Origin: Dehalococcoidia bacterium
GTDB taxonomy: Bacteria; Chloroflexota; Dehalococcoidia; UBA2979
DNA: 64,000 nt
Assembly (NCBI GenBank): GCA_965219085.1
Contig: OZ244720.1
Span: 2,368,001 to 2,432,000 of the forward strand
Direction: 5' to 3'
Under the pieces are notes generated by a model. The model searched no databases, was not told where the DNA came from, and saw only the letters and a list, made by a program, of their open reading frames with translations. Below are positions 1-64,000 of this stretch, in pieces. The stretch's first letter is position 1, and each line of letters opens with the position of its first letter. The position numbers were made by a program, and so were the translations under genes.

Positions 1-420
1 CTGGTGGTCGGCACGGCGCTCCGCCCGGGCGTGACGACGGTCGTCAGCCGGTACGTCGTCGGCTACGATCGGGCGCGCGACGCGTACGCGCTGCGCGTCA
101 CCGCGCCGCTGCCCACCGATCACATGGAGGTCGCCGTGCCGACGCGATTCGCGGACGACATCCGCCCGCTCGCCGGCTCCATCGACGCCGGCACGCGCGA
201 CGACGGCGGCGAGCCCACCACGCTCGTCGCGCGCGAGGGCGCTGCGGGGCCCGGGGAGTCGGTGAGTGTGCTCCTCGATGGCCTCGCGGGGCGCAACGCG
301 CCGAACCCGCTCACCGGCAGGGGCGGCGCGGCGGTCGCCGTCGCGCTGGCGCTCGCGATCATCGGCGGAGGCGCGGCGGTACTGCACCTCGCCGGCCGCC
401 GCGACGGGGCGACGGCGTGA
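1..420 (+). CDS. C-terminal part of a membrane-anchored hypothetical protein (5' end outside window)
   Basis: Frame is open from the window edge; C-terminal hydrophobic helix (AAVAVALALAIIGGGAAVLHL); its stop overlaps the ccmA start (GTGA). Confidence 0.55.
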   Translation: MVVGTALRPGVTTVVSRYVVGYDRARDAYALRVTAPLPTDHMEVAVPTRFADDIRPLAGSIDAGTRDDGGEPTTLVAREGAAGPGESVSVLLDGLAGRNAPNPLTGRGGAAVAVALALAIIGGGAAVLHLAGRRDGATA

Positions 421-1073
421 TCGAGGCGCGCGGGCTCACCCGGCGCTTCGGCGGCGCCGTCGCGCTGGACCGCGCGAGCTTCGAGGTGCCCGACGGCGCG
501 AAGGCCGCGCTCTTCGGCGCGAACGGCGCGGGCAAGACCACGCTCCTCGCCGTGCTCTCGACGCTCCTCGCGCCGACCGAGGGCGACGCCACCGTCGCGG
601 GCCACGACCTGCGCAACGCGCCCGGCGATGTGCGCGCCTCGATCGGCGTGCTGACGCATCGCCCGATGCTCTACGAGGAGCTGACGCCGCGCGAGAACCT
701 CGAGTTCTTCGCGCGCCTCTACGGCGTCGAGGGCGCGGCCGCACGCGTCGAGGAGCTGCTGCGGCGGGTGGGGCTGTGGACGCGCCGCGACGAGCAGGTC
801 GCCGTGCTGTCGCACGGCTTCCACCAGCGACTCGCGATCGCCCGCGTGGTGCTGCACCGCCCTCACGTGCTGCTGCTCGACGAGCCGGAGACGGGCCTCG
901 ACCGCGACGGGCTGGCGCTGCTCGACGAGCTCGTACTGCGCGCGCCCGGCGTCACCGTGCTCGCCGCCACCCACCAGCGCGAGCGCGCCGAGGACTGGGC
1001 GGAACTGGTCATCGAGCTCGACCGCGGGCGCGTCCTCGAATCCGCCCCGGAGCCGGCGAGGGTGGGCGTGTGA
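417..1073 (+). CDS. ccmA: heme export ABC transporter ATP-binding protein
   Basis: Walker A GANGAGKT, LSHGFHQR signature variant, LLLDEP; first of a ccmB/C/D run. Confidence 0.88.
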   Translation: MIEARGLTRRFGGAVALDRASFEVPDGAKAALFGANGAGKTTLLAVLSTLLAPTEGDATVAGHDLRNAPGDVRASIGVLTHRPMLYEELTPRENLEFFARLYGVEGAAARVEELLRRVGLWTRRDEQVAVLSHGFHQRLAIARVVLHRPHVLLLDEPETGLDRDGLALLDELVLRAPGVTVLAATHQRERAEDWAELVIELDRGRVLESAPEPARVGV

Positions 1074-1726
1074 GCGCCGCCGGTGCCGTGCTCGCCAAGG
1101 ATCTGCGCCTGCTGTGGCGGCAGCGCGCCGGGTGGCTCTCGGCCGGCGTCTTCGCCGCGATCAGCGTGCTCACCTACTCGTTCGCGCTCGACCTCGCGAC
1201 GGGCGAGGTGCGGCCGCTGCTGCCGGGCGTGCTGTGGGTGACGTTCCTGTTCGCCGGGATCATCGCGAGCGGGCGCTCGTTCGCCGCTGAGATGGAGCAA
1301 GGCACGTTCGACGCGCTGATGGTCGCGCCGGTGTCGCGCACGGCGCTCTACGCGGCGAAGGTGGCGAGCAACCTGCTGGCCCTGCTGCTGATCGAACTGG
1401 CCGTACTGGTGCTGGCGACTATCCTCTTCAATACCTCGCTGCTCACCCTGGAGTTGATCGCGATCATGGCCCTCGGCACCGTCGGCTACGTCAGCCTCAC
1501 GACGCTGCTCTCCACGCTCGGCAGCCGCGTGCGCTCGCGCGAGGTGCTGATGCCGGTCCTGGCGCTGCCGCTCCTCGTGCCGCTGCTCATCGCCGCCGTG
1601 CGCGCGACGGGCGGTGCGCTCGACCTGCCGACGGGCGGCTACTCGTGGATCCTGCTGCTCGCGGGCTTCACCGTCTGGAGCGCGCTGGGCAGCGCGCTGC
1701 TGTTCCCGCTGGTGGCCGAGCAATGA
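1070..1726 (+). CDS. ccmB: heme exporter membrane protein CcmB
   Basis: GTG start overlaps the ccmA stop; KDLR..., PGVLW, RSFxxExEQGTFDAL, LMPVLALPLLVP motifs; about 6 TM helices. Confidence 0.88.
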   Translation: MSAAGAVLAKDLRLLWRQRAGWLSAGVFAAISVLTYSFALDLATGEVRPLLPGVLWVTFLFAGIIASGRSFAAEMEQGTFDALMVAPVSRTALYAAKVASNLLALLLIELAVLVLATILFNTSLLTLELIAIMALGTVGYVSLTTLLSTLGSRVRSREVLMPVLALPLLVPLLIAAVRATGGALDLPTGGYSWILLLAGFTVWSALGSALLFPLVAEQ

Positions 1727-2550
1727 GCACCGGCGCCCCCTCGGTCACCTCCGTGGCCGCAGGCGGCCCCTCGGGCCTCCTGGGCGCCCTGTGGGCGGTC
1801 GTGGGGCCGGTGTACAGAGCGCGCTGGACGGTGCTGCCTCCGCTCACCGGCGTCGCGATGCTGGCGATGCTCGTCGGCGCGGTCGTGGTCGCGCCGCGCG
1901 AGGCGATCGAGGGCGAGGTGCAGCGCATCTTCTACATCCACGTGCCCTCCGCGATCGCGGCCTACCTCGCGTACTCCGTCGTCTTCGTATGCTCGATCCT
2001 CGTGCTCTGGCGCAGCGACCTGCGCTTCGACGCGGTCGCGCGGGCGGCGGCGACCGTCGGGGTGCTGTTCACGGCGCTGACGCTGGCGACGGGCGCGATC
2101 TGGGGCAAGCCGGTCTGGGGCACGTGGTGGGCGTGGGACGCGCGCCTCACGAGCACCCTCGTGCTGCTGCTCATCTACAGCGGCTACCTGCTCGCGCGCA
2201 GCCTCTCCGACGCGACGGACGTGCGCGCCGCGCGCTACGCGGCGGTGTTCGCGATCATAGGCGGCGCCGACATCCCGATCATCAACATGTCGGTGCGCTG
2301 GTGGCGCACCCTCCACCCCGATCCCATCGTCACGAGGGTCCTCGGCGACCAGGCGTTGCCGACCTCGATGCTGCTGGTGCTGATGCTGGGCATGGCGGCG
2401 GTCATGCTGCTCACGCTCTGGCTGCTCTCGCTGCGCGCGGAGACCGAGCGCATCGGCGTCGAGGCCGCCGAGCTGCGCGCCCACGTCGACCGCATCGAGG
2501 CGGGATCGACGGGTCGTGCGCCGGCGCTGCCGGGGACGGGCGGGACGTAG
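1723..2550 (+). CDS. ccmC: heme exporter / cytochrome c biogenesis protein CcmC
   Basis: WWD domain WGKPVWGTWWAWDARLT, RIFYIHVP and WWRTLHP His ligands. Confidence 0.93.
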   Translation: MSTGAPSVTSVAAGGPSGLLGALWAVVGPVYRARWTVLPPLTGVAMLAMLVGAVVVAPREAIEGEVQRIFYIHVPSAIAAYLAYSVVFVCSILVLWRSDLRFDAVARAAATVGVLFTALTLATGAIWGKPVWGTWWAWDARLTSTLVLLLIYSGYLLARSLSDATDVRAARYAAVFAIIGGADIPIINMSVRWWRTLHPDPIVTRVLGDQALPTSMLLVLMLGMAAVMLLTLWLLSLRAETERIGVEAAELRAHVDRIEAGSTGRAPALPGTGGT

Positions 2551-2732
2551 TGGACTACCTCGAGTTCCTGTTCGCGGGGTTCGCGGTGTTCTGGGCGGGC
2601 CTGTTCATCTACCTGCTGTGGCTACAGGCGCGGCTGCGCAGCGTGCAGCGCGAGCTGGAGACGCTCAAGGAGCGCCTCGACGAGCAGGAGGCCGAGCAGC
2701 GGGCGGGATCGGTCGCACCGCCGGCCACGTGA
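2550..2732 (+). CDS. ccmD: CcmD family small membrane protein
   Basis: 60 aa, GTG start overlapping the ccmC stop; N-terminal TM (YLEFLFAGFAVFWAGLFIYLLWL) followed by a charged coiled tail. Confidence 0.75.
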   Translation: MDYLEFLFAGFAVFWAGLFIYLLWLQARLRSVQRELETLKERLDEQEAEQRAGSVAPPAT

Positions 2733-2818
2733 GCGTGTGCCGCGAGGCGTCTGCCACAGCGCGTGACGAGGCTGAGCGGTACGATGCATGGAACCTCGCC
2801 GGCACACAGGAGCAGCGA

Positions 2819-3767
2819 GTGACGCGTTACCAGGCACTGGCCGTGACGACCGTCGGCGCGACGCTCGTGCTGATCACCATCGGCGCGATCGTGCGCACGA
2901 CAGGCTCCGGTCTCGGCTGCCCGGACTGGCCGCTGTGCCACGGCCAGCTCCTGCCGCCCGCCGAGCGCACCGCGATCATCGAATACACGCACCGCTCGGC
3001 CGCCGCCATCGTGGGGCTGCTGATCGTCGCCACCGCGGCCGTCGCGCTGCTGCAGCGGCGAGGCGACGCGGTCGTGCGCAACCTCGCGATTGCGTCCGTC
3101 GTGCTGCTCGCCGTGCAGGCGTGGCTCGGCAAGGAGACCGTGGAGCGCGAGCTGCCGCCCGAGATCGTGACGGTGCACCTCGGGGCGGCGCTGACGCTGC
3201 TGGCCATGCTCAGCGCGCTCACCGTGTTCGCGTTCTACGGCCCGGAGCGGCGTCGCATCGAGAGCCGTGAGCGCGCGTCGTTCGTGCGATTGGCGACGGT
3301 GACGTCTGCGATCCTGCTGGTCATCCTCCTCGGCGGCTCCTACGTGGTCGGCTCCGACTCCACGACCGCATGCACGACGTGGCCCGGCTGCCTGCAGGCG
3401 CCGATACCGTTCGTCGAGGGCGTGCTGGAGCAGCACATCCACTGGGCGCACCGCCTGAGCACGCTCGTCGGCCTCGGCGCCGTGGGGTTCGTCGCGCTGA
3501 GCGCGACAGAGCTGCGAGGGCCGCTTGCAGAGCGGCTACAGGCCGCGTCGATGGGGCTGCTGGGGCTCTACGGCCTCCAGATGCTGATCGGCGCGGCGAA
3601 CATCTGGACCACGTTCTCCGACGTCGTGCGCGCCTCGCACCTCGCCCTGGGTGCGTCGATCTGGGCGCTCGCGGTGCTCATCGTCGTCGCCGCGGCCTAC
3701 CAGCCCGGTGAGGCGACGCAAGAGGCCGAGTCGCCGCGGCCGGCGGGCGATCGACGGGAGCCGGCGC

Positions 3768-3775
<8 letters not shown>
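2819..3775 (+). CDS. ctaA: heme A synthase (COX15/CtaA family)
   Basis: GSGLGCPDWPLC, IEYTHR and HWAHR motifs; about 8 TM helices; GTG start after a GGAG RBS. Confidence 0.88.
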
Positions 3776-4664
<889 letters not shown>

Positions 4665-4667
4665 GCG

Positions 4668-5513
4668 CTAGCCTTCGACCTCGAGCACGCGCAGGAGGAC
4701 GGACCCAGCGGGGGCCCGCACCTCCACCTCGTCGCCCGGCACGTGGTCGATGACCGCGCTGCCGACGGGCGACTCGACCGAGATCTTGCCGTCGGCCGGG
4801 TCGACCTCGCTGGGGCTCACGAGCTGGAACGTCTGCTCGCGGTCCATGCTGAGGTTCAACACCTTCACGGTGGAGCCGACGTTGGCGCGTCCGTGCTTGG
4901 TCTCCGGGTCGATGATCACGGCATGGCGCAGCTGGTCCTCGATCGAGCGGATCCGCGCCTCGAGATGGGCCTGCTGATCGCGGGCGGCGTCGAGAGGCGC
5001 GTTCTCGCGGAAGTCCTTGTCGGCCATGGCCGCGCGGAGCTCACTGGCGATCTGAGGGCGGCGCGCCTTCAGCCCCTCGAGCTCCTGTTCGAGGGCGGCG
5101 ACGCCCTCGATCGTCACGTAGTAGGCCTTTCCGCCGAGCTCGGCCGCCGCGCCGGCGCCGCCGCGTGCTCCGCCCGCGCGCTCTCCGAGGCGCAGGTGAG
5201 GCACGAGGTTCTCCTCCGTGAAGGCCAGGCGTGACGCATAGGCGAGGAACGCGCGGAGCGGTTCGATCTGGGCTGCGGCCGCCTCGTCGAGCTCGCTGCT
5301 CTCAGTATCGTCGTCGGCGCCGCCGAGCGCGTCGGGGAAGCGCTCACGCAGGTACGCGTCGATCTCCTCGCCAGTGAGCTTGCCCATCTCACGCTCGGCA
5401 CCGACCCACTCCACGAAGCGCTCAATCTCGGGGCGCTCGTCACGGGCCTTCTCGGGCTCGATTGCGTTAAGGAAGTGTGCGCTGGCGTTGCCGGCGCTGA
5501 TAGCCTCGGCCAT
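4668..5513 (-). CDS. greA: GreA/GreB-family transcription elongation factor with ~120-aa N-terminal helical extension
   Basis: C-terminal YVTIEG...DFRENAPLDAAR...GKISVESPVGSA GreA signature; extra N-terminal domain. Confidence 0.85.
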   Translation of the reverse strand: MAEAISAGNASAHFLNAIEPEKARDERPEIERFVEWVGAEREMGKLTGEEIDAYLRERFPDALGGADDDTESSELDEAAAAQIEPLRAFLAYASRLAFTEENLVPHLRLGERAGGARGGAGAAAELGGKAYYVTIEGVAALEQELEGLKARRPQIASELRAAMADKDFRENAPLDAARDQQAHLEARIRSIEDQLRHAVIIDPETKHGRANVGSTVKVLNLSMDREQTFQLVSPSEVDPADGKISVESPVGSAVIDHVPGDEVEVRAPAGSVLLRVLEVEG

Positions 5514-5683
5514 CGGCGATCAATCCCTGCTCCATCGGAGGCCGTGCTGCCGGAGTCGCGGGGCGCTTGCCCGTATGTGCGCAGCCGCCCCACGTTCGGT
5601 CGTGAGGCGCGCGAAACTCGAGTGACCGAGCGCCCCTGGTCAGCTTTCGGGTACGGTTCAGTCTAGAAGATAGACGGGACACG

Positions 5684-6454
5684 GTGTCAACGGGTCACCA
5701 CCCTCACGCGGGCGAACTCGCGAGCCTCACGACGCTCGAGGAGGAGGCCACGCGGCTCGGAGTGCCGCTCGACGCAGCCGCCCTGACGCGTTTTGAGCGC
5801 TACCTCAGGCTCATGGAGGCCTGGCGCGACCGCGCCGGCCTCACCTCGGTCACCGATCCCGCGGCCGTGCAGCGACGCCACTTCGGCGAGTCGCTCGCGC
5901 TGCTGGTCGCGCTGCGCGCGGCGGGCGTCTTGCCGGCCGGCGAGCCCGCCGGGGTCGTCGACGTGGGGGCGGGCGCGGGGTTCCCGGGCGTGCCGTTGCG
6001 CATCGTCGAGCCCGCGCTGCGGCTGACGCTCATCGAGTCCCACGGGCGGCGAGCGCGCTTCCTGGAGACCCTGGTGGACGAACTGGAACTCGGCGACGTC
6101 GAGGTGGTCACGGCGCGTGCCGAGGAGGCGGGCCGCGATCCGGCGTGCCGCGAGCGCTTCGACGTCGCGGTCGCGCGCGCGCTCGCGCCGCTGCCCGTGC
6201 TGGTCGAGTATCTGCTGCCGTTGCTGCGCCCCGGCGGCGTCATGGCCGCACCCAAGGGGAGCGGCGCCGCGCGTGAGCTCGGCGCGGCAGCGGCCGCCAT
6301 CGAGGCGCTCGGGGGATGTGCCGAGGATCCCGTGCCGCTATCGCTACCGGAGGGGGCGGGCCCGCAACAGGTGGTGATCGTGCGCCGCTGCGGCGAGCTG
6401 CCGGAGCGCTTCCCGCGCCGTCCGGGCATTCCCGCCAAGCGCCCGCTAAGCTAG
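5684..6454 (+). CDS. rsmG: 16S rRNA m7G527 methyltransferase
   Basis: RHFGESL, DVGAGAGFPGVPL, RAEEAG, ARALA, FPRRPGIPAKRPL. Confidence 0.93.
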   Translation: MSTGHHPHAGELASLTTLEEEATRLGVPLDAAALTRFERYLRLMEAWRDRAGLTSVTDPAAVQRRHFGESLALLVALRAAGVLPAGEPAGVVDVGAGAGFPGVPLRIVEPALRLTLIESHGRRARFLETLVDELELGDVEVVTARAEEAGRDPACRERFDVAVARALAPLPVLVEYLLPLLRPGGVMAAPKGSGAARELGAAAAAIEALGGCAEDPVPLSLPEGAGPQQVVIVRRCGELPERFPRRPGIPAKRPLS

Positions 6455-6494
6455 CAGGGCTTGCCGCTCCCACACGTGCTTGAGGGGGCCGACG

Positions 6495-7088
6495 GTGGCA
6501 CAACTCGGACTGACATTCGCGCGCCTCGCGCGCCTCGCGCGCTTCGACCTCGACGTGCTGGACGAGTTGCGGCGCGACTCCGGCGCGACCGCCCCGGCGC
6601 TCGTGGTGGCGATCTGCTCGATGCTGCTCTACGGCGTCGGCGGCTGGCTGTGGTGGGTGCGCGACGACTTCAGCGAAGCCGGGACGCTGCTCCTCAAAAG
6701 CGTCGCGATCGGCACGTTGTTCGCGCTCGTGCTGTGGCTCGCGTGGCTACTCGTGGTGTACCTGGTGCTGCTGCGGGTGGCGCGCGTGATGGCGCCTGTC
6801 GATCAGCTGCTGCGAGCCGCCGGATTCGCCGCGACGCCCCTGGTGGTGGGCCTGCTCATGGTGGTGCCCGGGGTCTCCGTGGGGGTCGGTGTGCTGGCGC
6901 TTGGCGGTTGGCTGGTGTTCACGCAGAGCGCGGTCGAGCGCTGCGCGCCGCGCGCCGGTGGCATCGCGGCGCTCGCGAACCTCGCCGGGTTCGCCGTATG
7001 GCTCGTGGTCATGTCGCTGCTCGCCCTCGGCGACGAGCCCCTTGTCCCCGGCGCGTTCCTCATCGAAGTGCTCTCAGGCGGCCGCTGA
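6495..7088 (+). CDS. hypothetical multi-pass membrane protein (YIP1-like topology)
   Basis: About 5 TM segments; GTG start after GAGGGG; family assignment tentative. Confidence 0.6.
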   Translation: MAQLGLTFARLARLARFDLDVLDELRRDSGATAPALVVAICSMLLYGVGGWLWWVRDDFSEAGTLLLKSVAIGTLFALVLWLAWLLVVYLVLLRVARVMAPVDQLLRAAGFAATPLVVGLLMVVPGVSVGVGVLALGGWLVFTQSAVERCAPRAGGIAALANLAGFAVWLVVMSLLALGDEPLVPGAFLIEVLSGGR

Positions 7089-7100
7089 GCGGCGCTGGGC

Positions 7101-7622
7101 CTACTCCAACAGCTCGCCGACGACGTGCTCGTAGACCTCGGCGGTCGCTGCGTCGAAGCACACGAACGTCACCTGCTCAGGCATCGAGTCGGCCTCGAGA
7201 GCCGCCACGACCTCGCGCACCGCGATGCGCGTCGCGCGCTCCAGCGGGAACCCATAGGCGCCGGTGCTGATCGCGGGGAAGGCGACCGTGGCCGCGTCGT
7301 GCGTGCGGGCGAGTTCCAGGCTCGATCGGTAGGCGCTGGCAAGGAGGTCGTCCTCGCCCTCGTCGCCGCCGGCCCAGACGGGGCCGACGGTGTGGATGAC
7401 ATACATAGCCGCCAGGTCGTACCCCATCGTGATGCGCGCCTCGCCCGTGGGGCAGCCGCCCAGGGGGCGGCACGCCTCGAGCAGCTCAGGGCCGGCGGCG
7501 CGGTGGATCGCGCCGTCGACGCCCCCGCCGCCGAGCAGGGTGCTGTTGGCGGCGTTCACGATCGCATCGACGGGCTGCTGCGTGATGTCGCCCTGCTCGA
7601 CGTGGATGCGGTTGGGCACCAT
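7101..7622 (-). CDS. macrodomain O-acetyl-ADP-ribose deacetylase (YmdB-like)
   Basis: GDIT...[47 protein letters not shown]. Confidence 0.93.
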
Positions 7623-7706
7623 CGAGACCTCCCCGGGGCATTCTAGCGGCGGCGCCGGGCGCGCTTCGTGGGCGCAAGCGCCGGGGCGCGCTAGACTGTC
7701 CGGCGC

Positions 7707-7782
7707 GGGCCTGTAGCTCAGCTGGGAGAGCGCCACACTGGCAGTGTGGAGGTCAGGGGTTCGAGCCCCCTCAGGTCCACCA
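7707..7782 (+). tRNA. tRNA-Ala (GGC)
   Basis: 76-nt cloverleaf; acceptor GGGCCTG/CAGGTCC with G3:U70; anticodon loop CTGGCAG; GGTTCGA T-loop; encoded CCA. Confidence 0.97.
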
Positions 7783-7826
7783 CGACCCTGTCGGACGCCC
7801 TCCCCGACGCAAGGTGGAGCGTCTCC

Positions 7827-10019
7827 GTGACCGATGCACTCGCCCGAATCAGCTCGCGTAGACCGTGGGTCACCATCGGGCTGTGGGTGGCCGCGGTCGT
7901 CATCGCCCTCGCTGTGAGCGGGCAGCTCCTCGAGAGCGCGACCACGACCGAGCTGCGACTGTCCCGCGGCTTCGAGTCGGAGGACACGAGGCTGCTGCTG
8001 GAGCGGCGGTTCCCGAGCACCCAGCAGGTCCAGGAAGTCGTGATCGTCCAGTCGGACTCGCTGACCGTGGACGACCCGGCCTTCCGCGAGCAGGTCAGCG
8101 AGGTCTTCGCCGCCATGAGCGGGCTGGGCGAAGACATCGTGGCCGGCGGGGTGCACTACTTCCTGCTGCCCGACGAGCGCCTCGTGTCCGCCGATCGCAA
8201 GACCACGATCATCCCGTTGGCGATGACCGGGTCGCTGGCCGAGGCCGAACGCAACGTCGAGCACGTCTTCGACACCATCGACGAGGTGAACACCACCGAC
8301 GAGTTCCGCGTGCTGATCGTGGGCGCCGCGAGCATCTCCTACGAAAACAACGAGTTCGCGCTGCGGGACCTGGAGCAGGGAGAACGGTTCGGGGTCCCCG
8401 TCGCGCTCCTCATCCTGCTCGTGCTCTTCGGGGCCGTGGTGGCGGCTCTGGTGCCCATCGGCCTGGCGATCGTGGCGATCATCATCGCGCTGGGCCTGGT
8501 CGCGATCATCGGGCAGGTCTACGAGCTGGTGTTCTTTGTCACCCTGATGATCACGATGATCGGACTGGCGGTCGGCATCGACTACTCGCTGATCATGATC
8601 TCTCGCTTCCGCGACGAGATGGGCCGAGGCCTGTCCGTCGCAGAGGCCGTCGAGCGCACGGGCGCCACAGCCGGGCGCACGGTGCTGTTCAGCGGCGTGA
8701 CCGTGGTGATCGCGCTGTTCGGGCTGTTCATCGTGCCGATGGCGTTCTTCCGCTCGCTCGGGCTTGGGGCGGTGCTCGTGGTGATCGTCGAGTTGGTGGC
8801 GACGCTGACGCTGTTGCCGGCCGTGCTCATGCTCCTCGGCCCCAACGTGAACCGGCTGTCGCTCCCGTTCATCGGGAAGGGCCGCACACGAGGTTCGCGG
8901 CAAGGCGCCGCGTCTGGCGGCGGGTTCTGGGACTTCACGACGCGACTCGTCATCCGGTTCCCGGTGATCGGGCTCCTCGCCGTCGGCATCCCGATGGTGG
9001 CCGTGACCTCGTTCTACTTCGACATCCGCACGGGCCTGAACGGCGTGGACACCTTCCCGGAGGGCTCGAGGACGCGGGAAGCCTTCCTCGCACTCGAGGC
9101 CGACCCCACGCTCTCGTTCGGCGTCGCCAACCCGGTCGAGATCGCCATCGACGGCGATCCGGAAGACCCGCGGGTGCAGGCCGCGGTTGAGCGCCTGATC
9201 GTGTCGCTCGCGCCGATCTCTCCGGCGACGCCGCTGATCGACGTGAATCCCGAAGGCGACCTCGCGCTGATGCGCGTCGTACTCCCCGGTGAGCCGAGCA
9301 GCCCCGCCACGGTGGAGGCGGTCAACACCATTCGCGACGAACTTGTACCTGCCGCGTTCGCCGGTACTCCCGCCACGGCCATGGTGGGGGGCCTCAGCTC
9401 CGAGGCGAGCGACGTGTTCTCGATCATCGACCGCTACACGCCGATCGTGTTCGCGTTCGTGCTGGGCTTCAGCTTCATCGTGCTGATGCTGGTGTTCCGC
9501 TCGATCGTGATCCCGGTCAAGGCCGTGTTCATGAACCTGCTCTCGGTGGGCGCGGCGTACGGGATCCTCGTGCTCGTGTTCCAGAAGGGCGTGGCGAGGG
9601 AGTTACTGGGCTTCCAGCAAGCCGAAGTGATCGACGTGTGGATCCCGATCTTCCTGTTCACGATCCTGTTTGGGCTCTCCATGGACTACCACGTCTTCCT
9701 GCTCAGCCGCGTGCGCGAGCGCTACGACGCGACGGGCGACAACGCCGAGGCGGTGGCCTACGGGCTGCGCGAGACGGCGGGCATGATCACCGGGGCCGCG
9801 CTGATCATGGTCGCGGTCTTCGGCGCGTTCGCGTCCGGGCAGACGATCATCAACCAGCAGGTGGGGTTCGGACTCGCCCTCGCGGTGTTCCTCGACGCGA
9901 CGCTGGTGCGGTCGGTGCTCGTGCCGGCGAGCATGGAGCTGCTGGGCAGCCGTAACTGGTACCTGCCGTCGTGGCTGGAGTGGCTGCCCGATCTGCGCGT
10001 CGAGCCGGTCGAGTCATAG
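7827..10019 (+). CDS. MMPL/RND family transporter
   Basis: [10 protein letters not shown] and [18 protein letters not shown] repeats; C-terminal [12 protein letters not shown]. Confidence 0.92.
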
Positions 10020-10397
10020 AGCGGCCTGGAGCAGGGCGCGGGCCCTGTACATCTTCGCGACACCGGGTGAAGCGGTGGCGCGCGCTCGGGGCCCCCGCAC
10101 GGGGGTCCGTCGAGCGATGCCGGTTGACCCCGGCGGGCCTCTCGCCGCGACTGTCCCGGCGAAACCCGGGTTCGCTTGACGGGCCGCCTCTGCGGTATGA
10201 TCGCTTCGGATTGGGCTCTGGAGCACAGGCGGCGCGGAGGTGCAGCGACGTATGATGTCTCTGCTGGCTTATGAGCCACGCGACATCGCCATCGCACTCC
10301 CACGAGCGCACTCCCACACACCCGCCGTGTCAGCCGCGTCTCGCATCGCACTGCCCGAAGCGAGAGCGTGCCCGGAATGGATGTGGGAGTAGGCGCA

Positions 10398-11642
10398 ATG
10401 CGGGACACCGCGGCGAGTGACGCACAAAACGGCCAGGCGCCTGACTCCCGGTACGTTCACGAGGGTCTCGAAGGCATCGTCCTGCCGACCGATTACCGGA
10501 TCAACGCCGAACGGGCGCTGGCCGCTGAGCCCGCAGGCGCGTCCAACTACCTCAGGCACACGCTGATCGGCGATCCCGAGATGGACGCGATCATCGGGGA
10601 GATGTCCTACCTGCCCGCCGGTGATGTCGGGTTGTTCATCCACGCCGGGATGGAACAAGACGAGGATACGCTGCGTTCGGCGCCCGAAGCGCTGCGCGAG
10701 TTCTTCCTGTCGCCGCCCCCCGACCCGCCCTGGCTCGATCGCGAAGCCTTCGGGCCGGGTATCCGTGCGTTCCATCGGGACAGCGGGATGATCCTGGTCG
10801 GCTTCGTAACCGGGGTGCTCGTCGACGGTTTCACGACGTACATCGCGAAGTCATTCGTGCTGACGGGCCGCATTTTCGATCGCGGCGTCAGGCGGCTCCA
10901 GCAGAACAACCGCCACTTCCTGGAGATCTTCTTCCCCGGGGGCCTGGAACGGTACGGCGACGGATGGAAGCTCTCCGTCCGGATCCGGCTCATTCACGCA
11001 CAGCTGAGGAGACTGCTGAGGGCCGCCGACGACTGGGACGAGGAGGCCTGGGGCGCCCCCATCAGCGCGGCGCACACGGGCTACGCCGCAGCCTGCTTCT
11101 CCGCCCGAACCATGAAGCACGCCGAGGCGCTGGGCGTTCGCTTCACGCGGGAAGAGCGCGACAGCATCATGGCGATCTGGCGGTACACGGCGTGGCTCAT
11201 GGGTATCCCGGAGTCCATCCTGGCCTCAACCGAGGAAGAGGCGCTGGACCTGTACCGGATTACCTCGCTCTGCGAGCCGCCTATGTCCGACGAGTCCATC
11301 ATCATGTCCAACGCGCTCGTCAACTCCGCTCCCCTGGTCGCGGGCGTGACGGAGTCAGCTGAACGCAGAACCATGGTGAGTAAGCAGATATTCCCGCTGT
11401 CGCGGGCGCTCATCGGCAATGAGATGGCCGACGCGCTGCGCTTCCCGAGGTCCAGAAACGTCGGAGTGCTCTTCCAGTTCAGGATGCTGCAGCGCTGGCA
11501 GCGGCTGATGGCGAAGCTACAACGCAAGGAGGTGACTGCCGACAACTTCGGCCAGCTCCTCGCGATCTCGGCGTACGACGACGAGGGAATCAGCTACCGG
11601 ATCCCCGACCATGAGCACTCGGAGCGATCCAGCCAGTGGTAG
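10398..11642 (+). CDS. MpaB/DUF2236 (rubber-oxygenase-like) heme oxygenase family protein
   Basis: PPWLD, SFVLTGR, GWKLSVRIRLIHAQLR, WGAPIS, WRYTAWLMGIPE. Confidence 0.8.
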   Translation: MRDTAASDAQNGQAPDSRYVHEGLEGIVLPTDYRINAERALAAEPAGASNYLRHTLIGDPEMDAIIGEMSYLPAGDVGLFIHAGMEQDEDTLRSAPEALREFFLSPPPDPPWLDREAFGPGIRAFHRDSGMILVGFVTGVLVDGFTTYIAKSFVLTGRIFDRGVRRLQQNNRHFLEIFFPGGLERYGDGWKLSVRIRLIHAQLRRLLRAADDWDEEAWGAPISAAHTGYAAACFSARTMKHAEALGVRFTREERDSIMAIWRYTAWLMGIPESILASTEEEALDLYRITSLCEPPMSDESIIMSNALVNSAPLVAGVTESAERRTMVSKQIFPLSRALIGNEMADALRFPRSRNVGVLFQFRMLQRWQRLMAKLQRKEVTADNFGQLLAISAYDDEGISYRIPDHEHSERSSQW

Positions 11643-11867
11643 GCGCTCCCTGATCGCCCTGTAGTCACACTCCAGTGTTCCAGCGGGCCCAGCCGGAGCC
11701 CGTCCAGGCGGAGATGCCTCCGCCAAGCCTCGGCACGCGTCGCAGGGAGTGGCCGGGTCAGACCTCGGCTCGCCGGGGACCGCAGGCGCGCGGCCGCGCG
11801 AGGACTGAACCCTCGCTCGCCCGGTGCTACCCTCGGCGTGCCGCCCACCGAGCGCCGGGGTCCCCAC

Positions 11868-13262
11868 ATGCACCACGCCCGCCGCGTCCGCACGCTCCCG
11901 GCGCTGATCGTCGCCGTCGCGCTCGCACTATCTGTGGCCGCGTGCTCGGGTGACGACGGCAGCCCCGTGCCCGTGCGGCCCCCCGCCACCTCGCCCACAG
12001 CGGTCTCGACGCCCACCGCCACGCCGGCGACCACCGCGACCGCCACGGCCGAAGCGACTCCCGACGCGACCGCCACCGTGACCGCTGTACCCGAGGCGGG
12101 CTCGGGTACGCCCTCGCCGACTCCCACACCCTCGGCCACCGTCGCCACCGTCACCGCGACGCCGGCGCCGGCCGAAGCGCCGCTGGCCGTGGGGTTCGCC
12201 GAGGCGTTCGGTGGCCGGGAGTTCGACCGGCCGATCGAGATCGGCGTCTATCCGGTCGGGCCTGAGCCTGGCTCGGCTCCCGGCATGTTCCTCGCCGAGC
12301 AGGACGGCCGCATCCTCGTGCTGCACCCGGACGCCGACGCCGCGGCCGAGCTGCTCGACATCAGCGATCAGGTCTCGCGTCGAGGCAACGAGGAGGGACT
12401 GCTCAGCGTCGCCCTCGACCCGCGGTTCGATGAGAGCGGGCGCCTCTGGGTCTACTACTCGGCGAGCGGCGTGCCGCGCATGTCGCGGCTCGCGCGGTTC
12501 ACGGTCGACCCCGCCGACCCGCTGCGCGTGGTTCCCGATTCCGAGCTCGTGATCATCGAGGTGGAGCAGCCGTACTCGAACCACAACGGCGGCGCGATCC
12601 GCTTCGGGCCGGACGGGATGCTCTACCTCGGCTACGGCGACGGCGGATCGGGCGGCGACCCGAGGGGTCACGGGCAGAACCTCGCGACGCTGCTTGGCAG
12701 CGTCATCCGCATCGATGTCCGTGACGCCTCGAGGGCCGCTCCGTATGCGGTCCCGCCCGACAACCCGTTCGTGGGCGTCGAGGGCGCACGAACGGAGATC
12801 TGGGCGTACGGGCTGCGCAACCCGTGGCGCATGGCGTTTGACCCGGAGACGGGCGCGCTGTGGGCCGGCGACGTCGGCCAGGGCGAGATCGAGGAGATCG
12901 ACCGCGTCGAGGCCGGAGGCAACTACGGGTGGAACCGTCTCGAGGGCACCCGCTGCTTCTCCCCTCGCGAGGGCTGCGACCCTGAGGGGACGGTGCTGCC
13001 GGTGGCCGAGTACGAGCACAACCTCGGCTGCTCGGTGACGGGTGGTGTGGTGTACCGCGGCGAGGCGATCCCCGCGCTCGCCGGCCACTACCTGTTCAGC
13101 GACTTCTGCAGCGGGCGGCTGTGGGCCCTCCCGCTCGACGGCGGCGAGGTGGTCGAGATCGCGGTGAGCCCGCGGCCCGTCTCGTCGTTCGGCACGGACG
13201 CGGACGGCGAGGTGTACGTGCTGACGTTCGGCGGGGCGGTGCTGCGGATCGTGCCCCGCTGA
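11868..13262 (+). CDS. PQQ-dependent sugar (glucose/sorbosone) dehydrogenase lipoprotein
   Basis: Lipobox SVAAC, Pro/Thr linker, NHNGGAIRFGPDGMLY, EIWAYGLRNPWR, GDVGQ, GGNYGW. Confidence 0.9.
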   Translation: MHHARRVRTLPALIVAVALALSVAACSGDDGSPVPVRPPATSPTAVSTPTATPATTATATAEATPDATATVTAVPEAGSGTPSPTPTPSATVATVTATPAPAEAPLAVGFAEAFGGREFDRPIEIGVYPVGPEPGSAPGMFLAEQDGRILVLHPDADAAAELLDISDQVSRRGNEEGLLSVALDPRFDESGRLWVYYSASGVPRMSRLARFTVDPADPLRVVPDSELVIIEVEQPYSNHNGGAIRFGPDGMLYLGYGDGGSGGDPRGHGQNLATLLGSVIRIDVRDASRAAPYAVPPDNPFVGVEGARTEIWAYGLRNPWRMAFDPETGALWAGDVGQGEIEEIDRVEAGGNYGWNRLEGTRCFSPREGCDPEGTVLPVAEYEHNLGCSVTGGVVYRGEAIPALAGHYLFSDFCSGRLWALPLDGGEVVEIAVSPRPVSSFGTDADGEVYVLTFGGAVLRIVPR

Positions 13263-13310
13263 TGGTGACAGGCCGTATCGGGCGCGGCACACGGGCCGTA
13301 GCATGACGCC

Positions 13311-13490
13311 GTGACGATACCCGCGCTGATCGCGCTCTTCGCCGTATACGTGGTGCTCACGCTGTGGCAGATGCGGGTTGCGCTCGCCGCGCGCGAGCCG
13401 CACGCCCGCCTGGCCCACGCGCGGCGGTTGCTCGTGCTCGTCTCGGCGGGCGTGCCGCTGCTGGTCGTGCTCATCCTCGTGGCGCTGTAG
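13311..13490 (+). CDS. small two-TM hypothetical protein (59 aa; absent from ORF track)
   Basis: GTG...TAG; MTIPALIALFAVYVVLTLWQMRVALAAREPHARLAHARRLLVLVSAGVPLLVVLILVAL; GC3-rich codons; fills the gap before leuS. Confidence 0.65.
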   Translation: MTIPALIALFAVYVVLTLWQMRVALAAREPHARLAHARRLLVLVSAGVPLLVVLILVAL

Positions 13491-13606
13491 CGCGCGCGAT
13501 ACGTCGAGGTGGCGTGCGTGGTTGACGGCCGCGCGAGCGTTCGTACGATCGAGTGCGCGCGTATCGCCCGGGCGGGCCGGCGTGTGACGGGAACCAGGCA
13601 GTACCC

Positions 13607-16111
13607 ATGACGACCCAGGAGCAGGCAGCACCCCAGGCCTCCGGCGACGGACGCGACTCGGCCGATCGCTACGATCCGCTCGCCGTTGAGGCGCGCTGGC
13701 AGCAGCGCTGGACCGAGAGCGGCCTCTACCACACGCCCGACCGCATGGAGGGCCGGGACAACTGGTACCACCTCACGATGCTGCCCTACACCTCGGGCGA
13801 CCTGCACATCGGGCACTGGTTCGCGATGGCGCCCTCCGACACCATCGCGCGCTTCCGCCGCATGAACGGCGCCAACGTGCTGTTCCCGATGGGCTTCGAC
13901 GCCTTCGGGCTCCCCGCCGAGAACGCCGCGATCGCGCGCGGCACGCACCCCAAGGACTGGACCGACGGCAACATCGAGCGCATGCGCGGCCAGCTCCAGC
14001 GCATGGGCGCGATGTTCGACTGGGAGCGCGAGGTCAACACGAGCGCGCCCGAGTACTACCGCTGGACGCAGTGGTGGTTCCTCAAGCTCTTCGAGCAGGG
14101 CCTCGCCTACCGCGACGGCGCGGCCGTGAACTGGTGCCCGTCCTGCAACACCGTGCTCGCCAACGAGCAGGTCCTCGACGGCCGCTGCGAGCGCTCGGGC
14201 GACCTCGTCGAGCAGCGCACGATGGAGCAGTGGTTCTTCCGCATCACCGCCTACGCCGACGAGCTGCTCGACAACGCCGGCATGGCGTGGCCCGAGCACG
14301 TGAAGCTCATGCAGCGCAACTGGATCGGCCGCTCCGAGGGCGTCGAGGCGTCCTTCGCGCTCGAGTCGCCGACCTCGGACGGCACGGACGAGATGCGCGT
14401 CTTCACCACGCGCCCGGACACGCTCCACGGCGTGACCTTCATGGTGCTCGCCCCCGAGCACCGGCTCGTCGCCGAGTTCACCACCGACGAGCATCGCGAG
14501 GAGGTCGAGGCGTACGTGCAGGCCGCAACCCACGCCTCGGATCTGGAGCGCCAGTCGACCGATCGCGACAAGACGGGCGTCTTCACCGGCTCGTACTGCA
14601 TCAACCACCTCACCAGCGAGCGCGTCCCGATCTGGATCGCCGACTACGTGCTCGCCTCGTACGGCACGGGCGCGGTCATGGGCGTGCCCGCGCACGACGA
14701 TCGCGACTTCGAGTTCGCCGAGCTGTTCGGGCTGCCGATCCCGGTCGTGATCGCGCCCGAGGAATGGGAGGGCGTGCCGCTCACGCAGGCCTACCTCGAG
14801 CCGGGCGTGCTCGTGAACTCCGGCCAGTTCGACGGGACGCCGTCCGAGGAGGCGAAGGCCGCCATCACCGCGCACCTCGACGCCAACGGCTGGGGCGGCC
14901 CGACGGTGCAGTACCGTCTGCGCGACTGGCTGATCTCGCGCCAGCGCTACTGGGGCGCGCCGATCCCCATCGTCTACTGCGACGCCTGCGGCATCGTGCC
15001 CGTGCCCGAGGACCAGCTCCCGATCGAGCTCCCGTACGACGTCGAGTTCCTGCCGACTGGCCAGTCGCCACTCGCGCTGTCCGAGGAGTTCGTGAGCACC
15101 TCGTGCCCGGACTGCGGCGAGCCGGCGCGCCGTGAGACCGACACGATGGATACCTTCATGTGCTCGTCGTGGTACTTCATGCGCTACGCCGACCCGCGGG
15201 ACGCGGACTACGCCGTCGCGCGCGACATCGCGGACATGTGGCTCCCGGTCGACCAGTACACGGGCGGCAGCGAGCACGCGACGATGCACCTGCTGTACGC
15301 GCGCTTCTTCTACAAGGCGGCACGCGACGCCGGCCTCGTCCCGGACGATGAGCCGTTCACGCGCTACTTCGCGCAGGGCCAGATCCTGGGCCCCGACGGA
15401 CGCCGCATGTCGAAGTCGCGCGGCAACGTCGTCCCGCCCGACGACCAGGTGGAGCGCTGGGGCGCCGACGCGTTCCGCGCCTACCTCATCTTCCTCGGCC
15501 CGTGGGACCAGGGCGGGCCGTACGACGTCGACGGCATCGTGGGCGTCGCGCGCTGGCTGCGCCGCGCGTGGTCGCTCTTCGTCACGCCGCCCGACACGAC
15601 CGCTGCCGCCGACGCCGCGAACGCGCGCGCGCCGCTGCAGGAGGCGCACCGCACACTCGAGCGCGTGACCGCGGACCTCGACCGCTTCCAGATGAACACC
15701 GCCGTGGCCGCGCTCATGGAGCTCACGAACAGCCTCGCGCGGCTGCGCGACGAGGGCCCCGTGCACGACGAGTCGTGGAACGGCGCGCTGCGCATGTTCA
15801 CGCTCATGCTCGGGCCGATCTGCCCGCATGTCGCCGAGGAGCTGTGGGAGCGCCTGGGGCAGCCCTACTCGGTGCACGAGCAGGCGTGGCCGGACGTCGA
15901 CGCCGCGCTCACCGCGCGCGAGACCGTCGAGCTGGTCGTGCAGGTCAACGGACGGCTGCGTGACCGCCTCCAGGTCTCGCCCGACGCCGACGAGGCCGAG
16001 GTGCGCGCGCTCGCCGACGCCAGCGAGCGTGTCGCCGCCGCGCTGGGCGGCAAGGAGCCGAGGCGCGTGATCTACGTCCCGGGACGGCTCATCAACCTGG
16101 TGGCGGGATAG
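13607..16111 (+). CDS. leuS: leucine--tRNA ligase
   Basis: PYTSGDLHIGH, FTTRPDT editing domain, RDWLISRQRYWG, RMSKS, VQVNGRLR. Confidence 0.97.
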   Translation: MTTQEQAAPQASGDGRDSADRYDPLAVEARWQQRWTESGLYHTPDRMEGRDNWYHLTMLPYTSGDLHIGHWFAMAPSDTIARFRRMNGANVLFPMGFDAFGLPAENAAIARGTHPKDWTDGNIERMRGQLQRMGAMFDWEREVNTSAPEYYRWTQWWFLKLFEQGLAYRDGAAVNWCPSCNTVLANEQVLDGRCERSGDLVEQRTMEQWFFRITAYADELLDNAGMAWPEHVKLMQRNWIGRSEGVEASFALESPTSDGTDEMRVFTTRPDTLHGVTFMVLAPEHRLVAEFTTDEHREEVEAYVQAATHASDLERQSTDRDKTGVFTGSYCINHLTSERVPIWIADYVLASYGTGAVMGVPAHDDRDFEFAELFGLPIPVVIAPEEWEGVPLTQAYLEPGVLVNSGQFDGTPSEEAKAAITAHLDANGWGGPTVQYRLRDWLISRQRYWGAPIPIVYCDACGIVPVPEDQLPIELPYDVEFLPTGQSPLALSEEFVSTSCPDCGEPARRETDTMDTFMCSSWYFMRYADPRDADYAVARDIADMWLPVDQYTGGSEHATMHLLYARFFYKAARDAGLVPDDEPFTRYFAQGQILGPDGRRMSKSRGNVVPPDDQVERWGADAFRAYLIFLGPWDQGGPYDVDGIVGVARWLRRAWSLFVTPPDTTAAADAANARAPLQEAHRTLERVTADLDRFQMNTAVAALMELTNSLARLRDEGPVHDESWNGALRMFTLMLGPICPHVAEELWERLGQPYSVHEQAWPDVDAALTARETVELVVQVNGRLRDRLQVSPDADEAEVRALADASERVAAALGGKEPRRVIYVPGRLINLVAG

Positions 16112-16125
16112 CCGCGCGCGTCCGC

Positions 16126-16851
16126 ATGCGGCTCACGGCGGTACTGGTCGCGCTCGCGGGCTGCGCCCTGCTGCTGACCGCGTGTCCCGGCGACGACGAG
16201 CCGGCGACCACGTCGGCGCACCACGCGGCCGCGCGCGTTGAGACCCTCGAAACCACCGATGGGGTGCGTCTCGACGCGCGGCACTTCCCGGCGACGGGCG
16301 AGCGGCTCGTGATCCTGCTGCACATGTACCCGGCCGATCAGAGCTCGTGGTTCGGCTTCGCCGAGGAGCTGCAGACCCGAGACGTCGACGCGCTCACCTT
16401 CGATTTCCGTGGATACGGGGAGTCCGGCGGGGAGAAGGATCCGGGTGTCGCCGACCTCGACGCGCGCGCCGCGCTCGCCTTCGCGCGCGAGCGGGGCTTC
16501 GAGCGTGTGGTGCTGATCGGGGCCTCGATGGGCGGGACGGCCGCGATCGTGGTGGCCGCCGGTGAGCCGGTGGACGGGGTGGTGGCGCTGTCCGCACCGG
16601 CCGCCATGGCCGAGCTGGACGCGGCGACCGTGATCGCGGATGTGCGGGCGCCCATCACGCTGGTCGCGGCCGGCGAGGATCTCTCCGGCGCCGAGTCGCT
16701 GCGCGACCTCGCCGCGCGCGCGGACCTCGGCGACCACGACGTGCTGCTGATGGCCGGGCGCGCGCACGGCACCGAGCTGCTGGAGGAACCCGGCCGCGAG
16801 ACCGTGCGCGGCTGGCTGCTGGACTTCCTCGACCGCGTCTGGGCGCCGTAG
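16126..16851 (+). CDS. alpha/beta hydrolase lipoprotein
   Basis: Lipobox LLTAC, DFRGYGES, nucleophile GASMG, AHGT. Confidence 0.85.
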   Translation: MRLTAVLVALAGCALLLTACPGDDEPATTSAHHAAARVETLETTDGVRLDARHFPATGERLVILLHMYPADQSSWFGFAEELQTRDVDALTFDFRGYGESGGEKDPGVADLDARAALAFARERGFERVVLIGASMGGTAAIVVAAGEPVDGVVALSAPAAMAELDAATVIADVRAPITLVAAGEDLSGAESLRDLAARADLGDHDVLLMAGRAHGTELLEEPGRETVRGWLLDFLDRVWAP

Positions 16852-16872
16852 GGCTCTCGCTGCCCTCGCCGT

Positions 16873-17760
16873 TCAGTTCGCCGGGCTCTGTGCGATCGTT
16901 CCGAGGCGCGGAGTTGCCGCTTCGGGCTCTTCGAGCGGTTCCGGCTCGGCGGCCGGGGGTTGCTCGCCCGTCTGCCCGAGCACCTCGAGCCGGGCGCGCT
17001 CGTCGTCGAGGGGCGGCATCGCGAAATCGTCGATGACGTCCTCCTCTGGCGGCGAGAGGTTCGGGCCGGGCTCGGCGCGCGCCTCGGGATCCTCGGCGCG
17101 AGCGAAGTGGATCGGCCCGGCGCCGCCTACGCCCGTGTCCCCGTTCGAACGTTGCTCGGCCTCGTTGAGCGAGCGTGGCGCCGCGCCCGCGTCCGCGAGG
17201 AGCGCGTCCATCTGGTCGGCCGTGACAGTGGGACGCATGGCCTCCTCGGGAGGGGCCCCCGCGAGCTGTTCGAGCCCGGACTGCACGGAGCGCTGGAACG
17301 AGCCGAGCTGGTGGTCCAGCTTCGAGAGCAGGTGGCGCGCGTACTCGTCCGCGGCCGCCATCTGCTGCCGGGCCACGAGGCGCGACTCCTCGATCCGGCC
17401 CGCCATCTCGGCGTTGGCCCCGGCATCGCGCTCTTCGGCGCGCGCGTCGGCCTCCGCGACGATCTTCGCGGCGTGCTCGCGCGCCGCGCGCGTGAGCTTG
17501 TGGTCGTCGATGAGCGCGGCGGCCTGCTCCTCGGCGCGCGCGAGCATGAGCCGCGCCTCCTCCCCGGTATTGCGGCGGATGGCGTCCATCTCGGCCACGA
17601 TCTCGCGCGCCTCGCGCACCTCGGCGGGAATGGCGACCCGGAGCTGGTCGATCGTGTCGAGCAGCTCGCGGCGGTCGACGACCGCGCGGTTGCCGATGGG
17701 CATGCGCTGCGCGCCCGCCACCTGCTCCTCGAGACGGTCGATGAGGTAGAGCAGATCCAT
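16873..17760 (-). CDS. DivIVA/SepIVA-like coiled-coil protein with acidic disordered tail
   Basis: MDLLYLIDRLEE...VVDRRELLDTIDQLRVAIPAEVREA coiled coil, ADEYA motif; conserved position after rsmD-coaD. Confidence 0.7.
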   Translation of the reverse strand: MDLLYLIDRLEEQVAGAQRMPIGNRAVVDRRELLDTIDQLRVAIPAEVREAREIVAEMDAIRRNTGEEARLMLARAEEQAAALIDDHKLTRAAREHAAKIVAEADARAEERDAGANAEMAGRIEESRLVARQQMAAADEYARHLLSKLDHQLGSFQRSVQSGLEQLAGAPPEEAMRPTVTADQMDALLADAGAAPRSLNEAEQRSNGDTGVGGAGPIHFARAEDPEARAEPGPNLSPPEEDVIDDFAMPPLDDERARLEVLGQTGEQPPAAEPEPLEEPEAATPRLGTIAQSPAN

Positions 17761-17773
17761 CGGGAGCCTCCTG

Positions 17774-18250
17774 CTAGCGGTTCCGGAACTTCTCTTGCAA
17801 CGCCGCCACCACGTGCGGCGGCGTCATGTCGCTCACGTCGCGTCCGAAGCCGGCGAGCTCGCGGACGCGTGATGCGCTGATGAAGAGGTGGTCGAGTGAG
17901 GTCATGAGGAACGTCGTGTCGACGTCGGGCGCCATCTTGCGGTTCATGAACGCCTGGTCAATCTCGTCCGTGAAGTCATTGATGTCGCGCAGCCCCTTGA
18001 CCAGCACGATCGCGCCCTCGTCGCGCGCGCTCTCGACGGTGAGCCCGCTATTGGCGATCACGCGCGCGTTCGGCACGTCCGCGACGGCCTCGGCGAAGAG
18101 CTGCACGCGCTCCTCGGTGGTGAAGAGCGCGGAGCGGCTCTCGGCGACCGCGACGATCACCGTCTCGTAGAGCAGGGCGGCGCGTCGCAGGATGTCGATA
18201 TGGCCGAAGGTCACCGGGTCGAAGCGGCCGGGGTACATCGCAGTGGTCAC
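17774..18250 (-). CDS. coaD: pantetheine-phosphate adenylyltransferase
   Basis: YPGRFDPVTFGHIDI, KGLR, ISASRVRELA. Confidence 0.93.
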   Translation of the reverse strand: MTTAMYPGRFDPVTFGHIDILRRAALLYETVIVAVAESRSALFTTEERVQLFAEAVADVPNARVIANSGLTVESARDEGAIVLVKGLRDINDFTDEIDQAFMNRKMAPDVDTTFLMTSLDHLFISASRVRELAGFGRDVSDMTPPHVVAALQEKFRNR

Positions 18251-18251
18251 G

Positions 18252-18830
18252 TCAGCTCTCCTCGCGTTGCGCGTGTGGGGTGTCGTTGCTCCGGTAGAGC
18301 GCGATCGCGCCGTCGCCTTGCCGCCGCTCACGCCAGCGGGGACGGCCGGCGAGCGACGGTGGCGCATCCGTGCGTGCGGAGTGTTCGACGGCGATCACGG
18401 CCCCCTCGCCGAGGGCGCTCGCGATCGCGCTGTCGATGTCGGTCCACGCGGCATCGTCGCCGTACGGAGGATCGGCCAGCACGAGGCTGAACGCCACGCC
18501 GTCCGCGGGGCGCCAGCGCCCGACGCGCGCCGTCGTCACCTCGGCGCGGTCGGCGAAGTGCGTGCGCTCCAGGTTCTCGCGTATCACCCGGCACGCCCGG
18601 CGGCTCGAATCGACGAAGATGCAGCGCTCCGCGCCGCGTGAGAGCGCCTCGATGCCGAGCGCGCCGCTGCCGGCGTAGAGGTCGACGACGCTGTCGAGGG
18701 GCGTCCCGGCGGCTTCAAGCATGCCGAACAGCGACTCTCGCAGGCGTGCGGACGTCGGCCGCGTATCGCTGCCCGGAGGCGTGCGCAGCAGCAGGCCGCG
18801 CGCGGAACCGCCGATGACGCGAAGTGGCAT
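18252..18830 (-). CDS. rsmD: 16S rRNA m2G966 methyltransferase
   Basis: LRVIGGSARG, TRPTSARLRESLF, DLYAGSGALGIEALSRGA, DPPY. Confidence 0.93.
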   Translation of the reverse strand: MPLRVIGGSARGLLLRTPPGSDTRPTSARLRESLFGMLEAAGTPLDSVVDLYAGSGALGIEALSRGAERCIFVDSSRRACRVIRENLERTHFADRAEVTTARVGRWRPADGVAFSLVLADPPYGDDAAWTDIDSAIASALGEGAVIAVEHSARTDAPPSLAGRPRWRERRQGDGAIALYRSNDTPHAQREES

Positions 18831-18833
18831 GCG

Positions 18834-20924
18834 CTACCCCTGATCGTTTCCGGCCGGCCCCGGCGGTCCCGTCGGCGTCGGCTCGGGCGTTGGTTCTGGG
18901 GTAGGCTCGGGCGTCGGCTCCGGGGTTGGTTCCGGCGTCGGCTCAGGGGTCGGCTCGGGCGTTGGCTCCGGGGTGGGCTCGGGTGTCGGCTCAGGGGTGG
19001 GCTCGGGCGTCGGCTCCGGTGTTGCCTCGGGAGTGGGCTCGGGGGTCGGCTCGGGCGTCGGTTCCGGAGTGGGCTCAGGGGTCGCCTCGGGAGTCGGTTC
19101 CGGGGTCGCCGCGGCCTCTGATGTCGTGTCGTCCAAGGGTTCAGGTGTCGGCGTCGGCTCAGGGGTCGGCTCGGGCGTCGGTTCCGGCGTAGGTTCCGGC
19201 GTCGGACTCGTGGGAGCCGCGGCCGTGGGTTCGGGGTCGGCCACGCGCTGCGCGATCTGCTGGCCGACGAACACCACGCCGTCCGAGACGATCAGCGTCA
19301 CGTCGTACGTGCCGGCGCGCTGCGGCGCCCGCCACGCAACCAGGCCGCCAGTCCCCTCGATCTGGCCGCCGGACGCCGCCCACTTCGGGCGCAGGTACGG
19401 TCCGTGGGGCAGCAGCAGGTGCACTGCGTCGTCCTCGACGTAGTTGAGCACCACGTCCCACAGGTCGGGCAGCCCCGGGTCGGTCTGCGCCGCGCTGATC
19501 ACGACACCGCCGAGGCCGTAGCGGCTGGCGAGGTCGAGCCGGAACGCGGCCGAGTAGCGATTCTCGATCCAGACCGTGCGCGGGCCGCCGCGCGCCTCGT
19601 AGGCGAAGGTCACGACGCGTGCCCCGTTGTCCCAGTAGAGGCCGCTGTTGCCGGCGTCGCGGTCGAGGTTGACTGCGGCAACGGACACCACCTCGCCGGG
19701 TCCGATGGTCTCCGCCGCGCGGCTCTCCACCGTGCTCGCGAACGACAGCGCTTCGTGCAGCGTCAGCGAGCGCACGCCCTCGGCGGAGCGCTCCCGCGAG
19801 CGGCGGTCGAGCACGAGCGAGACGCGCCCGAGGTCCGTGCCGGCCGCCCGCTGCGCGCTGAGCGCTACCCCGACCTGGTCGTAGAAGAGGGTGCGGTTGG
19901 TCGGCGGCATCAGCCACACCTCGGTGGCCGCGGTGAGCGCATCCCAGTCGTAAGCGCCGAAGTCCGTGCCCGACGGCGTCGGCACGGTGACGACGAGGCC
20001 AAGGCCGCGCTCCTCGGCGCGCTCGGCGAGGGTGGCGACGAAGTCGCTGAACGCCTGGCGGCGCGCGCTGTCGAGCGCGAGGTACTCGATGTGGAGGCCG
20101 TCGGCCGCGGCATCCTCCGCGGCTGTGATGAGCGCGTCGGCGTGGTCTTCGGCGATGTCGGGGATCGTGAAGATCGCGTCGATGGTGGCTGCGTCGGAGG
20201 GCTCGGCGAGGTAGACGCCCAGGTAGACGTCCGCGCGGGTCGTGGCGCCCCGGGCGACGGTGAGCGCGCCGTCCGGGACATCGACGCCTCCCAGGGCTTC
20301 GCCGCCGGAGGGTGTCGCCGCGCGCACGCTGATGATGCCGGCGGCTGAGAGCGCCCCCACGTCGGGGGCCTCGCCCGGCTCGACGATGAGCGCCAGCGAT
20401 CGCGCGAACGTCGTGCGCGCCAGCACGGCGATGTTGGCCGGTACCTGGTCGACCTGCCCCTGCGCGGCGTTCCCGTCGTCGGTCAGCGCGATCGAGGCCA
20501 GGCGCGCCCAGTCGCCGTCCTCGTAGGTGTAGAACGCGAGGTGCTCGCTGCTGTCGGCCTGTTCGCTGAGCCGCACCGTGAGTGCGGCGGAGCCGGTGAA
20601 CTCGCCGTCGGTGGAGATGTCGTACAGCGCGCTGCGCGCGGTGAGGCCGGACGGCAGCGGCGGCAGATCGTCGCGGGCCTTCGTGCTGATGGAGGGCATC
20701 GAGTCGCCGTCGTCGCCGCGGTCGAGCAGCGAGATCGGGGGCAGCAAGAGCGCGGCAAGGATGATCCCGAGGACGGCGATGACGCCGACCACGCGCAGCA
20801 GGCCGCGGTCGCTCTCACCCTCGTAGCCGTCGTAGGGGTCGTATCCAAACTCGTCGTCGTCGCCGTCGAGGGGCTCGAACGGTTCGGAACCCGGGCGTGG
20901 GGACAGGGGATCCTGGTCCGACAT
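18834..20924 (-). CDS. membrane-anchored GH18-like TIM-barrel protein with Ig/PKD-like module and EPTP repeat tail
   Basis: N-terminal TM; ADGLHIEY, GAYDW and TVWIEN..S...RLDLA.RYGLGG motifs typical of YdhD/SleL-like GH18; GTYDVTLIVSDG beta-sandwich. Confidence 0.65.
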   Translation of the reverse strand: MSDQDPLSPRPGSEPFEPLDGDDDEFGYDPYDGYEGESDRGLLRVVGVIAVLGIILAALLLPPISLLDRGDDGDSMPSISTKARDDLPPLPSGLTARSALYDISTDGEFTGSAALTVRLSEQADSSEHLAFYTYEDGDWARLASIALTDDGNAAQGQVDQVPANIAVLARTTFARSLALIVEPGEAPDVGALSAAGIISVRAATPSGGEALGGVDVPDGALTVARGATTRADVYLGVYLAEPSDAATIDAIFTIPDIAEDHADALITAAEDAAADGLHIEYLALDSARRQAFSDFVATLAERAEERGLGLVVTVPTPSGTDFGAYDWDALTAATEVWLMPPTNRTLFYDQVGVALSAQRAAGTDLGRVSLVLDRRSRERSAEGVRSLTLHEALSFASTVESRAAETIGPGEVVSVAAVNLDRDAGNSGLYWDNGARVVTFAYEARGGPRTVWIENRYSAAFRLDLASRYGLGGVVISAAQTDPGLPDLWDVVLNYVEDDAVHLLLPHGPYLRPKWAASGGQIEGTGGLVAWRAPQRAGTYDVTLIVSDGVVFVGQQIAQRVADPEPTAAAPTSPTPEPTPEPTPEPTPEPTPTPEPLDDTTSEAAATPEPTPEATPEPTPEPTPEPTPEPTPEATPEPTPEPTPEPTPEPTPEPTPEPTPEPTPEPTPEPTPEPTPEPTPEPTPTGPPGPAGNDQG
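18872..19205 (-). repeat. 12-bp tandem repeat encoding (EPTP)n
   Basis: Many degenerate copies of GAGCCGACGCCC-type units in two blocks; synonymous variation at third codon positions. Confidence 0.9.
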
Positions 20925-20927
20925 GGC

Positions 20928-22064
20928 TTACTCCAGCCTCGGCGTTACGGGGATGACGAGTTGCTGGCCGCCCCGGAGCACGGTCAGTTCGGCGACCTGC
21001 CCCGGCGCGAGCACCTTCAACCGGTTGACGAACGGGTTTGCGAGGTCGACGGGCATCGAGTTCACCGCCACGATCAGGTCGCCCGTCTGCACTCCGGCGG
21101 CCTCCGCCGAGCTGCCGGGCTCGACGTTGGTCACGAGCGCGCCGGATAGCCGCGGGAGGCCCTCGGCCTCGGCCAGCTCCGGGGTCAACTCCATGTGCTG
21201 CACGAACGGGTACTCGATGCCGAGCCGCGGCCGGGGATGCACGCCCAGCGTGATGATGTTCTCGATGACGGGCCGCAGGCTGTCCGACGACTGCGCGAAC
21301 GCCACGCCCTCGACCGCCATACCCGTCGGCGTCTCGCGGACGACCGTGGTGAGCAGGCCGATGAGTTCGCCTGTGGCGCTGATCAGCGCGCCGCCCGAGT
21401 CGCCGAGGTTTACCGCGGCATCGGTCTGCACGAGGTCCTCGAGGACGACGCCGTTGCGCACCCACGATTGCTCCAGGCCGGAGACGACGCCGACCTTGAC
21501 GGAGTTGCCGCGGGTGAAGCCGGCCCCGGCGATGGCGATCACCGGCTGGCCGAGCCGCAGCACGCCGGAGTCCCCGAGGCGCAGGCTGCGCAGGCCCTGG
21601 CTGGGGATCGCCAGCACCGCGAGGTCGGTGTAGGGCGCGTCGTGCGCGACGAGGCGGGCGGGGCGCCGCTCGCCGTTGCTGAGCACGACGCTCATCTCGG
21701 ATGCGCCGCTGACGACGTGGAAGTTCGTGATCACGTACCCGGCGGTGTCGATCACCACGCCGGAGCCGACCGCGCGCTCCTGCGACATGCGGCCGCTTGC
21801 GTCGCGGCTGGCCGGTGTGTCGGCCACCACCGTGACCACGGCTTGCAGCGCGCGCTGGATGGCGGCGTCGAGGGCTGAAGCGGCGGCAGCACTCGCAGGT
21901 GCTTCGGTGGCAGGCACGATCGGCGTGGCCGTGGTCTCCGGCGGCTGCGGGGCGCCGTCGTCGAGCAGCAGCACGGTGACGCCGCCGGCGACGCCGCCGA
22001 CCGCGCCCGCGGCCACGGCGATCATCAGCGCGACGAGCACCGCGCCGGAGCTCCGGCTCTGCAC
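20928..22064 (-). CDS. HtrA/DegP-like serine protease with PDZ domain (start uncertain)
   Basis: GSGVVID, TNFHVV, TDLAVL, QTDAAVNLGDSGG, C-terminal PDZ; N-terminal TM. Confidence 0.9.
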   Translation of the reverse strand: MQSRSSGAVLVALMIAVAAGAVGGVAGGVTVLLLDDGAPQPPETTATPIVPATEAPASAAAASALDAAIQRALQAVVTVVADTPASRDASGRMSQERAVGSGVVIDTAGYVITNFHVVSGASEMSVVLSNGERRPARLVAHDAPYTDLAVLAIPSQGLRSLRLGDSGVLRLGQPVIAIAGAGFTRGNSVKVGVVSGLEQSWVRNGVVLEDLVQTDAAVNLGDSGGALISATGELIGLLTTVVRETPTGMAVEGVAFAQSSDSLRPVIENIITLGVHPRPRLGIEYPFVQHMELTPELAEAEGLPRLSGALVTNVEPGSSAEAAGVQTGDLIVAVNSMPVDLANPFVNRLKVLAPGQVAELTVLRGGQQLVIPVTPRLE

Positions 22065-22143
22065 TGGAGAGGGATTCGGCGAAACGATGGTGTGGCGTGC
22101 CCCCGGCCCGGGCCCCTGTCGTCCCGGTACCCCGCCGAGCGAG

Positions 22144-22152
22144 ATTCTATCA
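22144..22152 (-). promoter_or_regulatory. putative extended -10 promoter for the htrA-like gene
   Basis: Minus strand reads TGA-TAGAAT (TGn + TAGAAT). Confidence 0.45.
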
Positions 22153-22217
22153 TCTGCTAACGCACTCTCGCAGGCTAGGGGGCGGGTGGTCCGCGAAAGC
22201 GGGCGGCGATCCTCACG

Positions 22218-22246
22218 TTGCAACGGGCAGGGGCGAGCGTTAACAT
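22218..22246 (+). promoter_or_regulatory. sigma70-type promoter of greA-lysS operon
   Basis: TTGCAA-17 bp-TAACAT in an AT-rich patch. Confidence 0.6.
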
Positions 22247-22375
22247 AGACATAAGTTCTATCGGGCCGCGTCGGCGGGGGTCATCGCCCTGACTCGTCCC
22301 GGTCCTCCCGCCGGCTGCCCACGCGGCCGGCGGTCACGTTGCGATGGGAAGACGCGGACTGTTGCGGGAGTCTCG

Positions 22376-22849
22376 GTGATGGAAGAGCACGTACTCGTCA
22401 CACGCGAAGGCATCGAAAAGCTCAAGCAGGAGTTGACCGTGCTGCGCACCAACGGCCGCGCCGAGGTGGCCGCGGCCATCCACGAGGCGCAGGAACTCGG
22501 CACCGCCCAGATCGACGGCCAATACGAAGACGCCAAGAACCGCCAGGCGTTCCTCGAGGGCCGCATCCTCGAGATCGAGAACATGCTCGAACGAGCCGAG
22601 GTGATCGACGAGGAGGCGGCGCACCGCTCGCGCGAGGTGCGCATCGGCTCGACAGTGACGGTGAAGATGCCGAGCGGCGCCGAGCAGGACTTCCAGCTCG
22701 TCGGCCCCGCCGAGGCGAATCCCTCCGAGGGCCGCATCAGCCACGAGTCGCCGGTGGGCCGGGCGTTGCTCGGCAAGAGGCGGAATGACAAAGTGGACGT
22801 AAGCACGCCCGGCGGCAACGCCACCATGACCGTCGTTTCCGTCCGCTAG
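22376..22849 (+). CDS. greA: GreA-family transcription elongation factor (atypical tip)
   Basis: VTREG..KLKQEL, AKNRQAFLEGRI, GRISHESPVGRALLG; canonical position upstream of lysS. Confidence 0.9.
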   Translation: MMEEHVLVTREGIEKLKQELTVLRTNGRAEVAAAIHEAQELGTAQIDGQYEDAKNRQAFLEGRILEIENMLERAEVIDEEAAHRSREVRIGSTVTVKMPSGAEQDFQLVGPAEANPSEGRISHESPVGRALLGKRRNDKVDVSTPGGNATMTVVSVR

Positions 22850-22947
22850 CGACCGCTCGCGGACGCCGGCCGGGACACGCGGCGGCAACGAGAGCCGCCG
22901 TCGCTCCCACGATCCGCCGTCGACCCGGCGCAGCCCGAGGTGGCCAC

Positions 22948-24426
22948 ATGCCCAGCGAGCAGGAGCTGGTCGAACTGCGCCGCAGGAAGCGCGAGGCGCT
23001 CCTCGCCGAGGGTGACCCGTACCCCGCCACCATCAAGCGCAGCCACGAGATCGCGAAGGCGCGCGCGCTCTTCGAACGCAACGAGCGCGAGGGCCTCGAG
23101 GAGACCCGGCGCGCGCTCACCGTCGCCGGCCGCGTGATCGCGATCCGCGATATGGGACGCGCCGCGTTCATCGACGTGCGCGACGGCACCGGGTCGGTCC
23201 AGCTGCACTTGCGCCGCAACGTCCTCGGCGACGACTTCGCTCTGCTACCGCTCATCGACCTCGGCGACTTCGTCGAGGCGCGCGGGCGGGTGTTCCGCAC
23301 GCGCCACGGCGAGATCACGGTCGCTGTGCGGAGCTGGCGCGTGATCGCCAAGGCGCTGCGCCCGCCACCCGAGAAGTGGCACGGCCTCAGCGACGTGGAG
23401 ACGCGCTACCGGCAGCGTGAGCTGGACCTGATCGCCAACGAGCGATCGCGCGAGATCGCGCGCACCCGCGCGCGCGTCGTCAACGCGGTGCGGCGCTTCT
23501 TCGACGGCCGCGGCTTCATGGAGGTGGAGACGCCGGTGCTCCAGGAGCGCGCCGGCGGCGCCGCCGCCCGGCCGTTCTCGACGCACCACAACGCCCTCGA
23601 CCGCCAGCTCGCGCTGCGCATCGCCCTCGAGCTGCACCTCAAGCGGCTCATGATCGGCGGCTTTGACAAGGTCTACGAGATCGGCCGCGTCTTCCGCAAC
23701 GAGGGCATCTCGCACCGCCACAACCCCGAGTTCACGCTCCTCGAGTCCTACGAGGCCTACGCCGACTACCACGACGTGGCGCGCATGGTGGAGCACCTGA
23801 TCCGCACCGTCGTGAGCGATGTCACCGGCACGCTCGAGGTCGCGCACGGCGACCAGGTCGTGGACCTCGGCGCGCAGTGGGGGCGCACCACGTACCGCGA
23901 GGTGTTGCTGGAGCACACGGGCATCGACTACCTCGCGCACCCGGAGCCCGAACAGATGCGCACGCTCGCGCGCGACCGCGGCGTCGCGGTCGACGAGGGC
24001 GCCTCGTGGGGGACGGCGCTGGACGGGCTCATGTCGGCGTACGTCGAGCCGAAGCTCGTGCAGCCGACGTTCATCTTCGACTACCCCGCCGAGCTGTCGC
24101 CGCTCGCCAAGCGCAGGCGCGACGACCCCCGGCTCGTCGAGCGCTTCGAGCTGTTCGCGCTCGGCTACGAGCTGGCGAACGCCTACTCGGAGCAGAACGA
24201 CCCGGTCGAGCAGCGCCAGCGGCTGCAAGAGCAGGCGGCGATGGCGAGCGAGGGTGACGAGGAGGTCGAGGTGGCCGACGAGGCGTTCGTACGGGCGCTG
24301 GAGTACGGCATGCCGCCCGCGGGCGGGCTCGGCATCGGCATCGAGCGGCTGGTCATGCTCGTGACCGGCGAGCACTCGATCCGCGAGGTCATCCTCTTCC
24401 CCACCATGCGCGAGCCGGGCGGCTAG
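22948..24426 (+). CDS. lysS: lysine--tRNA ligase (class II)
   Basis: [46 protein letters not shown]. Confidence 0.97.
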
Positions 24427-24429
24427 CGC

Positions 24430-24891
24430 GTGGGCCGGCTCATCGAGGACATCCACATCCACGCCGCGGCCGACGAGGTCTTCGCACGCATCGCGGCAAC
24501 CGGGAGTTACGGGGAGTGGCTGCCTCGCTGCTTCCACGAGTTCGACGGCGACGCCGGCGGCGCACTCGCGTGCAGGCTCGCGCTGCCGCTGCGCAGCGAG
24601 GCGGTGCGGCTCGAGCCCGCACAGGTCGAGGCGCCGGCGTTGCTGCACTTCCGCTCGGCCGAGGGCGGCGAGGCGTTCGACTCGCTGACGTGGCACGTCA
24701 ATGCCGAGGGGCCGCGCGAGGTGCACCTGGAGCTGCAGGCCGTTTACACGCCCTCGGGTGGCTTCCCTGGCGCTCTGCTCGACATGCTGCTGCTGCGCTC
24801 CTACCGCCGGCAGGCGCTGCGCGACGCGCTGTGGCGGCTCAAGTACGTGCTGGAGGGCAATGCCCCGCCGAGCGAAGGCGACCAGGCGTGA
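24430..24891 (+). CDS. SRPBCC/START-like family protein
   Basis: IHIHAAADEVF...YGEWLP N-terminus and C-terminal helix ALWRLKYVLE. Confidence 0.65.
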   Translation: MGRLIEDIHIHAAADEVFARIAATGSYGEWLPRCFHEFDGDAGGALACRLALPLRSEAVRLEPAQVEAPALLHFRSAEGGEAFDSLTWHVNAEGPREVHLELQAVYTPSGGFPGALLDMLLLRSYRRQALRDALWRLKYVLEGNAPPSEGDQA

Positions 24892-25577
24892 GCCGAGCCA
24901 CCGAGGCGCTGATCTTCGACCTCGACGGCGTGCTCGTGGACTCCGAGCCCGTGCACTGGCGCGCCTCGCACCGCCTCTTCGCGCCGCACCAGCTGACGAT
25001 GGAGGAGTACGAGCCCTTCGTCGGGCTCGCCATCGCGCCATACATGACGTGGGCGCGCGAGCACTTCGACCTCGACGCGTCGGTCGCCGAGTTGATCGAG
25101 CGCTACGCCGCCGCCGTGACCGCCGAGATCGAGTCCGGCCCGATCCCACCCCTCGACGGCGCACGCGAGCTCATCGAGGCCGCGCGCGAGCGCGGGCTGC
25201 GCGTCGGGCTCGCCTCGCAGTCGATCGCGAGCTGGGTGCACCCCACGCTGCGCGCCGCGAGCCTGGACGGCTCGTTCGACGTGGTCGTCACCGGGGGCGA
25301 GGTCGACCGCGCCAAGCCGGCGCCCGACATCTACCTGCACACCGCGCGCCTGCTCGGCGTCGCGCCCGCGGCGTGCCTCGCGATCGAGGACTCGCCGGCG
25401 GGGGTGCAATCGGCAGCCGCCGCCGGGATGCTCGTCGTGCAGTCGCGGCAGGCGTCGAGCGCGGCGCCGCCGCAGCCCGCCGCACACGTGGTCGTCGGCT
25501 CGCTGCGCGAGGTGGACCTCGACCGGCTGCCGGAGGCGTCGGTCGCGTCGTTTGCCCGCCCCGAGGGGTCACGCTAG
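24888..25577 (+). CDS. HAD-family phosphatase
   Basis: IFDLDGVLVDSE, KPAPDIYL, IEDSPAGV. Confidence 0.9.
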   Translation: MSRATEALIFDLDGVLVDSEPVHWRASHRLFAPHQLTMEEYEPFVGLAIAPYMTWAREHFDLDASVAELIERYAAAVTAEIESGPIPPLDGARELIEAARERGLRVGLASQSIASWVHPTLRAASLDGSFDVVVTGGEVDRAKPAPDIYLHTARLLGVAPAACLAIEDSPAGVQSAAAAGMLVVQSRQASSAAPPQPAAHVVVGSLREVDLDRLPEASVASFARPEGSR

Positions 25578-25586
25578 GCTCAACCC

Positions 25587-26081
25587 GTGGACCGTCACTT
25601 CACCGTCTCCGGCTTCCTCTCGCACGGCGGGCGCACGGCCCTGCACTGGCATCGCCTTGGCCTGTGGCTGCCGCCGGGCGGGCACGTCCAGCCCAACGAG
25701 GACCCGATCGAGGCCGTGCTGCGCGAGGTCGAGGAGGAGACGGGCGTCGTCGCCGCCGTCGTGCCCACCGCGCGCCCCTACCCGCACGAGCTGCCTCGCC
25801 AGTTGCCGGCCCCCGCCACCATCGGCGTGTACGACATCGACGAGCCCGGAAACCCGCACCAGCACATCGACTTTGTCTACTTCACGCGCCCGGCGTCGAG
25901 CGATGTCCCCGCGCTGCCCGACACCGCCGAGGGCTGGCGCTGGGTGGACGCCGATACGCTGCGCGCGCCGGGCGTGGTGCTGGAGGGTCCCGGCGGCGCG
26001 GCCGAGGTCCAGGAGGACGTGCGCCGCCTCGCCCTCGACGCCATCGCGGCGGTCGAAATGCTCGCCGCCGGCGTCGCCTGA
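25587..26081 (+). CDS. NUDIX hydrolase
   Basis: Nudix box PGGHVQPNEDPIEAVLREVEEETG. Confidence 0.9.
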   Translation: MDRHFTVSGFLSHGGRTALHWHRLGLWLPPGGHVQPNEDPIEAVLREVEEETGVVAAVVPTARPYPHELPRQLPAPATIGVYDIDEPGNPHQHIDFVYFTRPASSDVPALPDTAEGWRWVDADTLRAPGVVLEGPGGAAEVQEDVRRLALDAIAAVEMLAAGVA

Positions 26082-26094
26082 CGGACCGGGCGCC

Positions 26095-27417
26095 GTGCTC
26101 TCGATCCGCACCATCCGCGAGCAGACCGACGAACTCCGCACCGTGTTCGCGCGGCGCGGCGTGGACGCACCCCTCGACGCCATCGTGGAACTCGACCGCA
26201 GCCGCCGCGAGCTGCTCACCGAGGTCGAGTCGATGCGCGCCGACCGCAACCAGGCGGGGCGGCGCATCGGCCAGACCCGCGACCCCGAGGAGCGCCAGCG
26301 CCTCATCGACGAGCAGCGCGCCGTCGCCGACCGCCTCGACACGCTTGAGGAGCGCCTGCGCGAGCAGGAGTCGGAGCTGCGCGCACGGTCGCTCGAGTTG
26401 CCGAACACGCTGCACGAGGACGTGCAGGACGGCGGCGAAGAGGCCGGCGACGTCATCCTCGAAGGCGTCGGCGCGGCGGAGCCGTCGCGCATCGAGCCGC
26501 CCGTGCCCGTCGGCGGGGCGTCGGAGCCCGAGGCAGTCGACGACCGTCGGCCGCACTGGGAGATCGGCGAGGCCATGGGGCTGATCGACTTCGAGCGCGG
26601 GGCGAAGATCGCTGGCTCGCGCTTCTACGTGCTGCGCGGCCAGGCGGCGCGGCTGCAGCGCGCGCTCATCGCGTGGATGCTCGATCTCCACGGCGAGCGG
26701 GGCTTCGACGAGGTCTATGTCCCGTTCGTCGTGAAGGAGGAGATGCTCGTCGGCACGGGCCAACTGCCGAAGTTCGGCGAAACGATGTACCACGACGCCG
26801 AGGACGACGTGTGGCTCGTGCCGACCGCCGAGGTCCCCGTCACAAACCTCTACCGCGACGAGATCCTCGACGGCGACGTGCTGCCGATCCGCCACGTCGC
26901 CTACACGCCGTGCTTCCGCCGCGAGCGCATGAGCGCGGGGCGCGACATCCGCGGCATCAAGCGCGGCCACCAGTTCGACAAGGTCGAGATCGTCATCTTC
27001 AGCGAGCCCGACCACTCGTGGGCCGAGCACGACCTGCTCCTCAACGAAGCGCTCGAAGTCGTGCGCCAGCTCGGCCTGACCTACCGCGTGGTGCGCCTGG
27101 CCGCGGCCGACGTCACACAGTCCTCGGCGATGACGTACGACATCGAGGTGTGGGCGCCCGGCTCCGGCGAGTGGCTCGAGGTCTCCTCGGTGTCCAACTT
27201 CCTCGACTACCAGGCGCGCCGGGCGAACCTGCGCTACCGCGACGCAGACGGGCGCGTGCAGCACATGCACACGCTCAACGGCTCCGGCGTCGCGCTCCCG
27301 CGCACGCTCGCGGCCGTGCTGGAGCAGTACGACCGCGGTGGGTACATCGAGGTGCCGGAGGTGCTGCGCCCGTACCTCGGCGGCGCCGAGCAGATCGAGG
27401 CCGAGTCCGTCCCCTGA
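26095..27417 (+). CDS. serS: serine--tRNA ligase
   Basis: GTGQLPKF, PTAEVP, PCFRRE, HQFDKVE, EVSSVSN, HTLNGSG. Confidence 0.97.
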   Translation: MLSIRTIREQTDELRTVFARRGVDAPLDAIVELDRSRRELLTEVESMRADRNQAGRRIGQTRDPEERQRLIDEQRAVADRLDTLEERLREQESELRARSLELPNTLHEDVQDGGEEAGDVILEGVGAAEPSRIEPPVPVGGASEPEAVDDRRPHWEIGEAMGLIDFERGAKIAGSRFYVLRGQAARLQRALIAWMLDLHGERGFDEVYVPFVVKEEMLVGTGQLPKFGETMYHDAEDDVWLVPTAEVPVTNLYRDEILDGDVLPIRHVAYTPCFRRERMSAGRDIRGIKRGHQFDKVEIVIFSEPDHSWAEHDLLLNEALEVVRQLGLTYRVVRLAAADVTQSSAMTYDIEVWAPGSGEWLEVSSVSNFLDYQARRANLRYRDADGRVQHMHTLNGSGVALPRTLAAVLEQYDRGGYIEVPEVLRPYLGGAEQIEAESVP

Positions 27418-27445
27418 CGCACCTGTCCCCGCCCAGTCGGTCGGG

Positions 27446-27474
27446 TTGACAACTCAGTACGCACGTTCTATATT
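27446..27474 (+). promoter_or_regulatory. near-consensus sigma70 promoter
   Basis: TTGACA (27446-27451), 17 bp spacer, TATATT (27469-27474). Confidence 0.85.
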
Positions 27475-27501
27475 CCGAACACTCGTACGGGACAAGTGTT
27501 C
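27457..27501. promoter_or_regulatory. three tandem LexA/SOS-type boxes (GAAC-N4-GTTC family)
   Basis: GTAC-gcac-GTTC (27457-68), GAAC-actc-GTAC (27477-88), GGAC-aagt-GTTC (27490-501); each one mismatch from consensus. Confidence 0.75.
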
Positions 27502-27535
27502 TGTGTCTCGTCGGGTTGGCGACGGGGGGTGTGGA

Positions 27536-27715
27536 ATGCTGTTCGGGATGATGCTCGGACTCGTCCTGGGCGCCGCGGCGGTGCTGCTCATCGAGCAGTG
27601 GCTGCGCGCCGAGTTGGTCGACTGGCCCGGCGCGCCGAGGCGGCTGAGTGGCGGGAGTCACCTCGGTGGCCGCGGCCGGGCCGTTGGGTCGCTGCACCGG
27701 CGGTGGTGGTCGTAG
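27536..27715 (+). CDS. small single-TM protein under the SOS-box promoter (59 aa)
   Basis: MLFGMMLGLVLGAAAVLLIEQWLRAELVDWPGAPRRLSGGSHLGGRGRAVGSLHRRWWS; G-rich RBS; first gene after the promoter. Confidence 0.6.
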   Translation: MLFGMMLGLVLGAAAVLLIEQWLRAELVDWPGAPRRLSGGSHLGGRGRAVGSLHRRWWS

Positions 27716-27749
27716 CGCGCGCGAGACAGGAGGTCGCTAGACTGGCCGC

Positions 27750-28325
27750 GTGACGAGCGACGCCAGTACCACCGGCACCGCGGACGACGCGCTGAGCGCG
27801 CGCCCGACGAGGCTCGTGCGGCTGCTCTGGGACGCCTTCGACGAACTCGAACGCGTCGCCGGGGCGCTGCCGACGCCCGGCCAGGGCCGTGCGATCGGGC
27901 GGCTCAACGCCGGCAGCTGGATCGTCGCGCACGTGGCGCAGCAGCAGGACGCGTACTGGTGCACCGGCGCGCAGGGTCTCGAGCCCGACGCGTGGCTCGC
28001 AGGCCTCGAGGTCGGCTTCGGCTCGGAGCCCTCGGTGCCGGACTACCGCGAGGCACTCGACGCGTTCGCACATATCCGCGCCCGCGCGATCCCGTACCTG
28101 CGCACGCTCCGCGACGAGGACCTCGACGCGGTCACGGAGGCCTCGGACGGGTCGGGGCGCGCGCAGACGGTGGGCGACCTGCTGGTGCGCGCCGTCGCGC
28201 ACGTCTTCGTGCACACGGGCGAGCTCGCGACGATCGCCTCGCTCGTCGGAGCGCCTGACCTCGGGGCGCCTGGTCGGCTCACGCACTCGACAGCGCCACC
28301 GCCTGGCGCGGCGGGCAACGAATAG
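27750..28325 (+). CDS. DinB/YfiT-like four-helix metalloprotein
   Basis: SWIVAHVA and HVFVHTGE (H...HxxxH metal triad). Confidence 0.75.
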   Translation: MTSDASTTGTADDALSARPTRLVRLLWDAFDELERVAGALPTPGQGRAIGRLNAGSWIVAHVAQQQDAYWCTGAQGLEPDAWLAGLEVGFGSEPSVPDYREALDAFAHIRARAIPYLRTLRDEDLDAVTEASDGSGRAQTVGDLLVRAVAHVFVHTGELATIASLVGAPDLGAPGRLTHSTAPPPGAAGNE

Positions 28326-28347
28326 CCCGGGGGGTATCGCCCGGGCT
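28324..28347. terminator. hairpin between convergent genes
   Basis: AGCCCGGG-N8-CCCGGGCT. Confidence 0.5.
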
Positions 28348-28376
28348 TCGCTGTCGGTCGACCGAGGTAGCTCGGT

Positions 28377-29651
28377 CTAGACTTCCCGGACGAGCATCCC
28401 CGTGGGCTGGCGACGCCAACTGCGGAACTTCGCGTTCTTGATGCCGGCCGCCATCGCATAGTCGCGTGCGCGACGGATGAGGCCGGACGGCACGTAGATG
28501 TAGAGCGGCGCTTCGCCGTTCTCCAGGGGCGCCCACACCAGCTCTGCCTGCTGCCGCGTGACCGTCTCGCGGGTCTCGACCTGCGCGACGATGACCGGAC
28601 GGTTGCGCGGGTGCTCGACGACGACGATGTCGGGGAAGACCTGCGAGGTGGAGGCGCCGCCCGCCGTGAACTCCAGCGCCATCGTCGGCGTCGGCAGGTT
28701 CGTATACGTGCGGTACTCCGGGTGCGCCTCGTTCGGGTACTCGAAGCGGTCACGCGCGAGCTGGCGCACGACGACCTCGATCTCGAACTGGCGGGACTCC
28801 TCGCTGCGCCGCCACGGGGTACCCGCCTCGCGCCAGTCCATGACCGCGCGCTCGTGCTTGGCCGCGAACAGCCGCATGTCCTTGCCCTGCCCGTACAGGA
28901 ACAGCAGCAGAGCGAGCGGGGCGACGAGGATGGCGATCACGACGCCGAACGTGGAGGGACCGTCGACGCCCTCGAGGAGGAACTGGAGGTTCCCGACGTT
29001 GACGTCGCCGAAGCGGATGTTGTCGAGGACATCCCAGACCCCGGCGCCGCTGAAGGTCGGGCCCGGCGTGATGAAGATCGCCGCCAGCGAAACCATCAGC
29101 GCGATGAAGGCGACGAAGCTGACGGGCGACGGCAACTTGTACTGGTTCACGGCTGGGCCCGACATGTGCGGCGCCACGGCCTCGACCTGTCCGCCCCCGG
29201 CGGGAACGGGCGGGGGCGCTGCGGCGGCTGCCACCGCGGGAGCCTCCTCGGCGGGCTCGGCTTCGGCTTCGGCGGGCGCCTCAGCTTCAGCGGGGGCCTC
29301 GGCGGCCGCGGGCTCCGGCTCCGGCGCCGCCTCCTCGGCGGGCTCGGGCGCCGGCGGCGCGGCTGCGGGCGCTCCGCCGCCACCGACCTGCGAGCGGGCC
29401 GCCGTGGGGTCGTCGAACCACAGCTCGTTGATGGCGGTGAAGTGTGCCTGGTCGTCCGGCAGGTCGGGCTCGTCGAAGATCGCGTCGACGGGGCATGCGG
29501 GTTCGCACGCGCCGCAGTCGATGCAGGCCACCGGGTCGATGTAGAGCATCCGGTCTTCGCCTTCTTCGAAGTGGATGCAGTCGACCGGGCAGACCTCGAC
29601 GCAGGACTGGTCCTGCACGTCGATGCACGGTTGGGTGATGACGAACGTCAC
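28377..29651 (-). CDS. 7Fe ferredoxin fused to Pro/Ala/Glu linker, two TM helices and a PD-(D/E)xK-like C-terminal domain
   Basis: FdxA-type C-x7-C-x3-CP...CxxCxxCxxxCP; TMs SFVAFIALMVSLAAIFI and FGVVIAILVAPLALLLFLY; FPDIVVV...VAQVET; RBS GGAGGGAG. Confidence 0.8.
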   Translation of the reverse strand: MTFVITQPCIDVQDQSCVEVCPVDCIHFEEGEDRMLYIDPVACIDCGACEPACPVDAIFDEPDLPDDQAHFTAINELWFDDPTAARSQVGGGGAPAAAPPAPEPAEEAAPEPEPAAAEAPAEAEAPAEAEAEPAEEAPAVAAAAAPPPVPAGGGQVEAVAPHMSGPAVNQYKLPSPVSFVAFIALMVSLAAIFITPGPTFSGAGVWDVLDNIRFGDVNVGNLQFLLEGVDGPSTFGVVIAILVAPLALLLFLYGQGKDMRLFAAKHERAVMDWREAGTPWRRSEESRQFEIEVVVRQLARDRFEYPNEAHPEYRTYTNLPTPTMALEFTAGGASTSQVFPDIVVVEHPRNRPVIVAQVETRETVTRQQAELVWAPLENGEAPLYIYVPSGLIRRARDYAMAAGIKNAKFRSWRRQPTGMLVREV

Positions 29652-29979
29652 GCGCTGCTCTCCCTCCAGTGAGGGGATGGCTCTCGCCTGCTTCGCGCGC
29701 AATCGTATCCGCGCGCTTCGCGAGCGTCTACGCCACCCGGGCTGCGATGTGCCTCGTCGTCGGTGAGGAGACGCCGCGAGGTGCTCGCGACGGCTCCCCG
29801 CCGGAGCCCGAATCCGTGTTTTCGTCTCCGCATCGGGCTCCTCGCCGGCCCCCGATGCGCCGATCGACGCGCCCGGCCGGGCGATTGCGCAGGCCCCCCA
29901 CTACAGGTCGAGGGCTACAGGTGGTAGAACATGTGCGACCGCGCTCGCGGGAGCGCGGTACTACGGGAGGCACGCTGCA

Positions 29980-30537
29980 GTGACATTCGTCATCACCCAA
30001 CCCTGCATCGAGGTCCGCGATCAGTCCTGTGTCGAGGTGTGTCCCGTCGACTGCATCCACTTCGAAGAAGGCGAAGACCGGATGCTCTACATCGAGCCCG
30101 TCGTCTGCATCGACTGCGGCGCGTGCGAGCCCGCATGCCCGGTCAGCGCCATCTACGACGAGGCTGACGTACCCGATGACCAGGCGTTCTTCACGGAGCT
30201 CAACGTGCTCTGGTACACCGAGCCCGGTACCGTCCGCGCGCAGGTCGCCGACATCCCCGCCCTCGAGGGCGCCGAGGAGGCACGCGCCGCCGCGGAGGCG
30301 CGCGCGGCCGCGGAGGCCGCGGTGGCGGAGGCCGAGGCCGCAGCCGCCGATGAGCCCTCGCGCGGGCTCTACAAGTACGGCGAGGGCGGTGGTATCGAGG
30401 GCAAGTGCGTGCTCTGCGGCCAGTACGTCACCAAGGGCGGCGTCATGTTCCGCGCCAAGTCCGTCGCCTGCGCCGACTGCGCTGCCAGGGCCGAGCGCAT
30501 CCGCGACCCGTACCGCCAGGTCGCCGGTCGCCGCTAG
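29980..30537 (+). CDS. 7Fe ferredoxin fused to Ala/Glu helical linker and CxxC-x17-CxxC zinc ribbon
   Basis: Same FdxA-type Cys pattern; KCVLCG...ACADC; RBS GGGAGG. Confidence 0.85.
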   Translation: MTFVITQPCIEVRDQSCVEVCPVDCIHFEEGEDRMLYIEPVVCIDCGACEPACPVSAIYDEADVPDDQAFFTELNVLWYTEPGTVRAQVADIPALEGAEEARAAAEARAAAEAAVAEAEAAAADEPSRGLYKYGEGGGIEGKCVLCGQYVTKGGVMFRAKSVACADCAARAERIRDPYRQVAGRR

Positions 30538-30565
30538 GCCGCCGCGTGCGGCGCCGAGTCCGACG

Positions 30566-30751
30566 GTGAACCGCTACGTCGACGAGATGTCGCGTGAAGA
30601 CCTCGTCGAGGAGGTCAAGGATCTGCTGGTGCGCGGCGTGTTCCGCCACGACGAGGTCGCCGACCCGACGATCCTCGGGAGGGACGCGCTGCGCGCGCTC
30701 GTGAAACGCATCCGCCTCCGCATGCTGGTCGAGGGCCGTACGGCCGGCTAG
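30566..30751 (+). CDS. small hypothetical protein (61 aa)
   Basis: VNRYVDEMSREDLVEEVKDLLVRG...; typical codon usage; follows the ferredoxin-Zn gene after a 28-nt gap. Confidence 0.6.
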   Translation: MNRYVDEMSREDLVEEVKDLLVRGVFRHDEVADPTILGRDALRALVKRIRLRMLVEGRTAG

Positions 30752-31428
30752 ACGGACGTCGCGGCGCCCCCGGGCGGCGGGTTCGGCCTCCGGATCTCGA
30801 TGTACTGCCAACGCTCGTCCTCGCGGACACGGTACGAGTGCTCGCGCACACCGAGGTACGCGCGCAGGGTGGCGCGCTCGTAGTCGGCGCGCGTGAGCGT
30901 GGCCCAAACGTCGAGTGCGTCGCGGAGGGCATCGAGGATGCGGTCGCGCGGCCACGTCGGGCCGGGGTCGGCCGCGCGCGAGGCGGGCGCGGTCATGCAG
31001 TGGCCGATCACGGTCTCCTCGGACGCCACGAGCCCGAGCTCGGCGAACAGCCAGCGGTGCACGCGAATCGTTGCCTGCACCTGCGGCTCCGGCCACGGCT
31101 CGCCGCTGAAGCCCTCGTGCTCGATGCCGATCGCGTAGTCGTTCGGGTTGGCGCCATGCGGCAGCAGTGACCATCGCGGCGGCGTGTCGGGGTCGAGGCG
31201 TCCCGCGTGCCAGGCCTGCCGCCGGATCGGCACGTGCTGCACGATGCGGCCGTCGCGGCCGATCGTGAAGTGCGCGGACTTGTGTGTGACCCGAGGGCGC
31301 TCGCGCGCCCAGCGGATCATCGTCGCCTGCCAGCCCTGCATGACGTGCGACATCACGCCGCGCGGCGCGATCGCGCCGCCCACCGCCGCCGTCTCGATGC
31401 GCTCGACGCCCGGCATCCACTCCGCCAC
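30748..31428 (-). CDS. N-acetylmuramoyl-L-alanine amidase (Amidase_2 fold)
   Basis: SAHFTIGRDGRIVQHV, AWHAG, N..AIGIEHEG, IGH...DPG. Confidence 0.85.
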   Translation of the reverse strand: MAEWMPGVERIETAAVGGAIAPRGVMSHVMQGWQATMIRWARERPRVTHKSAHFTIGRDGRIVQHVPIRRQAWHAGRLDPDTPPRWSLLPHGANPNDYAIGIEHEGFSGEPWPEPQVQATIRVHRWLFAELGLVASEETVIGHCMTAPASRAADPGPTWPRDRILDALRDALDVWATLTRADYERATLRAYLGVREHSYRVREDERWQYIEIRRPNPPPGGAATSV

Positions 31429-31527
31429 CTGTACCGCCTTCCCGTGCGACCGGCAGTCACCGTACTGGCGCGGGCGCGGGCATCCGAGGGGCGGTTGGCA
31501 CTGTGACTCTGTCGCGCGGGAGCGCTG

Positions 31528-32883
31528 CTACGTCGTCGGGGTCGGGGCGGCGGACTCCTCCTCGAGGTAGGGCAGGATCGCGTCCATGAGGTCCGTCTCC
31601 GAGTCGAGCGTGCGCCCGATGCCGGAGAGCAGGCCCATCACGCGCGCGATCAGCACCACGTCGCCGGGCACCTCGACGAGCGGGTTGGCGCGCAGCACGC
31701 GGCCGAGCCGCAGGTTGACCTCGGCGAACAGTTGCTGGTCCGCGTAGGCCCGGCCGGAGCGCAGCACGTCGCCGAGGAACGCCTCGCCGAGCTCGTAGTA
31801 GGTCTCGTCGTCGCGGACTCGGGTGCGGAAGCCCATGTCCTCCATCGCGGTGGAGATCTCCGCGCGGTGCTGCGCGATGATCGCGCTCGTGAGCACCACC
31901 ACCTGCTGCCGGAACTCGTCCGGCAGCCGCTTCGTCAGCCCGAAGTCGACGAGGCCGATGCGCGCCGGCTCGCCGTTGCGCGGCGGCAGCACGAACAGGT
32001 TGCCGGGGTGCGGGTCGGCGTGGAACACGCCGTACCGCAGGATCGTCACGTTGTAGATGTCGATCAGCGCTGCGGCGATGGCCGCGGTGTCGATGCCCAG
32101 CTCGCGCAGCTCCTCGACGTTCGTGATCTTGATGCCGTCGAGGTAGTCCATCGTCAGCACGCGGAGGCTCGAGCGCTCCCAGTAGATGCGCGGCACGAGC
32201 ACGTCGTCGCGGTCGGCGAGCAGCGCCGCGATCTCCTCGGCGGCCCGTCCCTCGTGCTCGAAGTCGATCTCATCGGGCGCGTTGCGCTCGAGCTCCTGGG
32301 CGAGCGGGCGGAAGTCGATCACGGTCTCGATGCGCGCCCAGATCGACGTCAGCCAGCGGATCGTCTCGATGTCCCACGCGACGATGCGGTCGATGCCGGG
32401 GTACTGGACCTTCACGGCCACGTCGGTGCCGTCGTGCAGCCGCGCGCGGTAGACCTGCGCGAGCGAGGCGGCGGCGACCGGCTCGCGGTCGAACTCCGCG
32501 TACAGCTCGTCGACGGGTCCGCCCAGTTCGCGCTCGATGAGCGGCTGCATCTCCTCCCACGGCCGCGGCGGGACGCCGTCGTGGACCAGCGACATCGTCT
32601 CCACGTACTCCTCGCGGAGGATGTCGGCGCGGCTGCCGAGGAACTGCACGGCCTTGATGATCAGCCCCTGTTGCTTCACCGAGCGGCGCACGACGGCGCG
32701 CGCGGCGCCGAGGTGGAAGCGCGCGGTCTGCTCGGGCAGGTCGGAGCGGCGCAGCCGCCGCATGATGCGCAGCCAGCGCCAGCGCAGCCACAGCAGCACC
32801 ACCGTGACGGCCATCAGCACGAAGCGCCGCCATCGGCCCGAGGGCGGCCGGGGCGGATCGGCGATTGGTGCGTGCGTCATCAC
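31528..32883 (-). CDS. ABC1/UbiB family atypical kinase
   Basis: AAASLAQVYRA, VAVKVQYPG, FHADPHPGN, VDFG. Confidence 0.92.
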   Translation of the reverse strand: MMTHAPIADPPRPPSGRWRRFVLMAVTVVLLWLRWRWLRIMRRLRRSDLPEQTARFHLGAARAVVRRSVKQQGLIIKAVQFLGSRADILREEYVETMSLVHDGVPPRPWEEMQPLIERELGGPVDELYAEFDREPVAAASLAQVYRARLHDGTDVAVKVQYPGIDRIVAWDIETIRWLTSIWARIETVIDFRPLAQELERNAPDEIDFEHEGRAAEEIAALLADRDDVLVPRIYWERSSLRVLTMDYLDGIKITNVEELRELGIDTAAIAAALIDIYNVTILRYGVFHADPHPGNLFVLPPRNGEPARIGLVDFGLTKRLPDEFRQQVVVLTSAIIAQHRAEISTAMEDMGFRTRVRDDETYYELGEAFLGDVLRSGRAYADQQLFAEVNLRLGRVLRANPLVEVPGDVVLIARVMGLLSGIGRTLDSETDLMDAILPYLEEESAAPTPTT

Positions 32884-32942
32884 GCTATCCCCTCGACGCG
32901 CCCCTCGACGCGTGGGCGGGGCGTTGCGTTACGATCGTAGCG

Positions 32943-34145
32943 ATGGCGATCTTCAATCCGTTCCTGCCCTCGTACCAGGCCAACCCGTATCCGGCCTACG
33001 CGGCGCTGCGCGCCGAGGACCCGGTGCACTTTAGCGCCGCCATCCAGGCCTGGGTGCTCACGGCCTACGAGGACTGCGAGCGCGTGCTCCGCGACGTGGA
33101 GACGTTCTCGTCGAGCTCGTACACCGCCTCGGGCCAGCTCGCGACGGCGCTGCAACAGCAGCGGCGCGAGTTCCCGCTGGGCGAGGCGCCGACCGTGCTC
33201 AACTCGGACCCGCCCGTGCACACTCGCCTCCGCACGCTGCTCAACCGCGCGTTCACCCCGCGCGCCATCGAGGGCCTGCGCGCGCACATCGAGGAGATCG
33301 CCGCCTCGCTGCTCGCCGGCGCGGACCGCGCGGGCGGGCGCTTCGACGCCGTGACAGGCTTCGCGCAACCCCTCCCAATCATCGTAATCGCGGAGCTCCT
33401 CGGAGTCCCACCGGGTGATCGCGATCAACTCAAGGAGTGGTCGACGGCCATCGCGAACACGACGAACGTGCTCAACACCGAGGGGGCGCTCGAAGCCGCG
33501 CGTCAGGCCACCGTCGAGCTCATCGCCTACATGGACGAGGTGGTCGCCCAGCGCCGCACCGCTCCGGGCGCCGACATCATGACCGCGCTCGTGCAGGCCG
33601 AGGAGGGCGGCGACCGCCTCTCACACGACGAGCTGCTGGCGTTCTCGATCCTGCTCCTCCTCGCTGGCCACGAGACGACGACGAACCTCATCGGCAACGG
33701 CCTGCTCGCCCTGACCGAGCACCCGGAGCAGGCTGCGCGCCTCCGTGCGGACCCAGACCTGCTGCCCTCGGCCGTCGAGGAGTTCCTGCGCTACGACAGC
33801 AGTGTGCAGGGCGCGGTGCGCTTCGCGCGCCAGACCGCCGAGGTCGGCGGCCGCACCATCGAGCAGGGCTCCACGCTGCTGCTGCTCGTGGGCGCCGCAA
33901 ACCGCGACCCGGCGCAGTTCCCCGATCCCGACGCGCTCGATGTCGCGCGTTCGCCGAACCGCCACCTCGCGTTCGGTCGAGGCATCCACTTCTGCCTCGG
34001 CGCGCCGCTCGCCCGGCTCGAGGGCGATGTCGCGTTCAGGGCGCTCCTCGAACGCTTCCCGGAGCTGCGGGTCGCCGAGGGAGGCGCGGAGCGCAGCGGC
34101 ACGCTGGTGTTGCGGGGCATAGGCAAGCTCGAACTCGAGGTCTGA
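32943..34145 (+). CDS. cytochrome P450
   Basis: DPPVHTRLR, AGHETT, EFLR, HLAFGRGIHFCLG. Confidence 0.95.
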   Translation: MAIFNPFLPSYQANPYPAYAALRAEDPVHFSAAIQAWVLTAYEDCERVLRDVETFSSSSYTASGQLATALQQQRREFPLGEAPTVLNSDPPVHTRLRTLLNRAFTPRAIEGLRAHIEEIAASLLAGADRAGGRFDAVTGFAQPLPIIVIAELLGVPPGDRDQLKEWSTAIANTTNVLNTEGALEAARQATVELIAYMDEVVAQRRTAPGADIMTALVQAEEGGDRLSHDELLAFSILLLLAGHETTTNLIGNGLLALTEHPEQAARLRADPDLLPSAVEEFLRYDSSVQGAVRFARQTAEVGGRTIEQGSTLLLLVGAANRDPAQFPDPDALDVARSPNRHLAFGRGIHFCLGAPLARLEGDVAFRALLERFPELRVAEGGAERSGTLVLRGIGKLELEV

Positions 34146-34190
34146 GGTCCCGCCTCGGTCCCGGCGAAGCGCGACAGGGGGCAGTCCATC

Positions 34191-34559
34191 GTGAGCGACG
34201 AGGCGACCGGCTACGACCGCGACAACGTGTTCGCACGCATCCTGCGCGACGAGATCCCGAGCGACCGCGTCCATGAGGACGATGAGTTTGTCGCGTTCCG
34301 CGACATCAACCCCGCCGCCCCGACGCACATCGTGCTGATCCCGCGCGGCGAGCCCCCCGCAGGCCCGGCGGACCTCGTGGACGGCGACGCGGGCTGGGTG
34401 GGTCGCATGCTCGTGGTCGCGTCACGCATCGCCGCGCAGGAAGGGCTCGCCGAGGGCGGCTACCGGCTGGTCGTGAACAACGGCCCGGACGCCGGCCAGG
34501 AGGTGCAACACCTCCACATGCACATCCTCGGCGGCGGCGAGCTCGGGCCGATCGCCTGA
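34191..34559 (+). CDS. HIT family nucleotide-binding protein
   Basis: FRDINPAAPTH, HLHMH triad. Confidence 0.92.
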   Translation: MSDEATGYDRDNVFARILRDEIPSDRVHEDDEFVAFRDINPAAPTHIVLIPRGEPPAGPADLVDGDAGWVGRMLVVASRIAAQEGLAEGGYRLVVNNGPDAGQEVQHLHMHILGGGELGPIA

Positions 34560-34641
34560 CCTCGGCTCGACATCGGGACGCCCTCGAGGTTGGGTGGCGC
34601 GTCGCGGCGTGGGCGCGTTGTACCCTACGGTCGCCGCGAGG

Positions 34642-34718
34642 GGGCCCGTAGCTCAGCGGCCTAGAGCAGTCGGCTCATAACCGATCGGTCCCAGGTTCGA
34701 ATCCTGGCGGGCCTACCA
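34642..34718 (+). tRNA. tRNA with CAU anticodon, most likely tRNA-Ile2 (lysidine)
   Basis: Cloverleaf GGGCCCG/CGGGCCT; anticodon arm GTCGG-CTCATAA-CCGAT; lacks initiator GGG/CCC stem; resembles known Ile2 tRNAs; encoded CCA. Confidence 0.9.
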
Positions 34719-34866
34719 CAGTCCACTCGACACAGGGAGTCGGCATTCCGGCCCGTTGGGGTCGCGAGGATTCCGTTCTTCAAACCCTGCACACCCCCAC
34801 GGCCTCCACGCTATGCTTGGTTTGCTCAGCTACCGGCTGCGCGAGGAGGTAGGGCTGCACTCTGCC

Positions 34867-35514
34867 ATGGCCGACAACAGATTCGTCGGGATTGCTCTCA
34901 TCCTCCTGGGGTTGTGGTTCCTGTTGCCACTGGTGAGCGGCGTCGAACTCCCGCTGGCGCAGTGGTGGCCGGTATTCCTTGTGGGCGCCGGACTCGCCGC
35001 CGCCTTCAGCGGAAATTGGAGGGGCGGCGTTACGGTGATTGCGGTAGGGGCCGCATTTCTCCTGTCTCACCTGGGCATTCTCAGCTTCGACGCCTCATCT
35101 CTCTGGCCAGTAGCGCTCATCGTTATCGGTGCGGCCATCATCGTCAGTTACCGGCGCCCCGGCGCCGGCACAGTTCCTGGGGCAGGCGATGCGCTCAACG
35201 TGGCCAGCCTCTTCTCCAGTAGCAACCAGGTCCGTGGCGGCGAGCACTTCCGCGGCGGCAACGTCTCCGCCACGTTCGGGAGTGCGGAGATAGATCTCCG
35301 CGCTGCTACTGTGGTTGACGGCGTGGCCGCAGTCAACGCGAGCGTGCTCTTCGGCCGCATCGACCTCCGGGTTCCAGCCGACTGGGCGGTCGATGTGCGC
35401 TCATCCGCCACCTTCGGAAGTATTGAATCACGGCGGGCGGAACCCTCCGAACCACGAGCCAGGCTCACTGTCACAGGCTCCTGTCTGTTCGGCGCGATAC
35501 TCATCACGTCCTGA
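34867..35514 (+). CDS. LiaF-like membrane protein (TM repeats + C-terminal beta-rich domain)
   Basis: WWPVFLV and SLWPVALIVIG repeats; FGSAEIDLR, FGRIDLRVPADW. Confidence 0.8.
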   Translation: MADNRFVGIALILLGLWFLLPLVSGVELPLAQWWPVFLVGAGLAAAFSGNWRGGVTVIAVGAAFLLSHLGILSFDASSLWPVALIVIGAAIIVSYRRPGAGTVPGAGDALNVASLFSSSNQVRGGEHFRGGNVSATFGSAEIDLRAATVVDGVAAVNASVLFGRIDLRVPADWAVDVRSSATFGSIESRRAEPSEPRARLTVTGSCLFGAILITS

Positions 35515-35673
35515 ACGGCAGCCAGTCCACCGGCTGCACGAGCGAGGAGCAGTTGGCGACGTGGATCCGTCAGGCGGCCGCCCTGCCCGGCTGGCGAGGC
35601 TTCTGACAACGCAGGGCCCGCCAGCTCGGACGGGAGGTTCGCTGGGCCTGCTTCGCTCGAGCGGCGGTACAGC

Positions 35674-36072
35674 CTACCCACCTGCCCGGGCCCGGACCTC
35701 GCACTCCAGGCATTCGTCCATGACCACCATCAGGCCGGCGTCCCGCGCCGCCGATGCACCCTCGTGGTTCACCACACCCCGCTGCATCCAGACCGCGCGT
35801 GCCCCGACTCGTATGGCTTCGGCGACGATCGCCGGAACCTCCTCGGAGCGTCTGAAGATGTCGACGGCGTCCACGGGCTCCGGAATCGAGGCAAGGTCGG
35901 GGTAGCACTGCTCGCCGAGGATCTCCGTTGCCGCGGGGTTCACCGGAATGATGCGGAGGCCCTGTTCCTGGAGGTATTGCGCTACTCCGTAGCTGTCCCG
36001 CTCGGGGCGGGGTGACAGGCCGACGACCGCAACGGTCCTGCATGATTCGAGCACCCGGTCGATATCATTCAT
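35674..36072 (-). CDS. CoA-binding protein (YccU-like)
   Basis: VAVVGLSP, IIPVNP, VDIFRR, VWMQ.G, VVMDEC. Confidence 0.9.
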   Translation of the reverse strand: MNDIDRVLESCRTVAVVGLSPRPERDSYGVAQYLQEQGLRIIPVNPAATEILGEQCYPDLASIPEPVDAVDIFRRSEEVPAIVAEAIRVGARAVWMQRGVVNHEGASAARDAGLMVVMDECLECEVRARAGG

Positions 36073-36148
36073 GCCACGCCTCCGTAGTCGAACTCCACCC
36101 TCCAGCGCACGACTATACGCGCGCAGGACACGGCCACCCGGGCAGGCG

Positions 36149-39100
36149 CTACCGACGCGCCCCGGCGAGTTGCCTCCGCACCAGCCGCGCGTACAGCCCG
36201 TCCCGCGCGGCGAGCTCCTCGTGCTGCCCGATCTCGACCACTCGCCCCTCGTCCAGCACGACGATCTGGTCGGCGTCGCGGACCGTCGACAGGCGATGCG
36301 CGATCACCAGCGTCGTGCGGTCCGACATCAGTTCGTCCAGCGCATCGCGGACCAGTCGCTCGTTCAGTCCGTCGAGGTGTGACGTGGCCTCGTCCAGGAT
36401 CAGGACGGGGGCGTCCTTCAGCAGCGCGCGCCCGATGGCGACCCGCTGTCGCTGCCCGCCGGAGAGCTGCGCCCCGCGCTCGCCCACCGGCGTGCCGAGC
36501 CCGTCCGGCAGCGACTCGATGAAGTCGGCGAGGCCGGCGCGCTCGATCGCGAGCATGAGCTCGTCCTCGCCCGCGTCGGGTTTGGCGACGCGGAGGTTGT
36601 CGCGGATCGAGGCGTTGAACAGGTACGTGTCCTGCGCTACGAGCGCCACCTGGCCGCGCAGCTCGTCGAGGCGGTAGCTGCGCAAGTCCGCGTCCTCGAG
36701 CGTGATCGTGCCGTCCTGCGGGTCCCAGAAGCGCAGCATGAGATGCGCCGCCGTCGTCTTGCCCGCGCCCGAGGGGCCGACGAGCGCCACCGTGCCGCCC
36801 GGCTTGAGGTCGAACGACACCGCATCGAGCGCCGCGCGCGGTGTGTCCTCGTAGGCGAAACCGACGCGAGCAAACGCGCCTTCCGAGACCCCGCCACCGA
36901 CACCGCCATCGCCGCGCACCGCTGCTCCGGGCCCGTCGAGGACGGCCACGTGCTCGCTGTGTACCGCGGTGAGGCGTCGCGTCGCGCCGAGGGTGTCGCC
37001 GAGGCGACGCCCCACCTGCGCCAGCTCCGCGACGGGCATGAACGCGCCCATCGCGAGCAGCGTCAGCATCGGGGCGAGCGACGAGTCGACCTCGCCGCGT
37101 ACGGCGAGCGCCCCGCCGATCGTGAGCACGGCCAGGCCGCCGAACCCGGTGAGGCCCTCGAGCAGCGTCCGCTGCGTGGAGATCTGGCGGTTGAACCCGG
37201 CCCGCACCGGCCGGTAGGCGCGCATCAACCCCTCGAACTCGGTCTTGCGCTCGGGCTCGCGCTGGAACGCGGTGACCTCGCGCAGTCCCTGCAGCGTGTC
37301 GACCATGTGCGCGTTCAGTGCGCCGAGGTGGTCCCTCGAACGCGAGCCGAGCCGGTCCACGATGCGGCGCGTGAACAGCGGGCTCAGTCCCGCCACCACC
37401 AGCAGCGGCGCGAGACCCAGCCCGAGCCGCCAGTCGACGACGAACAGGGTGATCAGCGCCGCGCCGGGCACGACGAGGCTCACGAACGCGTTGGCGATGG
37501 TGTGCGCGAAGAAGTACTCGACCGTCTCCACGTCCTGCGTCGCCATCGACACCAGGTCGCCTGTGCGCCGTCGCAGCAGGTAGGCCGGCGCAAGTTGGTC
37601 GAGCTTGCGGTAGAGGTCGATGCGCATGTCGGCGAGCAGGCGGAACGCCATGTCGTGCGAGACCCAGTTCTCGAGGAACCGGAATACGCCGGTCAGCGCC
37701 GCGACGAGCATCAGCAGCACGGCGAGCAGGCCGATCGATTCTCCGTCGCGCACGTTCGCGACCATGAGCGCACCGATCACGCCCACGGCGATCGACCCCA
37801 GGAAGTACGCCACGCCCGTCACGAAGGTGAGGGTCGTCTTCAGCCAGTAGGGGGCGGCGAGGCCGAGCAGTCGCGCCAAGGTCTCGCGCCATCCCATGCC
37901 CTCGGCGCGGATGATCGCCTCCGTCGGCCCGCCGGCGTCCTCGCGCGTGGTCAGCGCGCTCGTCTCGCCGATGGCCGCGGCAGGCTCCGGCGCGGGAGCG
38001 CCCGCGGCCCACTCGTCTAGGCTGGAGTCGGTCATCTGGCCCGCCATCAGCCAGTCGTAGACCCCGCCCTGCTGCAGCAACGTGTCGTGATCGCCGCGCT
38101 CCACGAGCCGGCCGTCGTCCAGCACGAGGATCTCGTCGCAGGCGCGCACGCTGGACAGGCGATGCGCCATGATCAGCGTCGTCCGCCCCTGCATGAGCGC
38201 GTCGAGCGCCGTCTGGATCGTCGCCTCGTTCTCCGCGTCCACGCTCGACAGCGCCTCGTCCAGGATCAGGATCGGCGCGTCCCGCAGCAGCGCGCGGGCG
38301 ATCGCGATACGCTGCCGCTCGCCGCCCGACAGGCGGTGGCCGCGTTCGCCGATCACCGTCGAGTAGCCCTCGGGCAGGTTGGTGATGAACTCGTGCGCGT
38401 TCGCCGCGCGCGCCGCCCCGCGGATCTCGTCGTCCGCCGCGTCGGGCTTCGCGAAGCGCAGGTTCGCGAGCACCGAGCCGTGGAACAGGTACGTGTCCTG
38501 CAGCACGACCGCCATCTGCGCGCGGATATCCTCGAACCGCAGGTCGTTGAGGTCGTGGCCGCCGAGGCGGATCGTACCCTCCTGCGGCGTGTAGAGCCGC
38601 TGCAACAGCCACACCAGCGTCGACTTGCCGGAGCCGGAGCGCCCGACCACGCCGATGCGGCGGCCGGGCTCGACGGTGAACGAGACCCCGCTCAGCGCCG
38701 GACGCCGCCCGGTCGGGTAGCTGAACGTGACGTTGTCGAACTCGATGCCCGGCTCGAGGTCGGGGACCGGTGGGGCGTCGGTGTCCGGCGTCAGCGGCTT
38801 CGCCCGGTCGATGTCGAGCACGCTCTCGGCCGCGGCCACGCCGAGCAGTCCCTGGTGGAATAGCTGGCTCAGCTCGCGCAGCGGACGGAACACCTCGACG
38901 CCGAGCATGAGCACGACGAGCAGCTCGGCCAGCTCCATCGCGCCGCTCTCGACCCGCAGCGCCCCCACGAGCAGCGCCACGGCCGCTCCCACGGTGATGG
39001 CGAGGATGGTGAGGCCCTGCGCGATGGCGTTGTTCACCAGCACGCCCATCGTCGAGCGGAACACCTCGTGCGCCCGCTGCGCCAGCGCCTCCCCGCGTCG

Positions 39101-39745
39101 GCCGCTCTGGCCGAACGCCTTGAGCGTGGCCAGCCCCTGCACGGAGTCGAGGAAGTCCGCCGCGAAGGAGCCGTAGGCGTCGCGCCGCCGCAGTGACGCC
39201 TCGGCGTTGCGCTGCTTCAGCAGCGACGGGACGAACAGCGTGGCGAGTGCGAAGGCGAGGTAGACCGCCGCCACCGGCAGGTCGAGCCAGCCCATGAAGA
39301 CGAAGATCCCCAGCGGCGCGACCGTCGCGACGATCAGCTGCGGCAGGTACTGCCCGAAGAATGTCTCGAGTAGCTCGACACCCTCGATGACCCCGACGGT
39401 CACGTCGCCGGTGCGCTGACGGTCGAAGTGCGCCGGTCCCAGTCGCGCCACCTGGTCGAAGAGCCGCTGGCGCAGCGCGAACTGCACCTCGAGCGCGGTG
39501 CCGTTGGCGATCTCCTCTTTGACGTAGTGCGCCACAGACGTCGCCACGACGGCCGCCGCCGCGGCGACGATCAGCGGCGTCAGCTCGGCGAGACCGTCGC
39601 CCTCGAAGATGCGTGCGCCGATCCAGCCCAGCAGGGCCAGCCGCGCGACCCCCGCGGCAACCGCGAAGAGCCCCACCGCAACCGCGAGGGCGATCCGCCC
39701 GCGCACACCCTGCGTGAAGCGCCACAGCTCCCGGGAGAAGGTCAT
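36149..39745 (-). CDS. fused full-length ABC exporter-fold protein (TMD-NBD-TMD-NBD; CydDC/IrtAB-like)
   Basis: Two NBDs (GRSGSGKS/LSGGERQR; GPSGAGKT/LSGGQRQR); QYLPQ and DSVQGLATLKAFG CydD-like motifs. Confidence 0.9.
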   Translation of the reverse strand: MTFSRELWRFTQGVRGRIALAVAVGLFAVAAGVARLALLGWIGARIFEGDGLAELTPLIVAAAAAVVATSVAHYVKEEIANGTALEVQFALRQRLFDQVARLGPAHFDRQRTGDVTVGVIEGVELLETFFGQYLPQLIVATVAPLGIFVFMGWLDLPVAAVYLAFALATLFVPSLLKQRNAEASLRRRDAYGSFAADFLDSVQGLATLKAFGQSGRRGEALAQRAHEVFRSTMGVLVNNAIAQGLTILAITVGAAVALLVGALRVESGAMELAELLVVLMLGVEVFRPLRELSQLFHQGLLGVAAAESVLDIDRAKPLTPDTDAPPVPDLEPGIEFDNVTFSYPTGRRPALSGVSFTVEPGRRIGVVGRSGSGKSTLVWLLQRLYTPQEGTIRLGGHDLNDLRFEDIRAQMAVVLQDTYLFHGSVLANLRFAKPDAADDEIRGAARAANAHEFITNLPEGYSTVIGERGHRLSGGERQRIAIARALLRDAPILILDEALSSVDAENEATIQTALDALMQGRTTLIMAHRLSSVRACDEILVLDDGRLVERGDHDTLLQQGGVYDWLMAGQMTDSSLDEWAAGAPAPEPAAAIGETSALTTREDAGGPTEAIIRAEGMGWRETLARLLGLAAPYWLKTTLTFVTGVAYFLGSIAVGVIGALMVANVRDGESIGLLAVLLMLVAALTGVFRFLENWVSHDMAFRLLADMRIDLYRKLDQLAPAYLLRRRTGDLVSMATQDVETVEYFFAHTIANAFVSLVVPGAALITLFVVDWRLGLGLAPLLVVAGLSPLFTRRIVDRLGSRSRDHLGALNAHMVDTLQGLREVTAFQREPERKTEFEGLMRAYRPVRAGFNRQISTQRTLLEGLTGFGGLAVLTIGGALAVRGEVDSSLAPMLTLLAMGAFMPVAELAQVGRRLGDTLGATRRLTAVHSEHVAVLDGPGAAVRGDGGVGGGVSEGAFARVGFAYEDTPRAALDAVSFDLKPGGTVALVGPSGAGKTTAAHLMLRFWDPQDGTITLEDADLRSYRLDELRGQVALVAQDTYLFNASIRDNLRVAKPDAGEDELMLAIERAGLADFIESLPDGLGTPVGERGAQLSGGQRQRVAIGRALLKDAPVLILDEATSHLDGLNERLVRDALDELMSDRTTLVIAHRLSTVRDADQIVVLDEGRVVEIGQHEELAARDGLYARLVRRQLAGARR

Positions 39746-39997
39746 CGAATCATCCTTGTCGCCACCGAGGGCGTCTCGGCGCAGGTGCCATGCGGGGGGT
39801 GCCCACGCGAACGGGTGCACTGTGTCACAGACGTTTCAGTCGTCCCAGAGCCCCGCGCCGCGATGCCGACCCGGATGAGCGTCAGGGGCGCGCTTCCCGA
39901 GCCTGATCGGAGCGTGGCGTCGCGCTATCGTGTGCGCGCGGTCGCACGGGCCGCGGCGACCCGGCTCCAGCACGCGACCACCAGACGGGATGGCCCC

Positions 39998-40414
39998 ATG
40001 GCGCTCAGCATCTACCTGAACTTCAACGGCAACTGCCACGAGGCGTTCGACTTCTACCGCTCCGTGTTCGGCGGGGAGTTCGACAACATCCGGACCTTTG
40101 GCGACGGGCCTGACGACTTCCTCGTCCCGGAGGACGAGCGCGACCATGTCATGCACGTCTCGCTGCCCGTCGGCGGGAGCGTGTTGATGGGGAGCGACAC
40201 CCCGTCGTGGTCTCCGGAGCCCACGGAGGCCGGGAACAACTTCGCGATCTCCTACGCCCCGAGCACCCGCGACGAGGCGGACCGCCTGTTCGCCCGCATC
40301 TCGGAGGGCGGGACGGTGACGATGCCGCTCGAGGACATGTTCTGGGGCGCGTACTTCGGCAGCTGCACCGATCGCTTCGGCATCAACTGGCAGCTCAACT
40401 GCGAGCCCGAGTAG
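39998..40414 (+). CDS. VOC/PhnB family protein
   Basis: YLNFNGNCHEAFDFY, VMH, MGSD, FWGAYFG..TDRFGINW. Confidence 0.9.
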   Translation: MALSIYLNFNGNCHEAFDFYRSVFGGEFDNIRTFGDGPDDFLVPEDERDHVMHVSLPVGGSVLMGSDTPSWSPEPTEAGNNFAISYAPSTRDEADRLFARISEGGTVTMPLEDMFWGAYFGSCTDRFGINWQLNCEPE

Positions 40415-40610
40415 CCCGCCGGTGCCCACGCCCGGACGAGTTGCGACCGGGTCCGTGGCGTCGCCGCGAACAGCCCGGCGTGGAGGATCTGGCGTCGCTT
40501 CCACGTATTCTACACGTGGTAGCCGACGGATTTAGCGAGACCCGAACTCGCTGAGCGGGTAGACTGCCGTGACAGACGCGCAACGCGCGCGATCGGGAGA
40601 GGGCAAGCGC

Positions 40611-41264
40611 ATGCTGCGGTTCGCGGAAGAGATCATCCTGCTCTTGCTCGGTGACGAAGACGGCAGGTTCGCGCACACGCGCAGCTGGACGCTGGACTAC
40701 GCCCTGGCCGGCGCGGTCCTGATGGATCTCGCGATGGAGGATCGTATCGACACGGACCTCGAGAACCTGATCATGCTCGACGCCACCCCCCTCGGCGACG
40801 ATCTGCTCGACCCGACGCTACGGGTTATCTCGGCGGGCGGACAGCAGGACATCCGCTACTGGGTGGAGCAGACCGCGCAGCGCTCGGCCGACATCCGCGA
40901 GGTCTCGCTGGCGCGGCTGGTTGAGCGCGGCATCCTGGAGGCCCGCGACGACCGCCACCTCTGGGTGTTCCGCTCGCGGCGCTACCCGGCCGTCGACGGT
41001 ACGGCGGAGCGCGAGGTGAAGCTGCGCATCATGGGCGTGCTGTTCAGCGACGAGATCCCGAGCCCGCGCGACGTGATGATCATCGCCCTTGCCGAGGCGT
41101 GCGGCATCTTCAGCGACCTGCTCTCCCGGCAGGAGCTGGAGCGCGCGGCCCCGCGCATCGAGCAGGTTCGCAAGCTGGATCTCATCGGGCAGGCCATGAC
41201 GCGGGCGATCCTGGACATCGAGCTGTCCGTGGCGGCCTCCGTCCAGGCCCGGATGTACTACTAG
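40611..41264 (+). CDS. GPP34/GOLPH3-like protein
   Basis: EEIILLLL..E.G, LAGAVLMDLA...RI, GDDLLD, RLVERGIL, RRYP. Confidence 0.8.
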   Translation: MLRFAEEIILLLLGDEDGRFAHTRSWTLDYALAGAVLMDLAMEDRIDTDLENLIMLDATPLGDDLLDPTLRVISAGGQQDIRYWVEQTAQRSADIREVSLARLVERGILEARDDRHLWVFRSRRYPAVDGTAEREVKLRIMGVLFSDEIPSPRDVMIIALAEACGIFSDLLSRQELERAAPRIEQVRKLDLIGQAMTRAILDIELSVAASVQARMYY

Positions 41265-41372
41265 GCGCCCCTACCACTAGGCACCACGCTCGCTCCACGC
41301 CGCCACAGCTCGGAGGCACCGACGGCTACCGTCGACGCCCCTCTTGTTGGCACGACTGTCTGTGCACGACGT

Positions 41373-41404
41373 ACGGCGGCAGCGCCGAAGCGTGCTGCCG
41401 CCGT
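41373..41404. terminator. hairpin between convergent GPP34 and HU genes
   Basis: ACGGCGGCAGC...GCTGCCGCCGT 11-bp stem. Confidence 0.5.
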
Positions 41405-41427
41405 CGAGCCGTGCAGTCGGCGCGTGA

Positions 41428-41721
41428 CTAGGCCGGTGCAGGCTCCTTGCCGGCCACGATCGCCTTGAGCTTCGAACTCGCCGTGAACTTCGGCGCGCTC
41501 GACGGCGGTACGACCACCGACTCGCCGGTGCGCGGGTTGCGCGCCATGCGCTCGCCACGCTCCACGCGGCTGAACTTACCGAGGCCCGGGTAGGACACTT
41601 CGGTACCCTCGCTCACGGATGCGGCGACGACATCGCGAAACCCGTTGAGGACGCGCTCGGTCTCAGCGTTGCTCGCCCCTGACTTCGCGGCGACCTCCGC
41701 GATCAAGTCTGCTTTGTTCAC
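41428..41721 (-). CDS. HU family DNA-binding protein
   Basis: NKADLIAEVA, GLGKF, RMARNPRTGE, PKFTA. Confidence 0.93.
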   Translation of the reverse strand: MNKADLIAEVAAKSGASNAETERVLNGFRDVVAASVSEGTEVSYPGLGKFSRVERGERMARNPRTGESVVVPPSSAPKFTASSKLKAIVAGKEPAPA

Positions 41722-41893
41722 TGGTCATCCCTTCTAGCCACGCCGGGCTACCCCGGACAGGAAAAGATTACGCGCATATGCGCATTGATGGCTAGTCCCC
41801 CCAACGAAAAAAGTAGTGGCGCCCCACCGGCGATCCCCGGGGACGTCGCTGGCCGGCTCGCGGACCGGCCCGGCTCGGCGGCCGGGTACAGCA

Positions 41894-41921
41894 AACGGCC
41901 CCGGCATGGGCCGGGGCCGTT
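41894..41921 (-). terminator. intrinsic terminator after acyl-CoA dehydrogenase
   Basis: AACGGCCCCGGC-ATGG-GCCGGGGCCGTT perfect 12-bp stem. Confidence 0.65.
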
Positions 41922-41952
41922 GTGCGTGCTGCGAGCGCCGTGCGGCGTCGGG

Positions 41953-43179
41953 CTAGCTGCGAGGCAGCCCGAGGCCGCGCGTGGCGATGATGTTGCGCTG
42001 GATCTCGCTGCTGCCGCCGGCGATCGTCATCGGGATCGCGTCGACGTAGCCGTGCGTGAAGCGCGCCCGCATCGGCGCCAGCTCGGCCTCCGGGTCCCAG
42101 AGGTTGGCGTAGAGCCCGAAGACGCGGGTGCCGGTACGCTGCAGCTTCTGCATCGTCTCGGTGCCGAACATCTTCACCATCGAGGACTCGTAGTTCGGGA
42201 TCAGGCCCGCGCCCTGCATCGAGGCGACGCGCAGCGAGAGGTTCGCCGCGACCTCGGTGGCGACCCACGCGTCAGCCAGGTCGCCGCGCACGGTCGGGAT
42301 CTCGAGCCGGTGGCGGCCCGCGCCCTCGTCGGTCTTGACGTACGCCATCAGCCGCTCCATCGACTCGCGGTCGTTGACCGCGCTGTCGACCGAGGAGCGC
42401 TCGTAGTCGAGCAGGGTCATGCCGACGTACCAGCCGCGGTTTTCCTCGCCCACGACGTTCTGGGCGGGGACGCGCACGTCCTCGAAGAAGGTCTCGTTGA
42501 AGATGTGCTTCCACGACATGCTGATCAGCGGCCGCACCGTCAGGCCCGGCGAGTGGATGTCGTCGAACAGCAGGAACGAGATGCCGCGGTGCTTCGGTGC
42601 GTCCGGGTCGGTGCGCACGAGCGCGAACAGCTTGTCCGCGAACTGCGCGCCGGAGGTCCAGATCTTCTGGCCGTTGACGACGAACTCGTCGCCGTCGCGC
42701 ATGGCGCGGGTCTGCAGGCCGGCGAGGTCGGAGCCGGCGCCCGGCTCGGAGTAGCCCTGCGCCCACGACACCTCACCGGAGAGGATGCCCGGCAGGTACG
42801 ACGCCTTCTGCTCATCGGTGCCATGCACGATCAGCGTCGGGCCGAGCAGCGAGACGCCACCGCCACCGACGGACGGGGCCGCGGCCTTCGCCAGCTCCTC
42901 CTTGAAGATGTACTGCTCCCACGTGCTCAGGCCCGCGCCGCCGTACTCCTTGGGCCAGTGCGGAGCGACCCAGCCGCGGTCGGCGAGGGCGCGCGACCAG
43001 TCCTGGGCGGCGTTGCGGCGCGTGGGGTCGTCCGACTTGCGGTCGGCCGACCAGCCCTCCTCGAACATCGCGCCGCCCTTGGCGGCGACTTCCTGGTAGT
43101 GGGGCGGGAGGCCGTCACGGATGACTGCCTGCACCTCGGCGCGGAAGGCGGCTTGCTCTGTGCTGTCTGCCCAGTCCAT
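41953..43179 (-). CDS. acyl-CoA dehydrogenase
   Basis: QGYSEPGAGSDL, NGQKIWTS, IAGGSSEIQRNIIA. Confidence 0.93.
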   Translation of the reverse strand: MDWADSTEQAAFRAEVQAVIRDGLPPHYQEVAAKGGAMFEEGWSADRKSDDPTRRNAAQDWSRALADRGWVAPHWPKEYGGAGLSTWEQYIFKEELAKAAAPSVGGGGVSLLGPTLIVHGTDEQKASYLPGILSGEVSWAQGYSEPGAGSDLAGLQTRAMRDGDEFVVNGQKIWTSGAQFADKLFALVRTDPDAPKHRGISFLLFDDIHSPGLTVRPLISMSWKHIFNETFFEDVRVPAQNVVGEENRGWYVGMTLLDYERSSVDSAVNDRESMERLMAYVKTDEGAGRHRLEIPTVRGDLADAWVATEVAANLSLRVASMQGAGLIPNYESSMVKMFGTETMQKLQRTGTRVFGLYANLWDPEAELAPMRARFTHGYVDAIPMTIAGGSSEIQRNIIATRGLGLPRS

Positions 43180-43246
43180 CGTTCTTCCTCGGTTTCTCAT
43201 CAGCGTCCCGGCGATCCGGCCGGGACGCGCCCTATTCTACGTGTTA

Positions 43247-43402
43247 CGTCGCGCCTCGTGGGCGCGGCCTAGTCGGTGCCGCCCGCGGCGCGCAACTCCG
43301 CGATCTCCTCGTCGTTGTATGCGGTCCGCCGTCGCGCCTCGTGGGCGCGGCCTAGTCGGTGCCGCCCGCGGCGCGCAACTCCGCGATCTCCTCGTCGTTG
43401 TA
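43247..43402. repeat. 73-bp perfect direct repeat separated by 10 nt
   Basis: 43247-43319 is identical to 43330-43402; covers the CoA-transferase 3' end. Confidence 0.9.
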
Positions 43403-44628
43403 GCCGTGCTCGCGCAGGATCTCGTCCGTGTGCCGAGGGTCGGCGAGGGCATGTTGGAGCCCGTCGGCGTCTTCGACATCTGGACGATCGGCCCGACCAT
43501 GCGCTCCGGCCCCGTCAGCTCGTGGTCCAGGTCCACCATGTAGCCCATGGCCTCGACCTGCGGGTCGTCCGCCATCTCCTCGGGGTGGTTGACCTTCGAG
43601 GCCGGCGCGCCGACGGTGTCGAACGCCGCGATCCACTCGTCCATCGTCTTCGTGAGCATGACGTTGCGGACGCGCTCCAGCATCTCCTCGGCGACGGCGT
43701 TGTTCGCGGGGTCGAGCGCGTTGAACTCGGGGTCGGCGGTCGGGTCGTCCTCGACGCCGAGCGCGCGCCGGAACTGGTCGCGGTTGGCCGGCGTCAGCGC
43801 GCCGAGGATGACGGCGCCGTCCTTGACGCTGTAGCCGCCGTAGTAGAGCCGGAAGGCCTTGCCCAGCATGTCGAATATGCTGCCCTTGGCGGCGAGCTGC
43901 TCCTGGTAGCTGGCGCCGGCCTCACGCGCGTCGCTCAGGCGCGCCATGGCGGGGTCGGTCACCATCGCGTCGAACACCGGCAGCTGGCTCACGGAGCCGC
44001 TGGCGAGGTTGAGCCCCGCCGCGAGCAACGAGCTCGCGATGTGCTGCCCCTCGCCGGTGCGCTCCCGGTGGAAGAGCGCCGCCACCACGCCGAGCGCCGC
44101 TCCCAGCCCGGCGTGGTAGTCGCCCGGCGCCGTCGCGGTGATCATCTCCGGCGCGCCGTACTCGTCGACCTTGCCGTCGGCCGCCATCAACCCGCTGTAC
44201 GCCTGCGCGATGATGTCCGAACCGGAGCGCGCCGCGCCCGGCCCCCGGTCGCCGTAGCCGCTGTTCTCGATGTAGACGAGGTCCGGACGGTATTGCGTGA
44301 GCGTGTCGTAGTCGACGTTTAGCCGCTGCGGCACGCCCGGCCGCGAGTTGATCAGGAACACGTCGAAGTCCGCGATGAGGCGGTGGACGGCGGCCTGGCC
44401 GGCCGCGTTGCCGAGGTCCAGCACCAGGCTGCGCTTGCCGCGGTTGAGCGTGTGGTAGGCCTTGCTCTCGCCTGGCACGAACTCGCCCAGCACCCGTAGG
44501 CCCTCGCCCCCCGGCGGCTCGCACTTCACCACGTCGGCGCCGAGGTCCGCGAGCGTCTGGCCGGCGTACGGCCCGGCCACGATCTGCGATACCTCGAACA
44601 CCTTGACCCCCGCGAGCGGTCCCGGCAT
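43352..44628 (-). CDS. CaiB/BaiF class III CoA-transferase, frameshifted near the 3' end
   Basis: PLAGVKV, LADLGADVVK, NRGKRS; conserved tail HTDEILREHGY...LRAAG* lies in a different frame after ~43432. Confidence 0.85.
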
Positions 44629-44823
44629 GCCACACCTCGATTCTTCGGGCGTTCGTTGTCCCGAAGGATGTATAGCCCGGATTGATCCGCGCGTGAAGGG
44701 CTGCGGGTCGTTCCCGGGGCCGGGTGACCCTGGTTTCTCTCGACGGGATGCGCCGATGCGCTATGTCGTTCGCTATATTGCAGGTGGCAGGACGGATACG
44801 CCTGCCGCACAGAGGGGGAAGCG

Positions 44824-46077
44824 ATGACGAAGGCGGTAAACAACCTCCGGGGCAAGTACGCGGTCGTCGGCGTCGGCGAGACCGAGTTCTCGCGCAACTC
44901 GGGACGCACGACGCGGCGCATGGGCGTCGAGGCGATCCGCAACGCGGTCCACGACTCGGGGCTGGACTGGGACTCCACCAGCTGGGGGATGATGGCGTAC
45001 GGCAGTAACGACCGCGCCTTCTCGGACCAGATCGCGCAGGACCTCGGCATCCAGCTCGACTACCACGTCGACATCTTCGGCGGCGGCAACTCCACCGAGA
45101 CGATGATCGGTGCGGCGATTGGCGCGCTCGAGGGGGGCCTCGCTGACGCGTTCATCCTCTACCGCACCATGAATGGCTACACCGAGGCGCGCATCGGCGG
45201 CACGCCCGTCGGCGAGGCGCCTCCGCCGATGTTCCCGACGGTGCACGCCAACAGCATGATCCACCAGGGCATCTACGGCGTGGGCAGTGCGCTGCAGATG
45301 TTCGGGCTCTCGTTCGTGCGCCACATGTGGGAGTACGGCACGACGCTCGAGCAGCTCGCGCACGTCAAGGTGGCGCACAGCATCGGCGCGTCGAACAACC
45401 CGAAGGCCTACTACAAGACCCGCTACACGGTGGACGACGTGCTCAACAGCCGCCTCATCGTGTGGCCGTTCGGGCTGCTGCACTGCTGCGTCGAGACCGA
45501 CAACGCCACGGCGATCGTCATCACCGACATCGAGCGGGCGCGATCGCTGCAACATGCGCCGGCGACGATCCTCGGCACGGCCGGACGCACTCACAAGTAC
45601 GGGCCGGAGTACCACTGGGGCTACGGGCCGATCAACCGCCACGCGGGCATCTTCGGCCGCGAGATCCTGTGGCCGAACTCCGGGGTGCAGCCGCAAGAGG
45701 TCGACATCACCGGGTCGTACGACGCGTTCACGTTCACCGCGCTCTTCCAGCTGGAGGCCTACGGCTTCTGCGACTTCGGGGAGGGTGGCGACTACGTCTC
45801 GAACGGCACGATCGAGCTCGGCGGCGCAAGACCCAACAACCCGTCGGGCGGCCACCTCTGCGAGGGCTATACGCACGGCATGAACATGGTCGTCGAGAAC
45901 GTGCGCCAGCTGCGCGGCACCGTCGACGACTACTGCCCGAACTGGGCGGACGGCGAGCACTCTCACGACTACAGCGAGGGGCATTGCCGCCAGGTCGAGA
46001 ACGCGCAGATCACGGCCAACCTCGGCTGGGGCATGCCGTCGCAGGGCTCCGCGCTCGTGATGACCAACCAGGTCTAG
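44824..46077 (+). CDS. SCP-x thiolase-like protein (Ltp2-type)
   Basis: VVGVGET, CCVETDNA, YDAFT, NPSGGHLCEGYTHG, VRQLRG. Confidence 0.85.
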   Translation: MTKAVNNLRGKYAVVGVGETEFSRNSGRTTRRMGVEAIRNAVHDSGLDWDSTSWGMMAYGSNDRAFSDQIAQDLGIQLDYHVDIFGGGNSTETMIGAAIGALEGGLADAFILYRTMNGYTEARIGGTPVGEAPPPMFPTVHANSMIHQGIYGVGSALQMFGLSFVRHMWEYGTTLEQLAHVKVAHSIGASNNPKAYYKTRYTVDDVLNSRLIVWPFGLLHCCVETDNATAIVITDIERARSLQHAPATILGTAGRTHKYGPEYHWGYGPINRHAGIFGREILWPNSGVQPQEVDITGSYDAFTFTALFQLEAYGFCDFGEGGDYVSNGTIELGGARPNNPSGGHLCEGYTHGMNMVVENVRQLRGTVDDYCPNWADGEHSHDYSEGHCRQVENAQITANLGWGMPSQGSALVMTNQV

Positions 46078-46123
46078 CGAGCCTCGAAGCGAACACCGCG
46101 CGAAGGAGAGACGGAGACCAACG

Positions 46124-46633
46124 ATGGCTTCATACCTGGGCGCCGGCGTATTCGTGCCGGAGAACGACCAGCCACACCGCGAGTACCTGGAGATGCAGGC
46201 GACGGGCCAGCTCCACGTGCAGAAGTGCTCGGATTGCGGGCACCTGCGCTACCCGGTGATGACCGCCTGCCCCGACTGCCGCTCGCTCGACTCGGAGTGG
46301 GAGGCGCTGTCGGGCAAGGGCGCGATCTACTCGTACTACATGGTGCCGCACCCGATTAACCCGGCATTCCGCGAGTTCGTGCCGTATATCGTCGCGCTCA
46401 TCGAGCTCGACGAGGCGCGCGAGGAGTACGGCGCGGGGCGAGCGCTGCGGCTGATCGGCAACGTGGTCACGGCGGACGGTAGCTCCGAGGACCTCAACAA
46501 CATCGCGATCGGCAAGCGCGTGCAGGTCACGATGGTGGACCTCGGCGACGGCTGGGCGCTGCCGCAGTGGCAGCTCTCGGACGAGCCGCCGGAGCACGAG
46601 CCCTGGCAAGCGCCGGGGCCGGCGTTCCCGTAG
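46124..46633 (+). CDS. DUF35 Zn-ribbon/OB-fold protein
   Basis: QKCSDCG...CPDC, GAIYSY, PYIVALIELDE. Confidence 0.88.
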   Translation: MASYLGAGVFVPENDQPHREYLEMQATGQLHVQKCSDCGHLRYPVMTACPDCRSLDSEWEALSGKGAIYSYYMVPHPINPAFREFVPYIVALIELDEAREEYGAGRALRLIGNVVTADGSSEDLNNIAIGKRVQVTMVDLGDGWALPQWQLSDEPPEHEPWQAPGPAFP

Positions 46634-46645
46634 GCCGGGGCATCG

Positions 46646-46694
46646 GCAACACAGCAACGGCCCACCGTCACGGTGGGCCGTTTGCCTGTGTTGC
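46646..46694 (+). terminator. intrinsic terminator / long hairpin
   Basis: AACGGCCCACCG-TCA-CGGTGGGCCGTT, extended by GCAACACAG/CTGTGTTGC. Confidence 0.65.
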
Positions 46695-46703
46695 GCCGGG
46701 GGC

Positions 46704-47867
46704 CTACTTGTCGGCCGACGGGAGCGTTGCAATCTGTCGCACAATACCTTCAACGCGACCGGTGAGGGCCTCGATATTCTGCGCGACGTCATCGGGCGCC
46801 ACCCACCGTGCGATAACGCCCTTGCTGGGCGCGTCGTGCGACCACGAGTCACCCTCGAACAACCCCGCGTACCGAAGCAGAGCATCCCGGAGTGCCCGCG
46901 GGGGCGGCGGGTCGTCGTAGCCTTCAAAGATGTTGCCGCCGAAGGAGAAGTCGCGTCTGCCCCCAAAGCCGGTTGCGCCTGGAGCGTATATCCATGCGAC
47001 GGTCACACGGTATTTCCAGGCCGGGCAGGGTACCCGGACGCTCACACGATTCGGACCCCAGTTGAACACTGCTCCGGCCGCAGTGGCGCGGTCGAGGAGT
47101 TGTCGCGTCGCTTCGCGGATCCGACCCTCCGGGAACTCAGCAAGCAGCGTCTCTCTCGTGTGCCGCGAGCGGGCGGCCGCCGAGCGCGACCGATCTGAAC
47201 GTCCGGCGACGCGCGGGACGAGAGTCCTGACCCCTTCCCCACGAAACTGTTTGAGCTCCACAGCGAGCACCTCGACGCGGGGGCCCATGTGGCGATTCAG
47301 GAACTCGACGACATGCTCCAGGTCCGGCGGGATGCGGTCGGCCACGAAGAGCAACCGGATGCGCTCGTCTGCGAGGTTCCGGTCGACACGCTCCCAGAAC
47401 TCCTCGTAGGCACCATCGCCCGACTCGCCGCTGCTTTGAAGCCGCGCAATGCGGTCGCGGGCGGCGTCCTCGCCGCCTGACTCGGCTTCGAGGCGCTCGC
47501 GGATGGTGTCGGCGGTCCAGTACAGCGTCGCGTGCGCGGCGTAGTCGAGCATCTGGCCCACGACGCGGCGCCTGATCTCCGAGTTGTCGCCGCGTTTCAC
47601 CTCGACCAGCGTCGGGCGCGCGTCCTGATCCAGCAGCAGGTGGTCGACAGCCCAGCGGTCGCCGGAATCCGGGCTGTCGGGGATGCCCATCTCGCGGCTG
47701 ATCAGCAACCACCGTCGAGGCTCCTCGGGCGTCATGCGCTCGCCGGCGAGCACCTCGGGGTGCTCCGCGATCAGCTCCTGGAGCGCTGCCTCGTCGTCGT
47801 AATCGGCTTCGGTCAGGGGTGTCGGGTCGCCCCCTGCGTCGAGCCGCCAGATGCGCTCCTTCGTCAT
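46704..47867 (-). CDS. PD-(D/E)xK nuclease-fold protein (NucS/DUF91-like N-terminal domain)
   Basis: EAALQELI, DHLLLDQDARPTLVEVKR, VVGQMLDYA. Confidence 0.7.
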   Translation of the reverse strand: MTKERIWRLDAGGDPTPLTEADYDDEAALQELIAEHPEVLAGERMTPEEPRRWLLISREMGIPDSPDSGDRWAVDHLLLDQDARPTLVEVKRGDNSEIRRRVVGQMLDYAAHATLYWTADTIRERLEAESGGEDAARDRIARLQSSGESGDGAYEEFWERVDRNLADERIRLLFVADRIPPDLEHVVEFLNRHMGPRVEVLAVELKQFRGEGVRTLVPRVAGRSDRSRSAAARSRHTRETLLAEFPEGRIREATRQLLDRATAAGAVFNWGPNRVSVRVPCPAWKYRVTVAWIYAPGATGFGGRRDFSFGGNIFEGYDDPPPPRALRDALLRYAGLFEGDSWSHDAPSKGVIARWVAPDDVAQNIEALTGRVEGIVRQIATLPSADK

Positions 47868-47886
47868 GACGCCCCGCCGCTGACGG

Positions 47887-49032
47887 CTACAGCCGCCCGG
47901 CGTCGAACTCGAGGATGCCGCGCGCGACGTTGATGCGGAGCAGGTCCGAGGCGCCCTCGCCCAGTCGCATCGCGCGCACGCGCCGGTAGAGCTGCTCCAG
48001 CGGGTGCCCCACGATCAGCGCCTGCCCGCCGGCGAGTTGGACCGCCGTGTCCACGTGGCGGCCGACGGCCTCCGCGGCGAACATCTTCGTGGCCGCGATC
48101 TCGTTGATCGCGTCGTCGCCAGACTCGCGCAGCCGCGCGCTGCGGTACAGCATGCTGCGCGCCGCGTACGTCTCGATGCGCATGTCGGCGTAGCGCAGCC
48201 GCACGCCCTCGCGCTCGCCGAGCGGCGTGCCGCTGCGGTGGGGCGCCTTGAGGTGGTTCGTCGTGAACTCCGTGGTCCACATCGACAGGCCCGTGCACTC
48301 GGCGGCCACGCCGAGGCGCATGTCGTTGATGTTCCCGAGCGCGCGAGGCATCCCCTCGCCGATCGCGCCGATCACGTTCGCCACGGGCACGCGTGCCTGG
48401 TCGAACGACAGCGAGACGTGCCCGCCTCCGTCCATCGAGACGAAGGAGTGGTCGATCGAGACACCCGGCGTGCCGGCCTCAATGACGAGCATCGCGGTGC
48501 CGCCGGGGCCCGCGTCGCCGTCCTCGACGTTGATGAGCGCCGAGTAGAAGTTGGCCGTCGCGCCGCCGCTGACGTAGGCCTTGCGGCCGGTGACGAGCAG
48601 GTCGTCGCCGTCGCGGATGGCCCACGTCGGCTTGAGCGCGTCGCCGGGCTCCGTGAAGGCGAACGAGCCCTGCGCGGCGCCGCGGAGCAGCGGCTCGAGG
48701 AAGCGCGCGCGCGCCTCACCCTCGGCGGTGCGCAGCACGCCCGGGCCCGGCCCGAAGATGGCGCGTCCGAGGCGCAGGTTGCCGGACGCGACGGTCTCGC
48801 GCGCGACGGTCAATTCGAGCGGCCCGGCGTTCGTGCCGCCGAACTCGGCGGGCTGGGTCATGCCGAACAGGCCCGCGGCCTGCGACCGCTCGCGCGCCTG
48901 CGCGGCGATCTCCGGAGGGATGGGCGCTTCGAGGTCGCCGGGCAGGTCGGCTTCGAGCGCGCTCAGGTCGTCGACGACCGCCTGCGTGCGGTCGCGGAGC
49001 TCGATCAGTTCGGGGGTCAGGGATTCGGGCAT
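47887..49032 (-). CDS. acyl-CoA dehydrogenase
   Basis: FAFTEPG, GRKAYVS, RLGEGASD. Confidence 0.9.
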   Translation of the reverse strand: MPESLTPELIELRDRTQAVVDDLSALEADLPGDLEAPIPPEIAAQARERSQAAGLFGMTQPAEFGGTNAGPLELTVARETVASGNLRLGRAIFGPGPGVLRTAEGEARARFLEPLLRGAAQGSFAFTEPGDALKPTWAIRDGDDLLVTGRKAYVSGGATANFYSALINVEDGDAGPGGTAMLVIEAGTPGVSIDHSFVSMDGGGHVSLSFDQARVPVANVIGAIGEGMPRALGNINDMRLGVAAECTGLSMWTTEFTTNHLKAPHRSGTPLGEREGVRLRYADMRIETYAARSMLYRSARLRESGDDAINEIAATKMFAAEAVGRHVDTAVQLAGGQALIVGHPLEQLYRRVRAMRLGEGASDLLRINVARGILEFDAGRL

Positions 49033-49185
49033 TGCGGGCACCTCCGTGCGTACGGCGCGCAGGCTATCAGTCGCGGGCCGCCGGGGCAGCCCATCGCCAC
49101 GATTCGGGGCGGCCGAGGGTTTGCCTCGGCGCGCCGTGAGGCGCATCATCGGCCCACTACACCGCATCGAAGCGAGGAGCTCTCC

Positions 49186-50412
49186 ATGAACTGGAACGAC
49201 GACGCCGAACAGGCGGCCTTCCGCAACCGGGTTACCACCTTCATCGAGGAGCGGCTGCCGGATCTCTACCGACGCCGCATCGAGACCGGCGAGGACGCCG
49301 CCCTCGAGGGCTTCTTCGCGTGGTACGCCGACCGGCAGAACCCGGACGAGGACGTACAGGCCGCCGCGCAGGAGTGGGCGGGCGCGCTCGCCGAGAACGG
49401 CTGGGTCGCCCCGCACTGGCCCGAGGAGTATGGGGGCGCCGGGCTCACGGCGATGGAGCAGGTGATCTTCAACGAGGAGATGGCCCGCGCCCAGGCGCCT
49501 GCGGTCGGCGGCTCCGGTGTCATGCTGCTCGGGCCCACCGTGCTGGTACACGGCACCCAGGAGCAGAAACAGAAGTACGTCGGCGACATCCTCTCCGGCA
49601 AGGTCGCGTGGGCGCAGGGCTACTCCGAGCCGGGCGCAGGCTCCGACCTCGGCGGGCTACAGACCCGCGCCATGCGCGACGGCGACGAGTACGTCGTGAA
49701 CGGCCAGAAGATCTGGACCTCGGCGGCCCACATGGCGGATGCGATCTTCGCGCTCGTCCGCACCAACCCGGACGCGCCGAAGCACCGCGGCATCTCGTTC
49801 ATCATGATCGACAACATCCGCCAGCCCGGCATCAACGTCCGGCCACTGATCGACGCGGCCTGGGGCCACGTCATCAACGAGGTCTTCTTCGAGGATGTCC
49901 GGGTCCCGGTCGCTAACGTGCTGGGCGAGGAGAACCGCGGCTGGTACGTCGGCATGACGCTGCTCGACTTCGAGCGCTCCGGCATCGCCGGCCCCGTTGA
50001 CCAGCAGCTACAGCTGACCGAACTCCTCGACGCCGTCGTGAACGACGAGCGCTCGCTGCTGAGCCGCAGCGACTCGCTCCGCGACCGCATCGTGGACCGC
50101 TACATCTCGACCGAGATCTCGTACAACCTCTCGCTCCGTGTTGCCTCGATGCAGGCGGCGGGCCTCGTCCCGAACTACGAGGCCTCGATGGGCAAGATGT
50201 TCGCGAGCGAGCAGGGCCAGGAGCTGCACCGCGTGGGCGTGCGCGCCTTCGGCCTGCACTCGCAGATCTGGCCCGGCGACGGCCGCGAGGTCCTCAAGGG
50301 CGATCACATCCGCGGCTACATCCGCTCGATCCCGTCGACGATCGCCGGCGGTAGCTCCGAGGTGCAGCGCAACATCATCGCCACGCGCGGGCTGGGGCTG
50401 CCTCGCGGTTAG
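49186..50412 (+). CDS. acyl-CoA dehydrogenase (paralogue of 41953-43179)
   Basis: QGYSEPGAGSDL, NGQKIWTS, IAGGSSEVQRNIIATRGLGLPR; GAGGAG RBS. Confidence 0.93.
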   Translation: MNWNDDAEQAAFRNRVTTFIEERLPDLYRRRIETGEDAALEGFFAWYADRQNPDEDVQAAAQEWAGALAENGWVAPHWPEEYGGAGLTAMEQVIFNEEMARAQAPAVGGSGVMLLGPTVLVHGTQEQKQKYVGDILSGKVAWAQGYSEPGAGSDLGGLQTRAMRDGDEYVVNGQKIWTSAAHMADAIFALVRTNPDAPKHRGISFIMIDNIRQPGINVRPLIDAAWGHVINEVFFEDVRVPVANVLGEENRGWYVGMTLLDFERSGIAGPVDQQLQLTELLDAVVNDERSLLSRSDSLRDRIVDRYISTEISYNLSLRVASMQAAGLVPNYEASMGKMFASEQGQELHRVGVRAFGLHSQIWPGDGREVLKGDHIRGYIRSIPSTIAGGSSEVQRNIIATRGLGLPRG

Positions 50413-50438
50413 TCCCGACCCGTCTGGCAACGCACACA

Positions 50439-50470
50439 CGCCGGCCCGCTCCAAGCGGGCCGGCGCCTTT
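50439..50470 (+). terminator. intrinsic terminator
   Basis: CGCCGGCCCGCT-CCA-AGCGGGCCGGCG followed by CCTTT. Confidence 0.55.
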
Positions 50471-50485
50471 CCCGGAGGCGTATGC

Positions 50486-50947
50486 ATGGCCCCCGCCGAT
50501 CACATGCGCGAGCTCGCGCTCTCGCGGCTGCGCGCCGCGACGTCGTACTGGCTCGCCACGACTCGCCCGGATGGCCGGCCGCACTCGATGCCCGTGTGGG
50601 GCGTGCTCGTGGGCGACGAGTTCTGGTTCGGCACCGCCGGGCAGAAGGTCCACAACCTCCGCCACCAGCCGTACGCGATCGTGCACCACGAGAGCGCCGA
50701 CGACGTCGCCATCATCGAGGGCGTCGTCGAGCGGCGGCCGCTCGCGGACGCCCCGGACGCGGTCGTGGCCGCCTTTCGCGACAAGTACATCAACCCGGAG
50801 ACCGGCGCGCCGTTCGACCTGTCGGACGGGGACCCGTCGGAGGGCGAGGCGTGGCTCTACGCCCTGCGCATCGAGGTGGGTCACGCCTGGCTCGAGGGCG
50901 CATTCATCGAGACGCAGACGCGCTGGGAGGCGGAGCCGCGGCGGTAG
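50486..50947 (+). CDS. pyridoxamine 5'-phosphate oxidase-like (split beta-barrel, flavin/F420-binding) protein
   Basis: WLATTRPDGRPHSMPVW, KVHNL..QP. Confidence 0.82.
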   Translation: MAPADHMRELALSRLRAATSYWLATTRPDGRPHSMPVWGVLVGDEFWFGTAGQKVHNLRHQPYAIVHHESADDVAIIEGVVERRPLADAPDAVVAAFRDKYINPETGAPFDLSDGDPSEGEAWLYALRIEVGHAWLEGAFIETQTRWEAEPRR

Positions 50948-50989
50948 GCCGCCGCGCATGGCCGCGCACGAGACGCCGTGCTACGGTGA

Positions 50990-51105
50990 CGCTCGCGCAG
51001 CAGCTGGGGAAGCCGGTGTAAGTCCGGCGCTGTCCCGCAACTGTGAGCCTCGCGGCGCGGCACAAGCCGACGCCGGGGCAAGCCAGAACACCGGCCTGCG
51101 CGCTG
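50990..51105 (+). ncRNA. cobalamin riboswitch
   Basis: GGGAAGCCGGTG-TAAGT-CCGGCGCTGTCCCGCAACTGT...AGCCAG B12-box motifs; closing stem CGCGCAG/CTGCGCG; upstream of B12 uptake genes. Confidence 0.92.
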
Positions 51106-51202
51106 TCGCGAACCTGCGAGGACAGGCGACGGCATGCCGCGCTCGGCCTCCGCCGGACTGGCATCGCTTCCACCCTGCCCCTCGCACCGGAGGGGCGTTT
51201 CT

Positions 51203-52312
51203 GTGGCCCGTGAATCCCTCGGCGCACGCGTCGGCGAGGCGGTCGCTGCGCCGCCCGCGGCTCGCGCCGCGTGGCTCCCTCGAGTCGTCCCTCGCGCGCC
51301 CGGCCCAGCGTTCGCGGCCGCCGCGCTGCTCATCGTCGTCGCGCTGGTCGCGCTCACGCAGGGGGCGGCCGACATCCCGCCGGCGACCGTGCTCCGCATC
51401 CTGCTCGACCGCCTGCCGATGGTGAGCGTCGACGTCGCCGTGCCGGCCACGCAGGAGACGATCGTGCTCGACATCCGGCTGCCGAGGGTGATCGCGGCGG
51501 GCGCCGTCGGTGCGGCGCTCGCGTTGTCCGGGGCCTCGTACCAGGGGGTGTTCCGCAACCCGCTCGCCGGGCCGTTCCTGCTCGGCGTCGCCTCGGGCGC
51601 TGCGCTCGGGGCGGCGATCGCGATCATCTCGCCGCTGTCGACCGACGCCTACGGCTTTGGCTGGGTCCCCGTCTTCGCCTTCGCGGGCGCGCTCGCCACG
51701 GTCGTGCTCGTCTACCTGCTCGCGACGGGCGGAGGCGGTGTCGACGGCACGACGCTCATCCTCGCGGGGGTGGCGCTCTCTGCCGTGTTCGGCGCCGCGA
51801 CGGCGTTCATCCTGCTCACCGGCGGCGAGCAGGCGCGGCCGATCTTTTCGTTCCTCTTCGGCGGCTTCAACACCTCGAACTGGGAGCGCGTCGCGTGGGC
51901 GGCGCCCTACCTCGTGGTTGGCACGGTCATCGTCGCCATGCACGCGCGGGTGCTGAACGTGCTCCAACTCGACGAGGAACAGGCAGCGCAGCTCGGCGTC
52001 CCGGTGACGCGCACGAAGCTCATCGTGCTCGCGGCGGCCTCGCTGACCGCCGCGACAGCGGTCGCGATGGCTGGCGTGATCGGGTTCGTCGGGCTGATCG
52101 TGCCGCACGCCGTGCGGCTCGCGTTTGGCGGCGACCACCGGCGGCTGCTGCCGCTGGCCGCGCTGTTCGGCGCGTCGTTCCTCATCCTCGTCGACCTGCT
52201 GGCGAGGACCATGCTGTCGCCGCAGGAGGTGCCGGTTGGGGTGCTCACGGCGCTGCTCGGCGGGCCGTTCTTCCTCTGGCTGCTCCGCACGCGACGGGCA
52301 GTGGCCCTGTGA
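51203..52312 (+). CDS. btuC: cobalamin ABC transporter permease (BtuC/FecCD)
   Basis: IRLPRV, QGVFRNPLA, IGFVGLIVPH; directly downstream of the B12 riboswitch. Confidence 0.85.
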   Translation: MARESLGARVGEAVAAPPAARAAWLPRVVPRAPGPAFAAAALLIVVALVALTQGAADIPPATVLRILLDRLPMVSVDVAVPATQETIVLDIRLPRVIAAGAVGAALALSGASYQGVFRNPLAGPFLLGVASGAALGAAIAIISPLSTDAYGFGWVPVFAFAGALATVVLVYLLATGGGGVDGTTLILAGVALSAVFGAATAFILLTGGEQARPIFSFLFGGFNTSNWERVAWAAPYLVVGTVIVAMHARVLNVLQLDEEQAAQLGVPVTRTKLIVLAAASLTAATAVAMAGVIGFVGLIVPHAVRLAFGGDHRRLLPLAALFGASFLILVDLLARTMLSPQEVPVGVLTALLGGPFFLWLLRTRRAVAL

Positions 52313-53151
52313 CCGCGCTGACGACACGCTCCCCCGCCGACGCGACGGCCGCCGCGGCACCCTCGACGGCCCCGCTCCTCGAAGCGTCCGGCATCCACGT
52401 CGAGCTGGGCGGGCAGGCGATCCTACGTGACGTCGAGGTCACCGTCCGACGCGGCGAGGTGGTCGGCCTCGTCGGCCCGAACGGAGCCGGCAAGAGCACG
52501 CTGCTCCGCGTCGTCACCGGCATGCTCCGGCCGTCGGCGGGCACGGTCGCGATCGAGGGGGACGCGCTCGGCGCGCTCTCGCGTCGCGATCTCGCGATGC
52601 GGGTGGCCGTCGTGCAACAGTTGCCCGAGGCGCCGGCGACGATGCGTGTGCGCGACCTCGTCGTGTTGGGGCGGCACCCGCACCTCGGGCTGCTCGCCCG
52701 GGAGTCGCGGCACGACTTCGAGATCGTGGCGGAAGCGATGCGACGCGCGGGCTGCGACCGCTTCGCCGACCGTGAGCTGGGATCGCTGTCCGGCGGGGAG
52801 CGGCGGCGCGCGTTCATCGCGCGCGCGCTCGCGCAGGAGGCGCCGCTGCTGCTGCTCGACGAGCCGACCTCGAACCTCGACGCGCACGCGCAGGTCGAGA
52901 TCCTCGAGTTGGTCGCGGAGCTGGCGGCGAGCGGGTCGGGCGTGCTGCTGATCGTCCACGACCTCACGCTGGCCGCCGCGTACTGCAACCGCGTCGTGCT
53001 GCTCGACCGCGGCGAGGTCGTCGCCGACGGCCCGCCGTCCGAAGTGGTCACGCCGGAGCACGTGCGGCGCGTCTACGGCGGCGGCGTGACGGTGCTGCGG
53101 CATCCCGCGTCGGGCGCGCCGCTGGTCATCCCCTCGCGCCTGGAGGTCTGA
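52309..53151 (+). CDS. btuD: cobalamin ABC transporter ATPase
   Basis: GPNGAGKS, LSGGERRR, LLLDEPT, VHDL. Confidence 0.85.
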   Translation: MTALTTRSPADATAAAAPSTAPLLEASGIHVELGGQAILRDVEVTVRRGEVVGLVGPNGAGKSTLLRVVTGMLRPSAGTVAIEGDALGALSRRDLAMRVAVVQQLPEAPATMRVRDLVVLGRHPHLGLLARESRHDFEIVAEAMRRAGCDRFADRELGSLSGGERRRAFIARALAQEAPLLLLDEPTSNLDAHAQVEILELVAELAASGSGVLLIVHDLTLAAAYCNRVVLLDRGEVVADGPPSEVVTPEHVRRVYGGGVTVLRHPASGAPLVIPSRLEV

Positions 53152-53152
53152 G

Positions 53153-53746
53153 ATGACGCAGAAGTGGAGCGAGCCCTCGGACGAGGCCGTGACGAACGCC
53201 GAGGACGGCGAGGACGCCCTGTTCCGCAAGTCGCATCCGCTGGTGCTGCTCTACACGGGCGACGGCAAGGGCAAGACCTCCTCGGCGCTCGGCGTCACGA
53301 TGCGCGCGTGGGGGCGGGGCTGGAAGATCTGCTGGCTGCAGTTCATCAAGTCGAAGACCGCGAACTACGGCGAGACGCGCGCCGCCCGCCAGATGGGCAT
53401 CGAGATGATCCCGCTGGGCGACGGCTTCACATGGCTCTCGAAGGACATCAACAAGGACATCGCCCTCGCCCGCGAGTGCTGGGCGCTGGCGCGCGAGAAG
53501 ATCGAGTCGGCCGCGTACGACCTCGTCGTGCTCGACGAGATCACGTACCCCATCACGTACGGCTGGCTCGACGCCGACGAGGTGATCCCGGTGTTGCGTG
53601 ACCGGCCCGCCGACATGCACATCATCATGACCGGACGCAACGCCGCGCCCGAGCTGGTCGAGTTCGCCGACCTCGTGTCGGAGATGACCGAGGTGAAGCA
53701 CCCGTACCAGCAGGGCATCAAGGCGCAGCGCGGCATCGACTTCTGA
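53153..53746 (+). CDS. cobO: cob(I)yrinic acid a,c-diamide adenosyltransferase (CobA/CobO/BtuR)
   Basis: YTGDGKGKT, QFIK, LDEI, TGR, KHPY..GIKAQRGIDF. Confidence 0.93.
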   Translation: MTQKWSEPSDEAVTNAEDGEDALFRKSHPLVLLYTGDGKGKTSSALGVTMRAWGRGWKICWLQFIKSKTANYGETRAARQMGIEMIPLGDGFTWLSKDINKDIALARECWALAREKIESAAYDLVVLDEITYPITYGWLDADEVIPVLRDRPADMHIIMTGRNAAPELVEFADLVSEMTEVKHPYQQGIKAQRGIDF

Positions 53747-53747
53747 G

Positions 53748-54676
53748 ATGCGGCGCGCGCTGACCCTCGCACTCGCCGTGGCCATCGACGGCGTCACCGG
53801 TGACCCGCCGACGCGGCTCCATCCCGTCGGCGCGCTGGGCACGCTCGCCCGGACCTTCGAGGCGTTCGCGCCGGACGGCGCTGCGGAGCGTCGCCGCTAC
53901 GGCCGAGGTGTGGCGGCTGCGATGCCCCTCATCGCGGCGCTCGCCGCGTGGCAGCTCTCCGCACGCCTCGGCGGCTCCGGGCCGCGTCGCGTCGTCGTCG
54001 ACGCGGTCGCGCTCTCGCTCGGCTTCGCGCTGCGCACGCTCCTCGGCCGTGCGGGGGGAACCCGAGGCCGCGGCTCCGCGACGGCGACCTCGACGGCGCG
54101 CGGACGCTGCTCGGCACACACCTCGTGAGCCGCGACGTGCGTGAGCTCGACGCGTCCGAGGTGGCTGCGGCGACGATCGAGTCGGTGGCGGAGAACCTCA
54201 GCGACGGGGTGATCGCGCCGTGGCTGTGGTACGCCGTCGGCGGCCTCCCCGCCGCGTGGGCGTACCGCGCCGCGAATACCCTCGACGCGATGTGGGGCTA
54301 CCGCGACGAGCGGTGGATCGACCTCGGCGCGGCCGCTGCCCGCACCGACGACGTGCTCAACCTCGCGCCCGCGCGCCTGACCGCGCTCGCGCTCTGCGCC
54401 GCCGCCGCGAGCCGCGGCGACGGGGCGCGCGCCGTGCGGCAGTGGCGCCTCGACGCCGGGCGCACGGCGAGCCCGAACGCCGGCCATTCGATGGCCGCGA
54501 TGGCCGGCGCGCTCGGCGTCCGGCTCGGCAAGCGCGGCGAGTACACCCTCGGCGCGAGTCTGCGCGAACCGACGCACCAGGACATCGGGCGGGCCTGCGT
54601 CCTCGCGACCGAGGCGGCGCTGATCGCCAGCGCAGCCCTCGGAGCCGTGCTCGTGGGCGTGGGGAGCCGATCGTGA
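53748..54676 (+). pseudogene. cbiB: adenosylcobinamide-phosphate synthase, frameshifted at ~54053-54075
   Basis: GDP...HPV N-terminus in one frame; [28 protein letters not shown] in another. Confidence 0.8.
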
Positions 54677-55662
54677 GCAGCGAGCAGCCGCGCGTCCTCG
54701 ACCTCACCTCGAACCTGCACCCGCACGGGCCGCACCCGGCGGTGGTCGAGGCGGCGCGGAGCGCTGCGCTCGACCGCTACCCGGAGCCCGAGCCCGCGGT
54801 GCTCCGCGGGGAGGTCGCGCTATCGATCGGGGTGTCGAGGGACCAGGTGCTGATCACCGCGGGCGCAACCGAGGTGATCCACCTCGCGCTGCGCGCCGTC
54901 CTCGGGCCCGGCGACGCCTGCACGGTCTTCACCCCTGCGTTCGGCGAGTACGAGTCGGCGGCCCTCGCAGGCGGCTTCCACGTCGAGCGCCACGAGGCGT
55001 TCCCGCCCGACTTCGCGCCGCCCAACGACCCGCCGCGCGCGCTGCTCACGGTCGTCGCGAACCCGAGCAGTCCGGCGGGCGTGTACCTCGAGGAAGCCAC
55101 GTTCCGGCGGGTGCTGCGCGTCGCGCGCGGCGTGCTGCTGATCGATGCGGTCTACGAGCCATTCGTCGAGGACGCGTGGGACGCGAACAAGCTGGTGCGC
55201 GACGGGCTGCCGGTGCTCGTCGTCCACTCGTTCACCAAGCTCCACGCGATCCCCGGCCTGCGCGTCGGCTACGTCGCCGGCCCCGCGCCGCTGATCGCGC
55301 GGCTGGCGGCGCTGCAGCCCACGTGGGCCGTGAGCGCGCCAGCCATCGAGGCCGCGCACGCCGCGCTGCCCCTCGATGCCGAGCGCCGCGAAGTGGCGCG
55401 CGAGGTGGCCGAAACGCGCGCGGCGATGCACGACTTCTTCGCGGCGCGCGGCATCACCGTGAGCCCTGCGCGGGCGAACTTCGTGCTCGCGCGCACCGGC
55501 GACGCGCACGAGATGCGCGCCGCCCTGCTGCAGCGCGGCGTCGAGGTCCGCGACTGCACCTCGTTCGGCCTGCCGGAGTGGGTGCGCATCGCGACGCCGC
55601 CCGCGGCCGAGCTGTCGCGCCTCCTCGACGCCCTCACGGCGGCGCTGGGCGAGCTCGCGTGA
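54673..55662 (+). CDS. threonine-phosphate decarboxylase / HisC-like PLP enzyme
   Basis: [35 protein letters not shown]; lies between cbiB and cobQ. Confidence 0.82.
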
Positions 55663-56902
55663 CGCACGAGGCGGGCCTCGCGCCGGTGCTGATGGTCGTC
55701 GGGACGGCGTCCTCGGTCGGCAAGTCGGTGGTCGTGGCGGCGCTGTGCCGCATCTTCCGGCAGGACGGCGTGCGCGTCGCGCCGTTCAAGGCGCAGAACA
55801 TGTCCAACAACGCCGCCGTCACCGCCGATGGCCTCGAGATCGGTCGCGTGCACGCCGAGCAGGCGGCGGCTGCCGGCCTCGAACCGCACGTCGACATGAA
55901 CCCGGTGCTCAAGCCGCAGGGCGACCGCACCTCGCAGCTCGTGCTGCGCGGCCGCCCCGCGGGGCTGCTGCACAGCCGCGACTTCGTCGACCGCAAGCGC
56001 GACCTCTGGCCCGACGCCGCCGAGGCCCTCGACCCGCTGCGCGCGCGCTTCGACCTCGTCGTCGCCGAGGGGGCGGGGAGCCCCGCCGAGTCGAACCTGC
56101 GCGCGGGCGACATCACCAACATGCGCGTCGCGACGCCACGGACGGGACCGGCGAGGCAGCCGAGGTTGACGTGGCGGTGGTGCGGCTGCCGCGGATCGCG
56201 AACTTCGACGACTTCGGTCCACTGGCGCGAGAGCCCGGCGTGCACGTTCGCTGGGTGCGGGACACCGCCGAGTTCGGCCGCCCCGACCTCGCCGTGCTGC
56301 CGGGCACGAAATCGACCGCTGCCGACCTCGAATGGCTGCGCGGGCAGGGCCTCGACGGGGCGATCGGGGCGCACGCTGCGGCCGGTGGCGCGGTGCTCGG
56401 CATCTGCGGCGGCTCCCAGATGCTCGGTGCGCGGCTCGTCGACGGGGAGGGCGTCGAGGCGGCGCCAGGCACGTCGATGCCCGGGCTCGGACTGCTGCCC
56501 GTCGAGACGCGCTTCGTCGCGACCAAGACGACACGGCAAGCATCAGGCGATGTGCGGGCGGCTGCCGGGCCGTGGGCCGGTGCGACGGGTCTGCCCGTGA
56601 CCGGGTACGAGATCCACATGGGCCAGCACGCCGGGGAAGGCGAGGCGCGCCCGCTGCTCAGCCTCGACGGCCGGCCGGACGGCGCCGTGTCACCCGACGG
56701 CCGCATCGCCGGCACGTACCTCCACGGGCTGCTGCACAACGACGGTGTGCGCGCCGCGCTGCTGCGCGCCCTCGGCCGTCGCGAGGGGGCCACCGAGGCC
56801 GTCGCGTTCGCCGAGCGGCGCGGGGCGGCGTTCGACCGGCTCGCAGCGGTCGTGCGGGAGCACCTCGACATAGCGTGCGTCGAGGCGCTGGCCGGAGGCT
56901 AG
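55659..56902 (+). pseudogene. cobQ: cobyric acid synthase with internal deletion and frameshift at ~56131
   Basis: [25 protein letters not shown] then a direct jump to the GATase half ([26 protein letters not shown]) in another frame. Confidence 0.85.
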
Positions 56903-57046
56903 GTCGTGTTTACATTCGCCGGAGGAACACGGCCACAACCGGGTTATGGGTTCGTAGCCGAGATGGGTCTCGGCCCTTGTCCCCTCAATGCCACCGGCAT
57001 CCTGATTGGGATCCTGCTGACGGTGGTGCTCCGTCGCGGAGCGCTT

Positions 57047-57400
57047 CTACCCGAAGATCCTTGTCCACAGGTCCGGCAGTAGGTCGATGCGGGCTGCCCA
57101 CGATCCCGCTATGAGCCCGAAGACGAACCCGGTCAGGTGGTCTCCAAGGTCTCGACCGGGGGTATCACCGCGGCGAATGAACTCCACTGTCTGGCGGAGT
57201 CCAACCATCGCGGACAGTCCCGCGAATGGGATGACGAGCACGGCCTCTCCGGTCGCAAGGGGAGCCACGATCATCCCGAAGGCCGCGACGAATCCCGTCC
57301 CGCCGTGCAGTAGGTAGGCCCACCACCACTCCCTGAGACTTCGACCCGGTAGGTCGGTCGAAGTCCCGAACGTGAGAACTACTCGCTGCTCATCGGACAT
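57047..57400 (-). CDS. hypothetical membrane protein in a lower-GC patch
   Basis: 117 aa, about 3 hydrophobic segments, AAGGGG RBS, atypical codon usage. Confidence 0.5.
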   Translation of the reverse strand: MSDEQRVVLTFGTSTDLPGRSLREWWWAYLLHGGTGFVAAFGMIVAPLATGEAVLVIPFAGLSAMVGLRQTVEFIRRGDTPGRDLGDHLTGFVFGLIAGSWAARIDLLPDLWTRIFG

Positions 57401-57780
57401 GCGTCTATCCCCTTTATCAGCACCAGCTGTCAGCGTAGCACAAGTGTCCGGAAGCTTCTGGTGCCGGGGGTTGTGTTGAACCCCCGACCTGTGCCCGCCT
57501 ATGTTCCATCCAGTCACAGATGGGAAGGCATGCGAGGCACAGGTAGAGGGCCGTGGGATGATCTAGTACAACTCGCCCGCAGTGTCTCGGCTACCGCCCG
57601 GGAGGGCCGCTACGACCGCCCTGCCACCCACCACGGAGTTCTCGCTCGCGCTGGGTGAGTCACTACCTGAGGGAGTGGAACGCGTCGCGGCGATGCACGA
57701 GGGACTAGGCGTCCTTGTCCTGCGCTCCCGGTCGGGGAGTTGCTCAGGCTGACGTCCCGAGGTCAGGCACGTCGAGGCCG

Positions 57781-60309
57781 TTACGGGATGTCCGGGTCGT
57801 ACTCCGTGCCGATGTGGCCGCGCTCCTCGAAGCCCCGGTACTCGGCGTCCGAGTAGCCCATGACTTCCTTGTAGACGTACTCGTTGTCCTGTCCGAGGTG
57901 CGGCGCGTGCCGCGTGACGCGCTGCGGCGACTTGCTCGCCTGCCACGCGCGCCCGACCTGGCGCTGGATGCCGGTCTCCGAGTTCTCGATGGTCTGGAAG
58001 AAGTCGCGCGCCGAGTGCTGGCGGTCGGCGTACGCATCGGCCTCGGTCATCACCACGCCCGCCGGAATCCCGACGCCCTGCAGGCGGTGCATGATCCAGT
58101 ACGGGTCGAGGGGTCGCGTCCACGCCGCGATGATCGCGTCGAGCTCCGCGCGGTTGGCGTGGCGGTCCGCCATCGTCGCGAAGCGCGGGTCGTCGGCGAG
58201 CTCCGGCATGCGCATCGAGTCGCACAGCGCGCGCCACTCACGCTCGTCGCGGACGGCGATGGTGACCCAGCGGTCCTCGCCGTGGACCGGGTAGACGTTG
58301 TGCGGGGCGAGGAAGAAGTGGCTGTTCGCCATGTACTCCCACTGCCGGCCGTTCATCGAGTAGTCCATGATGAACTCGCCGATGTAGCCGACGAAGTTCT
58401 CGGCGGTGGCGAGTTCGATCATCAGCCCCTTGCCCGTCTGCTCGCGGTAGCGCAGCCCGTTCATGAACGCGAACGCGGAGCCGACGCCCGAGGCGGCATC
58501 GGACGGCACGCCGCTCGGCGCGCGCTCGATGCTGTAGCCGGGGTAGGCGCGAATCACGGGGTGCCCGCAGAGCGCCTCCATGTGGTTGCCGAAGGTGCGG
58601 TAGCGCTGGTACGGACCCGTGATGCCGAAGCCCGGCGCGCGCACCATGATGATCCGCGGGTTCACGCTCGATAGGCGCTCCCACGTGATGTTGTTGCGCG
58701 CGACGTTCGGGGGCAGGTTGTTCTCGATCAGCCCGTCGGAGACCGCGATCAGGCGGTCGAGGATCTCCTGGCCCTCGGGTGAGGCGTAGTCGAAGGTGAC
58801 CGACTTCTTGTTGCGGGCGTGGTGGGTGAAGCCGCCCCAGCGGTTCCATGGCCGCTCGCCCGGCTCGTTGTTGGGGTAGGTAATGTTGGTCGCGCTCATG
58901 GCCTGCACCATCTCCAGCGGCGGCCGCACGAGGAACCCTCGGGACGTCGAGGGCGCGAACTGGGTCGACTCGACGCGGATCACCTCGGCGCCCCACTCGG
59001 CGAGGTGCATCGTCGAGTACGGACCCGCCCACACCACCGTGAAGTCGATGACGCGCAGGCCCTCGAGGGGCAGCCGCCCGGTGGTCGGCGTGAGCGTCGG
59101 CGTGGGCTCCGAGTTCGAGCGGACGACCGGCGCACGTCGGGCAGGCGCCGCGTCGAGCACCTCCTGCGTGTGCGCGCCGAGGAGCGGGGCGTGCCGCCGC
59201 TCCGGCATCGGGCCTTCTTCGCGGTGCAGCGTGAAGTGGTAGCCGGGGTAGGTGAGCGGGCCGGTCTCCGGGTGGTCGATGGTGTGGAAGAACTCCCGCT
59301 CGACGAAGCTCGGATCCTTGAGCAGGTCCTCGATCGTGTTGATGGGGCCGGCGAGGACCCCGAAGTCCTCGCACGCCTGGCGCAGCTCCGCCTTGGTGCG
59401 CTCCAGCGTCCACGGCAGGAGGTGGACGGTGAACTCCTCGACGCGCTCGGGCGCGGAGCGCGCGGCGACGGTGGACCAGTCAGGGTGCTCGAGGAGGTCC
59501 TCGCGGCCGATCATGCGCATCACGCCGGGCAGGCGTGAGGGGCCCGAGCTGATGATGAAGAACCCGTCGACGCACGGGAACACGCCGGAGCCCACCTGCG
59601 AGACCACGCCCGCCCGTCCGGCGATGTGCCCCGTGTACTGGTGCCCCATGAGCTGCGCGAGCCGCGCGTCAATCGAGTGCGTCGCCGTCTCGAAGAGCGC
59701 GAGGTCGACGTGCTCGCCCTCGCCGCGCTCCTTCGAGCCGTGCAGCGCGACCATCGTCGCGAGCGCGCCGACGAAGCCGCCGTGGTAGCCGGTCATGCGG
59801 CCAGCGGTCTTCACCGGCTCCAGCTCGGCGTCCCCGGCAGTCTGGAGGTTGCCGCCCATGCCGAAGATCGTGAGGTCCGTCGCCTCGTAGTCGCGGTACG
59901 GGCCGTCCTGCCCGAAGTTCGTCAGTGAGGTCAGCACCACCATCGGGTTGACCTCGCTCAGCACGTCGTAGCCGATGCCGAGCCGTTCGAGGGTGCCCGG
60001 CTTAAAGTTCTCGATGACCGAGTCGGCGTCCTGCACGAGCCGCAGCAGGTCCTCGCGGCCCCCGTCGGTCTTGAGGTCGAGCACGACGCTGCGCTTGTTG
60101 GTGTTGAGGAACAGGAACAGGCCGGACCGCTCCGGGCCGGGCTCGTCCTGGTAGAACGGCGGGATGTGGCGTGACGGGTCGCCGTCCGGCGGCTCGATCT
60201 TGACCACGTCGGCGCCGTAGTCGCCGAGCAGCCGCGTGCAGAACGGTCCGACCGTTCCCCGCGTCAGGTCAATCACGCGCATCCCGTCGAGCGGCATCGT
60301 TCCGGTCAT
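57781..60309 (-). CDS. tandem two-domain CaiB/BaiF CoA-transferase
   Basis: Two PL.G.RVID...GA.V starts; NTNKRS and ARNKKS; AP.LG.. tails. Confidence 0.92.
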   Translation of the reverse strand: MTGTMPLDGMRVIDLTRGTVGPFCTRLLGDYGADVVKIEPPDGDPSRHIPPFYQDEPGPERSGLFLFLNTNKRSVVLDLKTDGGREDLLRLVQDADSVIENFKPGTLERLGIGYDVLSEVNPMVVLTSLTNFGQDGPYRDYEATDLTIFGMGGNLQTAGDAELEPVKTAGRMTGYHGGFVGALATMVALHGSKERGEGEHVDLALFETATHSIDARLAQLMGHQYTGHIAGRAGVVSQVGSGVFPCVDGFFIISSGPSRLPGVMRMIGREDLLEHPDWSTVAARSAPERVEEFTVHLLPWTLERTKAELRQACEDFGVLAGPINTIEDLLKDPSFVEREFFHTIDHPETGPLTYPGYHFTLHREEGPMPERRHAPLLGAHTQEVLDAAPARRAPVVRSNSEPTPTLTPTTGRLPLEGLRVIDFTVVWAGPYSTMHLAEWGAEVIRVESTQFAPSTSRGFLVRPPLEMVQAMSATNITYPNNEPGERPWNRWGGFTHHARNKKSVTFDYASPEGQEILDRLIAVSDGLIENNLPPNVARNNITWERLSSVNPRIIMVRAPGFGITGPYQRYRTFGNHMEALCGHPVIRAYPGYSIERAPSGVPSDAASGVGSAFAFMNGLRYREQTGKGLMIELATAENFVGYIGEFIMDYSMNGRQWEYMANSHFFLAPHNVYPVHGEDRWVTIAVRDEREWRALCDSMRMPELADDPRFATMADRHANRAELDAIIAAWTRPLDPYWIMHRLQGVGIPAGVVMTEADAYADRQHSARDFFQTIENSETGIQRQVGRAWQASKSPQRVTRHAPHLGQDNEYVYKEVMGYSDAEYRGFEERGHIGTEYDPDIP

Positions 60310-60400
60310 CGCTGTACCTCGTCCTGTGTTCGCGCCCCGCACTGCCGTGCGGCGCGATGATACAGGCGAAGCCACCGCGCGCGGCGCGTAGAATCGGTTG

Positions 60401-61915
60401 ATGGCATCCAGCGCGTCCGCAGCGCAGCCCCGCGTCTTCTACGGCTGGTACATGGTCGGCGGCGGAGTCATCGGCTCCTTCGTCGCCGTGGGCGCCGGCT
60501 TCGCCTCGATGAGCGTCTTCCTGACCCCGGTCACCGAGGACCTCGGGTGGACCGTCGCGGCGTTCACGATTGCGACGGCGGGGGCGAACGCCGTCAACGG
60601 GATGTCCGGCATCATCGTCGGACCGCTCGTCGACCGCCACGGCCCCAGGGTGCTCATGGTGTTCGGGGCGTGCGCCCTCTCCGCGGCCATGTACATGACC
60701 TCGCACGTCACGGAGCTGTGGCAGTTCATCCTGTTACAGGCGTTCGGCGCCGGCCTCGGGCTCTCGCTGGTCGGGCCGCTCGTGGTCAACATCGCGCTCT
60801 CGAAGTGGTTCGTGATCGGGCGCGGGTGGGCGATCGCACTCGGCTCCACCGGCATCTCGTTCGCCGGGATGTTCGTGCCGTTCGCGATGACCCGCGTCGT
60901 CGACTCGCTCGGTTGGCGCGACGGCTACGTGATCCTCTCGATCGTCGTGCTCGCGCTCGCGCTGCCGACTGCCTTCATCATGCGCCGCCAGCCGGAGGAC
61001 TACGGCCTGCTGCCGGACGGGCACCGCGAGGACGGCGTCGGCGTCTCGCTGGCCGACACCGAGACGCTGCACCTCGACCGCCTCAACTCGTACACGCGCC
61101 GCGAGGCGCTGCGCACCAAGCCGATCTACTTGCTGACGCTGTCGTTCGCGTGCTTCGGAGCGGCGGCTACCGCACTGCTCATCCACGGCATCCCGTTCGT
61201 GACCGAGGCCGGATTCACGCGCACCGAGGCCGCCCTGGCGGTCGGCGTCGCGGGCGTCGGGAACCTCGCCGCGAAGATCCTGTGGGGGTGGGCGCTCGGC
61301 CGCTGGCACCCGCGCTACCTGTGGGCCACGTGCTTCGGGCTGCTGTGCATCGGCACGGCGCTGCAGCTCACCGCCGATGCGATGAACACGCTGCCGCTGA
61401 TGCACGTCGCGTTCTTCCTGTGGGGGCTCGGCTTCGGCGGCGGGGTGCCCCTCGGCGAGTTCATCTGGGCGAAGTACTACGGCCGGGTACACATCGGCGC
61501 GGTGCGCAGCGTGGGAATGCCGGCCGGCATCCTGTTCGGCGCGCTCGGGCCGATCAGCGCCTCGCTGCTGTTCGACGCGAGCGGCACGTACGTCTCGGCG
61601 TGGATCCTGATGATCGCCGTCTACTGCGTCGGGGCGGCCTCGGTGCTGATCTCGCGCGAGCCGGCGCAGAAGGTCACCGCCGCCCAACTCGCCGCGATGC
61701 CCTCGACCCCGCCCGCGCGGGCGGCCGCAGCCGTACCAGCGTCGCCCATCGCAACTGCTGTCCCTGCGGCCGCCACGATGCCGGTCGCGATCCTCACCCA
61801 CGACGGCCTCGGCTTGCTGGACGGGAACCTCGACGGCGTCGACGGCGTCGACGGCGTCGATGGAGCGTCAGCCGTCAGCGCGGCTGCGGCGCCGGTCCAG
61901 AGCGCTGCGCGGTGA
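60401..61915 (+). CDS. MFS transporter
   Basis: FYGWYMV, GPLVDRHGPR, KWF...RGWA; about 12 TM helices; TAGAAT just upstream suggests a leaderless start. Confidence 0.9.
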   Translation: MASSASAAQPRVFYGWYMVGGGVIGSFVAVGAGFASMSVFLTPVTEDLGWTVAAFTIATAGANAVNGMSGIIVGPLVDRHGPRVLMVFGACALSAAMYMTSHVTELWQFILLQAFGAGLGLSLVGPLVVNIALSKWFVIGRGWAIALGSTGISFAGMFVPFAMTRVVDSLGWRDGYVILSIVVLALALPTAFIMRRQPEDYGLLPDGHREDGVGVSLADTETLHLDRLNSYTRREALRTKPIYLLTLSFACFGAAATALLIHGIPFVTEAGFTRTEAALAVGVAGVGNLAAKILWGWALGRWHPRYLWATCFGLLCIGTALQLTADAMNTLPLMHVAFFLWGLGFGGGVPLGEFIWAKYYGRVHIGAVRSVGMPAGILFGALGPISASLLFDASGTYVSAWILMIAVYCVGAASVLISREPAQKVTAAQLAAMPSTPPARAAAAVPASPIATAVPAAATMPVAILTHDGLGLLDGNLDGVDGVDGVDGASAVSAAAAPVQSAAR

Positions 61916-61931
61916 CTGCGCGGAAGGCGCC

Positions 61932-63016
61932 GTGTCCGGGCGACTCCTTGTAGCACTGACGCTGGCCGTGGCCGCCCTCGCAGCCGCGGCGTGCGAGCGC
62001 GGCGGCGAGCCGCCGGCGCCCACGCCTACGGCGACAACGCAGTTCGACGTGACGGCTACAGCCGAGCCGACGGCAACACCTACCGCGACCGCCGAGCCGA
62101 CGCCGACCGTGACGCCTTCGCCGACACCAACTGTCGCGCCTTCGCCTGCAGCCACGCCGACCGCTTCACGTAAACCAACGGCCACACCCACGCCGGTGCC
62201 GACGCCTGCCGCGACGCCCACACCGAAGCCGACTCCCGCGCCCAAGCCGACACCGCCTGCCTCGCAGTGCCCCGAGCCGTCGACGCCGGTGGCCGTGGAG
62301 CCCGTGGCGACCGGGGCGCGCGAGGTGGCAACGCCGTCCGGTCGCTGGCAGCCCGCGATCCGCGAGATCGTGACCGACCACGAGGCCCTCGGCCGCGTGT
62401 ACTTCGAGCGCGACGACGCGATGGAACTGGAGCTCTGCGACGCGTTCGGCCTGTTCTTCCTGGATGTCGAGACAGGCGGCGTCGAGGGGTGGACGTGGGA
62501 CGCTCCCATCCTCCCTTCGCCCGGCAACCGGTTCGTGTACTTCTCGTCCGACGTGACCCCCGTGTTGTACGACCGGATGACCGAACGGTCGTACACGTGG
62601 GACGCGGGAGAGGTTTCGCTGGTTCCCGAGCGCCCCGAGCTACAGGCGGGGCACTGGCGCTCGCGTACCTTCACCGATGGCCTGCTGGGATGGAATACAG
62701 GTCAAGACGAGCGCCTCGTGTTCCGCAGCGGCACTCGCTACGCAGTCGTCAATGCCTCGCTCGGGGCGGACGCGTGGTTCGAGCTCGACGATGCTGCAGC
62801 GCCACTCAGGTGGTGGGTTCACCCGGACGGCACACACCTCCTGATGCGTTCCGTGACTGATGAGGAGTCCGAAGCGCGGCTCCACGCGATCGACCTGTCA
62901 GACGGGAGTCGAGCGACGGTTCGGGTTCCCGTGCCGTACGCCTACGCTCTGTATTCGCAGGTCCGCGTTTCCCGGTCAAGGGTCACGACGCTTTCCTTCC
63001 GCGAGGGCGGTACCTC
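61932..63016 (+). pseudogene. Pro/Thr-linker lipoprotein with beta-rich domain, truncated by IS insertion
   Basis: Lipobox AAAAC, PT-rich linker; the reading frame runs into the IS terminus at 63017. Confidence 0.7.
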
Positions 63017-63045
63017 TGACCGGACCCCCTTCGCGAGTCCACCGC

Positions 63046-63912
63046 TTATGAGAGTCCAGCGTGTAGCTGAGTCTCCCAGCGCTCGGCGTAGGCAGCCGGG
63101 GCGAGCCAGCCCAGGCTGCTATGCGGGCGCTTCGTGTTGTACTCGATCCGCCAGTCCTCGAGCAGCATCTGCGCCTCGAGCAGGCTGTCGAACTGCTCGA
63201 CCGCCAGGAACTCGTCGCGCAGCCGGCCGTTGAACGACTCGGCGTACGGGTTCTCCCACGGCGCGCCGGGCTCGATGTAGCTGCTGCCCGTGCCGGAGAA
63301 CCGGCACCAGTCGCGCAGCGCGTTGGCCGTGAGCTCGGGCCCATTGTCGCAACGGATGTACCCAGGCGCCGTCCCGCGCCGGGCGACGATCCCCTCGAGC
63401 GTTGAGGCCGTGGCGTCGGCGTTGATGCGCCTGGCGGCCACGATCGCCAGCGCCTCCCGTGTGTGCTCGTCGACGATGTTGAGCAGCTTCAGGACCCGCC
63501 CGTCCGCGGTCTGGTCGAACTGGAAGTCCAGCGCCCAGACGTGGTTCGGCCGCTCAGCGCGCAGCCTGGCGGCGGGCACCGCCGAGTCCCCCAGGCGCTG
63601 ACGCTTGCGCCGTTTCACCGGGACGCGCAGCCCTTCTTCACGCCAGAGCCGTTGCACCCGCTTGCGATTCACGCCCCATCCCTCCTCGCGTAAGGTCGCC
63701 CAGGCCCGGCGGTACCCCCAGCGGGGGTGGCCACGCGAGAAGGCGTGGAGTTCCGCGCGCAGCGCGTCGTCGCCGCGGCCGCGCGTCGGGAGGCGGCGCT
63801 GTGTGGAGCGGTGCTGGCCGGTGACCCGGCATGCCCGCCGTTCCGACAACTCGAGGCGGTCCTGCAACATGCAGACTGCCTCGCGCCGGCGCGACGGGCT
63901 TACCAGTTTCCC
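63046..63912 (-). CDS. IS3 OrfB DDE transposase (expressed as OrfAB by -1 frameshift)
   Basis: WGYRR, NRKRVQRL, WALDF, CDNGPE, PWENPYAESFNGRLRDE, RPHSSLG. Confidence 0.93.
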   Translation of the reverse strand, partial: GKLVSPSRRREAVCMLQDRLELSERRACRVTGQHRSTQRRLPTRGRGDDALRAELHAFSRGHPRWGYRRAWATLREEGWGVNRKRVQRLWREEGLRVPVKRRKRQRLGDSAVPAARLRAERPNHVWALDFQFDQTADGRVLKLLNIVDEHTREALAIVAARRINADATASTLEGIVARRGTAPGYIRCDNGPELTANALRDWCRFSGTGSSYIEPGAPWENPYAESFNGRLRDEFLAVEQFDSLLEAQMLLEDWRIEYNTKRPHSSLGWLAPAAYAERWETQLHAGLS

Positions 63913-64000
63913 CGGGCGATCTCCTTGAGCGCGTCGATCTCGAGTTCCTTGTCGGCGACGATCCGCTTCAGCCGGACGTTCTCGCGCTCCAGCTCGCGCA
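63900..64000 (-). CDS. IS3 OrfA C-terminus (partial)
   Basis: ...ELERENVRLKRIVADKELEIDALKEIARGNW*; leucine-zipper pattern. Confidence 0.88.
   Translation of the reverse strand, partial: RELERENVRLKRIVADKELEIDALKEIARGNW

Follow-up and report, generated by a model that had tools for sequence, protein, structure and literature searches.

A Chloroflexota protein that joins an FdxA-type ferredoxin to a membrane hairpin and a putative nuclease-fold domain

The 64-kb stretch of Chloroflexota DNA analysed here (the window) contains a gene for a 424-aa protein with a five-part architecture: a 7Fe ferredoxin, an acidic linker, a transmembrane (TM) hairpin, a juxtamembrane motif and a 140-aa C-terminal domain (Table 1). 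The fusion of the ferredoxin, membrane and C-terminal parts is old and conserved in Chloroflexota. The reading we tentatively favour is that the protein is a membrane-tethered 7Fe ferredoxin whose nuclease-fold domain would act as a non-canonical binding or docking module. A search of the literature at the level of titles and abstracts returned neither a membrane-anchored 7Fe ferredoxin nor a fusion of a ferredoxin to a nuclease fold, and the remark in the preliminary description of this locus that the architecture seemed undescribed agrees with those titles and abstracts.

Gene, architecture and conservation of the fusion

The open reading frame listing gave this gene as 28377..29702 on the reverse strand, which is 441 aa when read from a TTG and 424 aa when read from the GTG at 29651. 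The start falls at the position of MTFVIT in 37 of 40 aligned relatives, while two carry N-terminal extensions and one starts later. GC3 of the 424-aa frame was 0.91 and was uniform along the uninterrupted ORF. Searches with residues 180-424 recovered 85 clusters of homologues, the lowest E-value being 1e-151, and 32 positions of the C-terminal part were invariant across the 40 aligned sequences. The features of the protein are therefore beyond chance. An Rfam scan around the gene returned one sub-threshold miRNA model and nothing meaningful, and a promoter and terminator scan of the same region returned one terminator-like site, located within the CDS and at chance level.

Table 1. Features of the ferredoxin fusion gene and its paralogue, in window coordinates
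Feature	Position	Strand	Basis or remark
Whole CDS	28377..29651	-	424 aa plus stop at 28377-28379; GTG start at 29651
Shine-Dalgarno-like purine-rich stretch GGAGGGAGAG	29652..29670	-	Read from sequence; ends 6 nt before GTG
FdxA-type 7Fe ferredoxin domain, residues 1-88	29388..29651	-	Pfam Fer4 1.3e-9; NCBIfam FdxA_Actino 5.8e-31
Acidic Ala/Pro/Glu-rich low-complexity linker, residues 89-170	29142..29387	-	Composition; variable length; ends in QVEA
Putative TM helix 1, residues 177-195	29067..29123	-	Kyte-Doolittle 2.57; helix in AF2 model
Acidic loop, residues 196-234	28950..29066	-	1 K/R, 5 D/E; variable among relatives
Putative TM helix 2, residues 235-253	28893..28949	-	Kyte-Doolittle 2.74; long helix in AF2 model
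Basic juxtamembrane segment, residues 254-283	28803..28892	-	7 K/R in 259-290; conserved in 37-40/40
Predicted restriction-endonuclease-fold domain, residues 284-424	28380..28802	-	AF2 and Foldseek; no Pfam/NCBIfam family
PD...QxE site, residues 340-360	28572..28634	-	Secondary structure; place of PD...(D/E)xK motif
Divergent paralogue, 185-aa FdxA-type ferredoxin with Ala/Glu linker and C-terminal CxxC...CxxC tail	29980..30537	+	Pfam and NCBIfam matches

The preliminary description, made from the sequence, had placed an FdxA-type [3Fe-4S][4Fe-4S] ferredoxin at the N terminus, and the Cys pattern, the family match and the PDB alignments all agree with it. The spacing is C9-x7-C17-x3-C21-P followed by C43-x2-C46-x2-C49-x3-C53-P, with C25 in addition, and these eight Cys (9, 17, 21, 25, 43, 46, 49, 53) are kept in 39-40 of the 40 relatives. 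In this pattern three ligands serve a [3Fe-4S] and four a [4Fe-4S] cluster, and the domain has every Cys that an FdxA-type protein needs for one cluster of each kind. The same Cys ligands are found in FdxA-type 7Fe ferredoxins of known structure (2v2k; 1bc6/1bd6; 1h98; Azotobacter-type ferredoxin I, 1axq and related entries), to which the protein aligned over residues 2-79 (E 3.8e-24 to 1e-16). All Cys were aligned in the matches to 2v2k (3.8e-24) and to 1bc6, entitled '7-FE FERREDOXIN' (4.7e-23), and a profile search of the PDB with this domain gave an E-value of 5.3e-30. The best family was NCBIfam FdxA_Actino, with 106.9 bits over residues 2-86 against the 125 required by its equivalog cut-off; the sequence diverges past the ferredoxin core.

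That 7Fe ferredoxins are usually small, standalone proteins had been stated beforehand, and it holds for the FdxA-type loci fetched here, in 77 of 80 of which an ORF read from the beginning of the match ran to at most 123 aa. The FdxA-type ferredoxins of known structure named above are soluble and 77-107 aa long, whereas this protein, with 424 aa and two TM helices, has 336 further residues in its linker, hairpin and C-terminal domain and is not a small soluble single-domain ferredoxin. The 185-aa paralogue on the opposite strand is 79% identical to it over 89 aa. The first 378 nt of the paralogue are an inverted duplication of the 5' end of the 424-aa gene (inverted repeat 29274-29651 / 29980-30357, 74% complementary).

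Both the long Pro/Ala/Glu linker and the two TM helices of the preliminary description are present. Residues 89-165 of the linker (77 aa) include 29 Ala, 17 Pro, 14 Glu and 8 Gly; among the 40 relatives the linker is 48-109 aa long with a median charge of -12.5, and the QVEA motif at its end is conserved (Q155 in 37/40). The two hydrophobic 19-mers, 177-195 and 235-253, are helical in the AF2 model, and conserved PSP (174-175) and PGP (196-197) flank the first. In the juxtamembrane segment W273-R274 is invariant, and a W280-R-R-S-E-E-S-R287 motif follows whose residues 284-287 open the C-terminal domain. The loop between the helices (196-234) is probably extracytoplasmic. Because of the charge distribution, and because the cytoplasm is where an Fe-S domain lacking an export signal must fold, the ferredoxin and the C-terminal domain would both lie on the cytoplasmic side. 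The two helices and the distribution of charge thus favour the same-side placement suggested at the outset.

Misassembly had been raised as a threat to this architecture. Fer4 Pfam domains, however, occur in 72 of the 85 homologue clusters, and a second Chloroflexota genome, the MAG L004, shares the gene neighbourhood, which argues against misassembly. The L004 protein is 43% identical and is encoded by a single uninterrupted 365-aa ORF. The gene order greA-lysS-(SRPBCC)-NUDIX-serS-dinB, convergent with the fusion gene, is identical in the window and in L004; in two distant genomes the fusion gene has a single copy, in synteny with housekeeping genes. Furthermore, the C-terminal domains of the fused proteins (n=40) form one clade with support of 1.0. 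A contig scan for related loci, which used ferredoxin-core patterns, gave 80 loci, and 79 of these were ordinary FdxA-type genes because the patterns came from that core; by tblastn the C-terminal domain was present only in L004 among the 80. The gene and its conserved neighbour converge, so no operon partner informs its function, and no Rnf or other redox operon was found around it. The window also encodes CcsA and CtaA, the heme A synthase, which indicates that the organism makes heme-A oxidases.

The C-terminal domain and its family

The AF2 model of the C-terminal domain (pLDDT 94.0, pTM 0.86) has the element order alpha-beta-beta-beta-beta-beta-alpha-beta-alpha-beta-beta. Foldseek matches of this model in the PDB and BFVD were almost all of the PD-(D/E)xK fold, with probabilities up to 0.98-1.00. 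The matches were weak, with best TM scores of about 0.45-0.57 (no higher than 0.48 in the PDB), and no PDB match reached E <= 0.001. The PDB matches included BstEII (9ibq, prob 0.97), PaqCI, NucC, 3ijm (prob 0.98, TM 0.45/0.48), YaeQ, Uma2-type proteins and XisH, and structures of the Uma2/DUF820 type (6okh, 1wdj, 3dnx) were among the fold neighbours. Named BFVD matches were to restriction endonuclease, MmcB-like, exonuclease 8, YqaJ and endonuclease I proteins. On the strength of these models, the domain is predicted to have a restriction-endonuclease-like fold with an alpha-beta-beta-beta-alpha-beta core, as the preliminary description had read it, albeit with weak TM scores.

No curated family covers the domain in Pfam or NCBIfam. 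The sub-threshold Pfam matches of its 64 family members were solely to restriction endonuclease families (BsuBI_PstI_RE in 9/64, HSDR_N_2 in 7/64, Uma2 in 5/64; best E 0.0012). Uma2 (DUF820, PF05685) had no match to the 424-aa protein itself and matched the 5/64 relatives below the cut-off, with a best E of 0.055. A profile search of the PDB with the family gave only a chance match (E 0.22). The domain shares with the PD-(D/E)xK superfamily the alpha/beta core, a PD where one strand begins and an acidic motif on the strand after it. Unlike the superfamily members compared, it is fused to a ferredoxin and apparently membrane-anchored, and it has no significant sequence match to a curated family or structure.

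The motifs on which the nuclease reading was first based are all found in the sequence: F339-PDIVVV, eight residues, IVAQVET (354-360), then W373 and LYIYVP (383-388). P340-D341 stands directly before the second core strand, 342-346, and Q357-V-E359 stands at the end of the next strand. Whereas the superfamily motif is PD...(D/E)xK, the ferredoxin-fused protein has PD...QxE and its wider family PD...ExE; the third core strand bears QVE in 40/40 fused relatives, with no Lys and hence no (D/E)-x-K. D341, Q357, E359, E362, R366 and Q368 are invariant among these 40, position 290 is acidic in 39/40, and D341 is kept in 62/64 of the wider family. This pattern has the look of a still-working, non-canonical metal or catalytic site, which would make nuclease or other hydrolytic activity possible. 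In the wider family H291 is present in 45/64, D292 in 33/64, E357 in 42/64 and E359 in 54/64. The standalone family keeps the His-Asp of helix 1 and the first Glu of EVE, whereas the ferredoxin-fused clade has lost both, with Q357 in 40/40 and no His at 291. The earlier caveat that the QVET variant may be non-catalytic is in keeping with these sequence differences.

Homologues of residues ~285-420 comprised 36 representatives at E <= 1e-10, with Atlas scores of 0.96-0.97. The family consists mostly of standalone Chloroflexota proteins of ~140 aa with the motif HD...PD...EVET...W...YVP, and one of its Atlas clusters is auto-named 'putative restriction endonuclease domain-containing protein'. 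P340, D341, N318, W373 and P388 are common to 62-64 of 64 members. A search for standalone C-terminal homologues had been proposed, and such proteins were found: 80 of 107 family representatives are standalone, at most 200 aa long and free of TM helices. The net charge of the C-terminal domain has a median of 0, and the standalone homologues have a median pI of 6.1. No second copy of the domain was found within the 64-kb window and no longer homologue among proteins of 785-2240 aa; a search among shorter proteins gave six, apparently fragments of fused proteins. The domain defines a protein family for which Pfam and NCBIfam offer no model and of which no relative has a solved structure.

Some relatives carry the domain on other membrane proteins. 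In P0153 it is joined to three TM helices and a CoxB with a CuA motif (TIGR02866, 4.4e-44). P0135 and P0116 have the domain with a duplicated two-helix module that weakly matches Cyt_c_ox_IV (E 0.007, below the cut-off), and P0109 has two TM helices and the domain. The sample behind this oxidase link is 2 CoxB-type proteins, P0153 and P0157, and about 5 clusters of other membrane type, of the 107 representatives. As far as domain composition is a guide, these fusions point to a role in the membrane or respiratory chain more than to a nuclease effector.

Possible roles of the fusion protein

Membrane-anchored electron carriers, cytochrome c_y among them, are the most probable model for how the 424-aa protein works. 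In cytochrome c_y of Rhodobacter and in RnfB, as here, a small redox domain is held by a membrane helix. The redox domain of Rhodobacter cytochrome c_y sits on a long flexible Ala/Pro-rich linker, and the RnfB structures 9eri_B and 7zc6_B were among the Fer4 matches in the PDB. Cytochrome c_y carries heme c, whereas this protein would carry Fe-S clusters on the cytoplasmic side; it differs from both carriers in having its anchor as a mid-protein hairpin, followed by the additional nuclease-fold domain. The protein could be the ferredoxin counterpart of the membrane-anchored cytochrome c carriers, with the ferredoxin swinging on its flexible arm and passing electrons to and from partners on the cytoplasmic surface of the membrane. 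The C-terminal domain, which seems to be derived (PD...QxE, His-Asp of helix 1 lost) and not a canonical nuclease, would bind one particular partner or ligand on the surface of the membrane and so position or regulate the carrier. Such binding is suggested by the many invariant polar residues of the domain. The respiratory chain would be the most likely neighbourhood, because cytochrome c oxidase subunit II and the duplicated two-helix module both occur joined to homologous domains. A complex prediction for the ferredoxin domain (1-88) with the C-terminal domain (270-424) scored 0.00 and, being without controls, counts neither for nor against this docking.

A wider proposal, which we regard as doubtful, is that Chloroflexota and their relatives have taken up the nuclease-fold family as a module of the cytoplasmic membrane face. 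Joined in separate proteins to a tethered 7Fe ferredoxin, to cytochrome c oxidase subunit II or to another small membrane protein, the module would wire a low-potential ferredoxin into the respiratory chain, or gate it, by self-association or through a common partner or ligand.

It is unlikely that the domain is a non-catalytic binder of DNA or RNA at the membrane, whether to tether the nucleoid or transcripts there or to regulate in response to redox state or iron with the ferredoxin as sensor. Nuclease-fold domains that lack catalytic residues often still bind nucleic acid, and a regulatory role has been proposed for the 7Fe ferredoxin I of Azotobacter. Five invariant Arg (R274, R282, R287, R366, R410) would also suit a binder, and the long Lys/Ala/Pro-rich tails of P0177, P0180 and P0190, of a kind seen on DNA-binding proteins, hint that members of the family may contact nucleic acid. 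The domain, however, has a net charge of about 0, its standalone homologues are slightly acidic, and the strongly acidic ferredoxin and linker (medians -14 and -12.5) would repel nucleic acid; furthermore, no DNA-binding family was detected in Pfam or NCBIfam.

Rather unlikely, too, is a small-molecule or metal sensor, in which a pocket formed by D341, Q357, E359, E362, R366 and Q368 would bind a metabolite or metal ion and report it to the hairpin or the ferredoxin as a regulated electron valve. These polar residues of the former active site are invariant in 40/40 though the canonical motif is lost, conservation is strong in the TM hairpin and in the juxtamembrane WRRSEESR motif, and some nuclease-fold proteins are ligand-controlled, with NucC and Can2 among the fold matches. 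No ligand-binding family was matched, however, and no genomic link to a signalling pathway was seen.

The idea with which the preliminary description began, an active PD-(D/E)xK-type nuclease at the membrane whose activity the tethered ferredoxin switches through its redox state, appears improbable, and we consider it less likely than a docking or binding module. The predicted fold, the PD at the canonical strand start, the invariant D341, E359 and E362 with an acidic 290, and the placement of both soluble domains on the same side of the membrane would all fit a nuclease. BamHI uses ExE, and BglII ExQ, where others have ExK. Set against this are the change of the family's E357 to Q in every fused relative, the loss of the His-Asp in helix 1, and a domain that is near-neutral and not basic. 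The gene, moreover, is single-copy and lies among housekeeping genes that it keeps as neighbours in two distant genomes, with no defence, mobile or toxin-antitoxin context; PADLOC matched no defence system to the protein or its neighbour, and a defence-system or toxin-antitoxin reading was rejected on these grounds. The titles and abstracts of the literature likewise gave no precedent for a redox-gated nuclease.

There is next to no likelihood that misassembly or a wrong gene call has joined two unrelated genes, one for a ferredoxin and one for a membrane protein: 13 of the 85 homologue clusters have no Fer4 domain, and three of these, P0012, P0028 and P0061, on long contigs, start inside the linker, so that the gene may be split or mis-called in some genomes, but the fused clusters come from many independent assemblies, the ORFs of L004 and of the window (the latter with its uniform GC3) are unbroken, and the fused sequences form a monophyletic group that has invariant residues of its own, and together with the L004 synteny this led us to reject an artefact for the family as a whole.

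Implications for electron flow in Chloroflexota

The family forms a clear evolutionary series, from standalone HD...PD...ExE proteins to membrane-fused forms with altered sites that include the fusions to cytochrome oxidase subunit II, and it raises as a testable question the role of a nuclease fold on respiratory membrane proteins. If the doubtful proposal of a recruited module is true, it would be a new way to organise or regulate electron flow, built from a former nuclease. Chloroflexota are a large and poorly cultured phylum of importance in soils, sediments and oceans. FdxA-type ferredoxins are treated as freely diffusing carriers, and a conserved, single-copy, membrane-tethered ferredoxin would alter models of how electrons move at the cytoplasmic membrane in this phylum.

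Conservation of the ferredoxin fusion

The target reading frame (GC3 0.91; window G+C 67-75%) occupies 28377..29702 of the minus strand, giving 441 aa from a TTG start. Started instead at GTG 29651, 6 nt downstream of the end of the purine-rich GGAGGGAGAG, it specifies the 424-aa protein P0001. The resulting MTFVIT start is common to 37 of 40 aligned relatives; two others carry gene-call extensions and one starts later. A Chloroflexota MAG locus, L004, encodes a 365-aa product with 43% identity to the target protein, followed by a convergent DinB-family gene, serS, NUDIX, a 163-aa gene, lysS and greA. The window presents greA, lysS, SRPBCC, HAD, NUDIX, serS, DinB_2 and the convergent target, so that a DinB-superfamily gene is the kept convergent 3' neighbour in both genomes (see the table). 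Because the two gene orders are alike, we consider the target an old, vertically kept gene among housekeeping genes that is probably monocistronic. No RNA family, consensus promoter or consensus terminator was found around it, and none of the PADLOC defence models matched.

On the opposite strand, 328 nt upstream, there is a second FdxA-type ferredoxin gene, whose product is 79% identical to the target over the first 89 aa. The two starts form an inverted repeat, a 378-nt duplication that is 74% complementary. Beyond its ferredoxin the paralogue has an Ala/Glu-rich linker and a zinc-ribbon-like CxxC-x17-CxxC tail, which replaces the membrane part. No ferredoxin paralogue stands beside the L004 gene. 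Elsewhere in the window, a cytochrome c assembly protein gene (CcsA-type, 1.1e-33) adjoins heme A synthase COX15/CtaA (4.5e-37), the two ORFs overlapping by about 30 nt, and one of two GreA/GreB-family products carries about 130 extra N-terminal aa ahead of its GreA domains. One ORF of 864 aa encodes a tandem pair of family-III CoA-transferase domains (1.2e-177, two stretches); its region abounds in genes of acyl-CoA dehydrogenase, thiolase-like and ChsH2-like types, suggesting a gene cluster for the breakdown of lipids or steroid side chains. An insertion-sequence element near the window end encodes an integrase-core transposase (rve, rve_3, HTH_21). Five high-GC3 ORFs of 268-696 aa matched no Pfam family at E <= 1e-5.

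The fusion of ferredoxin, membrane part and C-terminal domain is real and conserved. Residues 180-424 retrieved 85 homologue clusters at E <= 0.001, and Fer4-type Pfam domains are present in 72 of these (lengths 348-438 aa). The other 13 are mostly short proteins beginning within the linker; they include P0012, P0028 and P0061, from long contigs, and P0086, with a different N-terminus. The preliminary description had raised the chance that misassembly joined separate genes; the Fer4-bearing clusters and the shared neighbourhood at L004 speak against this, and an artefact is scarcely conceivable. The sole close ESM Atlas neighbour of the whole protein is a 59-member, 364-aa, all-Fer4 Chloroflexota cluster. 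By comparison, 80 genome loci retrieved with ferredoxin-core patterns were mainly ordinary FdxA genes (ORF at the match of at most 123 aa in 77), and only L004 encoded the C-terminal domain. Database labels for the homologues are only 'ferredoxin family protein' or 'hypothetical'; source names, where given, read 'ferredoxin family protein [Chloroflexi bacterium]' or carry a generic PreA label. The architecture had been put forward as undescribed, and the literature listings and abstracts searched indeed mention neither a membrane-anchored 7Fe ferredoxin nor a ferredoxin/nuclease-fold fusion. A 429-aa ORF in a Poribacteria MAG (L013) opens with an FdxA-type ferredoxin (Pfam Fer4 6.3e-7) and runs on through a hydrophobic stretch to a C-terminal part that is unrelated and has no Pfam family; an extended, membrane-associated 7Fe ferredoxin may have arisen here independently.

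Locations of features in the window, at other loci and in the target protein
Feature	Location	Strand	Remark
DinB-superfamily neighbour	window 27750-28325	+	51-nt gap to target
DinB-superfamily neighbour	L004:9141-9656	-	42-nt gap to ferredoxin-fusion gene
Second FdxA-type ferredoxin	window 29980-30537	+
Inverted repeat	window 29274-29651 / 29980-30357
CcsA-type and COX15/CtaA genes	window 1645-3772	+
GreA/GreB family, extended	window 4671-5513	-
GreA/GreB family	window 22376-22846	+
Tandem CoA-transferase ORF	window 57784-60375	-
Acyl-CoA dehydrogenase-rich region	window 41956-50409
Transposase ORF	window 63049-63870	-
High-GC3 ORF, no Pfam family	window 18837-20924	-
High-GC3 ORF, no Pfam family	window 16876-17760	-
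High-GC3 ORF, no Pfam family	window 46707-47867	-
High-GC3 ORF, no Pfam family	window 52426-53229	-
High-GC3 ORF, no Pfam family	window 123-974	-
Extended ferredoxin ORF	L013:8001-9287	+	Poribacteria MAG
Helix	residues 284-302		predicted model
Strands	residues 313-317, 326-329, 335-338, 342-346, 351-358		predicted model
Helix	residues 366-377		predicted model
Strand	residues 383-388		predicted model
Helix	residues 392-401		predicted model
Strands	residues 408-415, 418-423		predicted model

Ferredoxin, linker and topology

The N-terminal domain had been described as an FdxA-type ferredoxin, and the comparisons agree. Its eight cysteines (9, 17, 21, 25, 43, 46, 49 and 53) are each kept in 39-40 of 40 relatives, and all align with the nearest solved structures, which are 7Fe ferredoxins (2v2k, 3.8e-24; 1bc6, '7-Fe ferredoxin', 4.7e-23; also 1h98 and the 106-aa ferredoxin I series). 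Judged from these alignments, the domain carries the complete FdxA-type ligand set. Pfam places Fer4 and Fer4_7 on residues 16-58 and no family on the remainder of the protein. The target resembles FdxA-type ferredoxins in ligand pattern and sequence similarity but differs in size and solubility, and it misses the curated cut-off of its top NCBIfam model, FdxA_Actino (5.8e-31, residues 2-86; 106.9 bits against 125).

Among the 77 residues from 89 to 165, Ala occurs 29 times, Pro 17, Glu 14 and Gly 8. In relatives the linker spans 48-109 aa; median charges are -12.5 for the linker and -14 for the ferredoxin domain. Hydrophobicity is above the threshold in two 19-residue windows, 177-195 and 235-253, and AF2 models both as helices (residues 180-424, pLDDT 87.9). 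The loop separating them has 1 K/R and 5 D/E, residues 259-290 (32 aa, shortly past helix 2) have 7 K/R, and the Fe-S domain lacks an export signal. The N-terminus and the C-terminal domain would thus both be cytoplasmic, the arrangement first proposed. PSP before helix 1, PGP after it, Q255, W273-R274 and W280-RRSEESR-287 are kept in 37-40 of 40 relatives.

A remodelled nuclease-fold domain

No Pfam or NCBIfam family covers the C-terminal domain, and its family profile found no relative among solved structures; no close known relative thus emerged from the curated families and structures searched. Modelled alone with 64 family sequences (pLDDT 94.0, pTM 0.86), it matched almost exclusively restriction-endonuclease-fold proteins in the PDB by Foldseek, weakly, and a longer model gave the same picture. 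The matches included BstEII (1.8e-3, probability 0.97) and 3ijm (probability 0.98, TM 0.45/0.48), besides PaqCI, NucC, a 'putative restriction endonuclease domain' protein, YaeQ, Can2, Uma2-type proteins, PfoI, MunI, XisH and Hjc. Named BFVD matches (TM up to 0.57) included a restriction endonuclease, an MmcB-like repair protein, exodeoxyribonuclease 8, YqaJ, endonuclease I and PD-(D/E)xK nucleases. The only Pfam hints to recur in relatives were sub-threshold (BsuBI_PstI_RE 9/64, HSDR_N_2 7/64, Uma2 5/64). Since these several independent weak signals agree, a restriction-endonuclease-like fold class is supported at the level of models, as the preliminary description had suggested.

The strings on which that suggestion drew are present: FPDIVVV-x8-IVAQVET (339-360), W373 and LYIYVP (383-388), besides the eight cysteines. 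The domain shares fold and PD with the PD-(D/E)xK superfamily but lacks the (D/E)xK motif and any curated-family match. Its family motif is HD...PD...E-V-E, against the canonical PD...(D/E)xK; a comparable ExE occurs in BamHI, and BglII uses ExQ. Among the 64 sequences P340 and W373 are kept in all, P388 in 63, and D341 and N318 in 62; E359 (54), H291 (45), E357 (42) and D292 (33) are less fixed. A phylogeny of 103 domains groups the 40 ferredoxin-fused members into a single clade (support 1.0), all with Q357 and E359 and none with His291; the HD and first Glu are also lost in CoxB-fused and other membrane-fused members. D341, Q357, E359, E362, R366, Q368, W373, D397, Y398, R410 and W412 are nevertheless invariant (40/40) in the fused clade, E327 is kept in 38 of 40 and residue 290 is acidic in 39. 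Because these residues are invariant despite the changed motif, the site is far from decayed: it was remodelled and then held fixed, which speaks for specific binding or non-canonical catalysis over a mere spacer.

What is bound, or catalysed, admits several readings. The domain could be a non-catalytic nucleic-acid binder or regulator, but its net charge of about 0 and the median pI of 6.1 of standalone forms make a profile atypical for a DNA binder, and we think this unlikely. A ligand or metal sensor, compatible with a fixed binding site, is rather improbable. The redox-gated nuclease originally proposed shares the fold and the PD and departs from the canonical motif; we find it decidedly doubtful.

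An exhaustive search over 1.84 billion representatives with the C-terminal domain gave 107 matches (36 at E <= 1e-10, 7 at E <= 1e-30), which were sorted by script, the architectures then being read manually from the sequences. A search for standalone homologues had been suggested, and 80 of the 107 are TM-less proteins of at most 200 aa, some of them fragments. Two are ferredoxin-fused, one is a CoxB fusion (P0153), three have TM helices N-terminal and three C-terminal to the domain, 16 are longer forms left unclassified by the script, and two are spurious low-complexity matches. ESM Atlas neighbours of the domain are ~140-aa Chloroflexota clusters (scores 0.96-0.97). In P0153 the domain is followed by three TM helices and cytochrome c oxidase subunit II with a CuA motif (Pfam COX2 7.7e-16, TIGR02866 4.4e-44); in P0153 and its shorter relative P0157 the nuclease-fold domain forms the cytoplasmic N-terminus of subunit II. 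P0135, P0116, P0122, P0106 and P0128 have the domain and then a duplicated two-helix membrane module, whose sole, sub-threshold match is actinobacterial oxidase subunit IV (E 0.007). P0109 has two N-terminal TM helices and the domain; P0177, P0180 and P0190 have long Lys/Ala/Pro-rich tails. A short, conserved Leu/Pro/Arg-rich segment (LLPPALRP-like) lies past the domain in many standalone and fused members (P0098, P0104, P0113, P0103, P0135, P0116, P0153), perhaps an amphipathic helix that serves membrane binding or interaction. The standalone homologues P0101 and P0108 match positions 59-147 of 1347 of DrmMI (DISARM) weakly in PADLOC (E about 0.003), a hint at a possible related nuclease-fold module in the DrmMI N-terminus.

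A proposed tethered electron carrier

We tentatively favour, with somewhat less than even confidence, a tethered ferredoxin carrier in a respiratory-chain setting, with the hairpin and nuclease-fold domain as a positioning or binding module. The ferredoxin, on its long flexible acidic arm, would exchange electrons with partners on the inner membrane face; the hairpin and nuclease-fold domain would fix its position, or bind a partner or ligand at that site. In its tethered electron exchange the ferredoxin would resemble cytochrome c carriers that Ala/Pro-rich tethers anchor to the membrane. CcsA and the heme A synthase CtaA are encoded in the window, and the source organism therefore possesses heme-A oxidases. 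Because the same domain sits on oxidase subunit II and on other membrane modules, the respiratory chain would be the likeliest surrounding of the tethered ferredoxin.
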